Assembly: GCA_002269645.1 (NCBI GenBank)
Contig: NIVC01003431.1
Location: forward strand, 1 to 64,000
DNA from: Macrostomum lignano
Taxonomy: Eukaryota
Direction: 5' to 3'
DNA: 64,000 nucleotides
Shown: piece after piece, positions 1 to 64,000 of the stretch
Layout of the letters: every line of letters begins with the position of its first letter
Position numbering within the stretch: the stretch's first letter is position 1
Notes under the pieces: model-generated
Database searches by the model: none
Told to the model about the DNA's origin: nothing
What the model saw: the letters and a program-made list of their open reading frames with translations, nothing else
Position numbers and translations under genes: made by a program

Positions 1-66
1 GAGGAGGAGAAGATAAAAAGTGTTAAGGGGAGAAAGAGAGACAGAGACAGTGAAAAAATTACTTAC

Positions 67-3000
67 GAATCGTATCGGCGTAAATGACGCGGGTTCCTAG
101 ACCCTCCAGAGCCTCGTAGAGTCGCAGCCGGGCGTGGGAGGTGGTGAAAACGCCAATAGGTACATTAGCGTACTTGAACGCCCGCTCGCCAGCACCGCCA
201 AATCGGGGCTTGTACTCGAGCATCATGAAGCTCTCCCCAATTGGCTCGCACGACTTGACCTTGATCGAGGGGTCGTCAGGCGCTGCAGCCACGCCTCGTA
301 GCTGTCCACAATCTCTGTGGAGGTCAGGTCGTCGCGCTGGCAGAATTTGCCCCAGAGCCTGCAGGGAAAAATAAATTTTTTTTGTAAGTAGAAAAACAGG
401 CCCCACTGCAAGTAGAAAAAACTTACGAGTTTAGAAAAATCTTGGCACAAAGCGCAGGCCAGGATTTCTCCACCTTTTCCAGCCGGACGCCTTCGCGCTC
501 GAAAAAGCTGGCCATGTAGGCAGCCTTGGCGTCCTCAGCCATCCCCGGCGAACCGCTAGACTCGGCTTTGAGCTTCAAAAAAGTGTTTACATAATCTGCA
601 AACAGGCCCGTGCGAGTCTCGGTCCAATAGGCCAGGGCATGAACTGACTGCAGCTTGTAACCCAACTGCAGGGCCTTGTGGAGCTCTGGGGTCGACCACG
701 TGCCGCGGAGCATTCTCTCAGCGTCAGTGTGTGTACACTCGCTGCTGCACTGGGTCTCCATGCAGACGCGGCAGAGGCCGAAAACCAGCTTCTTGTTAAT
801 CTTGGCGGGCAGTAGCGGGATGTGGAGATTGGTTGGCGGCAGAATCGACACCTCGGCGATGCCAAAATACCGGGCCAGCTGCAGCTCATCCAGTAGATGA
901 GGCTCGGGGTGGTGTACCGGGTGCCCGACAGGGTACTTGTCAAACTTGTTGACAGTCGGGTAGAGCGACACCTAGGGGATAAGGGATAAGATAAACTCAA
1001 ACGCATGTCAACTGTGTGTGTACAAGTGTACAAACTTACCACATCCCGATAGCGCAGCTCTACAGTCTCGGTGGCCTCGGCGTGCGGGACAAAAGCCTCG
1101 GTACGGCCGCCAAACAGGGCATCCTCCAGGCGAATAGGCTGCTGGACTGGCGCTCCCTCGTCCTGATAGTCGTGCTCCCACAGAACACGCACATTGTATG
1201 CAGTGGAGAGCAGCCGGTGAAGCGCTCAGTCTCCTCATAAATCGCCCGCATTGGCTGGTTCTTGAGCGGGTGCAGCACGTCGCCGTTGGGGAAGCACTTG
1301 GGACAGCCATGGAAGAAGCAGCCATGAAACTGCAGCACTGTCCTGGTCTCTGGGTCGAAGCCGTCGACCTTACGGCCCATGGCGAAAGCCTCGCCGCCCG
1401 AGTCCGCTGTCCGCAACCGGCCGCCAAACTCGGTTGCATTCAAATGTGCAGCCAGCACCGCGCCTTGTGCGACTGTACATCGGACCGGCGGGAAATCACC
1501 CCAAGAGTGTTGGGCTCCATAAACTTGGTGGTGAATAACAGCCATGGCCAAGCCCGCAATGGTGTTGGATTGAACAAATGCGTCCAGTCCGCAAATGTCC
1601 TTAATCAGGCGGGTATTTAGACAGCCTTCCCGCAAAATTAACGTGTCCTGCAGGCAGTAGTCCAGGTACTCCTTATTGAAATTAAACACCTGTCCCTCCT
1701 GCTTGGCCAGCCAGTCGGCGATGGAGTCATGCTGCTTGTTTTTCCTCCATACATATCAATTGAGCAGTAGGGACCCACGTACCCCCAATTTTGGCTGGTT
1801 AAACACGTGCGGGAAATCTCCTTTGGTCAGTTGGGTGCCCAAACCAAGCGCCTTTGGGAATTGCGCCAGACCAATAGGGATGAAATTGAGGCTGTCCTTG
1901 AAGGTGATCTTGTCGCACTTCATACATTAGGCGGCTGTTCTGGAAGATCACTTGCGGCTTCTTCTTGGCCAGTCCGTTGAGTAGGGCGCCGAGCAGGAGG
2001 AATGCGTCATACGCAGAGCCATTGTGCGCAATAGCAATTGCCCCCTGCTTGAACACACTAGTCAGCCAGCAGTAAAAGGCATCGATAGAGTGCGGCCCGA
2101 CAGATACAAACTCTCGCATCCCACAGGCACAGTCATTGTGCGAGACACAGCTCGTGAAATCGAGTGCCAAATCGCGTCCCGCAATGCAATTGGCTGAGCT
2201 GTGTAGTCCCCCGCACGCTGCAGCGGGGCCTGGGGAAGAGTTTGGGACACGCCTCGCAGGAGGTGGCAGCCGTAACCAAGTGTACCCGGTGCTGCTTGCC
2301 AGAGTCCACGTACGTCTCGAAATCATAGTAAACATACGGGGCGCTAGACTCTTTGGCTTTGGGCGGGGTGACAAAGCACTCGTGGGTGGCAGTTTCGTCG
2401 TACTGCTTGCAGACTGGGCACTTGGCGTAACCACACTGATGCTCAGGGGGCTGGCCTACTTTTAGTTCTTCTAGATAGCCACACGTGCCGCAAACGTGGA
2501 CCGAATCACAGCGCGATCTGCCGGCCTTATTCTTGCGCTTGTGATTTTCTAGGCACTGAGCATTATAGCAATTTAGCCCGCAATCATGGCATCTTACATA
2601 TGCGCGGTTTGCCTTACAGTTGGAGCCCGGAGTCTTGCATGTACTGCAGGCATCAGCGCACTTGTGCTTCTCATATTGCAGTCGTAGGCCATCTCGCACT
2701 TGGGGCAGTAGTGATCGAGCCGAAAAACGCAGGCAGCTTGGTACCACATTAAAGTGCTGCTCGACCAGGTGTAGGTGCAGAATCTCGGTGCCAGGCAGGT
2801 TGAAGATGCACCTGTTGGCCTCCTCTGCGCGGTACACGCGTACACCAAAATCGTGCCCGGATGCAGCCGGTTCAGGGCACGGATCGCTTCGGGCAGTGCA
2901 TCCACCCGAAAGGACCGCCTGCGAGACGGTTTGAAGAGTCTGTGTGGGGGTAAAATATTTCTTTTAGTATTCCTGATACTGTGTAAAATCTTATCAGAAA

Positions 3001-4674
3001 ATTTCTTTTAGTATTCCATGATACTGTGTAAAAATCTTATCAGAAAATATATCTTTTAGTATTCCATGATACTGTGTAAAAATTCTTATCAGAAAATATA
3101 TCTTTTAGTATTCGATACTGTGTAAAAATTCTTATCAGAAAATTTTAGTATTCCAGATACTGTGTAAAAATTCTTATCGAAAAATACTAGAAACTTACCG
3201 TAGAGGCCAGCTTCGATTTGTAGCTCAGCCAAGCTTAGTCTGCGTGGGCGAATTGGCCTTGATTGTGCCACACCTGCTGGTGATGGACTTGGCCACGAAT
3301 TGCAGGTAGGCGCAGGCCACGACCAGAGCGCGCAGCAGGCATCTCTTGTCCGAGTTGGTGATGCGGACATAGTGCTTGGAGAAGGCGTGCCGCTCTTCTA
3401 GATGCTTGTTCTCGAGAGCACATCCACCTCGAGGCACCCAGGCCTTTAGCAACCGATAGAAAAGTTGCCGACAACAGTGGCATCCGACTGCACAATCTTG
3501 TCATGTGCTTAAACAACAATTCAGCCGTCATGCGGGCTGCACGCACCGGGGGAGTGTGGGCCGCTTTGAGCATATTGTCGCTCTCGAATTTCGCGGCCAT
3601 AAAGTCATCACCAGCCAAATCTTGCTTGAAAACTTCGAGCATGTCAGCAAACACCTCCCGCAAATCTTCGGTGTTGGTAATATGCACCACATACTCGACA
3701 CCCTTTGCCCTAAACTTGGGCAGGTCACGCTGATTATCCAGCCGGGCCGTAAAACCTGCATGGGGGGAATGGGGGAGTGTGAGTCAGCTAGGGTCTGTGT
3801 GGGAAATGGGGGGCTGGATAACTCACCCGGTCCGGTAACAGATTCCGGCTGTGTTGGCGGGACAAACGCGTCTGAAAAAACACAAGGAGATAAAAAACCA
3901 GAAGAATCTGTCATTTTCCTGGCCCCAGCGTGTTTCCCCGCCCTAGCCCCAGCAATTTCTTAACAGAGTTTACTCTGCTGTCCCCGCAGCAACTCTCTGC
4001 AATTTCTTATCTGCACCCCCGCTGCAGCCTGTCGCAGCAGTCTTTGTTTACTCACCCCTGCAACTCTCTGTCGCAGCAATTTGCACCTAGCTGCAGCCTG
4101 TCTGGGTAGCGCCCTATCTGCAGCCCCAGTCTGTCCCAGCAACTCTCTGCCCCCACCTGGCTGGAACTTGTCTAGCCTGCCCCAACGATTCTGCAGCAAT
4201 TTCTTATCTGCCGCAGCACCCTAGCAACTGTCTGTTTTTGCAGCAATTTCTTATCAGCACACCCCTCCCTGTCTAGACAACACCCCACCCCAGTCTTTGT
4301 TTACTCACCCCTGCAACTCTCTGTCGCAGCAATTTGCACCCCAGCTGCAGCCTGTCTGGACAACACCCCCCTAGCAGCAATTTCTTATCAGCACACACCC
4401 GGCTGAAACTTGTCTAGCCCTCCCCTGCAACTCTCTGTTACAGACCCTGCCGCAGCACCCCACCCTAGCAACTCCAGTCTAGACCCCTGCAGCTGTCGCA
4501 GCAGTCTTTGTTGTTTACTCTGCGGTCCCACAGACCCTGCAGCTGCTGCTGCTGCTCAGCCCCTACCCCCACCCTAGCAACTACAGTCTAGACAGAAATT
4601 AATTAAAACTTACCATAAAGACGTTGCCTCTTGTCAGCCAGGAAAGCAGTTGCTGCGGCGCTGCGTTTAGCCAT
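67..4674 (-). CDS. polB: Protein-primed family B DNA polymerase, copy 1 (exons 4674-4614, 3871-3827, 3755-3199, 2939-1040, 971-427, 358-67; last exon outside window; several 1-2 nt indels)
   Basis: ORF fragments carry YDFET, AHNGSAYD, YCLQD, D(V)VSLYP, KIFLNS/LWGKF and YADTD. GT-AG introns mirror those of copy 2. Confidence 0.9.
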
Positions 4675-4912
4675 TTTGCAAACAGAGAGCGTGAGAGAGC
4701 GGAGAGAGAAGGATTTATCTCTCTACCCTGGCTCTGGGGGTCTGTATATATACTAAAAAATCTGCTCAGCTCGCCTGTTATTGGATAAATCGCCAAAAAC
4801 CAACCAAAATCATCAAAAATCACCCCAAAATCATCACCCACCCCACCCTCCATCCGGGGTATATAAGGCGCTGCACGGCTGTCAGAGAGCTCTCTGCTGC
4901 TGCTGCTAAATC
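4675..4912. promoter_or_regulatory. Bidirectional promoter between polB and PC4-like gene (copy 1)
   Basis: GTATATAAGG at ~4860 lies about 50 nt before the PC4 ATG (4913). An opposite-strand TATATATA and a CCAAT precede the polB ATG (4674). Confidence 0.6.
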
Positions 4913-5445
4913 ATGTCTTCTATCTCTCTATACGAAAACTTTGTGGCGCGGAAGCCCACATTTGAAACTGAACACAACTTGATTGAAATTCGGCGTCTCT
5001 ACACCAACGAGGCCGGAGTGTGGAAGGACGGCTTCCCTGCAATCTACTTGGCCGAGCCAGAGTGGAAGAAGCTCGAAGCTGCGCGCCCTGACCTGGAGGC
5101 TGCTGCCCGCCTTCACGTGAACAAGCGGGTCCTGTTGGGCAATTTCAAGGCAGTTGAAGCTTCGCGAGGGAGGATCCGTTTGCTGCGCAATTGGCTCAAT
5201 CAGGACCCAAAGTTTAATTGGCGCTACACGATCGAATTCACGCCTGAACTGTGGCGCCGGATGTTTGCCGCCCGTTTGGACAAGCTCTTCAAGCCGGCAC
5301 CTGAGGCACCCCTCCAGCCAAGCGAGTCAAGACAGACACGCCTCCGGTAGCCGGGACTGAGGTGGATGTTCTTCAGCTCATGGGTCTCAAACCCTACCAA
5401 TCTCCACCCTGGGAAAATCTGTTTAACGAGGGTTGGGACTGCTAG
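4913..5445 (+). CDS. Tandem PC4-like ssDNA-binding protein, copy 1 (1-nt indel near 5310; about 177 aa)
   Basis: LIEIRRLYTNEAGVWKDGFPAIYLAEPEWKKL matches the PC4/Sub1 signature (human [32 protein letters not shown]). A second repeat reads IRLLRNWLNQD...IEFTPELWRRM. An NLS-like PAKRVK appears after correcting the C-run using copy 2. Confidence 0.75.
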
Positions 5446-5560
5446 TTTCCTATTGGTTCGCACCGCCTCACTCGATCCGTCTATATAATTAGTGTTTCCC
5501 CCTCTCCAGAGAGTCAAACCCTATCTCAGCTCTAATACTTTACTCTCTGTTGATTCTAGC

Positions 5561-5707
5561 ATGTCCCGCCGAGCTCTATCCAACCTCTGGGATAATAATC
5601 GCCCGACTGAAGAGTTAACCAGCCTCGACGGGGATATCCCTGAACACATAGTTCCCCTAGGCACTGAAAACAACGGAATGATAATTGGGAGGCTGATCAA
5701 TATCTAG
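5561..5707 (+). CDS. Small orphan ORF (48 aa, MSRRALSNLW...)
   Basis: ATG at 5561 downstream of CTATATAA (~5483). No recognisable domain. Confidence 0.3.
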   Translation: MSRRALSNLWDNNRPTEELTSLDGDIPEHIVPLGTENNGMIIGRLINI

Positions 5708-5715
5708 CTTGGGCT

Positions 5716-6570
5716 ATGTCCTATGATAGCGACACCGAGTCTGAAGTTTTTGACCTCCCGCTGCTGGCTATCGGCGGGTTGTGAACGGTGCCCCTGCTGC
5801 TACTGCCTCCGATTTGACTACCGCCTCAGCCGCCCTCTTTGACGTCTCTGTTGAGGAGCTGACCACAACCGGCCCTGCCTCTGCTGCGCCCGTCTCTGCT
5901 GCTGCCGCCTCTACTACGCCCGTCTCTGCTGCTGCTTCAACTACCTCCCACCGGGCCTCAATATCATCAGCCGCTACGCTCCTTCTCTTCGACGACGAGG
6001 ACGAGGATATGTCTGAGGAGATCGCCGTGGTTCGTGAGCGCTTTCCTCGCATTGTGGCCTCATTTTTCCGTGGGGACATTGACTGGCTGAGGTCTCGGCA
6101 TCCTGGCGGGCTGCCCTCCCAAGCCACCTTTGTCAGAGCCTTTAATCGGGTTCTTGATACTTTGGTTGCGAGGGGTGCCGGCCTACGGGAGGTGGGAGGC
6201 TGAGACTCTGCACCAGGACTGGTTGATGGGGCGCAATTCGTATGCCCCCGACTCTGAGGCGTACCTGGCCGGTCCGGGAGCGCGGCCAACCGCGTGGGAT
6301 GAGCCCGCCGCATGGCCCTCCAACTGGGAGGAGCACCTTTCGTTGGTGCGCTATACAGCGTCTCTACGTCTGTGGCGGCTGGAGGACGATTTAGATTTGG
6401 TAAGATATTACATTATATACACAACTCATCTAATCATATACCTTGCATATATTCTATCTACATTGACTGTTATAATTTCCACATTGCAGTCATCCGACTA
6501 CTGCTTCGAGAGCGTGGAGGAAGAGGCCGCGTACGAGACAGCCCTGAGGGAGCGTATGGAGATTGACTGA
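5716..6570 (+). CDS. Orphan element protein (about 250 aa), joined across two probable 1-nt indels (~5775, ~6175) and one intron (6400-6489)
   Basis: ATG 5716 followed by ORFs 5781-6203 and 6130-6570 in consecutive frames. The AT-rich 90-nt insert TTG|gtaaga...ttgcag|TCA is a phase-0 intron. Confidence 0.55.
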
Positions 6571-6701
6571 TAAGGGTTTTCTCTTTGTACGCGTTTGGGG
6601 AACCCAACACTGTACACTGGGTAGGTTAGAATGGCGCTAGCTGGGGGGCCTCTATGTGTGTATACACGGGGGTTAAAAGACCAATTCTGATAGCTCGCTC
6701 C

Positions 6702-6778
6702 TAGGGAGGAAATTGGCAGAGGGGCCGGCCCAAAAAACTGAAATGGGCTGGCCCCGGGCTCGAGTCCACCCACCTAAA
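6702..6778 (+). ncRNA. Putative Pol III-type structured small RNA 1
   Basis: GGGAGG-N4-TGGCAGAG (A-box-like), a 12-bp stem with 11-nt loop, then GGCTCGAGTCC (B-box-like). Same layout as 14361-14450. Confidence 0.5.
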
Positions 6779-6880
6779 ATATGGAGGTCATTACAACCTA
6801 ATGACCGAAATACTTTCAACGCAATTGTACCCATAAGAGGGTTAGGGCGGCGGCGGCGGTGGCGAAAACGGGCGGCTAAA

Positions 6881-7809
6881 ACCTCCCTTTTGGGATTTCC
6901 CCGAACCGCTTTTGTTAAAATTTTTATGCACCTGCGGGTTAGACAATATTTACTCTTTAGTCGGTGCGACATTATTTACGCGTCTGTTGCACCTGGGCGT
7001 TTGCCTATAATCTGATTATACATGCGTGCCTGTATTATACAACTACACCTTATGCATGCCTTGTAAACCTGCTTTATACATTAATCCGATATGTATCGAA
7101 AGTACACTTTGTAAACCTGCTGTGTGTATTTCCCCCTATGTAGCGCCTACAGTACCTGCTTTGTCTATTTCTGCCCATGCACCTACATTGTGTGTTTTTG
7201 CTGCTCATATGCTCCAATATGTACATTTTAATATGCAATATGCGTCATTATTCACCTACCAATATGTTTTATCTACATTTTTATGTAAATATACTCAATT
7301 TCACCTACTATAAGTAGTTTTCACTAGCCTAATATCGTTGACTACATATCGGGAGAGTGTGGTAGAGTGTACACACATATCGGTAGAGTGTACCTTGGGC
7401 TCGGTAGAGTGTACACTCGGGGTGCTTGCGGCTCGGTAGAGTGTACACTCGGGGTGCCTGCGGCATGGGCGTCTGCGGCATGGGCGCCTGCGGCTGGGGA
7501 AGGTCGCCTGCGGCTCGGGAGGGTGTACATATCGGGGTACATGTCGGTAGGGTGAGCATACATATCGGTAGGTGCGCCTGCGGCTGGGGAGGGTCGCCTG
7601 CGGCTGGGGAGGGTCGCCTGCGGCTGGGGAGGGTCGCCTGCGGCTGGACGGCGCTTGGCGCCACGCGCCTGCGGCGCGCGCGCGCGCCGAGCGCCGATAT
7701 CGATACGGGTATCGATCACCTAGTGATCGGGGCGCCAGCCAATGAGAGGCGAGGAGGGTTGACACCCACCCCCCTCCCAAAATCAACACATCTGCCAGTC
7801 CATAGTAGT
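6881..7809 (+). repeat. Terminal repeat (inferred TIR), copy at the PC4-side end
   Basis: Highly similar to 14514-15393. AT-rich inner part, GC-rich 16-20-bp subrepeats, palindromic cluster, ends CATCTGCC-N6-TAGTAGT. Confidence 0.75.
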
Positions 7810-7898
7810 GACAGATTATATGTAATTTATATACGATTTATATGAAATTAAGCTTACCAAAAATCGGGTTCGCGCTGTACGGATACGGCACGCCTCAA

Positions 7899-8395
7899 TT
7901 AGCAACCCTCGTCAAACAGATTTCCCCAAGGGTAGGGTTTGATGCTGTCAAGGCAGTCCTGCAGATTGTCCTCTGTCTTGACTCGCTTGGCTGGAGGGGG
8001 TGCCTCAGGTGCCGGCTTGAAGAGCTTGTCCAAACGGGCGGCAAACATCCGGCGCCACAGTTCAGGCGTGAATTCGATCGTGTAGCGCCAATTAAACTTT
8101 GGGTCCTGATTGAGCCAATTGCGCAGCAAACGGATCCTCCTCGCGAAGCTTCAACTGCCTTGAAATTGCCCAACAGGACCCGCTTGTTCACGTGAAGGCG
8201 GGCAGCAGCCTCCAGGTCAGGGCGCGCAGCTTCGAGCTTCTTCCACTCTGGCTCGGCCAAGTAGATTGCAGGGAAGCCGTCCTTCCACACTCCGGCCTCG
8301 TTGGTGTAGAGACGCCGAATTTCAATCAAGTTGTGTTCAGTTTCAAATGTGGGCTTCCGCGCCACAAAGTTTTCGTATAGAGAGATAGAAGACAT
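7899..8395 (-). CDS. Tandem PC4-like ssDNA-binding protein, copy 2 (1-nt indel near 8140; about 165 aa, variant C-terminus)
   Basis: Near-identical to 4913-5336 in reverse complement. Ends APPAKRVKTEDNLQDCLDSIKPYPWGNLFDEGC*. Confidence 0.75.
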
Positions 8396-8633
8396 GATTT
8401 AGCAGCAGCAGCAGAGAGCTCTCTGACAGCCGTGCAGCGCCTTATATACCCCCGGATGGAGGGTGGGGTGGGTGATGATTTTGGGGTGATTTTTGATGAT
8501 TTTGGTTGGTTTTTGGCGATTGACCAATAACAGGCGAGCTGAGCAGATTTTTTAGTATATATACAGACCCCCAGAGCCAGGGTAGAGAGATAAATCCTTC
8601 TCTCTCCGCTCTCTCACGCTCTCTGTTTGCAAA
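8396..8633. promoter_or_regulatory. Bidirectional promoter (copy 2)
   Basis: CCTTATATACCC at ~8440 (TATA on minus strand), CCAAT at ~8524, TATATATA at 8556-8563, polB ATG at 8634. Confidence 0.6.
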
Positions 8634-11600
8634 ATGGCTAAACGCAGCGCCGCAGCAACTGCTTTCCTGGCTGACAAGAGGCAACGTCTTTATGGTAAGT
8701 TTTAATTAATTTCTGTCTAGACTGTAGTTGCTAGGGTGGGGGTAGGGGCTGAGCAGCAGCAGCAGCTGCAGGGTCTGTGGGACCGCAGAGTAAACAACAA
8801 AGACTGCTGCGACAGCTGCAGGGGTCTAGACTGGAGTTGCTAGGGTGGGGTGCTGCGGCAGGGTCTGTAACAGAGAGTTGCAGGGGAGGGCTAGACAAGT
8901 TACAGCCGGGTGTGTGCTGATAAGAAATTGCTGCTAGGGGGTGTTGTCCAGACAGGCTGCAGCTGGGGTGCAAATTGCTGCGACAGAGAGTTGCAGGGGT
9001 GAGTAAACAAAGACTGGGTGGGGGGTTGTCTAGACAGGGAGGGGTGTGCTGATAAGAAATTGCTGCAAAAACAGACAGTTGCTAGGGTGCTGCGGCAGAT
9101 AAGAAATTGCTGCAGAATCGTTGGGGCAGGCTAGACAAGTTACAGCCAGGTGGGGGCAGAGAGTTGCTGGGACTGTGTAGCGCGGGGACAGACTGATAAG
9201 AAATTGGCAGGGGCGCTACCCAGACAGGCTGCAGCTAGGTGCAAATTGCTGCGACAGAGAGTTGCAGGGGTGAGTAAACAAAGACTGGGGTGGGGGGTTG
9301 TCTAGACAGGGAGGGGTGTGCTGATAAGAAATTGCTGCAAAAACAGACAGTTGCTAGGGTGCTGCGGCAGATAAGAAATTGCTGCAGAATCGTTGGGGCA
9401 GGCTAGACAAGTTTCAGCCGGGTGGGGGCAGAGAGTTGCTGGGACAGACTGGGGCTGCAGATAGGGCGCTACCCAGACAGGCTGCAGCTAGGTGCAAATT
9501 GCTGCGACAGAGAGTTGCAGGGGTGAGTAAACAAAGACTGCTGCGACAGGCTGCAGCGGGGGTGCAGATAAGAAATTGCAGAGAGTTGCTGCGGGGACAG
9601 CAGAGTAAACTCTGTTAAGAAATTGCTGGGGCTAGGGCGGGGAAACACGCTGGGGCCAGGAAAATGACAGATTCTTCTGGTTTTTTATCTCCTTGTGTTT
9701 TTTCAGACGCGTTTGTCCCGCCAACACAGCCGGAATCTGTTACCGGACCGGGTGAGTTATCCAGCCCCCCATTTCCCACACAGACCCTAGCTGACTCACA
9801 CTCCCCCATTCCCCCATGCAGGTTTTACGGCCCGGCTGGATAATCAGCGTGACCTGCCCAAGTTTAGGGCAAAGGGTGTCGAGTATGTGGTGCATATTAC
9901 CAACACCGAAGATTTGCGGGAGGTGTTTGCTGACATGCTCGAAGTTTTCAAGCAAGATTTGGCTGGTGATGACTTTATGGCCGCGAAATTCGAGAGCGAC
10001 AATATGCTCAAAGCGGCCCACACTCCCCCGGTGCGTGCATCCCGCATGACGGCTGAATTGTTGTTTAAGCACATCAACAAGATTGTACAGTCGGATGCCA
10101 CTGTCCTGACGGGCAACTTTTCTATCCGGTTGCTAAAGGCCTGGGTGCCTCGAGGTGGATGTGCTCTCGAGAACAAGCATCTAGAAGAGCGGCACGCCTT
10201 CTCCAAGCACTATGTCCGCATCACCAACTCGGACAAGAGATGCCTGCTGCGCGCTCTGGTCGTGGCCTGCGCCTACCTGCAATTCGTGGCCAAGTCCATC
10301 ACCAAGCAGGTGTGGCACACAATCAAGGCCAATTCGCCCACGCAGACTAAGCTGGTGGCTGAGCTACAAATCGAAGCTGGCCTCTACACGGTAAGTTTCT
10401 AGTATTTTTCCGATAAGAATTTTTACACAGTATCGTGGAATACTAAAAGATATATTTTCTGATAAGAATTTTTACACAGTATCGGGGAATACTAAAATTT
10501 TCTGATAAGATTTTTTACACAGTATCAGGGAATACTAAAAGAAATATTTTACCCTCCACACAGACTCTTCAAACCGTCTCGCAGGCTGGTCCTTTCGGGT
10601 TGGATGCACTGCCCGAAGCGATCCGTGCCCTGAACCGGCTGCATCCGGGGCGCGATTTTGGTGTACGAGTGTACAGGGCAGAGGAGGCCAACAGGTGCAT
10701 CTTCAACCTGCCTGGCACCGAGATTCTGCACCTGCACCTGGTCGAGCAGCACTTTAATGTGGTCACCAAGCTGCCTGCGTTTTTCGGCTCTGATCACTAC
10801 TGCGCCAAGTGCGAGATGGCCTACGACTGCGCCAACGCCGAGCACAAGTGCGCTGACGCCTGCAGTACATGCAAGACTCCGGGCTCCAACTGTAAGGCAA
10901 ACCGCGCATATGTAAGATGCCAGGATTGCGGGCTAAATTGCTATAATGCTCAGTGCCTAGAAAATCACAAGCGCAAGAATAAGGCGGGCAGATCGCGCTG
11001 TGATTCGGTCCACGTTTGCGGCACGTGTGGCTATCTAGAAGAACTAAAAGTAGGCCAGCCCCCTGAGCATCAGTGTGGTTATGCCAAGTGCCCAGTCTGC
11101 AAGCAGTACGACGAAACTGCCACCCACGAGTGCTTTGTCACCCCGCCCAAAGCCAAAGAGTCTAGCGCCCCGTATGTTTACTATGATTTCGAGACGTACG
11201 TGGACTCTGGCAAGCAGCACCGGGTACACTTGGTTACGGCTGCCACCTCCTGCGAGGCGTGTCCCAAACTCTTCCCAGGCCCCGCTGCAGCGTGTGCGGG
11301 GGACTACACAGCTCAGCCAATTGCATTGCGGGACGCGATTTGGCACTCGATTTCACGAGCTGTGCCTCGCACAATGACTGTGCCTGTGGGATGCGAGAGT
11401 TTGTATCTGTCGGGCCGCACTCTATCGATGCATTTTACTGCTGGCTGACTAGTGTGTTCAAGCAGGGGGCAATTGCTATTGCGCACAATGGCTCTGCGTA
11501 TGACGCATTCCTCCTGCTCGGCGCCCTACTCAACGGACTGGCCAAGAAGAAGCCGCAAGTGATCTTCCAGAACAGCCGCCTAATGTACATGAAGTGCGAC

Positions 11601-13925
11601 AAGATCACCTTCAAGGACAGCCTCAATTTCATCCCTATTGGTCTGGCGCAATTCCCAAAGGCGCTTGGTTTGGGCACCCAACTGACCAAAGGAGATTTCC
11701 CGCACGTGTTTAACCAGCCTCAAAATTGGGGTACGTCGGTCCCTACTGCTCAATTGATATGTACGGAGGAAAGAAAAACAAGCAGCATGACTCCATCGCT
11801 GACTGGCTGGCCAAGCAGGAGGGACAGGTGTTTAATTTCAATAAGGAGTACCTGGACTACTGCCTGCAGGACACGTTAATTTTGCGGGAAGGCTGTCTGA
11901 AATATACCCGCCTGATTAAGGACATTTGCGGACTGGACGCATTTGTCCAATCCAACACCATTGCGGGCTTGGCTATGGCTGTTTTCACCACCAAGTTTAT
12001 GGAGCCCAACACTCTTGGGGTGATTTCCCGCCGGTCCGATGTACAGTCGCACAAGGCGCGGTGCTGGCTGGCACATTTAAATGCAACCGAGTTTGGCGGC
12101 CGGTTGCGGACAGCGGACTCGGGCGGCGAGGCTTTCGCCATGGGCCGTAAGGTCGACGGCTTCGACCCAGAGACCAGGACAGTGCTGCAGTTTCATGGCT
12201 GCTTCTTCCATGGCTGTCCCAAGTGCTTCCCCAACGGCGACGTGCTGCACCCGCTCAAGAACCAGCCAATGCGGGCGATTTATGAGGAGACTGAGCGCTT
12301 CACCCGGTTGCTCTCCACTGCATACAATGTGCGTGTTCTGTGGAGCACGATTATCAGGACGAGGGAGCGCCAGTCCAGCAGCCTATTCGCCTGGAGGATG
12401 CCCTGTTTGGCGGCCGTACCGAGGCTTTTGTCCCGCATGCCGAGGCCACCGAGACTGTAGAGCTGCGCTATCGGGATGTGGTAAGTTTGTACACTTGTAC
12501 ACACAGTTGACATGCGTTTGAGTTTATCTTATCCTTATCCCCTAGGTGTCGCTCTACCCGACTGTCAACAAGTTTGACAAGTACCCTGTCGGGCACCCGG
12601 TTCACCACCCCGAGCCTCATCTACTGGATGAGCTGCAGCTGGCCCGGTATTTTGGCATCGCCGAGGTGTCGATTCTGCCGCCAACCAATCTCCACATCCC
12701 GCTACTGCCCTCCAAGATTAACAAGAAGCTGGTTTTCGGCCTCTGCCGCGTCTGCATGGAGACCCAGTGCAGCAGCGAGTGTACACACACTGACGCTGAG
12801 AGAATGCTCCGCGGCACGTGGTCGACCCCAGAGCTCCACAAAGCCCTGCAGTTGGGTTACAAGCTGCAGTCAGTTCATGCCCTGGCCTATTGGACCGAGA
12901 CTCGCACGGGCCTGTTTGCAGATTATGTAAACACCTTTTTGAAGCTCAAAGCCGAGTCTAGCGGTTCGCCGGGGATGGCTGAGGACGCCAAGGCTGCCTA
13001 CATGGCCAGCTTTTTCGAGCGCGAAGGCGTCCGGCTGGAAAAGGTGGAGGAGAATCCTGGCCTGCGCTTTGTTGCCAAGATTTTTCTAAACTCGTAAGTT
13101 TTTCTACTTGCAGTGGGGGGCCATGTTTTTCTACTTACATAAAATTTATTTTTCCTCTGCAGGCTCTGGGGCAAGTTCTGCCAGCGCGACGACCTGACCT
13201 CCACAGAGATTGTGGACAGCTACGAGGCGTGGCTGCAGCGCCTGACAGACCCCTCGATCAAGGTCAAGTCGTGCGAGCCAATTGGGGAGAGCTTCATGAT
13301 GCTCGAGTACAAGCCCCGATTTGGCGGTGCTGGCGAGCGGGCGTTCAAGTACGCCAATGTACCTATTGGCGTTTTCACCACCTCCCACGCCCGGCTGCGA
13401 CTCTACGAGGCTCTGGAGGGTCTAGGAACCCGCGTCATTTACGCCGATACCGATTCGTAAGTAATTTTTTCAACTGTCTCTGTCTCTCTTTCTCCCCTTA
13501 ACACTTTTTATCCTTCTCCTCCTCCTCCCAGGGTCGTATACCGCTGCTCCCCGGGCGAGTACGAGCCTCCGGGCGGTTCGAGTTTGGGGCAGTGGACTGA
13601 CGAGGTACCTGCTGGCTGCCGCATGGTACAGTTCACCACGGGAGGCCCCAAGCTCTACCGGTACGTGGTGGAGAAGCCCGACAGGTCGCTGTACTCGGTG
13701 CTCAAGTGCAAGGGCATCAGAGTCACGCCCGAGATTTCCGAGCGCGAGGACGAGCTGCAGGAAATTCTGCGCCACGGGGGCTCTGTCCGCCTGCCCCAGG
13801 CCCAGTTCAGGCGCGATAAGGCCAGCTGTACAATCCGGACCCTGGAGATGGACAAGACTTTCCAGCGCGTAATGACTAAGAGGGTGTATGGGGCCGCTAG
13901 CCGCCCGTATGGCTTTCGTGAGTGA
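8634..13925 (+). CDS. polB: Protein-primed family B DNA polymerase, copy 2: exons 8634-8694, 9707-9751, 9822-10390, 10564-12480, 12546-13093, 13163-13456, 13532-13925 (about 1,270 aa; three 1-nt indels in exon 4)
   Basis: All six introns are GTAAGT/GTGAGT...YAG and splice in frame. Exo I-III: YDFET, HNGSAYD, YCLQD. Pol A/B/C: RDV|VSLYP, KIFLNS|LWGKF, YADTDS|V. Also a Cys-rich zinc region, a Vsr-like VDGFD...QFHGCFFHGC segment, and N-terminal OTU-like DKRCLLRAL...QHF. Confidence 0.93.
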
Positions 13926-14087
13926 GTGAAAGATAAGGATCTGTCTTTACACGCCTGGGATTCCCCTATGTGCCCACTTGGGATCCCTTGACTCTTGGGG
14001 TTGAAAAATGGTTTTACGCCCGCACTGTACTTAGGGGTCCTTACTCATTTGACACCTCCTGTACATTGAGCGGGATTCCTTCAAGTG

Positions 14088-14333
14088 TTAAAACTCCCAT
14101 TTGACACCTATTCCCTCGGGGCGGTTTGTGGCCCAGCGGTCCGCCTCTTGGAGTAGAACTCCTGACATGAACTTGCTGCGCTGATTAGCGTACTGATAGC
14201 GCAATCGAAATACGTCCATTTTTCTAGCCCACTTGTGGGTACATTTACGTTGAAAGATGTTGATGCGTTCAATAACGTTGTAATAATAATAAGTCTCCAC
14301 ATCATAGGGCGGCGAAACCTCCCTTTTGCTCAT
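14088..14333 (-). CDS. Small orphan ORF (81 aa) convergent with polB
   Basis: ATG-initiated, non-repetitive ORF inside the element. No recognisable domain. Confidence 0.35.
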   Translation of the reverse strand: MSKREVSPPYDVETYYYYNVIERINIFQRKCTHKWARKMDVFRLRYQYANQRSKFMSGVLLQEADRWATNRPEGIGVKWEF

Positions 14334-14360
14334 CTATTTTAGACAATAATGAGACTCTGA

Positions 14361-14450
14361 CCCCGGGAGGTTAATGGCCGAGCGGGTAACCCTGGCGGTA
14401 TAAAACAGGGTGACCCAGGCTCGATTCCTGGCTGGGGGCTGTAGACTTTT
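14361..14450 (+). ncRNA. Putative Pol III-type structured small RNA 2 (tRNA-like boxes, not a tRNA)
   Basis: TGGCCGAGCGG A box; 11-bp stem with 11-nt loop; T-arm CCAGG-CTCGATT-CCTGG containing the B box; closing CCCCGG/CTGGGG; TTTT at ~14447. Confidence 0.55.
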
Positions 14451-14513
14451 CCGGCCCCTGCGTCCCTATTGGGTTTAATTGTGTTGAAAGTATATCGGGT
14501 CATTAGGCCGTGA

Positions 14514-15393
14514 ACCCCCCTTTTGGGATTTCCCCGAACCGCTTTTGTTTAATATTTATGCACCTGCGGGTTAGACAATATTTACTCTTTAGTCGGTGCG
14601 ACATTATTTACGCGTCTGTTGCACCTGGGCGTTTGCCTATAATCTGATTATACATGCGTGCCTGTATTATACAACTACACCTTATGCATGCCTTGTAAAC
14701 CTGCTTTATACATTAATCCGATATGTATCGAAAGTACACTTTGTAAACCTGCTGTGTGTATTTCCACCTATGTAGCGTCTACAGTACCTGCTTTGTCTAT
14801 TTCTGCCCATACACCTACATTGTGTGTTTTTGCTGCTCATATGCTCCAATATGTACATTTTAATATGCAATATGCGTCATTATTCACCTACCAATATGTT
14901 TTATCTACATTTTTATGTAAATATACTCAATTTCACCTACTATAAGTAGTTTTCACTAGCCTAATATCGTTGACTACATATCGGGAGAGTGGTAGAGTGT
15001 ACATATCGGTAGAGTGTACACTCGGGGTGCCTGCGGCTCGGTAGAGTGTACACTCGGGGTGCCTGCGGCATGGGCGTCTGCGGCATGGGCGCCTACGGCT
15101 CGGGAGGGTGCGCCTGCGGCTCGGGAGGGTGTACATATCGGGGTACATATCGGTAGGGTGGGCATACATATCGGTAGGTGCGCCTGCGGCTGGGGAGGGT
15201 CGCCGGTGGCTGGGGAGGGTCGCCTGCGGCTGGACGGCGCTTGGCGCCACGCGCCTGCGGCGCGCGCGCGCCGAGCGCCGATATCGATACGGGTATCGAT
15301 CACCTAGTGATCGGGGCGCCAGCCAATGAGAGGCGAGGAGGGTTGACACCCACCTCACCTCCAAAATCAAGCCATCTGCCGTTGCTTAGTAGT
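14514..15393 (+). repeat. Terminal repeat (inferred TIR), copy at the polB-side end
   Basis: Repeat of 6881-7809 with subrepeat copy-number differences. Confidence 0.75.
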
Positions 15394-15840
15394 CCGCAGG
15401 GACTTATTTTAGCGCCACAGGCACTCAGTTTCGCGTTGCAGGGACTCATTTTAGCGCCACAGGCACTCATTTTAGCGCCACAGGCACTCATTTTAGCGCC
15501 GCAGGCACTCATTTTAGCGCCGCAGGCACTCATTTTAGCGCCGCAAGCACTCATTTTAGCGCTGCAAGCACTCATTTTAGCGCCGCAAGCACTCATTTTA
15601 GCGCCGCAAGCACTCATTTTGGCGCCGCAGGCACTCATTTTAGCGCCGCAGGCACCTATTTGAGCACCGCACGCACCATTTTAGCGCCGCAGGCACTCGT
15701 TTGAGCGTCGCAGGCACTCGTTTGAGCGCCGCAGGCACTCGTTTGAGCGCCGCAGGCACTCGTTTGAGCGTCGCAGGCACTCGTTTGAGCGCCGCAGGCA
15801 CTCATTTGAGCACCGCAGGCACTCGTTTGAGCGCCGCAGG
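15394..15840. repeat. 21-bp satellite (GCAGGCACTCATTTTAGCGCC)n
   Basis: Visible tandem array. Confidence 0.95.
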
Positions 15841-16119
15841 CTTGACGCTTGATGCGTATTTTGTTGTTGTTAAAGACTGAAGGTTCGTTCACAACTCACA
15901 CCTGACACCTCTATCAAATCTGACCAGATTTCGTATAGCTAATCTCGAGACTTGTACATCAACTTTCATTCCTTTGTACAAATACATCATTATTTGATGG
16001 CAAGGATGGCGGGAGTGTCAATGAGCCTAATTTACTTCCCTTAAGTCGAAAAGAGACCTTTATTCTAGTCACTATAGAAAGAGTCATAGACAGTTAGCGC
16101 AACCAGAAATTTGTTGAGG

Positions 16120-16950
16120 TGGGGCGGATTCTGGGGAGTAAAGACCCAAATGGCGGATTCTGGAGGGTAAAGACCTAAGGGGCGGATTCTGGAGGGTAAA
16201 GACCCAAGGGGCGGATTCTGGAGGGTAAAGACCCAAATGGCGGATTCTGGAGGGTAAAGACCTAAGGGGCGGATTCTGGAGGGTAAAGACCCAAGGGGCG
16301 GATTCTGGAGGGTAAAGACCCAAGGGGCAGATTCTGGAGGGTAAACACTCAAGGGGCGGATTCTGGGGGGTAAACACTCAAGGGGCGGATTCTGGGGGGT
16401 AAAGACCCAAGGGGCGGATTCTGGAGGGTAAAGACCCAAGGGGCGGATTCTGGGGGGTAAACACTCAAGGGGCGGATTCTGGGGGGTAAAGACCCAAGGG
16501 GCGGATTCTGGAGGGTAAAGACCCAAGGGGCGGATTCTGGAGGGTAAAGACCCAAGGGGCGGATTCTGGAGGGTAAACACTCAAGGGGCGGATTCTGGGG
16601 GGTAAAGACCCAAGGGGCGGATTCTGGGGGGTAAAGACCCTTGGGGCGGATTCTGGAGGGTAAAGACTCAAGGGGCGGATTCTGGGGGGTAAAGACCCAA
16701 GGGGCGGATTCTGGGGGGTAAAGACCCAAGGGGCGTATTCTGGACGGTAAAAACCCAAAGGGGGCGGATTCTGGAGGGTAAAGACCCAAAGGGGGCGGAT
16801 TCTGGAAGGGGCGGATTCTGGAAGGAGGCGGATTCTGGAAGGGGGCGGATTCTGGAAGGGGGCGGATTCTGGAAGGGGGCGGATTCTGGAAGGGGGCGGA
16901 TTCTGGAAGGGGCGGATTCTGAAAAGGGGCGGATTCTGGAAGGAGGCGGA
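16120..16950. repeat. G-rich minisatellite (GGGGCGGATTCTGGAGGGTAAAGACCCAA-type grading into a 15-bp GGGGGCGGATTCTGGAA-type unit)
   Basis: Visible tandem array. Confidence 0.95.
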
Positions 16951-17298
16951 GGGGGCGTCTCTGCTTTGGTGAAAATTCGCTTGGTCTTGGTACCTCAAAA
17001 CCCTTTGAATTTTTTTTCAGGTCTCCGCCCTCCCCCTACTGTTCATAAACAGACTTAAACTTAGTGTCAGTAAGAATTATTCATGATTTTTCAGTTTCAT
17101 TCTCAACTAACTACCATTTGGCTCGGGGCACCTCGATCAGTCGATCGGACTCGTACGAGCTATTAGATTTTTGCATAAATTTTGGACATTCTTTCGTTGT
17201 GTGATCATTTATCTACAAACGTGCATATGAGGGTCGGGGCTTTCGTTGTACGATCCCCGTAATTAAATAACAATCTTAATGGATTATGAAAAAAGACA

Positions 17299-17348
17299 AA
17301 AAATATGGAACGCTTCACGAATTTGCGTGTCATCCTTGCGCAGGGGCC

Positions 17349-17388
<40 letters not shown>

Positions 17389-17405
17389 ACTGCCGAAGCA
17401 AGTAC
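17299..17405 (-). ncRNA. RNU6: U6 snRNA gene, copy 1
   Basis: Reverse complement reads GTACTTGCTTCGGCAGTACATATACTAAAATTGGAACGATACAGAGAAGATTAGCATGGCCCCTGCGCAAGG...CCATATTTTT. TATATATA lies about 25-30 nt upstream. Confidence 0.97.
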
Positions 17406-18094
17406 GATCCTGTAGGATTCGGACCGTATATATACTGACAGAAAATAGAGGTGCAGAGACTAAAGCGCTCGTTTTCGTAGTGAGTTTTACAGCCCTTGCT
17501 AAAATCAAAATTTCATGAATATCAATCGTAAATATTGCCTAAAAATGACAAAACGGTGTTAAAACAATTATTAATTTATTTTATACGACTTTATTGAGTT
17601 CTTTACTCACCAATTTTTATTAAATAAAGCAATAATTGTGTGCTTAACTTGTAAAACTAGCGTAAACTACTTGCAGTAGAGCTATTTGCATGTTGTTTCC
17701 TCGTTAACGCAGCTATGAAAACCCCTTTTTGATACGGATTCTAAATTTACAATTTCTCAAGTGATTGTTCATGTTTTTAGAATTTTAAAGTTTTCGATTG
17801 AAGCTGAGGTTTTAATAACAATTTTGGCCAGGTGGATTAATATAACTATTAAGATTCTACACAGAATAAGAGGTAGACTTATAGTTTAATCATCATGGAA
17901 TGCAGCACTTTATCTTACTCTGCTTATACATCGAGCCTCATCACAAAGTCAGCATTAAAAAGTCATTTTTTGCTACTGCGACTTCACTGCAGATTTAGAT
18001 GGAATAAAATGAAGGGGATAGAGAAAGTGATTGGGCTCGCTTAGCCTTAAAAGCGACATTGCTTTCCGACAGCCAAGCAGCCCTTCGGACTTTG

Positions 18095-18190
18095 TGCTGG
18101 GCAATCAGGTGGAGCTCAAATGGATCCCGGACCACACTGGTTTTCTTAGCAACGAGTACGCTGCCCTGAAACCTCAGCTCCTGGGGCCGG
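18095..18190 (+). pseudogene. Degenerate RNase H fragment, probably from a non-LTR retrotransposon
   Basis: VELKWIPDHTGFLSNEYA resembles the retroelement RNase H motif WVPGHxGIxGNExAD. Confidence 0.4.
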
Positions 18191-19829
18191 GCCCCCATCC
18201 CCGCCTCGGTAATCAACTCCCGGGTCAACGGCTTGGGCTGATTCCGAGCATCTCTTCAGGTGACACGACACCCGGAATTGCAGGCAATCCCGTGCTGCCG
18301 TCCCCTGCCCCTCCCCCCCCCCCCCCTGCACAGAGCTCTCCTTAGGCTTGAACGCAAGGATCTTAGAGCAGTCAGCATGGCCCTCTTCGGGCATGGCTGC
18401 TTCCTTTAGCCACCGCTTCCTTCAGGGCGAGTTAGCATGAGGAGCGGTGCCGCAATTCTGTCGCTCAAGCAATGAAAACTCTGAGCACTTTATCTTTGGG
18501 TTATCGGTATCCTAAGCGGTTATCTTGGGTACCTCAAGGACACGGGACGAGCTGAGTTCTTCCCCACCGCCGGTGAGGAGATACAATTAAGTTAGAAAAG
18601 TTTAAAAAATCAAACATAATATTTAAAATAGAAACCGGCGACAACGCAGCTGATCCCGAAATCATATTCAACGAGCGAGGCAACAAAGACATTCGAAAGG
18701 TCCGCTATAAGTACGCTCGTAGCTTCAAGCTAAGCTCAAAGGAACTCGGAGATCTGAGAAACTTTTTCAGAGATCAGTATCAAATTGTATCTCGGATCGG
18801 TTGGATTGAGCAGTCAGGACAAAGACAGGTCTGTGAAGGTATACTGGAGAGTGTTGCTGAGGTGGATTCTCTCAGAAACATTGCAGAGAGTCGTTCTCAG
18901 ACTAAAAAATTACACTGAACTAATTGTACTGTAATATAATTGATACTTTTTAAAGCACAAAAGTCACTTGAGAGTAAAGAAGTTTATGTAGCTCGTAAAA
19001 CAAAGTATGTAAGCAATGCGACATTTTTAAGTTGGAAGAAATCTGTTTGAGTCTATTGAGTCTATTTATTAATAATTTTAGTATCTGCTATCAATTTGAA
19101 TTTAGGCCAAGTCTCTCAAAGAAGCAGAATCAATTAATATACCTGGATATTTTTCCGCTAAGAGCATATCATCACATTACCTGTCAGTGGCACTGTGCTC
19201 AGCCCAGTGATCAGCCTAGATCACGTAGAGGACGCGGACTGGATCAGCTCACAGGGCATTCAGTACGCTCGTATTGTATAGACCGATTGAACCACTACCC
19301 TTGTCACTGGACAGGCTGTTTGTTGCTATGGGGATTGAATTAAACAGGATTGCTGAGTGCAAAGCAAGGATGCGGCAGCTGGAGGCTGCTGGACTTCAGC
19401 TGGACCCCACAGCTGCTGCCAGACTGCGGGATGAGAAAGTCGCCATGCTGCTGCGGGCCTGCTGAGGTCTTCGTGCTCAGCGATTCTTGACAATCTTGAC
19501 TGTCAGCAATAGCTAACTACTGTTCGAGCCGTATTCACTGTATAGAACGGAGTGTACATTGCATTTACTATTGTTTAATCTTGTAGTAACTTTCAAATTT
19601 CTGCTAAATTTGCTCGGAACAAGGTAAAAATAGTCTGCTCCTAAGCTTCATCTGTTACTAATTCCTGTTTTGTTTTGTTTTAATGACAGCAAAATTCATT
19701 GCGTCATAATGGTCATCAGAAACAATTTATTAAATGAATGATTGACTGTAAATTTACCTCTCTTCAAGGGCGTCGCCATGGATTTTATGGCGGGGGGACA
19801 AAGCCAGGAATTCAACATGTACATGACAA

Positions 19830-22340
19830 AATTTTGGCACTCATTTTGGCGCTGCAGGCACTCCTTATAGCGCCTCAGGCACACATTTTACCGCCGCAGG
19901 CACTCATTTTAGCGCCTCAGGCACTCATTTTAGCGCTGCAGGCACTCCTTATAGCGCTGCAGGCACTCATTTTGGCGCTGCAGGCACTCTTTATAGCGCC
20001 TCAGGCACTCATTTTAGCGCTGCAGGCACTCCTTATAGCGCTGCAGGCACTCATTTTAGCGCTGCAGGCACTCCTTATAGCGCTGCAGGCACTCATTTTA
20101 GCGCTGCAGGCATACATTTTAGCGCAGCAGGCACTCATTTTAGCGCCTCAGGCACTCATTTTAGCGCCGCAGGCACTCATTTTAGCGCCGCAGACACTCC
20201 TTATAGCGCCACAGGCACTCATTTTAGCGCCACAGGCACTCATTTTGGCGCCGCAGGCACTCCTTATAGCGCCGCAGACACTCCTTATAGCGCCTCAGGC
20301 ACTCATTTTAGCGCCGCGGGCACTCATTTTAGTGCCGCAGACACTCATTTGAGCGCCGCAGGCACTCATTTTGGCGCCGCAGGCACTTATTGAGCACCGC
20401 AGGCACTCATTTTAGCGCCGCAGGCACTCATTTTAGCGCCGCAGGCACTCGTTTAAGCGCCGCAAGCACTCGTTTGAGCGCCGCAGGCACTCGTTTGAGC
20501 GCCGCAGGCACCTATTTGAGCACCGCACGCACCATTTTAGCGCCGCAGGCACTCGTTTGAGCGCCGCAGGCACTCGTTTGAGCGCCGCAGGCACTCGTTT
20601 GAGCGCCGCAGGCACTCGTTTGAGCGCCGCAGGCACTCATTTTAGCGCCGCAGGCACTCATTTTACCGCCACAGGCACTCGTTTTGGCGCCGCAGGCACT
20701 TATTGAGCACCGCAGGCACTCATTTTAGCGCCGCAGGCACTCATTTTAGCGCCGCAGGCACTCATTTTAGCGCCGCAGGCACTCATTTTAGCGCCGCAGA
20801 CATTCATTTTAGCGCCGCAGGCACCTATTTGAGCACCGCACGCACCATTTTAGCGCCGCAGGCACTCATTTTAGCGCCGCAGGCACTCATTTTAGCGCCG
20901 CAGACATTCATTTTAGCGCCGCAGGCACCTATTTGAGCACCGCACGCACCATTTTAGCGCCGCAGGCACTCATTTTAGCGCCGCAGGCACCTATTTGAGC
21001 ACCGCACGCACCATTTTAGCGCCGCGGGCACTCATTTTAGTGCCGCAGACACTCATTTGAGCGCCGCAGGCACTCATTTTGGCGCCGCAGGCACTTATTG
21101 AGCACCGCAGGCACTCATTTTAGCGCCGCAGGCACTCATTTTAGCGCCGCAGGCACTCGTTTAAGCGCCGCAAGCACTCGTTTGAGCGCCGCAGGCACTC
21201 GTTTGAGCGCCGCAGGCACCTATTTGAGCACCGCACGCACCATTTTAGCGCCGCAGGCACTCGTTTGAGCGCCGCAGGCACTCGTTTGAGCGCCGCAGGC
21301 ACTCGTTTGAGCGCCGCAGGCACTCGTTTGAGCGCCGCAGGCACTCATTTTAGCGCCGCAGGCACTCATTTTACCGCCACAGGCACTCATTTTAGCGCCG
21401 CAGGCACTCATTTTAGCGCCGCAGGCACTTATTGAGCACCGCAGGCACTCATTTTAGCGCCGCAGGCACTCATTTTAGCGCCGCAGGCACTCGTTTAAGC
21501 GCCGCAAGCACTCGTTTGAGCGCCGCAGGCACTCGTTTGAGCGCCGCAGGCACCTATTTGAGCACCGCACGCACCATTTTAGCGCCGCAGGCACTCGTTT
21601 GAGCGCCGCAGGCACTCGTTTGAGCGCCGCAGGCACTCGTTTGAGCGCCGCAGGCACTCGTTTGAGCGCCGCAGGCACTCATTTTAGCGCCGCAGGCACT
21701 CATTTTACCGCCACAGGCACTCATTTTAGCGCCGCAGGCACTCATTTTAGCGCCGCAGGCACTCATTTTAGCGCCGCAGGCACTCATTTTAGCGCCGCAG
21801 ACATTCATTTTAGCGCCGCAGGCACCTATTTGAGCACCGCACGCACCATTTTAGCGCCGCAGGCACTCATTTTAGCGCCGCAGGCACTCATTTTAGCGCC
21901 GCAGACATTCATTTTAGCGCCGCAGGCACCTATTTGAGCACCGCACGCACCATTTTAGCGCCGCAGGCACTCATTTTAGCGCCGCAGGCACCTATTTGAG
22001 CACCGCACGCACCATTTTAGCGCCGCAGGCACTCGTTTGAGCGCCGCAGGCACTCATTTTAGCGCCGCAGGCACTCATTTTAGCGCCGCAGGCACCTATT
22101 TGAGCACCGCACGCACCATTTTAGCGCCGCAGGCACTCATTTTAGCGCCGCAGGCACCTATTTGAGCACCGCACGCACCATTTTAGCGCCGCAGGCACTC
22201 GTTTGAGCGCCGCAGGCACTCGTTTGAGCGCCGCAGGCACTCGTTTGAGCGCCGCAGGCACTCGTTTGAGCGCCGCAGGCACTCGTTTGAGCGCCGCAGA
22301 CACTCATTTGAGCACCGCAGGCACTCGTTTGAGCGCCGCA
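19830..22340. repeat. 21-bp satellite, long array with internal higher-order repeats
   Basis: Same monomer as 15394-15840. Confidence 0.95.
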
Positions 22341-22619
22341 GGCTTGACGCTTGATGCGTATTTTGTTGTTGTTAAAGACTGAAGGTTCGTTCACAACTCA
22401 CACCTGACACCTCTATCAAATCTGACCAGATTTCGTATAGCTAATCTCGAGACTTGTACATCAACTTTCATTCCTTTGTACAAATACATCATTATTTGAT
22501 GGCAAGGATGGCGGGAGTGTCAATGAGCCTAATTTACTTCCCTTAAGTCGAAAAGAGACCTTTATTCTAGTCACTATAGAAAGAGTCATAGACAGTTAGC
22601 GCAACCAGAAATTTGTTGG

Positions 22620-23385
22620 GGCGGGGCGGATTGTGGAGGGTAAAGACCCAAGGGAGCGGATTCTAGAGGATAAAGACCGAAGGGAGCGGAATCTGGAGGG
22701 TAAATACTCAAGGGGCAGATTCTGGACGGTAATTAAGACCCAAGGTGGGGGCAGATTCTTGAGGGTAGAGACTCAAGGGGCGGATTCTGGAGGGTAAAGT
22801 AAAGACCCAAGGGGGGGGCGGATTCTGGGGGGTAAAGACCCAAAGGGGCGGATTCTGGAGGGTAAAGACCCAAAGGGGGCGGATTCTGGGAGGTAAAGAC
22901 TCGAGGGGGCGGAGTCTGGGGGTTAAAGACCCAAAGGGGTCGGATTCTGGAGGGTAAAGACCCAAAGGGGGCGGATTCTGGAGGGTAAAGACCAAAGGGG
23001 GCGGATTCTGGAGGGTAAAGACCAAAGCGGGCGGATTCTGGAAGGGGGCGGATTCTTGAAGGGGCGGATTCTGGAAGGGGCGGATTCTGGAAGGGGGCGG
23101 ATTCTGGAAGGGGGCGGATTCTGGAAGGGGGCGGATTCTGGAAGGGGGCGGATTCTGGAAGGGGGCGGATTCTGGAAGGGGGCGGATTCTGGAAGGGGGC
23201 GGATTCTGGAAGGGGGCGGATTCTGGAAGGGGGCGGATTCTGGAAGGGGGCGGATTCTGGAAGGGGGCGGATTCTGGAAGGGGGCGGATTCTGGAAGGGG
23301 GCGGATTCTGGAAGGGGGCGGATTCTGGAAGGGGGCGGATTCTGTAAGGGGGCGGATTCTGGAAGGGGGCGGATTCTGGAAGGGG
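22620..23385. repeat. G-rich minisatellite, second copy
   Basis: Same units as 16120-16950. Confidence 0.95.
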
Positions 23386-23730
23386 GCACCGGGCAGAGGG
23401 GGCGTCTCTGATTTGGTGAAAATTCGCTTGGTCCCTCAAAACCCTTTGAATTTTTTTTTCAGGTCTCCGCCCTCCCCCCACTGGTCATAGACCGACTTAA
23501 ACTTAAGTGTCAGTAAGAATTATTCCTGATTTTTCAGTTTCATTCTCAACTAACTACCATTTGGCTCGGGCACCTCGATCGGGACTCGTACGAGCTATTA
23601 GATTTTCGCATAAATTTTGGACATTCTTTCGTTGTGTGATCATCTACAAACGTGCATATGAGGGTCGGGGCTTTCGTTGTACGATCTCCCGTAATTTAAT
23701 AACAATCTTAATGGATTATGAAAAAGGACA

Positions 23731-23780
23731 AAAAATATGGAACGCTTCACGAATTTGCGTGTCATCCTTGCGCAGGGGCC

Positions 23781-23820
<40 letters not shown>

Positions 23821-23837
23821 ACTGCCGAAGCAAGTAC
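23731..23837 (-). ncRNA. RNU6: U6 snRNA gene, copy 2
   Basis: Same U6 sequence and upstream TATA as copy 1. Confidence 0.97.
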
Positions 23838-25244
23838 GATCCTGTAGGATTCGGATCCGTATATATACTGACAAAAAATAGAGGTGCAGAGACTGAACCG
23901 CTCGTTTTCGTAGCGAGGTTAACAGCCCTTGCTAAAATCAAAATTTCATCAACATCAATCGTAAATATTACCTAAAAATGACAAAACGGTGTTAAAACAG
24001 TTATTAATTCATTTTATACGACTTTATTGAGTTCTTTACTCACCAATTTTTATTAAATAAAGCAATAATTGTGTGCTAAACTTGTAAAACAAGCGTAAAC
24101 TACTTGCAGTAGAGCTATTTGCATGCTTTGTCAACTATCCGATCTGTGAAAGAAAAATTGTACTGAAGTAAGTTGAATTAAACACAATTAATTTTCGGAA
24201 TGAAACTTGAAAGAACGAAAAAAGAACAGAAAGACCAAGACATGACTGAAATTGTTATATAAGAGGATTAGCATCAATAAATTCGAGCGTAAGGGATTAG
24301 GCCAGGAAGCCACTTTTCCGAGAAAGAAATTGATAATTAAATGCTTGGGTTGAGTTGACTACCCAACTACTAAGAAAAATAAATGTTGCTTTTTCCGTAT
24401 TCAGTAGCAGTTTTCAGGCCACTCGCACCCACTTTTAAATTCTTTACTCATACTGACTGGGCTGATACATTCATACCTACCTGCCTACCACTCCGCCCAC
24501 CCATCCAAAAATCCAGCTTGGCTATTCAATTACAATAGCCTAAATAATAAGTTGTCCAAGTGTCTTTGGAATGAAATCCATTTTTTTAAATACTCGCTCT
24601 TCATATAGAAACCATACAACTGCAAAATCGCAGCTCATATTGTATTGGCTAAACGTTATACTTTTTTACACTACAACACAATGGAGTTATAGAAGCTACT
24701 AAACTGCGTAAGAAAATTAAGAATGACTGACAGCAAAGGAAAACCCACTTGTGAGTTTGAGACCACTGACTGACATGCTAAACTGCTATAAAGCTGTATG
24801 ACCTCTCACTCTCTTTCTCTCTTTCTTTGCCAGAGCTGTCTGTCTGCCATGCAGTGCTCCACATCTATTGTTCTCCTTAAGAGGTCCAGCTCTGCAGCTC
24901 TCTTCTCTCCACCTTCCCACCACGCCACCTCGGCTGCTGCTGCTGCTGCTGCTGCTGCTGTCTGCTACCAGGCGATTTTAATGGCCTCTCCACACTCTAA
25001 TACAGCCCTAAAGGCTCCATTTTTTCACCCTGGGCTCTCTCTTCTCTCTCTCTGGCCCCCTTAGCTAGCTTGGCCCCTCTTAACCCCTGTCAATCAAAAT
25101 GCGCCCCCCAAACTCTTTCCTCACTTCACCCCGCTTGGCGTCAATGATTCACTTCTGTTGAAATACAAGGCGCTCTCTTCAACTAGGAGTCTGGAGTGGT
25201 CAACTCCTTAACAAAATTTGTTTGGTTTTGACTGCCTGCTTCAG

Positions 25245-25800
25245 TGCTTCGGCGCCAAAATGAGTGGCCTGCATCATCGGCGCCAAAATGAGTGGCCTGC
25301 ATAATCGGCGCCAAAATGAGTGGCCTGCATAATCGGCGCCAAAATGAGTGGCCTGCATAATCGGCGCCAAAATGAGTGGCCTGCATCATCGGTGCCAAAA
25401 TGAGTGGCCTGCATCATCGGCGCCAAAATGAGTGGCCTGCATCATCGGCGCCAAAATGAGTAGCCTGCATCGGCGCCAAAATGAGTGGCCTGCTTCGGCG
25501 CCAAAATGAGTGGCCTGCATCATCGGCGCCAAAATGAGTGGCCTGCATCATCGGTGCCAAAATGAGTGGCCTGCATCATCGGCGCCAAAATGAGTGGCCT
25601 GCATCATCGGCGCCAAAATGAGTAGCCTGCATCGGCGCCAAAATGAGTGGCCTGCTTCGGCGCCAAAATGAGTGGCCTGCATCATCGGCGCCAAAATGAG
25701 TAGCCTGCATCGGCGCCAAAATGAGTGGCCTGCATCATCGGCGCCAAAATGAGTGGCCTGCTTCGGCGCCAAAAATGATTGAATGCTTTGGCGCCAAAAT
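25245..25800 (-). repeat. Inverted ~25-bp variant of the 21-bp satellite
   Basis: The reverse complement of CGGCGCCAAAATGAGTGGCCTGCATCAT contains GCAGGCCACTCATTTTGGCGCCG. Confidence 0.85.
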
Positions 25801-27309
25801 GAGCATGGCCTGCAGCGCAAAAAGTCAGTACTTACAAACAACACCAATTCCAAAAAAATATTATGAGAATTTTTCGTTTAGGATTACTTAGTCTTGTCCC
25901 AGGGATTCAGAGAGTGTACATGGCTGATCGAGCGTGTGCATCAGTGCTTTGCCTGCGGTACAGCATTGGAAAGTTTAAAACGATGCTTTAATTTTCTCTC
26001 AACCGGAGTTCTATTTCAAAATCTCCTTGATATTTCAATTCCCAGTCCTTCTGGTCCTCTCCAGCCAACCAGAATTATTCTCGGCAAAGTTATGACCCAC
26101 AGCTTGCACCACTTTCATTTCTTCAGTGCAGTAGGAGAGAGAGACATTGTGTCGCGTGCAGTGTGGCCACAGTTATTACTGAGTGGCACAGGACTGGCGC
26201 ACAGCCCCAGCCAATCAAATTGCAATTGCCTGTCAGTTTTATAGCGTGCTAAAGCTTCATCATCCATCAACATTAACAGCAGCATCATTCATTCATTCAC
26301 TGTCGCTATTTAAAAAGTATAAACTCCACAGGACAAAATTGCATTCGTAATTATCTCTAAACAGGTTTTGATTGACAGCAGGCTTCAGAGAGGAGCTTTC
26401 CAACTGCAAAAATTGTTATATTTTTTTTCCGATAAAAATACTAAAGGTTGATCGAAACAGCTCGATCGTCATAATCCTGTCCAGCCCCCCGCCGTGTCAA
26501 TGGAGCTGCTCATCTTGACTCTAAAATGGTGAGCCATCAGTTTTGAATACAAAATCTTGTTCTTCAACACAGCTGTCTTACAGAAGCAACAGCAACAATT
26601 CCTAAAAGGATTTGAAAAGAATTGAAAGACACATGCCACCATCAAGATCCTAATTCCCAAATCTTCACAAGAAGTGGGTGCTCGATTCCCCAGAGGCAAG
26701 CTTCATCTGTGCGTGACCTGTTGAAGGCATGCAGAGCTGGTCTTTTAGCAGAGACAAACTTCATTCTCCAAAAGACAGTTTATTTTAAATTCCCCGATAA
26801 CACTGACGGGATGCTCCTCCCCCCCCCCCCCAGCGTTGTAAAAACATCCTTCTCTCCTCTAATAGCGCGCACTTGCAAGTCCCCAGCAGATCGCTGTCCC
26901 CTGTGTCAACAGCAACCAAAAACTCTAAACCAGAAATAGCAGGACACCAATTACTGATGGAGGATTTATGGCGCCTCCACTGAGAGCTTGATTGACTTTT
27001 TCCACCATTGGAAATTTCCACCCGGCCATCTATACCAGCTGCACCAGCTGTTGGAATGCAAACTATAATGTTATAAAACTATCTATAGATTGCTTGCTTT
27101 CATTCAAGATGTAGTTCTAGATGATGCATTGAAATCTGTTCGTGACAATTCGTTAAATCAGCTCATGTTTTACGAGCTAGGGAGGTGGGCATGGGAACCA
27201 AGTTAGGATAGTATAGGTTTGTTCAAGCTTTTATTCTTTTTTAACTTGCCTTTCTCGAACATAACTATGTTTGGGTTGCCTCACTTTCCTCAGTTATTTG
27301 TTTGTTCGC

Positions 27310-27660
27310 TCTTCATCTACCTCTCCCTCTACCTCTCCCTCTCCCTCTACCTCTCCCTCTCCATCTTCATCTACCTCTCCCTCTACCTCTCCCTCTCCCT
27401 CTACCTCTCCCTCTCCATCTTCATCTACCTCTCCATCTACCTCTCCATCTACCTCTCTCTCTACCTCTCCCTCTACCTCTCCCTCTACCTCTCCCTCTAT
27501 CCCTCCCTCTCCATCTCCCTCTCCATCTCCATCTACCTCTCCCTCTACCTCTCATTCTCTATCTACCTCTCCATCTACCTCTCTGTCTACCTCTTCCTCT
27601 CCCCCTTTCTCCCTCAACCTCTCCCTCAACCTCTCCCTCTCCCTCTCCCTCAACCTCAAC
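27310..27660. repeat. CT-rich low-complexity repeat
   Basis: (CTCTACCTCTCC)-like tandem. Confidence 0.85.
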
Positions 27661-28504
27661 CTATATCCCTCGCTCTTCCTCTACCACTGCCTCTGTTGTC
27701 TCTTCTATCTCTCCCTATCTCCCTCTGTTCCTCGCTTATTTTTAATCCTACCACATAAAATATTGATTTCATAGATGACAATTTAAACCCTCACAAAAGC
27801 ATTTTGAGATGGCAGTCAACACGCAAGCATGATTGTAAATGCACAGACATTAATTTTAATTAACTTTGCCGTGCAACCAAATATCCTTATCATTACCGTT
27901 TCGTAGAGTAGTTAAGTTAAGTTAAGTTAATAATGAAATTAAATTCAGGCTAGAATTTTAACGCCAGCTAAAATCTATACATACAATAATGTAAGCATGC
28001 AAACGATGACCATTCACAGACATTGAATAAGAAATTTTAAACAGGTTCAATTCCACCCAGATCTTTGATAACGTATATATTAGTTAAATTAATCAGTATG
28101 CTGATTGAAATCTGGATATCATTGCAAGCGTCAATCAACCAAGCTGCCACCCACCCGTAGTGCATTTTAAATAAGTTGTAAAGTTATAAATGTGTCTACC
28201 AATGCTATAGCATACCAGTCAGCTTTCTGCACCATAATATGGTTGAAGGAATCACCTGTGTAAGTCTTTGTTTATAAATTAGACAAGCAGACTGACTGAC
28301 AGACTGACTTCTGATTCTGCGGGGGGGGGTCGTGCTAAGGCGCTTATGCAAAGACAGAAGGGCAGTGATGGCAATGAAATATATATTCTTGAAGGATCAG
28401 GTTGTGACACTTGCCTACATATCATCTGGGTTAATAGGCAGACAAAGGCATTGCGGAATGATGGATATATTAAAGTTCATTAAATGCTTTCTCTCATCTA
28501 GTAC

Positions 28505-28850
28505 AGAGGGGCGCCAGAATCTAGAGTAGAATGGCGCCGGAATCTAGAGTAGAATGGCGCCGGAATCTAGAGTAGAATGGTGCCATAATCTAGAGTAGAA
28601 TGGCGCCATAATCTAGAGTAGAATGGCGCCAGAATCTAGAGTAGAATGGCGCAAGAATCTAGAGAAAATTGGTGCCAGAATCTAGAACCGGGAGACGCCA
28701 GAATCTAGATCGAGGGGGCGCCAGAATCTAGAGCAGATTAGCGCCAGAATTCAGAACAGGGAGGCGCCAGAATCTAGAGCACATTGGCGCCAGAATTCAA
28801 TACTGGGAGACGCCAGAATTTAGAAATAGGAGGCGCCAGAACGGTGCCAG
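28505..28850. repeat. 23-bp GGCGCCAGAATCTAGA minisatellite
   Basis: Visible tandem array, related to 37872-38250. Confidence 0.85.
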
Positions 28851-30269
28851 ATCTCTAGAAACTAGGAAATGGCAACATGAAGTTGCATGTTGGTTGATTT
28901 ACCTTAACGAAACATGGAAACAACTAACCGACTAATGTGCTTATTAATCTCCAAGCGAATTAAATTCCCATCCAAATCATCAATGACTCAGACCTATCAA
29001 TAATGCCATTCCCCATGAGGGCAGAGAAAACGAACGGTAGAAGTTGCCTTGAAGCCTTGAAGTCGAGCTACCACGCTTGTAACTTCATTTGCGAATCCCT
29101 TCGTTCTCAAACTCGAACCACGAAATCTGCATATCCTACTGACTGGATTATCTCATGTGTCACCGCCTGTAGTCACGGTGACTCAATGCAGCAAGATCTG
29201 TCGCGTCCATCCGGGATCTGGGTGGAGATGCTTGGACGCCTGTCAGATTCGATCTAGTCACTGCAGAACTCTGCTTTTTTTCTTCTTTCGAACTGGAACC
29301 GTGTAATTGATTGACACCTATGCAAAGCTGCTATAGTAGCTGAAATTGTCCCAGTTCGATCCTCATCAAAACTATCCGATTCCCCAGCCTCCGCTGGTTG
29401 GAAAATTTAATTACCGGTCCCTAACTCCAGAAAAATTGGTCCAACCAACTTGCATTTGTTAAGAGACCTCAATTGGCGTATGAGTCATGCATGCAAAAAG
29501 GTTGACTAACGAACTCTGCTCAGAAATATGTAGAGATTCAGCCACTCCCATTAGGTAACTATAAGATATAAAAAAAACTAAGAGCACCCATTAGTAGTAG
29601 CGTGGCCGCCCCCAGTGCCAGAAAAAAAGAGATTGTGTGTCAATCAAAAAAATCGTTCATTTTTTTCAAAGTCCTTGCATGGGGGCCAATGTTGAATATT
29701 GTTGCTGCTGCTGAAGCTGCATGCTGTGGGACCTGCAAGCGTTGAGTTCCTTACTCTGCGCCACTTCTCTCTCTGTCTCTGCCCCATCATGCATCATACC
29801 TGCATTTTGTCCATCAGCCTCTGCTCCCTGTCCATCAACTTGGCCAGTCGCATCCCCCACCACCCCAATGCATCCCCCCACCCCCATTATGCTTCGGCAA
29901 ACACTGGGTTGTGAAAAATCCCAACCGAAGCTTTTAGTAGCTCTGGGATCTACTAAATGGATCGCTATTATAGAGAGAAATCCCCAACACCATCCTGTGA
30001 TGGAGATGTGAAGTATTTACCTGCGTTCTCAACTCTATCCTGCTTTTAGTCCCCACGTTTGAGGCGCTGCAGAGCCTCATTCCTCATCAGGGATGGGGAA
30101 GAATGCTGCTGTGTCTGAATGGGTGGCAATTTAGGCCTGGGAAGAATTTGGGAAAATGAGAGAATGATACAGATGCCAGCATCATCATCGCGGCTGATGA
30201 AGCTCAAATATTGAACGCTCTCAGCCTCCACTTTTAGACACTTTGTCGTGTTTGCATTGGGGAATCCAC

Positions 30270-30845
30270 ACTTTGAGAAATCCGCTCTTTCTCGCTATCT
30301 ACCATCTATTGCCAGGACCTGCACCGGAGCGGTTACGAAAATTAGATTTCTCGGTAGTTGCTCGCAATCTTTTGCACTACTTGAGTAGTCTGATTTTCGA
30401 ACGGCAGGCTGGTTCCAGCAGGTAGTTCCTCTGGATAAAAGCGCTTACCGCGCCCATTGGCTTTCCAGCTGCCTTAATCGTTTCCGGTGATCTTGTGTGC
30501 GTGCATTCAGCTTGATTGGCTGCGGCAAGCAAGCTCGAAAGAGCTCGCTTCGCTCGCTCTTTCTCGCTATCTACCATCTATTGCCAGGACCTGCACCGGA
30601 GCGGTTACGAAAATTAGATTTCTCGGTAGTTGCTCGCAATCTTTTGCACTACTTGAGTAGTCTGATTTTCGAACGGCAGGCTGGTTCCAGCAGGTAGTTC
30701 CTCTGGATAAAAGCGCTTACCCCGCCCATTGGCTTTCCAGCTGCCTTAATCGTTTCCGGTGATCTTGTGTGCGTGCATTCAGCTTGATTGGCTGCGGCAA
30801 GCAAGCTCGAAAGAGCTCGCTTCGCTCGCTCTTTCTCGCTATCTA

Positions 30846-30942
<97 letters not shown>
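30270..30942. repeat. 272-bp tandem duplication running into a (TATC)n microsatellite
   Basis: GCCAGGACC occurs at 30311 and 30583. A third unit starts at ~30827 and expands into (TATC)n. Confidence 0.85.
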
Positions 30943-30978
30943 CATCATTGTCACACCACCCTCAGGCCCAGCATCATC

Positions 30979-41933
<10,955 letters not shown>

Positions 41934-43780
41934 AATTGTGCCCTGTAAAACAACACTCGCACTGTGTACTCTACGAATCCTCCAACGAAGCAATTAAGTT
42001 TGATAGGTAGATGTAGAGTGTTGTACATTGTGTACGAATTATTTGTGAGCTTATATTTTTCTACCGAATGAGCTAAACCCAGTCAGTTTTATAGACGGCA
42101 AAATAAGGTGATATTTTTGTTAGTTAAGCCTGTTAATCCTTAATTATTACCAGGATTTGAATTGTGCAACAGTCTTCTATAATGAGACGGACTCTTGCAC
42201 CCCCAACTTTAATGGTTCAGCCTTTAAATGACAAAAGTTCAGTTTGCTGACAATCGAATATTATAATTATTTTAGCTCATTTTTCAATTTCGAATTTTAA
42301 AATCACGTTTTTTAATACTATTCTGTGTTAAACTGTTGTTTAATATGTGCCTACCATGCAGTAGCATGTACCTGTGTAATGAGCTTTGAAAATGTAAATT
42401 ATTCGTCAAACGAACAAAGAACATGACTGCTACTCAATCGCCGCATTGATTGAATTTGTTTGAATCGAACAAACTGTCAAATTTGTTTCCATTTTTGCGC
42501 AGCAACTTTTGCACGTCCTTCTTGCCGCACACATATTGCTGTAAGTTTAAACAAAATGCGCACAATATGCTACTGCACACAGCAGCTGATAAGGAATGCA
42601 TATATAGAAAAGCAAATGTTCTCTTTGCTTTGTCAATTTTAATTTTGTTTTTTTTGCAAATTGTGTTCCTTTTCATCTTTCGCACTCTGCTTTCACTCGC
42701 GGGTTCAGTTGAGCTGCAAATGCTATGCTTATAGCTATTTTAATTATCAATGTGCACCCCCGCAACCCTAATTGCAATTTTTGTTTGTTTAAACGCACTG
42801 CTTGATGCGAGCTTTAAAATTCAAAATGACATGTTCAGGTTCAGGTTATGTTAATTTTAAGTTCCTATTTTGAGGGACATACTTGATGTTCATATGTGTT
42901 TATATTTATATCTTTTCTCTTTATTGTCCTTGCCAACAAAACGCAAATGCAATTCAAAATGCAATGCAATCAAAATTGCTAAAATGTACTGCTTTGATCC
43001 GTACCTGCTGCATAGGGTGTACGCACTGCACCACATGCAGTATAAAGGATCTCTGCTAGCACATTATGCAGCGTGTAAATATACTGAATTATATAATTAT
43101 ATATACAGTTTGTCCTAATAATTATTAATTCTACATGTTCAATTATCACGGCCTAACTACTAGTTCAATATTGACAATCATTTTAATTTTAGATTAGATT
43201 AAATTACAATACATACCTATATTAATTGCCTAATAACATTAATCGAATTTTAATATCAAGAATTAATGTTAGAATACTAGAAACGCTTGATGATATTGTT
43301 TAATTAATAATTAACATTCCACGATCCGTAACGAGTAGACTGGTTTCCATGGCAATTATGTAGATACAACTTGCTGGCCATGTATGAAAATTGTTGACTC
43401 CGAATTGGAGATTGTAATAAATGCTGTACACTCCTGTGTGAGTGCGTGCCTGTGCGATGACTGCATGCGTACGTATCCGCGCGCTTGTGTGCCTGTTCAG
43501 GGGGTTCGGCGGATTGGGGGGCAGTATAATGCCCCTCGCCGGTTGTGTAACAATGTCGCTTAAAGTGCGCCAGGTGCACACAGCCCCTGTCTCTAGCTAA
43601 AAAGAAAAGCATACGTTTATATGTACTGCATTACTAAAAGTACAAATTACGGCACCCGTTGTATGTCAGCATAAACCTGTACATGCATGTACGTGAACCG
43701 TTTTAGAGCTGCGCTACAATTTATGCTCACTCGTGTACGTACATGTACATATGTAGATTTACATATACTGCCATAATGGG

Positions 43781-44012
43781 CAGATGTGCAACCGACAGCT
43801 CAGCCGCAGCTATTGCGCGGCGCATCTGAAGGCTGCGTACGGCTGTTCAGTCCAAGGACTGGGGGGGTCGCTACACACCCTCAATTACCCCAGCTAATGC
43901 TGGCACCCATTTTACAGCTGGGTGAACTGAAGCAATGCAGAGTTGAGTGTCTCTTGCTCAAGGACAGAAATTGTTCCGAGTGGGTCGAGAATCGAACCCC
44001 CGACTTTTCAAG
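43781..44012 (-). mobile_element. tRNA-derived SINE-like repeat
   Basis: About 230 bp also present at 47423-47645. B-box GGTTCGATTC on the minus strand at the right end. Confidence 0.5.
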
Positions 44013-44599
44013 TCGAGCGCTGTGGTTGTCAAGAAGTAATAAAACAAAATTTTCCCTTGTGAATGTTTACAGTTTTGAGCCTATGGAGTGTAAATAAAAA
44101 TAAGAACATGAAACTTTCACTACACAATAGAGTAACATCATGTTGCGCATGCTAAATTACTCGTTTTTTAGGAAATCGGCCTACATAAAATACATGATCT
44201 TTCAGCTTCTGATCGCCCTGTTAATACTACAGTGGTCCTGCCCGCGACTGCAGCCAAATGGAATCAGTACACGTGTTCAGTGCGTATCCGGGAACTCCCC
44301 GAATTAAGTGCACCTCATCTGGAATTTGGAATTCCACAATTAGATGAGATACTGGAAATTTATAGCACTAAAAAGCTGCAGAAGACTTCCTATCCCACTA
44401 GTCCGACTGATTTTATGGCTGTCCATGCAATTGAAAGACAGAGACCTGTTGTACCTGAAGTTTGGATACATTATAAATATTGCAATTATTGTCAGACATC
44501 CAATATGGACAACTACAGGAGTAGCAAACAAAACATTTTTGATACGTCTTTTTTCGGTGTGCCACAGAATCTGGAATCATTTTATAAATTTAAAGTTTA

Positions 44600-45078
44600 C
44601 AGTTTGTTTTAGATTCTAAACACTCGATGCCACAGTTTAGTGTCGAGTTTATTTTAGATTCTAAACACTCGATGCTAGAGTTTAGTGTTGAGTTGATTTT
44701 AGATTCTAAACACTCGATGCTAGAGTTTAGTTTAGAGTTTATTTTAGATTCTAAACACTCGATGCTAGAGTTTAGTTTAGAGTTTGTTTTAGATTCTAAA
44801 CACTCGATGCTAGAGTTTAGTTTAGAGTTTGTTTTAGATTCTAAACACTCGATGCTAGAGTTTAGTTTAGAGTTTGTTTTAGATTCTAAACACTCGATGC
44901 TAGAGTTTAGTTTAGAGTTTGTTTTAGATTCTAAACACTCGATGCTAGAGTTTAGTTTAGAGTTTGTTTTAGATTCTAAACACTCGATGCTAGAGTTTAG
45001 TTTAGAGTTTGTTTTAGATTCTAAACACTCGATGCTAGAGTTTAGTTTTGAGTTCAGTTTAGATTCTAAACACTCAAA
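44600..45078. repeat. 45-bp tandem repeat with an imperfectly palindromic monomer
   Basis: TTAGATTCTAAACACTCGATGCTAGAGTTTAGTTTAGAGTTTGTT, about 10 copies. Confidence 0.9.
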
Positions 45079-45824
45079 ATTTATATTCTAGATACATCAA
45101 ACGACTGAGCTTAGTTCTGAATTTCTTATATCCACAGAATGAGCACTACGAGCTCCTACACTCAAAGCAACCAATCGCAGAAGGCCAATTTTTTAAAACA
45201 AAGAGTAAGTTGAATTGCTTTTCGTTTAGTAAATATTTAATAATAATAATAAAATTTGCGTACCAAGCAAGCGGGCATTTTATTAAAAGGTAAAAGTTGA
45301 AGCACACCAAAAGCAATATCTCATCTCTATATTGTTGTTTTCTCAATAGCAAACATAATGAATAGGCGATCTCTACTTTGTAAATATAGGAGAATTACTT
45401 GTACAGTATATTAGTAGTATTTATGCAGCAGATGTAAAACAGAAGCCTCAGACAGAGATGACAAACTGACAAACAGAGCTGATACTGTATAGATTAATGT
45501 AGGATTAGAAAATGATTACATTGGCAACTGAGAGTGAACCATAGTACAGGTAGAAAAAATACAAATAATTAAGTAAGCATTAAATGGTAATTATAACAGT
45601 ACTGGCGGTCTTGTGTTTTTAAAACGAGGAAGAGGCAAAGAGACAAAAAGTAAACAAAAAGAGAAACTTGACACTGATCAAGGCTAGATAAATAATGATT
45701 AATTGATACTGTAGTTCGACATGTATTTTATTTGACAATCATGATATTGTACACTTGAGATAAACACAAAACTTTATTTATCAGGTCGAGTGCGCCTGTA
45801 AACTTGAGACTGAGACACTATATC

Positions 45825-46620
45825 GTTCATCTCACACCTGAGTCAGCAGCTCATCAATCTCACACCTGAGCAGCTCATCAATCTCACACCTGACTGAGTC
45901 AGCATTTCATCATTCTCATCAATCCAATCATACCTGAGCAGCTCATCAATCTCACACCTGACTGAGTCAGCATTTCATCATTCTCATCAATCCAATCATA
46001 CCTGATCAGCTCATGAATCTCACACCTGACTGAGTCAGCAGCTCATCAATCTCACACCTGACTGAGTCAGCAGCTCATCAATCTCACACCTGAGCAGCTC
46101 ATCAATCTCACACCTGACTGAGTCAGCATTTCATCATTCTCATCAATCCAATCATACCTGATCAGCTCATGAATCTCACACCTGACTGAGTCAGCAGCTC
46201 ATCAATCTCACACCTGAGCAGCTCATCAATCTCACACCTGACTGAGTCAGCAGCTCATCAATCTCACACCTGACTGAGCCAGCAGCTCATCAATCTCACA
46301 CCTGAGCAGCTCATCAATCTCACACCTGAGCAGCTCATCAATCTCACACCTGAGCAGCTCATCAATCTCACACCTGACTGAGTCAGCAGCTCATCAATCT
46401 CACACCTGAGCAGCTCATCAATCTCACACCTGAGCAGCTCATCAATCTCACACCTGAGCAGCTCATCAATCTCACACCTGAGCAGCTCATCAATCTCACA
46501 CCTGAGCAGCTCATCAATCTCACACCTGACTGAGTCAGCAGCTCATCAATCTCACACCTGAGCAGCTCATCAATCTCACACCTGACTGAGTCAGCAGCTC
46601 ATCAATCTGACACTGACTCA
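45825..46620. repeat. GAGCAGCTCATCAATCTCACACCT(GACT) minisatellite
   Basis: Visible tandem array. Confidence 0.9.
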
Positions 46621-47422
46621 ACACAACCTTACAATCATTATTTACGATGCAGCTTAAAATATGTACAGTATCGCAATATGCAAAAATACTATTTAAACGC
46701 ACATAAAAATTATTATTAAAAAAATTACAAGCTTTGGCCAAATCACGATTATAGGACAGGAGGTTCACCTTTTTCATCTAAGAATATGCTTAAGTGAAAA
46801 AATGAGCTAGTTAAGATGATATTTACCGCGAGAGAAGAGAAGACTTCTACTAAGAATTTCACGCTGACCAATAACCATTGTCACAATGAAAACCCAGATA
46901 ACTTTCATTGAGCAGTTTAACCATAACTAACTTATAATAGGTTAATATGCAGTATAAAGCATAATACTAAATAGTTGATAAAGAACTAATATTGTTTTGA
47001 TCGCATATAAAGGAACCAAAGAAAAAAAGCACGACAAAAGTACAGATTAAACCAGTAAATATTTTGATCATAGGGTGGTTGGCAAAGAAAGATTATAAAC
47101 GACTTTAACCACAACCAAAGCATGCATTGAGTCAATTTTACAACTATAATTATAACGCAGAGTAAGCGTACCAAACGAAAAAAAACTGACAGCAAGAAAT
47201 TATGATAACATATTATTGTGTACGCACAGTAAAGCAAATATGCTTACTTCTGCGCTTTGTTAAAAGTACAACTGCAGCTGCAAGTTAGACAGACGGGGCT
47301 TGGCTTGCAAATTTGAGTTTTAAAGAACACGATTGTTGATGGCAACTCTTGGCAATTCGGCCCATTCCACTGGCTCCTGAGCACATAATAATAGAGTAAT
47401 TGATTACACCTACCCTAATGAG

Positions 47423-47645
47423 CAGATGTGCAACCGACAGCTCAGCCGCAGCTATTGCGCGGCGCATCTGAAGGCTGCGTACGGCTGTTCAGTCCAAGGA
47501 CTGGGGGTCGCCACACACACCCTCAATTACCCCAGCTAATGCTGGCACCCATTTTACAGCTGGGTGAATTGAAGCAATGCAGAGTTAAGTGTCTCTTGCT
47601 CAAATTGTTCTGAGTAGGTCAAGAATCGAACCCCCGACCTTTCAG
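47423..47645 (-). mobile_element. tRNA-derived SINE-like repeat, second copy
   Basis: Direct repeat of 43781-44012 with a B-box. Confidence 0.5.
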
Positions 47646-48001
47646 TCGCACATACAGGCGCGTCAATACCGTACGCAGGCACTCAGACATATACTGGCAA
47701 ATAAACAGTTTAAATAAAGCACAGAAACATGGCAGCAGTGAGATGAAAATAGCCACTTATATTTGCTACTTATGCACAGTTAAAACAATCATTTATATGA
47801 TTATTAATTAACAGACAAAACCCTTGGAACAGCAAACAGATTCAAACAGTTCAAACAGAATTCCAGCATATAGTTTTAAAACCATGAAACAACACTCCAG
47901 AGAATGCTCAAAATTTCGAATTTATTTACAAAATCTTTGTTGTTGCCTTAAAATACAATGTTTAAATACCTGTTCTTCATCTCGATATTCAGCACGCAGA
48001 C

Positions 48002-50366
48002 TTAGAAAGTGAATCCGCCACCTTGATCGCCGTTCATTTTGGAATCCAAACCGGCTGGGGGCGCCGCAGTCGCTAAGCTGGCCAGCACCTCAGTTGCCAT
48101 GGTGTACGAGTCTCGACGGACTGCGAGTGTTTAAGTGCACTTTAAAGTCAGTTAGATTGGCTTCAGGGTCTGATTGATTGGCTTCAGGGCTGATTGATTG
48201 GCTTCAGGGTCTGATTGATTGGCTTCAGGGCTGATTGATTGGCTTCAGGGTCTGATTGATTGGCTTCAGGGTCTGATTGATTGGCTTCAGGGTCTGATTG
48301 ATTGGCTTCAGGGTCTGATTGATTGGCTTCAGGGCTGATTGATTGGCTTCAGGGTCTGATTGATTGGCTTCAGGGCTGATTGATTGGCTTCAGGGTCTGA
48401 TTGATTGGCTTCGGGGTCTGATTGATTGGCTTCAGGGTCTGATTGATTGGCTTCAGGGTCTGATTGATTGGCTTCAGGGTCTGATTGATTGGCTTCGGGG
48501 TCTGATTGATTGGCTTCAGGGTCTGATTGATTGGCTTCAGGGTCTGATTGATTGGCTTCAGGGTCTGATTGATTGGCTTCAGGGCTGATTGATTGGCTTC
48601 AGGGTCTGATTGATTGGCTTCAGGGTCTGATTGATTGGCTTCAGGGTCTGATTGATTGGCTTCGGGTCTGATTGATTGGCTTCAGGGCTGATTGATTGGC
48701 TTCAGGGTCTGATTGATTGGCTTCAGGGCTGATTGATTGGCTTCAGGGTCTGATTGATTGGCTTCAGGGCTGATTGATTGGCTTCAGGGTCTGATTGATT
48801 GGCTTCAGGGTCTGATTGATTGGCTTCGGGGTCTGATTGATTGGCTTCAGGGCTGATTGATTGGCTTCAGGGTCTGATTGATTGGCTTCAGGGCTGATTG
48901 ATTGGCTTCAGGGTCTGATTGATTGGCTTCAGGGTCTGATTGATTGGCTTCAGGGTCTGATTGATTGGCTTCAGGGTCTGATTGATTGGCTTCGGGGTCT
49001 GATTGATTGGCTTCAGAGCTGATTGATTGGGTTCAGGGTCTGATTGATTGGCTTCAGAGCTGATTGATTGGCTTCAGGCCTGATCTATTGGATGAAGATG
49101 AAGATCAAGATTCTGCCAGCAGCATCACTCACCACCGCAGCTATTATCCAGGTGCTGCTGAGTCAAGTCAGGATTCGCATAGGCGGTCATCGAGACGGTG
49201 GTCAGAGGCGGCGGCTGCTGCATCGGGGGCGGCGGAGGCGGCATGGCGGCGGCCTGGCTGATGGGAGTGACCCGGATATCCGGTATTGGGCCAGTGGGCG
49301 ATTGCGGCAGCACTAGCTGGCCTGGCGCCACCTGTTGAGGAGGCTGGGCCGACGGAGATGAAGCAGCTAAGCCGGATAGATCTTCATCCGATTGAGTCAT
49401 CTGATAGTGATGCCAGCTGGATCGATAATTTTGGCCGGAATTATTGCTGTTGCTGTGACAGTTGCTGCTTCCAGGAGCAGTTAACAGTGCGGCTACCAGA
49501 GATGGCTGCTGATTGACAGATTGCACAGGCTGATTAGCCAAGCTTAGTTTGGTCATGTCACTCTGAAGCATCACCGGTTGCTGCTGCTGCTGTTGTTGTT
49601 GTTGTTGTTGCAAAAGAAGAAGCTGCTGCTGCAGCAACGGAGAAGTCATTGACACGGCTATGGGCTGCGGTGGCAGCTGCTGTTGAACCTGGAACTGCTG
49701 GCCATCGCTGCCAACTGCTCCGTAATAGAAATCTGCAAAGCCGGGCTGCTGCAGCTTCTCAGCAATATTTGTGTCTGATGAAGCCCGGCGAGGGCCCAGC
49801 GGGGGGCCCAGGCCGCCGCCACCGACCCCGCCGCCGCCAAAGTGCTGTTCATCGTACTCGTCTCTGGACCGATGGGTTGGCGAATAAGGATGCGGTCGAT
49901 GATCGCGGCTTTTAGAGATGATGTATTCGCGAACTCGATGCTTAGCACTGCTGCTGTGCTGTTGCTGATGAAGGGCGGAGGCTGGGCTCAGAGCATAGCC
50001 AGTTGGGGAGGCTGCATAGGCGCTGGCAGCGTGTGTTGGAGAGCTCACGGGAGAGTTGCTGTAGTTGGGCTGGTGCTGAGGAGACAGGGTCAGGGGGTTG
50101 GGCTGCTGTTGCAATCCCACGGCTAGGCTGGATGAAGAGTCGCTCAAACCGCATTGACCGATTGGGGTTGATGGAGCTGCCGCGGAGTCTGGCGCCGCTG
50201 CCGCTGGGTAGACACCGCTTGGCGCGGGACTGGCGCCGCCAGACCTGGCGCCACCGGAAACATTTGGCGTGGATACGGTGCGTCTGGCCGGGTCTCCGGT
50301 GGACAACTGAGCAACATTGTGGAGCAGTGGGGGGTAGGGAGTGATCAGAATCCGATTGTCAATCAT
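48002..50366 (-). CDS. Q/S/P-rich low-complexity protein with kinase/14-3-3 and PxIxIT-like motifs (CRTC-like, tentative); exons 50366-49133 and 48120-48002
   Basis: 413-aa ORF with RRTVSTP, RRASSD and PIPDIRVT. The ORF end overlaps a GTGAGT donor at 49132; splicing to CAG|TCCGTC at 48120 gives an in-frame VRRDSYTMATEVL...GGFTF*. Confidence 0.6.
48157..49078. repeat. 21/22-bp (GATTGATTGGCTTCAGGGTCT)n in the intron of the Q-rich gene
   Basis: Visible tandem array. Confidence 0.95.
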
Positions 50367-53300
50367 TTGTCATAGGATCATGACAATCTTCACAAGCTTG
50401 AAATTCGTCAAGTTTTATAAAGCATTATGAAATTTTGACAATAAAAATGTATATTATATAGAAGTGTAGCAGAAATTGCAATTTTATTCAGTAAAAAATT
50501 TGAGACACCTACTTTAGAAAAGGTAAAATCATTTAGACAATAAACAAAAAACTGCTCTAAACACTTCTATTATAAGGATCATTGAAATAAAATTGACAAA
50601 CTCAAAGATCTTAAAGAATTAGCTATAATTGTTTTGGTAACAAGATGTTTTGGTGAAAAAAACAGACCCTTTGATGGCAGCTGTTTTAATTAGGGGTTTT
50701 CTAAAATGTTTAGGTAATGTTTCATTTTTTACTGGAATAAACATGCTGCAATCTTTATTATATTATAAATTTGCTATCTTCTATGAGTATTGATTGTAGT
50801 TTTTTGATGACCATTTTTGATGACCAAATCTGGTTACCCTATTGCCCATATTGCAGATTGTGATATATATTTACCAGAAAGTATTCAGCTATCTAGTAAA
50901 GCATATGATGTGACATGACAGTCACATTTCCAATTTTTGGCATGCTTCGTATAAATGTAAAGTTTTGTCCAAAAAACTCTGGCATACATTGGACCCCTTT
51001 CTGACAATGCTTAGGCCTAATATACTGTGTTGCAAGCTTGAAGAAATATAGTTAAGAACTATAAGCCAATAATTGTGCCAGAAATTAAATTGTATTTTTC
51101 CTGTATGCCAGATGTATACCAGCCAATACCAAAGCATTTATATACTAGATATACACTAGCTAAAGCATTTGTATGCCACAAGTTTTTGGTATATCCTATA
51201 CTTTCCATAATATAGATTAAAGCCAATAAGGTTTAAATTGTGCCATATGCCCTCCTTTCCTAGGCCAGACTATTCTAGCATACTAGACCATGCCCACATT
51301 GCTAGGAGCCAATATGCACCAGACCATGATAATGGCTATTGGCTGCAAGATGGTCTAATTACATTTTAACAATGTTGGAGGTTAAGTAACTTCCAGTTTG
51401 AAGGAGAGTAACTTCAGGCACTTTGGTTACTGGTCCTTTCTAATTTTAAAGAACCACCAATTAAAAGTGCTCAAGCATGTCTTTGTAAAAAAAAAACGTG
51501 TTGGTCTAGAGTTAAACATTCAGTTATTTTTCAAATAAAGATGCTATTTAATATTTATTATTATTGTATCTAAAATCTGACTAAATAAACAAAACCATTA
51601 TAAAACAAGGATTAATAGTATCTGATATATTATGACACTATACTTGCAATTCATAGAAAAGATTTTGGAGGCCAATTTTCAAATGTTGATTCCAACTCTT
51701 CAGAAATATGAGATAATTTTTATGCAAAAGGTGTGTCTTAATGAGTAGGATATTTTAGACAATTTTTAGTTATCTGGGTCATTCTTGTCACCCTACTAGT
51801 ATTGTGTTATAGTTTTATAGCAGCCAAACTTTCATGCTTGGGCATAACCTAAGGATTCACCTGGCTATTTCTATTGGCAACATGCGCATGTAAGTCACTA
51901 TTGGACGGAATAGTAGTCCCATGACTGCTCTTAGCCAATAGCAACTTACATGTGTGTGTTATCAATAGAAACAGCTGAGTGATTCCCAAGGTTGTGCATG
52001 TGCATTTGCTATGTTATATATGCTAGTCAAATGCCATAGTTAGGAAGATGGCCTTTTTCATGGAAAATTCTGGCACAAAAGAGGGTTGGACATGTGCCAC
52101 GCTGGTGCATTCTGGTGCAACTATAGGCAAGGGATAAAAATATGGCACAGTATAGCATAAGATAAAAAATTGGCACAATTTGGTGCAAGACAAAAACTTT
52201 TAAGAAGACAATATTTTCTCTGACAGAAAATTAGCATGTAATTTCTTTTTATTAGCACTTCTTTTTGCTGGTATATTGACAGCTTTTTAATTAATTTACG
52301 TTAACATTGCATTTTCTATGAAACAGATTAAAAAACAAGTTCTACTAGTGTTTTTCAAATGGAAAATTATTGATTTCTGCATTTTTTTCAAAAAGCTATG
52401 GTACACAAAGTGAGCAAAATTTTTTTGATAAAAATAGTTCTAGCACAGCACAAGCAAGTTTTTTTATAGGATTTGTTCTGGCACATGGTACAATCAAACT
52501 TTTTTTGATAGGATTCATTCTGGCCCAGGTGTACTATGATCCTGAGTATCCTGAGGTCATATACTCTGATGTATGCTGAAAAACTGTTAGACTTTTACTA
52601 TATGCCAGGATTTCCCTTCCCATGTAGCCTTCCAAAATATAAGCCACACTCCAGATTATATAGTAAATGCCTAAAAATTTGGGTGTCCATTAGCCTTGCA
52701 TGCCAAAAGTAGGCATGCAAATTTGGTGCGCACTGTGTATCACTCCTAAGAAAATAGTGTGCATATATACCTAGCATCCAGGATGGAATTCTTGTTCAGG
52801 GGAAGTAGGAGTAGGAGAGCTTGAGCATGCATATACTACATGGCACATAACCATGTTGAATGCATATAAAAGTCAAATCCTATTTATGATTCTGCAGCAA
52901 ACAGCTTCTTCACAAGCGCATCAATGGAGTGCACACAGACTTTCTTTAAGAGCGCGCAAGTAGGCTCTTTTTTAGCGGGCATGAATTGAACAATCGCGCA
53001 CAAATGTGTAACAACTTTTGTGCAAGAATTCCATCCTGGCCTAGCATGCATTGCATAGAATCATGCGGAAGAATTAATATGAAAAAAAATTTAAAATAGG
53101 TTCATTTAAAGCATAAATTTTAAGCCTTCTAGGTTTTTAAGCTCATAATAAAGCATTCAAACAAATCTGAATATATTAATTTTCTATTGTAAATAGTATC
53201 ATCAAAAAAGCAGAGAAATGAACCAAATTATTAGCCAAAAAATGTTCATTATGCAATTCAAAAAAGGTCATTTATTGTCCATGTTTGGGTGCAACCTTTG

Positions 53301-56199
53301 TTTCACTTGGCCATTTCTTTTGGAAACACACACATGTAAGTTACTATTGGACAAATAAAGTAGTCATATGACTGTTCTCAGCCAATAGCAACTTATATAT
53401 GTGTGTTGCCAATAGAAACAGCTAGGTGATTCCAAAGTTGCGCATATATCCTATTATCACAATACTGGCATAGTTTTGAGAATGGGTATGCACTTATTTT
53501 TTTGGTATGCACATATATGCGCAACCTCCAAAATTCGGTCAGCCATGCGACTTAGTTTTAACAAAAATGCAACATAGTTTTTGGCCAAAAATGCGACTTA
53601 CATGTAATAAAAACCCTAAAGCAAAATTAACGCAACTTTGGGTAAATAGCAGAAGTAACTATGACTCTCTTATTAGGTCAAAATGTCTCGTCAGCTACTT
53701 AGTAATACTACTTTGGTATTTTTTCGGGTGGGCATTTTTGCAACTTCCTTGATTGGCTGCCAAATCGGTCGGCTTGGCCGACTGTTGCGCATATGTGGGT
53801 ATGCATTTTTTTTAATTATTTAATTTCTGTTTGGGCATGCTGCATGCACCCCACCTAGCATAATCTGGACTATAGACTATAGAATGCATCTAAAAATGTG
53901 AATAGCAAAAGTTAACCATTGGCATCACAACACTTTTTCTGACACTTTTTGCAATATTTTAATTTATCAAACTGTGTTTGAAAATGCATTGGTGAAAGTT
54001 GTACAGGTAAAAAAAGTAACTTCCAGTACTAAAAGTGGGAGCTTTGCCAAACCAAACACTGCACTTTAAGATATTAGGCCCTATATATAAATAACAATAT
54101 TTAACCAAGTTATATATTGTGTTTAGTGTTGAAATATTTTTTTGAAAATTAACTTTAAAAAGTAGAGATCAAAAGCCACAATTTAGTCAAAAAATGGATA
54201 GGCCCTTAGGCCTACTCAAAATTACCCATAGGCATAGCTATAAATTTTAGAATAGCATATACACCTCAACTACAAATAGAACAAACAATAAGCTTATATT
54301 TAACATGAAATTTATGTTAAAAAAACACTTACTCTGTTTTTTAAAACGCTTAATTCGTTTAGCAAACGATTAAATTTTTCATTGGATTCATCTTCACCTG
54401 CTTGAAGCAATGCAATTTTTTCGTCGAACTTTCGAGGATTCAGAGAACCGTGGTTTGACTTAGAAGACTGCATTATGTTTAACCTTAAAAAATTAATCCA
54501 TTGAAAACCCTTGAAATTGCAATCATAAAGACCATAAAATAACTGCAGTTTTGTTGAATTTCCACTTGACTGCGAAGAGCAAGTATACTACAGGTATTCT
54601 AAGAAAAATTATAAGAAGTTCTGCGATCAAAACAAAACAATAAAAATTATACCTTTTTCGTGTTTAAGCTTTTATGTTTAGTTATTTCGTTTATAAAATT
54701 ATCATTCTTATATGGTAGCTTATAAATTAGTTAAAATATGGCAAGTGCAATTTTTAAAAACGGACTGTACAACAATATACAAGTTTTACCTTGTCAGTTG
54801 GCGTTTTGAATGGTCGTTGTAGATAAACATAGTTGGTAACAACTAGGTCTGATCGATTTAATCAGATTTTATTCCAACAATTGAACTCACTAAAGCTAGT
54901 AAAGGGTTTTACGATTGCATTATAGCCCTAGGCCTACTACTCTACTTGTCATCTTGGCCTGCGCCTGCATTTATTTAAGAGCATTTAGCTATTGATATTC
55001 AATTATTAGTACTAGCGTACCCTACTCAAATTAGTACAATTCTACGTTTCCTAAATAGTATAAAGGCTTACTAATCATATACTACATTAAGAGTGTAAAA
55101 TTTTATATAGCTAGGGCCTAGCTAAAGCCTAAATCTTGATAGACAAGACAACATTGTTATTGCTATTGTGTCCTAAACTCATCGCTCTTTCATTAAATTT
55201 GTAATAGTAATAGTAATTACCAATAAACATCACTGAAGTCAGGGAGCTCTATTATGGTTTTTCAATTTGATATTCGAAGGTAAGTTGATTATATTAATTT
55301 TAAATAGTGAATAAATGACTAGAGCCTCAGTATAGATAGGCTAGGCCTCAATACATAATTATTAATATCATTAGGCCCTGTCTTTGAATAGGCCATAGGC
55401 CTAAATAGATATGTTACAATTTTATTGCTATTATTGCCATATATAGGCCTAACCAATGCTTTTAATTCTTTTTCTTCTTTTATAGGCTTTTCACAAAGAT
55501 TAATTCTAGAACTAGAATAATTCTGATTCCAAAACTAGAATCAATAGGAAAATAAAAAGCTTCAAACCCATTTCATGTTTGCCAGTCTTTACAATTTGAT
55601 TTTGTCTTTCTTTGATTTTGTTTCTTCTTGGATATGACAAAAAATAAAATAATCCATCTATATACTAAAAATGGTTTCTTGGTAGGTATCTATCTATCTA
55701 TATGATCAATTAAAGCAAAAACAGCTAAACCAATTTTTTTCAAACTTGAATTGTTCAATCAGAAATTTCTCTATGTTTATGGCAAAATCCAAAAACGTGG
55801 GATAAAATGATAAAACAAATCTGCGGACATTCGATGGAAAGTAATGTATCTAAAAAAGGTTTTTGAAAGATAGATAGGTCTTTAGAAAATAGTTCTGGAT
55901 AAAAACTATTGTTCTCATGCTTTATATTGTTGAATAAATAAGAAAAAACCACAAAAAAGCATTTTGAAAGTCCAAGTTGACCGATTCGCAATTTTTTGTT
56001 TCACTTTTTTTCATTATTAAACAATTAATTTTAAGACTTGTAGGCCTTAGAGAAGGCTAATTTTTTTACTACTTACAAAACAGAAAGTAATCTGTGTTTT
56101 ACTTTTTATTCAATTCAAAAAGATGAAGTATTTCTAAGGATTTCAAAGTTTTTCTAAAACCATATAAACTCGCAAAAATTCATCTCTAACTATAAAAAT

Positions 56200-56700
56200 C
56201 AAAACTCTGTGTGTCTGTGTGTGGACAATTTTGATCGCTATGGACTCCCAAACTGCTCAACCAAATGACACCAAACTTTACACCCACCCTAAACTTACTA
56301 CGGAGAATGTTTTAGGCTACCTTAAAATTTCCTAAATTTGAGTCTTCCCACCTGAAAGTGCAAAAAACTGCTCAAAATGCGCGATTTTTTCACTAAATCC
56401 TCCATAGCGCCGCTCCACTTCTACCGATTCTCTTCAAATTTGACACAGGCAATTTTCAACTATTTTGACACAATCGTGTAAAATTTCAAACCTCAAAGTT
56501 AATCCTGAAAGCCACTGTGCACTTTTAAAGTTTGGCTGTTTTTTTCAGCGAGGCAGCCACCCCAACCTCCGCCCGCCTGCCTCTCTTTCCCGATCTGGGC
56601 AAAGGGTGTGAATCAGGTTTTAAAATGCCTAACTTTCGGTTGCCATAAGTTTGCTCCACGTGAAGCGATTGACTTCTAACTTAACACAATTCTTCTTTGA
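56200..56700. mobile_element. DINE/HINE-like non-autonomous Helentron remnant
   Basis: Short TGTG/TCTG tract followed by AAACTGCTCAACCAAATGACACCAAACTTT and CCGATTCTCTTCAAATTTGACAC, which resemble DINE-like core motifs. Confidence 0.35.
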
Positions 56701-57399
56701 TTCATTCTCTGTCTAAATGTAAAGTTTCAACTCTCTAACTCAATCAGAACAGAAACTGTAAGCATGTGAAGTTTGTCTGCTTTTTCTGTTGTTTGTGCCA
56801 CTCACTCACTCATTCCCCCAGAGCCAGACGAAGGGTCAGGCGATAGGGCTCAATGTACATAGCGAATGTACAGTGTTTTGGAATAACTTTTTAATAGCCT
56901 TCTCTGTACCCCCGCGCGAGTGGAGAGGCGTGGAGAGGAGAGACAGTTTCAGTGAGAGATTCAAACCACTGTCCTCTGTATAGACACAAGTCTGCAGCAG
57001 TTTAACAGTAGATGGCAAACAGGCAAATCAAGGCGATGCGGGATGGTTTGTAAAAATAGCGAAAAATTAATGAATAACTTATTACAATGCAATACTACTC
57101 AATTAGTTACACCATGAAGCTTTTAACATTAAGTTTTGCATAGGGTAACTTTAAAATTTAAATGACTCCTAAGAAATGCGTATTTCCTTGGTTGTTAGAC
57201 TGCTGCAGAGTGCAGACTGGGTGGTGGAGCTGGAGATACACAAATTCCTCTCAGGGCTGCTAATTGGCCAGAAAGGTGACGTGATTAAAGCATGAGAAAT
57301 GATAACCATGGTAGTAACGTCCCACAAACTGGCTTTCGAAGCAGGGATCGGTAGATTTTTAACTCAAAGGCCAGATAAAGAATCCAACTCATGGCTGCG

Positions 57400-58865
57400 G
57401 GCCAGATGAGAGTGAAAAAGAAAAGGAATAGACTATTAGAAAGAGAGGAAGGGCGAGAGGGGGGTAAGAGAAAATATATAAGATAACAGGGGAGACGAGT
57501 GGGGTGAGGACGAGGAGAGAGCAGAGAATATGGGAGGAGGAAGCGAGAGGAGGGGAGGCAGGAGGGAGAGGAAAGAGTAGAGGAGAGAAGAGGAAGAGAG
57601 AAGAGGGGAGAGATGAGACAGAGGATCGATGAGAGAGGAGAGTAGAGAAGAGTGAGAAGAGAATAGAGAACAGAGAGTAGATAGGAGGGGAGAGAGGTAG
57701 AGAGGAGTGAGAAGAGAGGAGATAAGAGATGAGAGAGAGAGAGAGAGAGAGAGAGAGTTGAGAAAGAAGAGAGAAGAAAGGAGAGATGATAGAGTAAAGG
57801 GAGGAAGAGGAGAGAGGAAATAGATGAGATTGTGGAGATGAGAGAGATGAAAGGAAAGATGAGAAAGTAGAGATGAGAGATAAAGGAAGAGAGAGCAGAG
57901 TGCAGAGACAAGAGAAGAGAATAGAGGGGAAAGAGTATAGAAGAGGGAAGAGAAGAGGAGTAAGAAGAGAGGATTCAGTAGAGGGGAAAGAGAAGAGTAC
58001 ACAGGAGAGTGGAGAGTAAAGATGACAGAAGAGAGAGGGGGTAGAGAGCAAAGATGAGAGTGAACGCGATATATGAGAGGAGAGAGGAGAGTGAAGAGAG
58101 AAGAGAGAAGACAAGAGAGGGAGAGAATAGAAGAGGGAAGAGAAGAGAAGGGAAAAAGGAGAAAGGAAAGAGGAGTCAAAAGAGGGGAAAGAGAAGAGTA
58201 CAGATGAGAGAGGTGAGAAAACATACGAGTATAAGAGAGTAAAGATGGCAGATGAGAGAGGGGAGATGAGAGACCAGAGACGAGAGTGAACAGACGAGAG
58301 ATGGGAGAGTGGAGAGAAAAAAGGATAGAAATAAGAGATGAGAGGGGAGACAAGGGAGAGAGAAGTGAGTGAGGAAAGAGGAGGGGAGGGGAGGGGAGAG
58401 AACCGAGAGGACAGGGGAAAGAGGAGAAAGGACGAGAGAGGAGAGGAAACAGGGGAGAGATTAGAGGAGAAAGAGAGATGGGACAGGAAAGAGCAGAGAG
58501 ATGAGAGGAGAGAGAGGGAGAGAGAGAGGAGAGAGAGAGGGAAAGAGAGAGGAGAGAACATGCAGAAAGAATGAGAAGAGAGAAGAGAGAAAAGATAAAA
58601 GAAGAGAAAGAAGAGATAGATAAGAGAGCAAAGACAAGAGAGAAGAGAGGTGAGGGAAGAGACGATAGAAGAGAGGAGAGAGGAGAGAGGAAAGAAGAGA
58701 AGAGAGGAGAGGAGAAGGAGAGAGAGGAGAGAGTACAGAGTAGAGAGGAGGAGAGGAGGGATAAAAGAATAGAGGGGAGAGGGAATAGATGAGAGAATAG
58801 GGGATAGAGGAGAGAGATAGAAGAGATAGAGACGAGAGAGAGGAGAGGAAACAGAAGAGAAGATC
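57400..58865. repeat. Purine-rich (GA) low-complexity tract
   Basis: Visible; source of spurious S/L-rich ORFs. Confidence 0.9.
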
Positions 58866-59334
58866 GAAGTTTCTAAGGATCCAAGGGACATAAGGAGAGG
58901 CAGAGGCCAGAGTTTGCCTGTTCGCAGCACCCCAGCCAACAATATAAATGTTTGCCTCAAATCCTAATTTTTCACGAATGTACTCTATTTTATGTTTAAT
59001 TCTAACCTAACTATTAACAAGTTTTTGTTTGAGTTTGACCTCAGATTTTAGAATACGACATACGAGTACATGCAAAAATAGTTCCAGGGATTGAAATTCC
59101 CCGGGTTCAAAATCCGGGGGTTTCAACAGCTTGTACTAATATAAAGTGCAAAGTTTGCCAGCAAACATCTTTCTCTAAAAGTAAATATATCGCTAATTCC
59201 TTGTTGCAAAATAATCTTTAAGTTGTTTTCTTTCATTTAAATATCAACTTGCATAGTATTAGTATTTGTAATATGCCTATATTTAGACCTAAAAATTTTG
59301 GGTAAAAAATGGTACCACAAAATGTGAACCCAGC

Positions 59335-59850
59335 ATCCAAATCAGATGCTTACTGTATGCTTATTAAGCGACGAAGAACAATGAAATTACACTAAAACAT
59401 GTATCATCGCGGCGTGTATGCAGGAAAAAAGAATTTTCCAAATTGATTCAGTAGAAGCTGAGTAAAATGCAATTTTCCAATCCTTTTGGGAATTCCAATG
59501 TGTTACCCGGCTTCCAAATCAGATGCTTACTGTATGCTTATTAAGCGACGAAGAACAATGAAATTACACTAAAACATATATCATTGCGGCGTGTATGCAG
59601 GAAAAAAAGAATTTTCCAAATCGCTTCAATAGAAGCTGAGTAAAATGCAATTTTCCAATCCTTATGGGAATTCCAATGTGTTACCCGGCTTCCAAATCAG
59701 ATGCTTACTGTATGCTTATTAAGCGACGAAGAACAATGAAATTACACTAAAACATGTATCATCGCGGCATATATGCAAGAAAAAAAGAATTTTCCAAATC
59801 GCTTCAGTAGAAGCTGAGTAAAATGCAATTTTCTGATCCTTACGGGAATT
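59335..59850. repeat. 178-bp tandem repeat, about 3 copies
   Basis: TCCAAATCAGATGCTTACTG occurs at ~59336, ~59514 and ~59692. Confidence 0.9.
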
Positions 59851-62800
59851 TGTATGTTTAAATAATAAACTTACGTTGAATACAATTTATTGCAAACGAA
59901 CTCTACAAAATACACATTGTCAAGAGTAACAAAAGTGATAAACAAATAAACCCTTGAAAATAATGTAAAATATGTTGTAGAATTATAGAGTGTAATATTA
60001 TAAGATAGTTAAAATTAATAAAATACATTATTATAGCTTTTCTATCATTTTCATTAGACTCATTTTAGGTCTTAATTAAACTTACCGTTTTAACAAATCA
60101 TTTTATTAAAAATAAAGCTATACGATAATAATTTGTGCTTTAATAGACTTTTTTACTTTTTAAAAACTTGAATAAATTTATTTTATAGCTTTATTGCTTT
60201 CAAATTGCCAAAAAACGAATTTTCATAAAACTTGCCCCTGATTTTTGGATTTCCCCTTATACATGCATTGTGGCTAAAAATTGCTTGATGTTAAAGGAAT
60301 TATATATTCAAAAAACATGCTTTTTTGCAAAGGTCAAGCAGCTCTTTTGACTTGAAATGCATTGTAAGAATGCTAGAAAAAAAACTGACTGGTTGAATTC
60401 TGATTCTGAAATAGATTGTATCACAATAGGCTTTTTATTTATCATGTATGTACTACTTGAATTTTGACACTGAATTGAATCATATCACAGTATTGAAAAT
60501 GCAATGTGGAAGCATAGCACAATAACTTGATTTATAATGCGTAACCACATTGCTAACTTTAATAGAAACTGGTACTGACTTGCCTAAGAAATTGATTATC
60601 TCATAACTGCTTTGTGTAATTTTTACTCAATTGACTTGGTATGAGTGTTGAATTATAAGTGCTATAATTTAATTTATAAATTCAATGAGAGCTAAACTAG
60701 AGTTGAACAGATTGGACTGCTAATGTAGCAACCTGGGTTTGAATCAGTTATATAAGTAGTGTATATATATAAAGAGTATAAAAGTAGTGAAATTTTCTTT
60801 TCATGTGCTTGATAAACCAAGGATTTCTGCACTTGATAAGCCAAGGATTATTGCACTTGATAAACCAAAGATTACTGTACTTGATAGACCAAAAATTATT
60901 GCACTTGGCAAACAAAGGATTATTGTGCTTGATAAGCTTGGCTACATGTATGGGATTCTTTCTATGCAGGGATGTTTGCTATTTAGGGATTCTCGCTATT
61001 TGCAGGATGCTATCTGGGTAGATACTTCTATAATATCTGGGAGATGCTTGCTATCTGCAGATGCTTGCTATGTAGGTGGATGCTTCAATAATATCTGGGA
61101 GATGCTTTCTATCTATAGATGCTTGTTATATAGGCGGATGCTTGCTACAAGTATTAGGGGATGCTTGCTATCTGTGGTTGCTTACTTTTGGAGGGGGTGC
61201 TTACTATCTAAAGGGATGCTTGCTGTCTTGGTAATATTTTCTGTTTAGAGGGAATGTCTATTATCTTTGTGAAAGCTATATTTTGTTGTCGATTTATTAA
61301 TTTTAGAAAAAAAAAATTTATAGCAAATATAATTGTCCGTGACAATTCCACATGAATAAGATGCTTTTTTAAAAGTGAAAAAGGAATCAGTATTTAAGAA
61401 AAGTGCTTTTTTAATTGTTTTCCATGAAGTATTTTTGCTCTTTGCTTATTGGGTGCCCCAAAGGGGAGCTGCACTAGATTGCTATCTATATACTAAAAAT
61501 TATATACTAATAATAAAAAATTTACAATTCCAAATATGTCAATTTTTACTATTAAAATATAAACATGACAATGGATCAATAAAATTTATTGCTCCCAATT
61601 CCAGAACTAGAACACAGTTCTGGAACCAATTCTGAAAGCAGAATAAACAATATGAAAATCTTATTATGAAAAGCCTAATAGGCCCTAGTTGTAATCAAAT
61701 CAAGTCAATATACAATTTTGCATTTTTAATTTTTTTCTTACTTTGAGGCAACAAAGCTAAACTATTATTGTTAAACAAATAAAAACAATGCAAATTTTCT
61801 CAATTTTTAATTATATTTAATTATAGGCCTAATCTTTAATAAGCCCTAATTAGTCTTGAATTTAAGTTTTTAGCTATTTATAGTAGATACATTTCAAACT
61901 TGCCTAGCCAATAAAGCAAGTTTGGTCAAATAGGATCCCTAAGATTCTCAATCCTAATCTTGAAATCTTAGGATTCCAAAGAAAAATAGACTCCTATTAA
62001 ACTGGGATCTAGACCCTAAGATTTGAAAGTAGGTCTTTTGATTAAAGCTTTGTAGCATTAGTAATTATTTAAATATATTTTAATTTAAATAGTATTTATT
62101 GTTGTTTTTTAACTAGTTACAAAATATTGAAGCTATTTTATAATGTTTCACCTTTTGATCTTAACATTGTTTAACTTTGTTCAACTTTATATAAACCAAC
62201 AAAGTATAATAAATGGAAAGAATTGATCCCAATTCTTAAATCCTAATCCTGATCCCAATTCTTAAATCCTAATCCTGATCCCAATTCTTAAATCCTAATC
62301 CTGATCCTAAATTTGAAATTTTTCTATTTCCAACCTTAATCTTGCCTAATGATGTCAATCCTATCTAACTTCTACTTGGCACTCTGCTTAGCTTTTGATA
62401 TAAGATATTTCAAATATAATATAAAATAAGATATTAAATTCTCTAGTCAATTTTGTTAAGAACTTTTTAAACAATGACTACTTTTAAATTTGTTATTTAT
62501 ATATTAAAGCAAAGGCAGAGGTTGTGTGGAAAGGTGTGGTTGGAGGAGGTTTAAGCTAGGGGAGGTAAGAGCCATAAATAAGCCCTGGTTTTAAAATACA
62601 TTAAAAGGCTTCTATTTAACTTACTACTACACTAAGAGTAGCTGGCAGACAAATTTTCTAAGTGGCCCATCTATTTATTCTTTTAGCATGTATGTTTTAG
62701 CCTAAGTTTTTTATTTTAATTTTTTAGACACTATTTTAATATTAATTAAACTAAGTGATATAACTGCCCTTGTTGCCTGTCTGTTTTGCTGGGAGACAAA

Positions 62801-64000
62801 TGCATGACCAGAGGGGGCAATGACCGTAGGCTGCCTATGACTGGGTAATGACCTGACAGACCTCTAGCACCAGACTGTCCTGCCCACATGATTGATAGCT
62901 TTGGTAGCGCTTTCGAGACTAAAGGGCCAAGGACCCACATGGACCCCACCTGTAGACAAGGTGCAATAGTTGGTCACTTGGTTATAACATGACTGAGTGG
63001 CTGCCATCACTCTATGTGACCTGGTACACCTAGATCTTATTACTAGACCTCTTGAGGCTAGAGCCCTGCCTGGATTGGTTACCAGGGAATTTAGGCTAAC
63101 AGGGGAAACACATGCAGCCAAGTACAGGGACTCTGTTTGGGGCATGATCGAGAAGTCTGGGCTCAATCTGGAGGATTTCTCAGCAGGGGATCCTTTGTGG
63201 CTGTGAGCAAGGCTGACTTGTGGCCTTAATTACTAAGAGTAGTGTGAGGCAAACATGTACTGACTCTAGTTTAAATTACTCAGGGCAAAGGGACACATCA
63301 GCATGGGGTTGCAATCTTTCTACTACCATTCTGTGCCAAGACTTGCTAATTCTCTCTACTGTCTGCATATGTGGACCCACAGCACGCACACACAGGCGGG
63401 CTTTTCATGGGGAGAGGCCATTATCTTACCCAAACTTCCTTATGTTTTGCAACCCCAGGAGAAAGGCCTAGCAAGCCATAAGTGAAATGATAGTGAAAGA
63501 GTGAATAATTATAAGTTTAGTAATAGTTAATAATTAGGCCCTTAGGGGGAATAATCGGGCAATAAAGCAGCTTCACTATTGAGTTAAATATAGCAATAGA
63601 TACTATATATATCACAATTGGCTCAGCTTTCAAATTAAGCAATGGAAAATAGGCAAACCCTGGATAAGCAAGGCAATCAGAGCACAATTAGTAACAGGAA
63701 GTTACTGGTGGCTGCACAGAGAGAGAAAGTGATAGAGGGACCGTGGGCAACTATTGGCTGCAGTTAAGCAGGCAGTGAAAAGGCGATGCACTGAAGCAAC
63801 AAGGCACTGATGTAGTTCAGGCGATGCTGAAGATGATTGGCAGTGATAGACTATAGACCCGCAGATGAGCTCACTTGGGGAGCTAAAGATAACTTGGTGG
63901 TAATAGATTGCGGACCGGCAGAGGTTCGTCCTATAGACGCATAGGTCAGATTGAGGTCTGACAGCAAGTCCACAATAGGGACAAGACAAAAGCCTTCTAA

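Follow-up and report, generated by a model that had tools for sequence, protein, structure and literature searches.

Linear plasmids, adenoviruses and bidnaviruses are held to have arisen from Polintons by loss or splitting of modules, and we found in the literature no animal nuclear element in such a module-losing transitional state. To our knowledge, pGKL-type plasmids and transpovirons do not depend on nuclear splicing. The closest described systems include the animal Polintons/Mavericks with an Alpha-class (group 2) protein-primed DNA polymerase B (pPolB), also called 'adintoviruses' (class defined in PMC8502044). Polintons/Mavericks measure 13-25 kb, end in (AGT)2//(ACT)2 or (AG)3//(CT)3 (10.1101/2023.08.22.554363, PMC8097293) and carry genes for an integrase, an ATPase, a protease and a capsid, and intact vertebrate Mavericks are intronless (PMC8097293). 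Nine Polintons devoid of MCP, PRO and ATPase have been described (PMC4028283); the integrase is retained by Polintons by definition (PMC5499653). Fungal cytoplasmic linear plasmids (pGKL type) and transpovirons are linear, TIR-bounded and derived from Polintons via loss of the virion module, and have a TP-OTU-polymerase layout (PMC11161782). Finally, bidnaviruses and the Drosophila Vesanto virus have a pPolB segment and several units with common termini; their segments, of 3-6 kb, are not known as integrated families.

The element described here, present in dozens of near-identical and apparently transcribed copies in the genome of the marine flatworm Macrostomum lignano, resembles the Alpha-class Polintons in its OTU-like domain and PF03175 polymerase, its long TIRs and its 6-bp target duplications, a length within the 5-8 bp of Polintons/Mavericks. 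It differs from them in its size (8.8-9.7 kb), in lacking all four of the genes named above, in the six spliceosomal introns of its pPolB gene, and in its ends, ACTACTA..TAGTAGT instead of the common (AGT)2..(ACT)2, the nearest being the rare (AC)3A..T(GT)3 motif of the swamp eel. Like the capsid-less Polintons it has lost the whole virion module, but it integrates precisely without an integrase of its own. It shares the layout of the linear plasmids and transpovirons, whereas it resides in the nucleus, is spliced, and is known here as integrated copies, which are numerous and flanked by target duplications.

The window (64,000 nucleotides of contig NIVC01003431.1) begins with a type-A unit inserted into a unit of the variant A', with duplication of the hexamer 7810-7815 (L020 compared with L026). 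Positions 1-5336 are an inverted copy of 7972-13524 (96-97%), and 6880-7809 repeats 14513-15393 (92%). The features are the following:

1-7809, minus strand: type-A inner unit, truncated at the start of the contig; entire on contig C2368 (L020, 9273 bp)
1-4674, minus strand: exons 1-6 of the inner-unit pPolB gene, with many single-base frame breaks
4913-5350, plus strand: inner-unit PC4-like ORF, which has 177 aa in most of the remaining type-A copies
5561-6570, plus strand: orphan gene, acidic and of low complexity, interrupted by a single GT-AG intron (6400-6489)
6714-6770, plus strand: Pol III-type RNA 1, with A box, hairpin and B box
6880-7809, plus strand: TIR of the inner unit, terminating in TAGTAGT
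7810-7815, plus strand: 6-bp target duplication of the nested insertion
7810-15393, plus strand: right part of the outer unit, variant A', matching the complete A' unit found naturally at L026 (8812 bp) at 99%
7899-8395, minus strand: PC4-like ORF of the outer unit, a 165-aa variant with a different tail
8396-8633, no strand: putative divergent promoter region between the PC4-like ORF and pPolB, with a TATA-like box; a similar box is found in family B
8634-13925, plus strand: pPolB gene of the outer unit, seven exons, exon 4 frame-broken in the window copy
8634-8694, 9707-9751, 9822-10390, 10564-12480, 12546-13093, 13163-13456 and 13532-13925, plus strand: pPolB exons of the outer unit
14088-14469, no strand: optional block with a putative small ORF (14088-14333, minus strand) and Pol III-type RNA 2 (from 14375, plus strand, T4 stop)
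14513-15393, plus strand: TIR of the outer unit, terminating in TAGTAGT and followed by a 21-bp satellite

The earlier note on this DNA had joined two arms of the window into a hypothetical TIR-bounded unit of about 9.9 kb, and complete natural units arranged in that order do exist in the genome. Twenty loci were fetched, and the 17 with both ends in view all hold TIR-bounded units of 8.8-9.7 kb flanked by perfect 6-bp target duplications (L018 and L019 being one site). The order TIR, RNA, orphan, PC4-like gene, promoter, pPolB, TIR, with the last two genes divergent, is found in the 15 two-ended type-A units and in L030. The size had been overestimated, since type-A units measure 9.27-9.71 kb and the A' unit 8.8 kb, and the two arms joined belong to different subtypes. 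The small ORF and second RNA are an optional block, complete in 3 of the 19 right arms fetched, and the 'orphan ORFs' are one spliced gene; 6 of the 10 type-A copies inspected have it as a frame of 336 codons. The layout is not an assembly artefact, because it recurs on many contigs with distinct flanks and the nested junction is also present on C2368.

The 0.9-kb segment was rightly taken for an inverted terminal repeat: it occurs on many contigs as outward-facing pairs 9.3-9.7 kb apart, and, being paired around pPolB, it is not an independent repeat. The TIRs are 0.65-0.9 kb long. Left and right TIR have a median identity of 100% within one copy and of 97.6% between copies, and the outermost 30 nt are the same on both sides in 14 of 17 copies, whereas they are identical in 7 of 136 copy pairs. 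Such likeness within a copy could equally come from gene conversion once the copy had inserted.

The units encode a Polinton-type pPolB, a PC4-like protein and the acidic orphan, together with a single Pol III-type RNA or two. Contigs of the runs X1, X4 and X12 skip all six GT-AG introns of pPolB and the one of the orphan; these runs are called RNA-like because their RNA nature is a guess of the search tool, and the joints listed for X18 show no intron skipping. The RNA-like runs indicate that both transcripts are spliced by the host (Pol II). Three pPolB exon frames match PF03175 in Pfam, and the predicted model of a family-B database protein is nearest to phi29 polymerase in the PDB and to adintovirus PolB in BFVD. 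The nearest named polymerases, from oysters, cnidarians, a spider, insects and vertebrates, share about 26-38% identity. The Cys and His of the OTU-like domain, altered in bidnaviruses (PMC11161782), are invariant across 42 rows. A frame free of stops over every pPolB exon is found in only 4 of the 20 fetched copies. The protein also contains a nuclease-like insert, recognized by its motif by eye and by a restriction-endonuclease-like match over 129 columns; VSR inserts have been described (10.1101/2023.08.22.554363).

The 'PC4 SSB' of the earlier note is present as an ORF only tentatively related to PC4: its matches to PF02229 (E 0.04-0.19) fall under the Pfam cut-off and that to PC4 in the PDB has an E of 0.62, while its best three Atlas matches are PC4 clusters (0.86-0.88). 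Its single-sequence structure model gave no usable fold (pLDDT 39), and BLAST revealed no internal PC4 repeat. The orphan protein belonged to no known family in the searches run. A reading of it as an integrase or capsid was rejected, the searches, by tblastn among others, having given no such match. RNA 1 folds better than its shuffles (z = -3.67) and RNA 2 does not (z = -1.45); neither matched an Rfam family or a tRNA.

The absence of a recognisable integrase, capsid, ATPase or protease, claimed from the letters alone, was borne out, as 11 queries for these functions gave no tblastn match at E<=0.8 in 22 loci and the window. No integrase was found there by Pfam either, nor any part of a virion module, be it major or minor capsid, ATPase or protease; the PC4-like protein and the orphan are the only non-polymerase proteins of the element. 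Nevertheless, it inserts as cleanly as full Polintons. The perfect duplications at 17 of 17 loci, of the size that rve integrases make (PMC12220804), point to enzyme-made integration and argue against a plasmid captured by chance repair; this narrows the choice offered before, of linear-plasmid-like element, satellite or segment, towards the latter two. For integration and packaging the element probably relies on other elements or on partner segments not yet seen. It seems improbable that the element integrates by its own means, through the orphan or the nuclease-like insert, or through an LTR-retrotransposon integrase. Such a route would suit an orphan without known family, the insert itself, and element ends that differ from the local full Polinton end. 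However, the orphan is acidic, of low complexity, largely missing from the mobile A' unit and not seen in the single family-B copy read, and the insert is also found in integrase-bearing Polintons.

The family-B copy read represents a second family, with the same layout. Families A and B differ by a dN of 0.2-0.46 and a dS of 1.4-2.6 and have 4 of 4 intron sites in common, and they share a stem 1.2 changes per site long in a quick pPolB tree of 45 rows, which omits six database rows lacking the anchor motif and holds no adenovirus, bidnavirus or plasmid rows. The near-saturated dS, together with the common layout and introns, indicates that the reduced form is not a recent deletion. A full Polinton recently deleted inside and carried passively has precedents in the nine capsid-less elements and in 10 C. 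elegans loci with pPolB and TIR but no nearby integrase (10.1101/2024.01.15.575659), and the A and B loci were read only in part. Besides the divergence and long stem, however, exon 5 had no strong match among the integrase-linked pPolBs of the genome, and in the sole long end pair with pPolB (C271, 40.6 kb) there are a separate pPolB and an integrase that belong to a different family, so we regard this origin as very improbable. The description as a replication-only, TIR-bounded, host-spliced module is supported: the orphan matches no integrase or capsid, the TIR is no independent repeat, and the reduction does not look recent.

The suggested genome search for other TIR-bounded units did find some. 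The element ends occur 234 times genome-wide (control, 0), and among the first 100 listed there are 35 inward pairs, 16 with a pPolB match and 19 without. Examples of pairs without pPolB are C93:602814-611469, C303:572722-582109, C436:114944-124196, C660:142160-151060 and C977:137703-146993. Thirteen of the 19 are single units of 8.1-9.9 kb, also without a PC4-like match and known from ends and seed matches alone; none is among the best 40 whole-TIR matches. Family-B ends likewise bound units of 2.7-6.7 kb without a listed pPolB match. The pPolB-less units could be the true partner, which speaks against a satellite. They fit a segmented Polinton-derived element or virus whose pPolB unit replicates all segments via the common ends while other segments of 8-10 kb carry the integrase and perhaps the capsid, common ends being a mark of segmented viruses such as Vesanto virus (PMC8363768) and bidnaviruses (PMC8502044). 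This would be an endogenous segmented Polinton, with only outer ends in common, independent integration at dozens of sites, host splicing and complementation in trans. We consider both the segmented reading and this particular form of it possible but rather unlikely. No capsid match lies inside the end pairs (126 of 195 candidates scored), nor any adenain (67 of 67, with a silent control), and the single integrase match (C106; 150 of 1459 and 93 of 2660 candidates scored) lies in a 21-kb pair that is perhaps nested. Moreover, the sizes and end variants of the pPolB-less units resemble those of ordinary copies; the units may thus be ordinary copies that escaped the seed search, or passengers with other DNA.

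Full Polintons are at hand in the genome, with at least 73 capsid matches among the 126 of 195 candidates scored. One family of about 18.2 kb has integrase, ATPase and capsid, and two further integrase families have long intronless pPolB frames 8-16 kb away. The ATPase family search of the genome found none and is too weak for use, since it missed the ATPases present in L033 and L035; no adenain was found in 67 of 67 candidates, the positive control being silent as well. The single full Polinton end read is ACTACT, the reverse of the TAGTAGT of the element, which makes the 18.2-kb family a poor helper, and several full Polinton families could lend an integrase. Searches of metagenome and viral contigs, collections that may not include the records of this genome, gave no match to the end pattern, and those of viral contigs one weak relative.

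We therefore favour, with somewhat better than even confidence, an old Polinton-derived satellite that replicates itself and is integrated by a helper. A copy would leave the chromosome, or be copied out, as linear DNA. The pPolB would prime on its own N-terminal terminal-protein domain, freed by its OTU-like protease, and copy the DNA by strand displacement. The PC4-like protein would hold the strand set free, which would close into a TIR panhandle, and the two ends of the copy would thereby be made alike. Insertion would then fall to a retroviral-type integrase supplied by a full Polinton of that nucleus, and a helper capsid may also package the copy.

The element has retained replication, lost integration and packaging and acquired introns, yet it spreads, and it allows the self-synthesis model, with its TIR matching and protein-capped intermediates, to be tested in a laboratory animal. 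The Polinton survey of 10.1101/2023.08.22.554363 asked for five core genes, all lying inside 20 kb; surveys of this kind would miss the class, which may thus be more widespread.

The window covers the first 64 kb of contig C3431, and near-identical proteins in UniRef bear the label of the flatworm Macrostomum lignano. In the window, positions 7972-13524 have an inverted copy at 1-5336, and positions 14513-15393 have a direct copy at 6880-7809. A search of the 764-Mb assembly (5269 contigs) with this 0.9-kb segment, in which the best 40 of 321 candidates were scored, gave at least 41 matches, and most of them face outward in pairs spaced 9.3-9.7 kb. We have fetched 20 loci with such pairs, 17 with both ends in the stretch and three with one end missing. 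All 17 two-ended loci carry a unit of 8.8-9.7 kb with the termini ACTACTA..TAGTAGT and a perfect 6-bp target duplication, at 16 distinct sites (L018 and L019 being one). The gene order proposed in the earlier note was seen in these natural loci, and its observation of the unit is confirmed with corrections.

The inner unit of the window is present whole in locus L020 (contig C2368), whose left and right flanks match positions 1742-2041 and 2036-2342 of locus L026 with six bases doubled. Thus, the window holds a nested insertion, a type-A unit within a unit of its variant A'. The unit obtained in the earlier note by joining two arms agrees with natural type-A units, but it is a blend of both subtypes. 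Nesting also occurs elsewhere, since an A unit of 40.6 kb (C271:276939-317558) encloses the protein-primed DNA polymerase (pPolB) and integrase of another family. The right end of the window element adjoins a duplicated block that carries two U6 snRNA genes (17299-17405 and 23731-23837, minus strand) and 21-, 29- and 17-bp satellites. Translation of positions 35228-41933 revealed fragments of a host frizzled-like gene amid long simple repeats.

The left and right TIRs of one copy are at the median identical over the outer 600 nt, versus 97.6% between copies, and for the outer 30 nt, 14 of 17 copies have two identical ends, whereas identity between copies is limited to 7 of 136 pairs. Such matching is consistent with a panhandle as a copying intermediate ahead of insertion, although the likeness may also come from gene conversion. 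Within these 30 nt (window 15364-15393; 100 ends), the sub-terminal bases resemble shuffled blocks of 6-7 nt; the 17 copies show 14 variants, and the two ends of a copy almost always share one.

The pPolB gene has seven exons and six introns, and every intron is skipped with GT..AG ends in contigs from the sequencing runs X1, X4 and X12 (intron 1 in X4 alone, intron 3 in X4 and X12, the remainder in all three); these runs and X18 are presumed to be RNA. Among the joints listed, with 14 more outside the listing, none from X18 skips a pPolB intron. The splice flanks are conserved in every copy covering them, and three exon frames match PF03175. A database model of pPolB from the related family B (mean pLDDT 75, N-terminal domain ordered) is closest to phi29 polymerase in PDB and to adintovirus PolB in BFVD. 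One Cys and one His are invariant across 42 rows in a region that we take, on the basis of motifs and PMC11161782, to be an OTU-like protease. A stop-free frame over all exons is retained in 4 of 20 copies; many of these breaks consist of single-base indels, and at several the window is contradicted by short-read contigs, so part of this decay is probably assembly error. The gene models of UniRef proteins P0009, P0158, P0192 and P0198 combine pPolB with host genes, among them ADAM-like and zinc-finger ones, which probably reflects mis-joined annotation of copies sitting in introns.

A search with exon 5 (134/134 candidates scored) gave, by eye and including some assembly duplicates, about 55 loci at ≥90% and about 35 at ~70%. 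The one family-B copy read is TIR-bounded, spans 9489 bp with termini ACTACG..CGTAGT within an ACT run, and encodes pPolB; integrase, capsid and a PC4-like frame were not found in it, and other B loci have such a frame at ~44%. Between A and B, dN is 0.2-0.46 and dS 1.4-2.6 (five exon stretches), all four intron sites tested are common, and pPolB is under purifying selection. A quick tree with 45 rows unites A and B (SH-aLRT 100, stem 1.2) and places them within the animal Polinton polymerases, in loose association with those of oysters (86). Database matches above 47% with a named organism all come from the same species, the others lying at 26-39%. Set beside this divergence, an origin of the element by recent deletion seems highly improbable to us.

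The PC4 single-stranded DNA-binding protein of the earlier note, encoded divergently from pPolB, remains a weakly supported assignment (Pfam E 0.04-0.19, Atlas 0.88, PDB E 0.62), and its orphan ORFs proved to be one acidic spliced gene without a family match in the searches run. A scan of 15.4 kb with A-box and B-box patterns gave two pairs, versus 0.007 per shuffle. The small ORF and RNA 2, a Pol III-type RNA, are present, but within an optional block that 3 of 19 right arms contain in full. A motif around CTGTAC..GG, found once per window arm, is repeated five to six times downstream of genes in variant arms; one unit has this array in its left arm, others have it in their right arm, and the motif may act as a 3' signal or a site for small RNAs:

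L026:1468-1904, minus strand, CTGTAC..GG array
L028:939-1449, CTGTAC..GG array
L029:971-1428, CTGTAC..GG array
Window 6609, single motif
Window 14024, single motif

Dozens of loci (e.g., C318:56434-58589 and C6:632831-634987) have a distant PC4-like frame (~32%) located ~1 kb upstream of an integrase, so Polintons of this genome probably carry PC4-like genes as a rule.

The exact end pattern occurs at least 234 times genome-wide (control 0). The first 100 ends listed form 35 inward pairs, 16 with a pPolB match and 19 without; 13 of the latter are single units of 8.1-9.9 kb that also lack a PC4-like match, such as:

C93:602814-611469, same-ended unit without pPolB
C436:114944-124196, same-ended unit without pPolB
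C660:142160-151060, same-ended unit without pPolB

The loci found by the pPolB and PC4 searches largely coincide and no such unit is among the best whole-TIR matches listed, suggesting that they are likely a separate class. On the other hand, they resemble ordinary copies in size and end variants, and the search counts are lower bounds. In searches that covered part of the candidates or had low sensitivity, no capsid or adenain match fell inside these units, and a single integrase match did. That the element itself is one segment of a segmented element appears rather unlikely.

The window and 22 loci were searched with eleven queries (integrase, ATPase, capsid and protease), and no match below E 0.8 was found, in line with the earlier note's lack of integrase or capsid. 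Duplications of 6 bp are made by rve integrases (PMC12220804). Integration by the element's own activity or that of a retrotransposon is, in our opinion, quite unlikely. The genome contains full Polintons, with at least 73 capsid matches. Loci L033 and L034 represent a full Polinton with integrase, ATPase and capsid and TIR pairs ~18.2 kb apart, L035 and L036 contain polymerase, ATPase and capsid, and in two further integrase families, long pPolB frames without introns lie at a distance of 8-16 kb. The one full Polinton terminus read is ACTACT, the usual Polinton motif (PMC8097293) and the reverse of the element's TAGTAGT; thus, the end read does not point to a helper. This terminus can form a hairpin, since its last ~20 bases recur in inverted orientation ~100 nt inward (L034:4413-4517). 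Further features of the full Polinton are a gene for a D5/PriCT-2 primase-helicase-like protein and an integrase frame that begins with a phospholipase A2-like stretch at the N terminus (L033:1436-2665, L034:2230-3036).

The element resembles Polintons in its mode of replication and insertion but differs in integrase, virion module, size, introns and end motif. Polintons without capsid (PMC4028283) and pPolB remnants with TIRs and no nearby integrase (10.1101/2024.01.15.575659) were already known, and 10.1101/2025.04.19.649669 mentions flatworm Polinton-type insertions without detail. The open literature searched, including 10.1101/2023.08.22.554363, PMC6431247, 10.64898/2026.10.13.758929, PMC8363768 and PMC8502044, yielded no description of a pPolB family that is mobile and spliced and lacks an integrase, although an earlier entry, for example in Repbase or a subscription journal, is possible. 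On balance we lean towards a self-replicating satellite, which would pass through a free linear form, replicate by protein priming and strand displacement with a putative role for the PC4-like protein, and be inserted by an integrase borrowed from a Polinton helper.

What the first reader, a model, noticed from the sequence alone, without database searches (positions are those of the whole stretch)
6702..14450. Two divergent Pol III-like RNAs with a covarying hairpin, one inside each TIR
Seen: 6702-6778 and 14361-14450 share the layout GGGAGG-N4-TGGCnGAG-GGG-[stem]-CCC-GGCTCGAnTCC. The stems differ in sequence (GGGGCCGGCCCA/TGGGCTGGCCCC vs GGGTAACCCTG/CAGGGTGACCC), yet both pair and both close an 11-nt loop. 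Both B boxes carry the same T>C deviation (GGCTCGA). Known: internal A/B boxes drive Pol III transcription, and adenoviruses, which are pPolB relatives, encode Pol III VA RNAs. Inference: element-encoded structured small RNAs (VA-RNA analogues, RNAi decoys) or TFIIIC-bound boundary elements.
Basis: partly seen in the sequence, partly recalled or inferred. Interest (0 to 1): 0.75.

Follow-up and report, generated by a model that had tools for sequence, protein, structure and literature searches.

The report
Polinton RNA cassettes with anti-helicase antisense
A small virus-like transposon in a flatworm-like genome carries three related small-RNA gene look-alikes next to its ends, and one of them holds backwards pieces of a host gene of the kind that silences transposons, which suggests, but does not yet show, that the element turns the host's RNA defence against itself.

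Summary
Both motifs are real (2 matches, 0 expected by chance). They are the 5' heads of larger units: RNA1 (6704-6891) and RNA2 (14365-14524) each have A/B boxes at tRNA spacing, a terminal stem and a T4 stop. A third paralogue, RNA3 (14119-14327), was missed. They sit in a ~9.7-kb Polinton-like element (895-bp TIRs, 6-bp TSD, spliced pPolB, no integrase or capsid found), just inward of the TIRs, facing out; in this window they belong to two nested copies. The T>C B box is shared with an abundant host SINE-like repeat. Covariation rests on one contrast. New: RNA3 carries two pieces (80-89% identical) antisense to coding exons of a host DEAH-helicase/Tudor gene (spindle-E/TDRD9 architecture), and RNA1 is complementary to RNA2/RNA3 over 45-60 nt. 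Best reading: a counter-silencing RNA cassette (0.5). Element mRNAs are spliced in 4 of 4 runs and run through the cassettes; separate Pol III transcripts are not shown, and only about a quarter of copies carry RNA1. Unchecked scan notes report Pol III-type units in two other Polintons.

The parts
6704..6891 (+). RNA1: Pol III-type unit at the left end of copy A (A box 6714-6724, hairpin 6721-6755, B box 6757-6767, 5' GGGAGG pairing with CCTCCC before T4 at 6888-6891)
   Evidence: (z -3.88, 0 of 200 shuffles)
6791..6845 (+). segment of RNA1 that is the reverse complement of segments in RNA3 and RNA2
   Evidence: (3 antisense hits)
6880..7809 (+). left terminal inverted repeat of copy A, ending AGTAGT
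7810..7815 (.). junction: copy A is inserted into the left-gene intron of copy B; only one side of the target site lies in the contig
   Evidence: (uninterrupted site in C3425)
5561..6570 (+). left gene of copy A, unknown protein, one spliced intron; its mRNA runs on through RNA1
4913..5350 (+). small ORF of copy A, PC4-like single-strand-binding lead
   Evidence: score 0.86, lead only; PC4 E 0.19, below cut-off
7895..8395 (-). same small ORF in copy B (differs from copy A by frameshifts)
8634..13925 (+). protein-primed B-family DNA polymerase gene of copy B, with introns, broken by frameshifts in this copy; start position inferred
   Evidence: PF03175 in 3 of 10 frames; 6 CT..AC joints in copy C845
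1..4673 (-). same polymerase gene in copy A, cut by the contig start
13950..14118 (+). remnant of the 50-65-nt repeat array that fills this slot in sibling copies
14119..14327 (+). RNA3: third paralogue (A box 14129-14139, no clear B box, internal T5 14219-14223, terminal stem before T4 14324-14327)
   Evidence: z -1.42; C3940 form z -2.69
14145..14224 (+). RNA3 piece A: antisense to a coding exon of a host DEAH-helicase/Tudor gene
   Evidence: (80-81%, 4 places)
14251..14311 (+). RNA3 piece B: antisense to another coding exon of the same gene, 2.3 kb away
   Evidence: (87-89%, 3 places)
14365..14524 (+). RNA2: Pol III-type unit (A box 14375-14385, hairpin 14384-14416, B box 14418-14428, T4 at 14447-14450 and 14521-14524; segment 14464-14507 complementary to RNA1)
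   Evidence: (z -2.21, 4 of 200)
14513..15393 (+). right terminal inverted repeat of copy B, ending AGTAGT

Best explanation
One lineage of a small Polinton-like element has built a counter-silencing RNA cassette between its genes and its TIRs. Shown: three paralogous units with tRNA/SINE-type heads, terminal stems and oligo-T ends; RNA3 holds two pieces antisense to coding exons of a host DEAH-helicase/Tudor gene; RNA1 is complementary to RNA2 and RNA3; element mRNAs are spliced and read through the units. Inferred: (1) the host gene is the piRNA-pathway helicase spindle-E/TDRD9 (domain order fits; role recalled, orthology not tested); (2) RNA1 and RNA2 are transcribed by Pol III into stable 86-190-nt structured RNAs that work like adenovirus VA RNAs, as double-strand-like substrates or decoys for Dicer-type machinery; (3) RNA3, from its own A box or as part of the polymerase mRNA 3' end, yields antisense small RNAs against the helicase mRNA, so that host processing of element RNA lowers the host's own silencing capacity; pairing with RNA1 may supply the double strand that feeds this. 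Odds: discrete Pol III transcripts about 0.6; antisense pieces kept for use against the host gene about 0.55; whole picture 0.5.
For: RNA2 A box identical to that of 10 host tRNA-Leu-like genes (10 of 13 matches); A-to-B spacing 43 nt in both. The first T4 after RNA1's B box is preceded by the exact complement of its first 6-7 bases; the same holds in RNA2, RNA3 and in the fused RNA3/2 form. Folding beats shuffles in RNA1 forms (z -3.88, -4.07, -6.23) and RNA2 forms (-2.21, -3.19), whereas 2 of 2 host SINE-like heads do not (z 0.88, -0.65). The same B box heads a host repeat with at least 4,089 exact 23-mers (control 2), so the host machinery probably accepts it (inference). RNA3 pieces match the host gene in 4 and 3 places at E 8e-14 to 6.5e-12; in the one place read (C4440) both lie in long open frames on the opposite strand that score as DEAD, Helicase_C and TUDOR; perfect runs of 20-26 and 22 nt. 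Piece A is kept in 25 copies of three subfamilies, including the 16 that lost RNA2's head. RNA1/RNA3 complementary segments change together between subfamilies; a natural RNA1-RNA2 tandem folds a ~36-bp duplex (z -7.18). One contig (X4 record 22) runs from the last polymerase exon through piece A.
Against: No discrete Pol III transcript shown: contigs cross RNA1 and its T4 into the TIR, as Pol II read-through would give. RNA3 has no clear B box and folds weakly in the window form (17 of 200 shuffles as good). The units are optional: 32 RNA1 places against 246 TIR-core motifs; sibling copies have a repeat array instead, and the model found no full-length head beside the more distant polymerase families. 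Most copies have lost RNA2's head (16 deleted against 4 intact at 99% or more). Host-derived pieces have drifted 11-20% with indels. Matched RNA1/RNA3 changes could come from gene conversion. Covariation of the hairpin is weak.
Confidence: 0.5

Rival explanations
1. Neutral capture: the element picked up SINE-like heads and gene fragments (as Pack-MULE-type elements do; recalled), and they persist by hitch-hiking and end-to-end conversion.
For: Heads align collinearly with a host SINE-like head, about 36 of 65 columns by eye, nearly all in the boxes; about three quarters of copies lack RNA1; RNA2 is often deleted.
Against: Units have a stable hairpin, terminal stem and T4 end that the SINE heads lack; no SINE body follows; the captured gene has the architecture of a silencing helicase and both pieces are antisense and exonic; the deletion form rebuilds a terminal stem.
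Confidence: 0.17
2. Self-regulation: RNA1 is an antisense regulator that pairs with the complementary segment in the polymerase mRNA 3' end (RNA3/RNA2) and limits replication, like plasmid copy-control RNAs (recalled).
For: 45-60-nt complementarity with matched subfamily changes; polymerase mRNA contigs cover the segment.
Against: Does not explain why the segment sits among host-helicase pieces; copies without any cassette are the majority.
Confidence: 0.12
3. 3'-UTR structures of the two outward Pol II mRNAs (stability, export or processing signals), with no Pol III transcription; the antisense pieces act, if at all, from the mRNA.
For: Both cassettes lie downstream of genes on the sense strand and are covered by contigs of spliced transcripts; the sibling repeat array fills the same slot.
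Against: Exact A/B boxes at tRNA spacing plus T4 ends are not needed for that.
Confidence: 0.12
4. DNA-level TFIIIC sites that act as boundaries at the element ends, like the B boxes in the fission-yeast IR-L/IR-R repeats.
For: One unit per end in intact copies; B boxes bound by TFIIIC without Pol III are described (PMC7474672, passages).
Against: A boundary needs no A box, terminal stem, terminator or antisense content; single B boxes, one of them missing in most copies.
Confidence: 0.09

Closest known systems
Adenovirus VA RNA I/II
   Same: Pol III-type A/B boxes, about 160 nt, A box inside a terminal stem, oligo-T end, head-to-tail paralogues (C1638/C3314 subfamily), carried by a pPolB replicon; tRNA origin proposed (PMC7589676, PMC6599070; passages).
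   Different: No Rfam match; B box follows a short inter-box hairpin; no shown tetrastem or pseudoknot; units complementary to one another; one carries host-gene antisense; integrated element without capsid genes.
Rice miR820 in CACTA transposons targeting OsDRM2
   Same: A DNA transposon carries small-RNA sequence complementary to a host silencing gene (PMC3459959, abstract).
   Different: Animal host, Polinton-like carrier, Pol III-type cassette, long captured exon pieces rather than a miRNA hairpin; target is a helicase/Tudor gene; activity untested here.
Polinton/Maverick elements
   Same: pPolB, TIRs of 100-1,500 bp, 5-8-bp TSD (PMC10748475, passages).
   Different: 9.7 kb (described range 13-25 kb), spliced polymerase, no integrase or capsid genes found.
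Host tRNA-derived SINE-like repeat (head ending GACCCAGGCTCGATTCC)
   Same: Same B-box context as RNA2, A box like RNA3, same spacing.
   Different: No stable hairpin in the SINE head, different body; model scores at most 10.5 bits; cassettes occur only inside the element.
Gammaherpesvirus TMERs and EBV EBERs (recalled; TMER comparison taken from scan note e1-7879910)
   Same: Viral Pol III RNAs with tRNA-like promoters that feed or jam small-RNA pathways.
   Different: No cloverleaf (ARAGORN 0 genes), no Rfam match.

Membership tests
Adenovirus VA RNA | match to the Rfam model | tested here: not met
   no VA hit at E up to 5
Adenovirus VA RNA | internal A and B boxes, oligo-T end, ~160 nt with terminal stem | tested here: met
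   (RNA1, RNA2); RNA3 lacks a clear B box
Adenovirus VA RNA | GGGU/ACCC tetrastem at the apical-central junction, central pseudoknot | tested here: inconclusive
   RNA2 hairpin base reads GGGU/ACCC but closes the hairpin directly; RNA1 has GGGG/CCCC; pseudoknot not testable
Adenovirus VA RNA | abundant Pol III transcript | not testable with these tools
   only contigs available
Polinton/Maverick | protein-primed polymerase B | tested here: met
   PF03175
Polinton/Maverick | TIRs and 5-8-bp TSD | tested here: met
   ~895-bp TIRs; 6-bp TSD in 2 of 2 intact copies read
Polinton/Maverick | retroviral-like integrase | tested here: not met
   no such Pfam hit in 10 window frames or 2 ORFs of C845; no room in the 9.7-kb copy
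Polinton/Maverick | capsid, ATPase, protease genes; 13-25 kb | tested here: not met
tRNA gene | cloverleaf with anticodon | tested here: not met
   ARAGORN 0; no Rfam tRNA hit
host SINE insertion | SINE body, tail and dispersed free copies | tested here: not met
   28 of 28 RNA1 loci read lie in element sequence; no SINE body after the B box
spindle-E/TDRD9 (target gene) | DExH helicase followed by a Tudor domain | tested here: met
   DEAD, Helicase_C, TUDOR in order
spindle-E/TDRD9 (target gene) | orthology by phylogeny and role in piRNA silencing in this host | not tested
   found late; name recalled from the domain order
transposon-encoded anti-silencing small RNA (miR820 type) | small RNA made and target mRNA lowered or cut | not testable with these tools
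   no small-RNA reads available

The most novel reading that the evidence does not exclude
An animal Polinton-like transposon has assembled, from a host SINE-type promoter and captured exons, a set of Pol III RNA genes that make double-stranded and antisense RNA against the host's piRNA helicase spindle-E/TDRD9, an RNA-only anti-piRNA system in which every attempt to process element RNA produces guides against the silencing machinery.
Probability: 0.3. Interest if true: 0.92.

Novelty: new variant of a known kind. Interest (0 to 1): 0.74.

Why it matters
How DNA transposons of animals escape piRNA silencing is largely open; the tested RNA-based case I read is a plant miRNA (miR820). Here natural copies with and without the cassette coexist in one genome of what appears to be a tractable flatworm, the element is transcribed, and the predicted RNAs, their ends and their target sites are defined to the base, so existing or simple small-RNA data can test the idea. 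It would also extend VA-RNA-like genes from adenoviruses to their Polinton relatives and show how such genes can arise from a SINE-type head.

Tried and rejected
Rfam: only U6 reached a gathering score in window 1-20000; no family for the units in 6 loci. ARAGORN: none. Pattern scan of viral contigs: 0; metagenome contigs: 2 records, one read, no hairpin or terminal stem, taken as chance. Sister family with 70% polymerase identity and more distant families: no full-length head in 39 loci beyond the element's own or in 11 sibling loci. The sibling repeat array does not fold better than shuffles (z -0.22, 0.85, -0.15), so a pre-miRNA cluster reading was dropped. Run search: no RNA holder listed as on record; the four guessed RNA runs proved spliced, but contigs cannot show starts, ends, strand or level; run X2 had no cover over L098 1-544. 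Left-gene protein: no usable Atlas or Pfam hit. A genome-wide search with the RNA model was not available, so divergent free-standing relatives may have been missed. Literature searches with no paper on Pol III RNAs in Polintons: (0 papers; 4; 1; 1; 2; 0), listings only.
Full report
Observation. Both inter-box hairpins close 11-nt loops; RNA1 pairs 12 of 12 positions, RNA2 10 of 11. A covariance model built from 5 RNA1 heads only finds RNA2 over its whole length as the best non-self hit in the window (24 bits, E 1.7e-4), so the two are related. Covariation is weaker than claimed: on the plain alignment the stems are two columns out of register and 223 of 500 shuffles reach the score; on the model-fitted alignment 4 of 12 pairs change on both sides (that alignment leans to the structure and includes one antisense self-hit among 10 rows), but this is a single RNA1-versus-RNA2 contrast.

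The carrier. The window is G000:C3431:1-64000. The repeats next to the two units are direct here (6880-7809 and 14513-15393, 92%). Intact copies elsewhere (C211, about 9.7 kb; C845) have ~895-bp inverted repeats, RNA1 inward of the left one and RNA2 inward of the right one, both facing out, ends ACTACT...AGTAGT and 6-bp target duplications in 2 of 2 copies read. The window holds one copy inserted, in reverse, into the left-gene intron of another; C3425 shows the uninterrupted site. The element encodes a protein-primed polymerase (PF03175 in 3 of 10 frames), a small ORF with a PC4-like lead (score 0.86; Pfam E 0.19) and an unknown left gene; no integrase or capsid family was hit. Against the Polinton definition (13-25 kb, TIRs, 5-8-bp TSD, pPolB plus integrase; PMC10748475, passages) it is Polinton-like but reduced, and must borrow an integrase (inference). 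The closest proteins (96%) are labelled Macrostomum lignano by UniRef. A TIR-core motif occurs 246 times (control 0), about 120 copies.

True extent of the units. In RNA1 the first run of four T after the B box is at 6888-6891, directly after the complement of the first six bases; the 189-nt stretch folds with a terminal stem, z -3.88. RNA2 does the same at 14521-14524 (z -2.21, 4 of 200 shuffles as good) and has an earlier T4 at 14447-14450 that also closes a stem (z -2.57). Other subfamilies give z -4.07, -6.23 and -3.19. A third unit, RNA3 (14119-14327), shares the two ends and has a canonical-looking A box but no clear B box, an internal T5, and weak folding in the window form (z -1.42; -2.69 in C3940). 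In the C1638/C3314 subfamily RNA1 and RNA2 stand head to tail at one end. VA RNA genes are likewise about 160 nt, head to tail, with box A in the terminal stem, which is the Dicer substrate (PMC7589676, passages), but no Rfam family matches.

Origin of the heads. RNA2's A box equals that of host tRNA-Leu-like genes (10 of 13 matches, the other 3 being RNA2; tRNA identity read from the sequence and recalled). The T>C B box occurs 7,961 times in the genome (control 962); 7 of 8 sampled sites belong to one tRNA-headed, SINE-like repeat with at least 4,089 exact 23-mers. Its head is collinear with RNA2's but scores at most 10.5 bits and 2 of 2 heads folded no better than shuffles.

Distribution. 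The pattern has 33 genomic matches, 29 RNA1-type and 4 RNA2-type; DNA search gives 32 RNA1 places. Sixteen copies have a deletion that fuses RNA3's first half to RNA2's second half and still close a terminal stem (z -1.78, 12 of 200). Many close siblings have a 50-65-nt repeat array in the same slot instead. The cassettes are therefore optional and lineage-specific, which weighs against an essential role.

Complementarity. A 55-nt segment of RNA1 is the reverse complement of segments in RNA3 and RNA2, and several substitutions match between partners within each of three subfamilies. The natural RNA1-RNA2 tandem folds these into about 36 base pairs (z -7.18). Selection on a duplex and gene conversion between repeats would both give this; I could not separate them.

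Host-gene antisense. The search with 14150-14520 also hit places outside the element: query 1-75 at 80-81% in 4 contigs and query 102-162 at 87-89% in 3 of them, 2,315 bases apart each time. I read one (C4440). Both matches lie inside long open frames on the opposite strand (730 and 191 aa) that score as Helicase_C (E 2.5e-10) plus TUDOR (E 2.9e-14), and DEAD (E 6.5e-5, below the curated cut-off). That order is the architecture of spindle-E/TDRD9, the piRNA-pathway helicase (name and role recalled; orthology not tested). The matches keep the host frame, so the host gene is the donor (inference). RNA3 thus reads as an internally deleted antisense copy: 68 of 77 bases by eye for the C2657 form, with perfect runs of 26 and 22 nt (20 and 22 in the window). 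Piece A is present in 25 element copies. A plant precedent is miR820, encoded in CACTA transposons and lowering OsDRM2 (PMC3459959, abstract).

Expression. Four runs from four studies, guessed to be RNA, were laid on copy C845 (4 of 24 listed). Six CT..AC joints in the polymerase gene and one GT..AG joint in the left gene show spliced mRNAs (each run shows 5 to 6 of the 7). Contigs run from the left gene across RNA1 and its T4 into the TIR, and from the last polymerase exon across piece A (X4); one X10 contig covers RNA2. This shows that the cassettes are transcribed as parts of longer RNAs; it neither shows nor excludes separate Pol III RNAs.

Verdict. Real, element-specific Pol III-type units, three rather than two and larger than stated, most likely a counter-silencing RNA cassette (0.5), with neutral capture (0.17), self-regulation (0.12), 3'-UTR structure (0.12) and TFIIIC boundary (0.09; PMC7474672, passages) as rivals. 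It works like VA RNA plus miR820 but is a member of neither family. Paper searches on Pol III RNAs in Polintons found nothing in the listings; the helicase link was not searched, and supplements were not consulted. Two unchecked notes of this scan describe Pol III-type units at Polinton ends in other genomes. New variant of a known kind; interest 0.74.

Noticed in passing
window 17299-17405 (-) and about 23730-23836 (-): Two U6 snRNA genes in a duplicated unit with 21-nt and ~22-nt satellites (first one 118 bits; second read).
   Followed up: no
L135 240-860, L131 1440-1750, L038 2200-2740, L133: Array of imperfect 50-65-nt repeats filling the gene-to-TIR slot at both ends of sibling copies; folds no better than shuffles; possibly also captured antisense pieces or protein-binding sites.
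   Followed up: partly
L136-L143 (e.g. G000:C1:861125-861445): Abundant tRNA-headed SINE-like repeat with a GGCTCGA B box, at least 4,089 exact 23-mers; a second family with a canonical B box in L144-L146.
   Followed up: partly
window 8634-13925; L080-L081: Polinton-type polymerase gene with spliceosomal introns (6 joints seen); a sister family at 70% protein identity appears to share intron positions and also seems to lack other genes; a nuclease-like insert (VSR-type, recalled motif) lies near 12040-12230.
   Followed up: partly
L060 1960-2260 and L067 2080-2370: A ~280-nt inverted-repeat insert inside the TIR of the C1638/C3314 subfamily forming a long hairpin (sub-threshold Rfam miRNA-precursor hits).
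   Followed up: no
L035-L037 (C1158, C1157): Rearranged copies with RNA1 and the left end at both termini.
   Followed up: no
L094-L095 (G000:C4440:4000-24000) and C2566, C1996, C2999: Host DEAH-helicase/Tudor gene present in at least four contigs.
   Followed up: partly
window 32769-35000 and 35360-36800: Long 44-nt and short-period tandem arrays.
   Followed up: no

Follow-up and report, generated by a model that had tools for sequence, protein, structure and literature searches.

Six spliced introns divide the protein-primed DNA polymerase of an integrase-less Polinton-related element in Macrostomum lignano

The window analyzed here, a 64,000-nucleotide stretch of the flatworm Macrostomum lignano (positions 1 to 64,000 of the forward strand of contig NIVC01003431.1), carries two copies of a mobile element that encodes a family B protein-primed DNA polymerase (pPolB; Pfam PF03175, E 1.4e-43 on P0135). 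In copy A the gene lies on the forward strand in seven exons. Exon 1 (8634..8694) opens with the ATG at 8634 and is followed by intron 1 (8695..9706; 1012 nt, phase 1, with internal repeats), the 45-nt exon 2 (9707..9751), intron 2 (9752..9821; 70 nt, phase 1), exon 3 (9822..10390, an open frame) and intron 3 (10391..10563; 173 nt, phase 0, built of a 43–49 bp tandem repeat). Exon 4 (10564..12480) holds a Cys-rich region, the exonuclease and the start of motif A (Pfam DNA_pol_B_2), and the remainder of the polymerase is divided by intron 4 (12481..12545; 65 nt, phase 0, within motif A), exon 5 (12546..13093; DNA_pol_B_2, E 6e-13), intron 5 (13094..13162; 69 nt, phase 2, within motif B), exon 6 (13163..13456), intron 6 (13457..13531; 75 nt, phase 2, in the last codon of motif C) and exon 7 (13532..13925), which ends at the stop codon. 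A PC4-like gene of the single-strand DNA-binding type (7895..8395, reverse strand) is divergent from pPolB and has a broken frame in the assembled copy (Atlas 0.86 for PC4, taken as a lead only). The right terminal inverted repeat (TIR) of copy A (14747..15393, forward strand) terminates in TAGTAGT and is followed by a 6-bp target duplication (15394..15399), the left-end partner of which was seen on another contig (C2368).

Copy B is a second, inverted element (1..7809, reverse strand) inserted in the left arm of copy A and about 96–98% identical to it. Its pPolB begins at 4674 and has the same six donors, with the contig start cutting within intron 6, while its left TIR (6880..7809, reverse strand) starts with ACTACTA and adjoins a 6-bp target duplication (7810..7815) whose uninterrupted site was seen at two other loci (L032 and L049). 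It also carries, on the forward strand, a PC4-like gene (4913..5350) and ORF2 (5561..6570, with a predicted intron at 6400-6489), for which there was no Pfam match below E 0.04 and no usable Atlas match. A promoter scan with a bacterial model, ill-suited to a flatworm host, found nothing.

An earlier note on this DNA had proposed six spliceosomal introns, three of them cutting catalytic motifs, and both the six junctions (GTAAGT or GTGAGT donors, YAG acceptors) and the placement of introns 4, 5 and 6 in motifs A, B and C, respectively, were borne out by position. All six introns have GT..AG ends, a consensus donor and a pyrimidine tract, as expected of the U2 type, and three of the six have a branch-like motif at most 60 nt from the acceptor. 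The further proposal that the phases match holds for the net phases (1, 1, 0, 0, 2, 2) but not throughout the frame, which exon 4 of assembled copy A shifts three times, near 11.3, 11.7 and 12.3 kb. Since the contigs of all four sequencing runs examined differ in length from the window at these three points, the breaks are probably assembly errors, or else private to copy A. The earlier note overlooked them, along with the surrounding element, the absence of integrase and capsid genes from it, and the inverted copy at 1..7809. Retention of an intron brings an in-frame stop within 10 codons in five cases and a frameshift in that of intron 2. That unspliced RNA loses the enzyme would be true for nearly any intron. 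Within intron 1 no stop-to-stop frame reaches 120 aa, and introns 2–6 span only 65–173 nt, leaving no endonuclease gene.

Splicing was assessed in contigs, rather than reads, from four of 20 matching runs. The contigs of X1, a probable RNA run, skip all six introns exactly from GT to AG (8693/9706 at intron 1), thereby also delimiting exon 2. X3 gave four exact skips and, for intron 3, a variant joint, one of its contigs running unspliced into intron 1 with introns 2–6 skipped, and X2 skipped four of the six, with intron 2 uncovered; intron 2 is skipped in X1 and X3, and intron 4 in X1, X2 and X3. The DNA-like run X19 showed no skip (0/6) despite coverage of all 30 bins. The deposited protein ALD16274.1 has its exons joined at introns 4–6, whilst the genomic copies at intron 5 comprise 42 with the intron and none without. 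All six introns are genuine and are removed by splicing, and the element is transcribed. The RNA type of the runs is a predicted class, and no matching run listed is recorded as RNA.

The complete element measures 9–10 kb, with TIRs of about 650–900 bp in family 1 and about 400 bp in a second family, 5'-ACTACT ends and random 6-bp target duplications; across the two intron-bearing families the terminal sequence reads 5'-ACTACTA or 5'-ACTACG. Exact terminus matches numbered 238, against 0 for the control. Among 100 listed of these termini, 27 elements were chosen as paired ends, and all 27 have exact 6-bp target duplications; a 6-bp duplication was read by eye in 4/4 copies of family 2. Over 61 bp, the two ends of one element show 0–1 mismatches in 25 of the 27, against an average of 12 mismatches when different elements are compared. 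The dispersed copies number at least 42, some with nested insertions, and the element is young and still spreading. Its coding content is a seven-exon pPolB of Beta type and a PC4-like protein (Pfam PC4 E 0.021 for a sister copy and 1e-5 for the family 2 orthologue; 29–34% to the PC4 of full Polintons), with ORF2 or a dUTPase in some copies. INT, MCP, PRO and ATPase were found by tblastn in none of 10 whole pPolB elements (the integrase queries being two from the same genome), the window ORFs scanned against Pfam contained no rve domain, and four further PC4-bearing loci lacked an integrase. Same-ended palindromic elements have arms that are ~99% identical, and the same-ended elements without pPolB, as fetched, were non-coding palindromes, truncated forms and one host of a nested Polinton.

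Family 2 (~60–70% identical in amino acids) shares all six intron sites, including a matching acceptor for intron 1 and a matching exon 2, and the sequences of introns 4–6 are only 52–57% identical between the families, against 46–50% for shuffles. With all six sites shared and introns 4–6 drifted apart, the long nuclear history suggested by the earlier note is upheld. The polymerase is under purifying selection (pN/pS 0.05; 73 synonymous vs 16 non-synonymous distinct variants), and exons 5–7 contain no stop across 29 copies. When intron sites were ranked by conservation, which covered introns 3–6, introns 4, 5 and 6 fell within the top 7.2%, 0.1% and 4.9% of columns (Fisher p 0.001–0.011 for placement at conserved sites), while that of intron 3 was not conserved (64th percentile). 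Ordinary spliceosomal introns, according to the accessible text of PMC2814812, show no preference for conserved sites. As far as that text goes, it is also no established rule that spliceosomal introns are retained because their loss must be exact.

The motif-B intron extends beyond Macrostomum. The earlier note had allowed that the intron set might already be common in described Polinton families; the motif-B site does carry an intron in 13 of 101 non-Macrostomum homologues, whereas a published description was not found, nor did we find any report in the literature of such an intron-split, integrase-less and capsid-less element (the accessible part of PMC4604429 holds nothing on its pPolB). 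Motif-B introns occur in at least four lineages: Macrostomum, L197 and a clade close to proteins named after Porites have one site in common, and in L146-148, L179 and L180 the intron lies 5 nt further downstream. The serine codon that they split is TC|N in Macrostomum vs AG|Y elsewhere. A single clade for these introns was rejected by an AU test (p-AU 5e-41) that was chosen after viewing a tree from an incomplete search, the labels having been fixed before the first tree; a single origin is therefore rejected unless many losses are assumed. Motif A was missed by the regular expression in 40 of 83 loci. Intron calls in L157 and L197 proved to be spurious regex anchors, L197 on re-reading having the true motif-B site, and the intron 6 rows of L076 were spurious, caused by a repeat. 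Viral contigs gave no match to P0030; alignment A1 picked out three loci among them, none of which received an intron call at any of the three sites.

Full Polintons are also present in the genome, with rve, chromo, adenain, TBP and PC4 domains, AGTAGTA ends at all eight loci with a located end, and an intronless pPolB different from that of the element, in continuous frames of 1125–1312 aa at three of seven loci (the tabulated open-frame lengths, which intron-split genes can make long as well, were not taken as evidence of intronlessness). They too produce 6-bp duplications, and their ends differ from those of the element by G vs C in the 3-base repeat. The candidate helpers comprised 117 integrase and 101 capsid matches, the integrase search having scored 115 of 2603 candidates. 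Neither a subterminal sequence common to helper and element nor an integrase-bearing element with ACTAC ends was found in these searches. A 21-kb element at C106, considered as a same-ended helper, is in fact a Polinton with AGTAGT ends and an internal deletion in its polymerase, sitting inside a palindromic element. The full Polintons are the likely helpers of the pPolB element, on the circumstantial grounds that both occur in one genome and make duplications of equal length.

Taken together, we consider it probable that the element, with its intron-split pPolB, is a Polinton derivative reduced to replication and acting as a satellite. The spliced polymerase would start at the short terminal repeat and copy the element by protein-primed strand displacement, the PC4-like protein may coat the displaced strands, and the ends may self-anneal, which would account for the matching ends of each copy and the many giant non-coding palindromes among the same-ended elements. 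Neither free linear DNA nor a terminal protein or virion was seen, and the end matching and palindromic derivatives bear on protein-primed replication indirectly. Integration could, more tentatively, draw on the rve integrase that the co-resident full Polintons encode. The introns would persist because a nuclear element copied from DNA to DNA undergoes no reverse-transcription step that purges them, and those in motifs A–C would last longest because only exact loss is tolerated there.

Other readings of these data have to be weighed. If the system were bipartite, the pPolB element would be one segment and an ACTAC-ended partner would carry the integrase and perhaps capsids, much as matching ends link bidnavirus segments. 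Both intron-bearing families do have ends consistently unlike those of full Polintons, and the surveys drew on 100 of 238 termini and 115 of 2603 integrase candidates, but such an arrangement seems unlikely given the make-up of the fetched same-ended elements without pPolB, the four PC4-bearing loci without integrase and the coordinates of the listed integrase matches, none of which lies between listed ACTACTA ends save the nested one on C106. The motif introns could instead be remnants of spliceosomal introns that were formerly mobile and homed to conserved polymerase motifs, like inteins or group I introns. Each of the three introns in the polymerase domain interrupts one of motifs A, B and C (chance 2e-4 to 6e-4, in windows chosen post hoc), motif-B introns in several lineages do not form one clade, and mirusviruses, in the accessible text of PMC12768974, have spliceosomal introns with homing endonucleases. 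At 65–134 nt, however, the introns are too short for an endonuclease gene, and the split codon differs between Macrostomum and the other lineages, where AG|Y resembles a ready-made splice site, so that ordinary parallel gain explains the non-flatworm motif-B introns; a homing origin is in our view distinctly unlikely.

The introns might also form a regulated switch, in which retention withholds the polymerase and full splicing occurs only in germline or stem cells or with a helper. Any retained intron does cause a stop or frameshift, and the X3 contig is unspliced into intron 1; that contig may nevertheless be pre-mRNA or DNA, the donors are near consensus, and fully spliced junctions appear in three studies, the contigs giving no splicing levels, which makes regulation highly doubtful. 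Lastly, domestication of a Polinton polymerase as a host gene, raised in the earlier note, would fit the intron-rich structure, expression and purifying selection, yet is scarcely credible and largely refuted for a sequence in at least 42 dispersed copies with nested insertions, the examined ones each with TIRs and their own perfect 6-bp duplication, and with no orthologue above 43% outside Macrostomum lignano among the best 120 matches.

The element departs from two descriptions of Polintons, that intact ones are intronless and that they always bear an integrase, and it is clearly still spreading. It makes testable whether a Polinton integrase (or capsid) acts in trans on a second replicon, which bears on Polinton satellites and their virus phase, and also why spliceosomal introns favor catalytic motifs here, in contrast to the published absence of preference; the host is a laboratory animal with RNAi tools. 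Polinton surveys based on ORFs will cut short or lose polymerases whose motif B holds an intron, which seems to be the case for 13 of 101 database homologues. As a bolder conjecture, which may well fail, the element could represent a novel type of satellite replicon in animals, one that replicates from 'mirror' ends (ACT for AGT) by means of a spliced protein-primed polymerase of its own, hijacks the Polinton integrase and possibly capsids, and supports giant palindromic parasites. Motif B could in addition be a recurrent, intein-site-like target of spliceosomal introns across animal Polintons, which would hint at an unrecognized targeting or retention mechanism.

Among known systems, the element shares with Polintons/Mavericks of the Beta, group-1 pPolB type the PF03175 polymerase (31–43% to animal Maverick polymerases, including those of turtle and Nematostella), long TIRs, a 6-bp target duplication, a 3-base terminal repeat and a PC4-like gene. 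It differs in lacking integrase, capsids, ATPase and protease, in its size (9–10 kb vs 13–25 kb) and, going by the accessible text of PMC8097293, in its 5'-ACTACT ends, the canonical ones being 5'-(AGT)2 or (AG)3, and its six introns, intact vertebrate Mavericks being reported as intronless. The capsid-less Polintons of Trichomonas and transpoviron-like modules have, from what is accessible of the sources, likewise lost the virion module while retaining pPolB (PMC4405056, 10.64898/2026.10.13.758929). The transpoviron-like module, as described there, pairs pPolB with a DDE integrase or transposase; our element has neither, yet makes clean insertions. The bidnavirus polymerase segment and linear pPolB plasmids are likewise small TIR replicons around a pPolB without integrase, though they are not known to integrate. 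No parvovirus-like genes were seen in the element, and bidnavirus PolB is Alpha-related according to the accessible part of PMC8502044. Spliceosomal introns in viral or DNA transposon genes are described, in the accessible portions of the respective reports, for mirusviruses, introner-bearing dinoflagellate Polinton-like elements and Ginger1 transposases (PMC12768974, 10.1101/2025.03.18.643946, PMC2836005). By the same partial accounts, however, intron-rich mirusviruses lack the polymerase and have introns mainly in virion genes, and introners are mostly recent insertions, whereas here an active animal element has old, position-conserved introns in its polymerase motifs. Inteins and group I introns resemble them in inserting where the host protein is most conserved, but are self-splicing and endonuclease-driven.

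The pPolB gene (8634..13925, + strand) contains six introns of 1012, 70, 173, 65, 69 and 75 nt in phases 1, 1, 0, 0, 2 and 2, with GTAAGT or GTGAGT donors and YAG acceptors in the window sequence, and when donors, acceptors, lengths and phases were recomputed, all six junction positions put forward in an earlier sequence-only note were borne out. Pfam DNA_pol_B_2 matches exons 4 and 5, and the closest proteins, up to 96–100% identical, carry a Macrostomum lignano label. The junction check proposed in that note was made on contigs of four of the 20 sequencing runs that contain the stretch, compared over window positions 7900-14100, and spliced joints appeared in three of them, their status as RNA being a guess: X1 lacks all six introns and joins the exons exactly, X3 skips introns 2, 4, 5 and 6 exactly with a variant joint at intron 3, and X2 skips introns 3–6, with intron 2 lacking cover. 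Contigs of X19 cover 30/30 bins, introns included, and lack all six joints. DNA is an unlikely source of the joined form, because an exact-pattern search (intron 5 only, exact matches only) returned 42 genomic copies with the intron and none without it. Introns 4–6 are already joined out in a deposited 967-aa “hypothetical protein” (ALD16274.1), and some of the same sites are also spliced in automatic gene models. A second in-frame acceptor lies at 10585, 21 nt past that of intron 3; the run contigs back only the first. The matching phase claimed earlier holds at the junctions but not through exon 4, where the reading frame of the window copy shifts at three places (near 11.3, 11.7 and 12.3 kb) that cancel out overall; since contigs of all four runs differ from the window in length there, these breaks are assembly errors or private lesions of the window copy.

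pPolB is located within an element with terminal inverted repeats (TIRs), copy A (7810-15393, its remainder shown by contig C2368), into whose left arm a second, inverted copy B (1-7809) is inserted, with one 6-bp duplication for each copy in the window and C2368. Of 110 candidates in a first genomic search, 40 were listed as matches, 38 being full length at 92–100%, and the terminus pattern matched the genome 238 times (control, 0). Selecting paired ends among the first 100 of these termini listed gave 27 two-ended elements, every one with ACTACTA at its start, TAGTAGT at its end and an exact 6-bp duplication. Across exons 5–7, the 29 best-scoring close copies gave a pN/pS of 0.05 against the window copy (the pairs are not independent), with no stop and 19 of them free of frameshifts. 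The earlier note had considered domestication; we found multi-copy TIR elements with 6-bp duplications instead, and what carries pPolB is an element that spreads rather than a domesticated gene.

Six whole copies of the window type (family 1) measure 8.8–9.7 kb, and a second family (the type of protein P0003), at ~60–70% amino-acid identity, has 5'-ACTACG ends (28 terminus matches) and measures 9.5–13.8 kb. None of the ten whole elements from both families matched integrase, major capsid, protease or ATPase by tblastn with queries from the same genome. A PC4-like gene accompanies pPolB in both families (Pfam E 1e-5 in family 2, a lead only in family 1), ORF2, without assigned function, occurs in 4/6 family-1 copies, and a dUTPase in one of four family-2 copies (L071:5307-5837, Pfam E 3e-28). 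Between the divergent PC4-like gene and pPolB lies a short intergenic stretch (8398-8634) in which two TATA-like runs can be read by eye; it probably serves both genes as a bidirectional promoter. The insertion site of copy B falls within a predicted intron of the PC4-like gene in copy A (window 7810-7857, − strand; L032:5810-5885), and in A-type copies this gene seemingly continues into a final exon similar to the end of ORF2. The target of copy A is a 21-bp satellite array (15394-15841 and 19836-22343); tandem repeats abound in the rest of the window, and the 3' part of a Frizzled gene at 40061-41933, with one ordinary intron (about 40722-40974), fits an animal host.

In family 2, introns 3–6 occupy the same codon and phase as in family 1 with different lengths, and one copy has, by eye, a homologous exon 2 between phase-1 introns; judged from these shared positions, all six sites are older than the split of the families. 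Identity between families is 68–73% in exons 5–7 (shuffled, 55–56%) and 52–57% in introns 4–6 (shuffled, 46–50%). The long nuclear history suggested earlier agrees with six sites common to both families and diverged introns 4–6. The note's observation of introns stands in full and its interpretation in part only.

In an alignment of 19 non-Macrostomum homologues, the columns of introns 4, 5 and 6, which lie in motifs A, B and C, rank in the top 7.2%, 0.1% and 4.9% for conservation, and that of intron 3 (63.8%) is not among the conserved (Fisher's combined p = 0.001 for introns 3–6; 0.011 with introns 1–2 set to 1). At the protein level, 13 of 101 such homologues read L-N-R and, except for one that ends there, continue into Phe-rich sequence at the motif-B point; P0030, P0087 and P0107 keep the frame through the insert and return to motif B after it. 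At the DNA level, 62 of 83 fetched loci are continuous at this site, one (L197) has a predicted 134-nt GT..AG intron at the site and phase of intron 5, and five (L146-148, L179, L180) have a predicted 87–90-nt intron 5 nt downstream, the remaining loci being unscored. These five are metagenome Polinton polymerases closely related to the intronless L123, L148 belonging to a full Polinton in which integrase, ATPase and capsid were also matched, and their motif-B intron looks like a recent gain. Comparison among homologues gave all six sites in family 2, with a predicted intron at the motif-B site or a near-site in a few other lineages as well. Intronless relatives stand between the carriers in trees, and the AU test rejects a single carrier clade (p-AU 5e-41 when Macrostomum is included and 2e-75 when it is left out; quick LG+G4 on 21 rows, only those with a motif-A anchor being used, and with the intron state of gene-model rows such as P0012 uncertain). 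The more economical reading is that the intron was gained repeatedly. The serine codon at the intron (slash) is TC/N in Macrostomum versus AG/Y in the others.

The two ends of one element differ by at most one mismatch in 61 bp in 25/27 cases, whereas ends from separate elements show 12 on average, and many non-coding palindromes of 7–10 kb, with arms about 99% identical, have the same ends as the element. Matched ends and palindromes are expected from adenovirus-type replication by strand displacement with self-annealing, and protein-primed replication of this kind would leave both here. The palindromes at L099-L105, L107-L109 and L111 (e.g., G000:C303:572722-582109) are 8–9.5 kb long with ACTACTA ends and 6-bp duplications; their lengths group around that of the coding element, possibly a sign that size or packaging is limited. 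The ~20 bp that separate a fixed motif from the terminal TAGTAGT (window 15340-15393; 238 matches) consist of modular blocks that differ from element to element; within a given element the two ends almost always agree. A fold-back derivative (L206, G000:C1090:37000-46999) carries mirrored PC4-like, ORF2 and partial pPolB genes.

As for integration, no integrase was found between ACTAC ends in the elements examined in this genome, which makes action of a Polinton integrase in trans the preferred reading, and one we hold to be reasonably probable: the rve integrase of full Polintons in the same genome, where integrase and capsid have at least 117 and 101 matches, would act on the element. The main rival, integration by a partner segment that was not seen, strikes us as rather improbable. 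The full Polintons encode rve, chromo, adenain, TBP and PC4 domains (TATA-binding-protein homologue at L073:5023-5586, Pfam TBP E 3e-21), start AGTAGTA at all eight loci with a located end, and likewise have 6-bp duplications. Their polymerase belongs to another type that can hardly be aligned with Beta-type proteins, and is continuous (1125–1312 aa) at three of seven loci, broken by small shifts at three and internally deleted at one. At L072:7388 to L073:9512 (G000:C106), a palindromic element contains a nested AGTAGT-ended Polinton whose polymerase has an internal deletion, and the same deleted form stands alone at C84.

In the accessible portions of the published record, intact vertebrate Mavericks are described as intronless with (AGT)2 and (AG)3 ends (PMC8097293), integrase, ATPase and protease as common to all Polintons, with capsid-less forms (PMC4405056), and pPolB modules that are paired with DDE integrases are noted (10.64898/2026.10.13.758929). 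Introns are reported there as introners in dinoflagellate Polinton-like viruses (10.1101/2025.03.18.643946), group I introns in cryptophyte elements (PMC12220804), and in Ginger1 transposases (PMC2836005) and intron-rich mirusviruses (PMC12768974). The word “intron” does not occur in the accessible text of a coral polintovirus paper (PMC11131425), nor a spliced Polinton polymerase in that of PMC8502044, 10.1101/2024.03.25.586562, 10.1101/2023.08.22.554363 and PMC4604429. Our literature search returned no such polymerase and no Polintons in Macrostomum, though subscription papers, Repbase or supplementary repeat libraries may hold one. Set against Polintons/Mavericks, the element lacks the integrase and virion genes and has a different end motif, which places it outside the group, yet it works like a Polinton.
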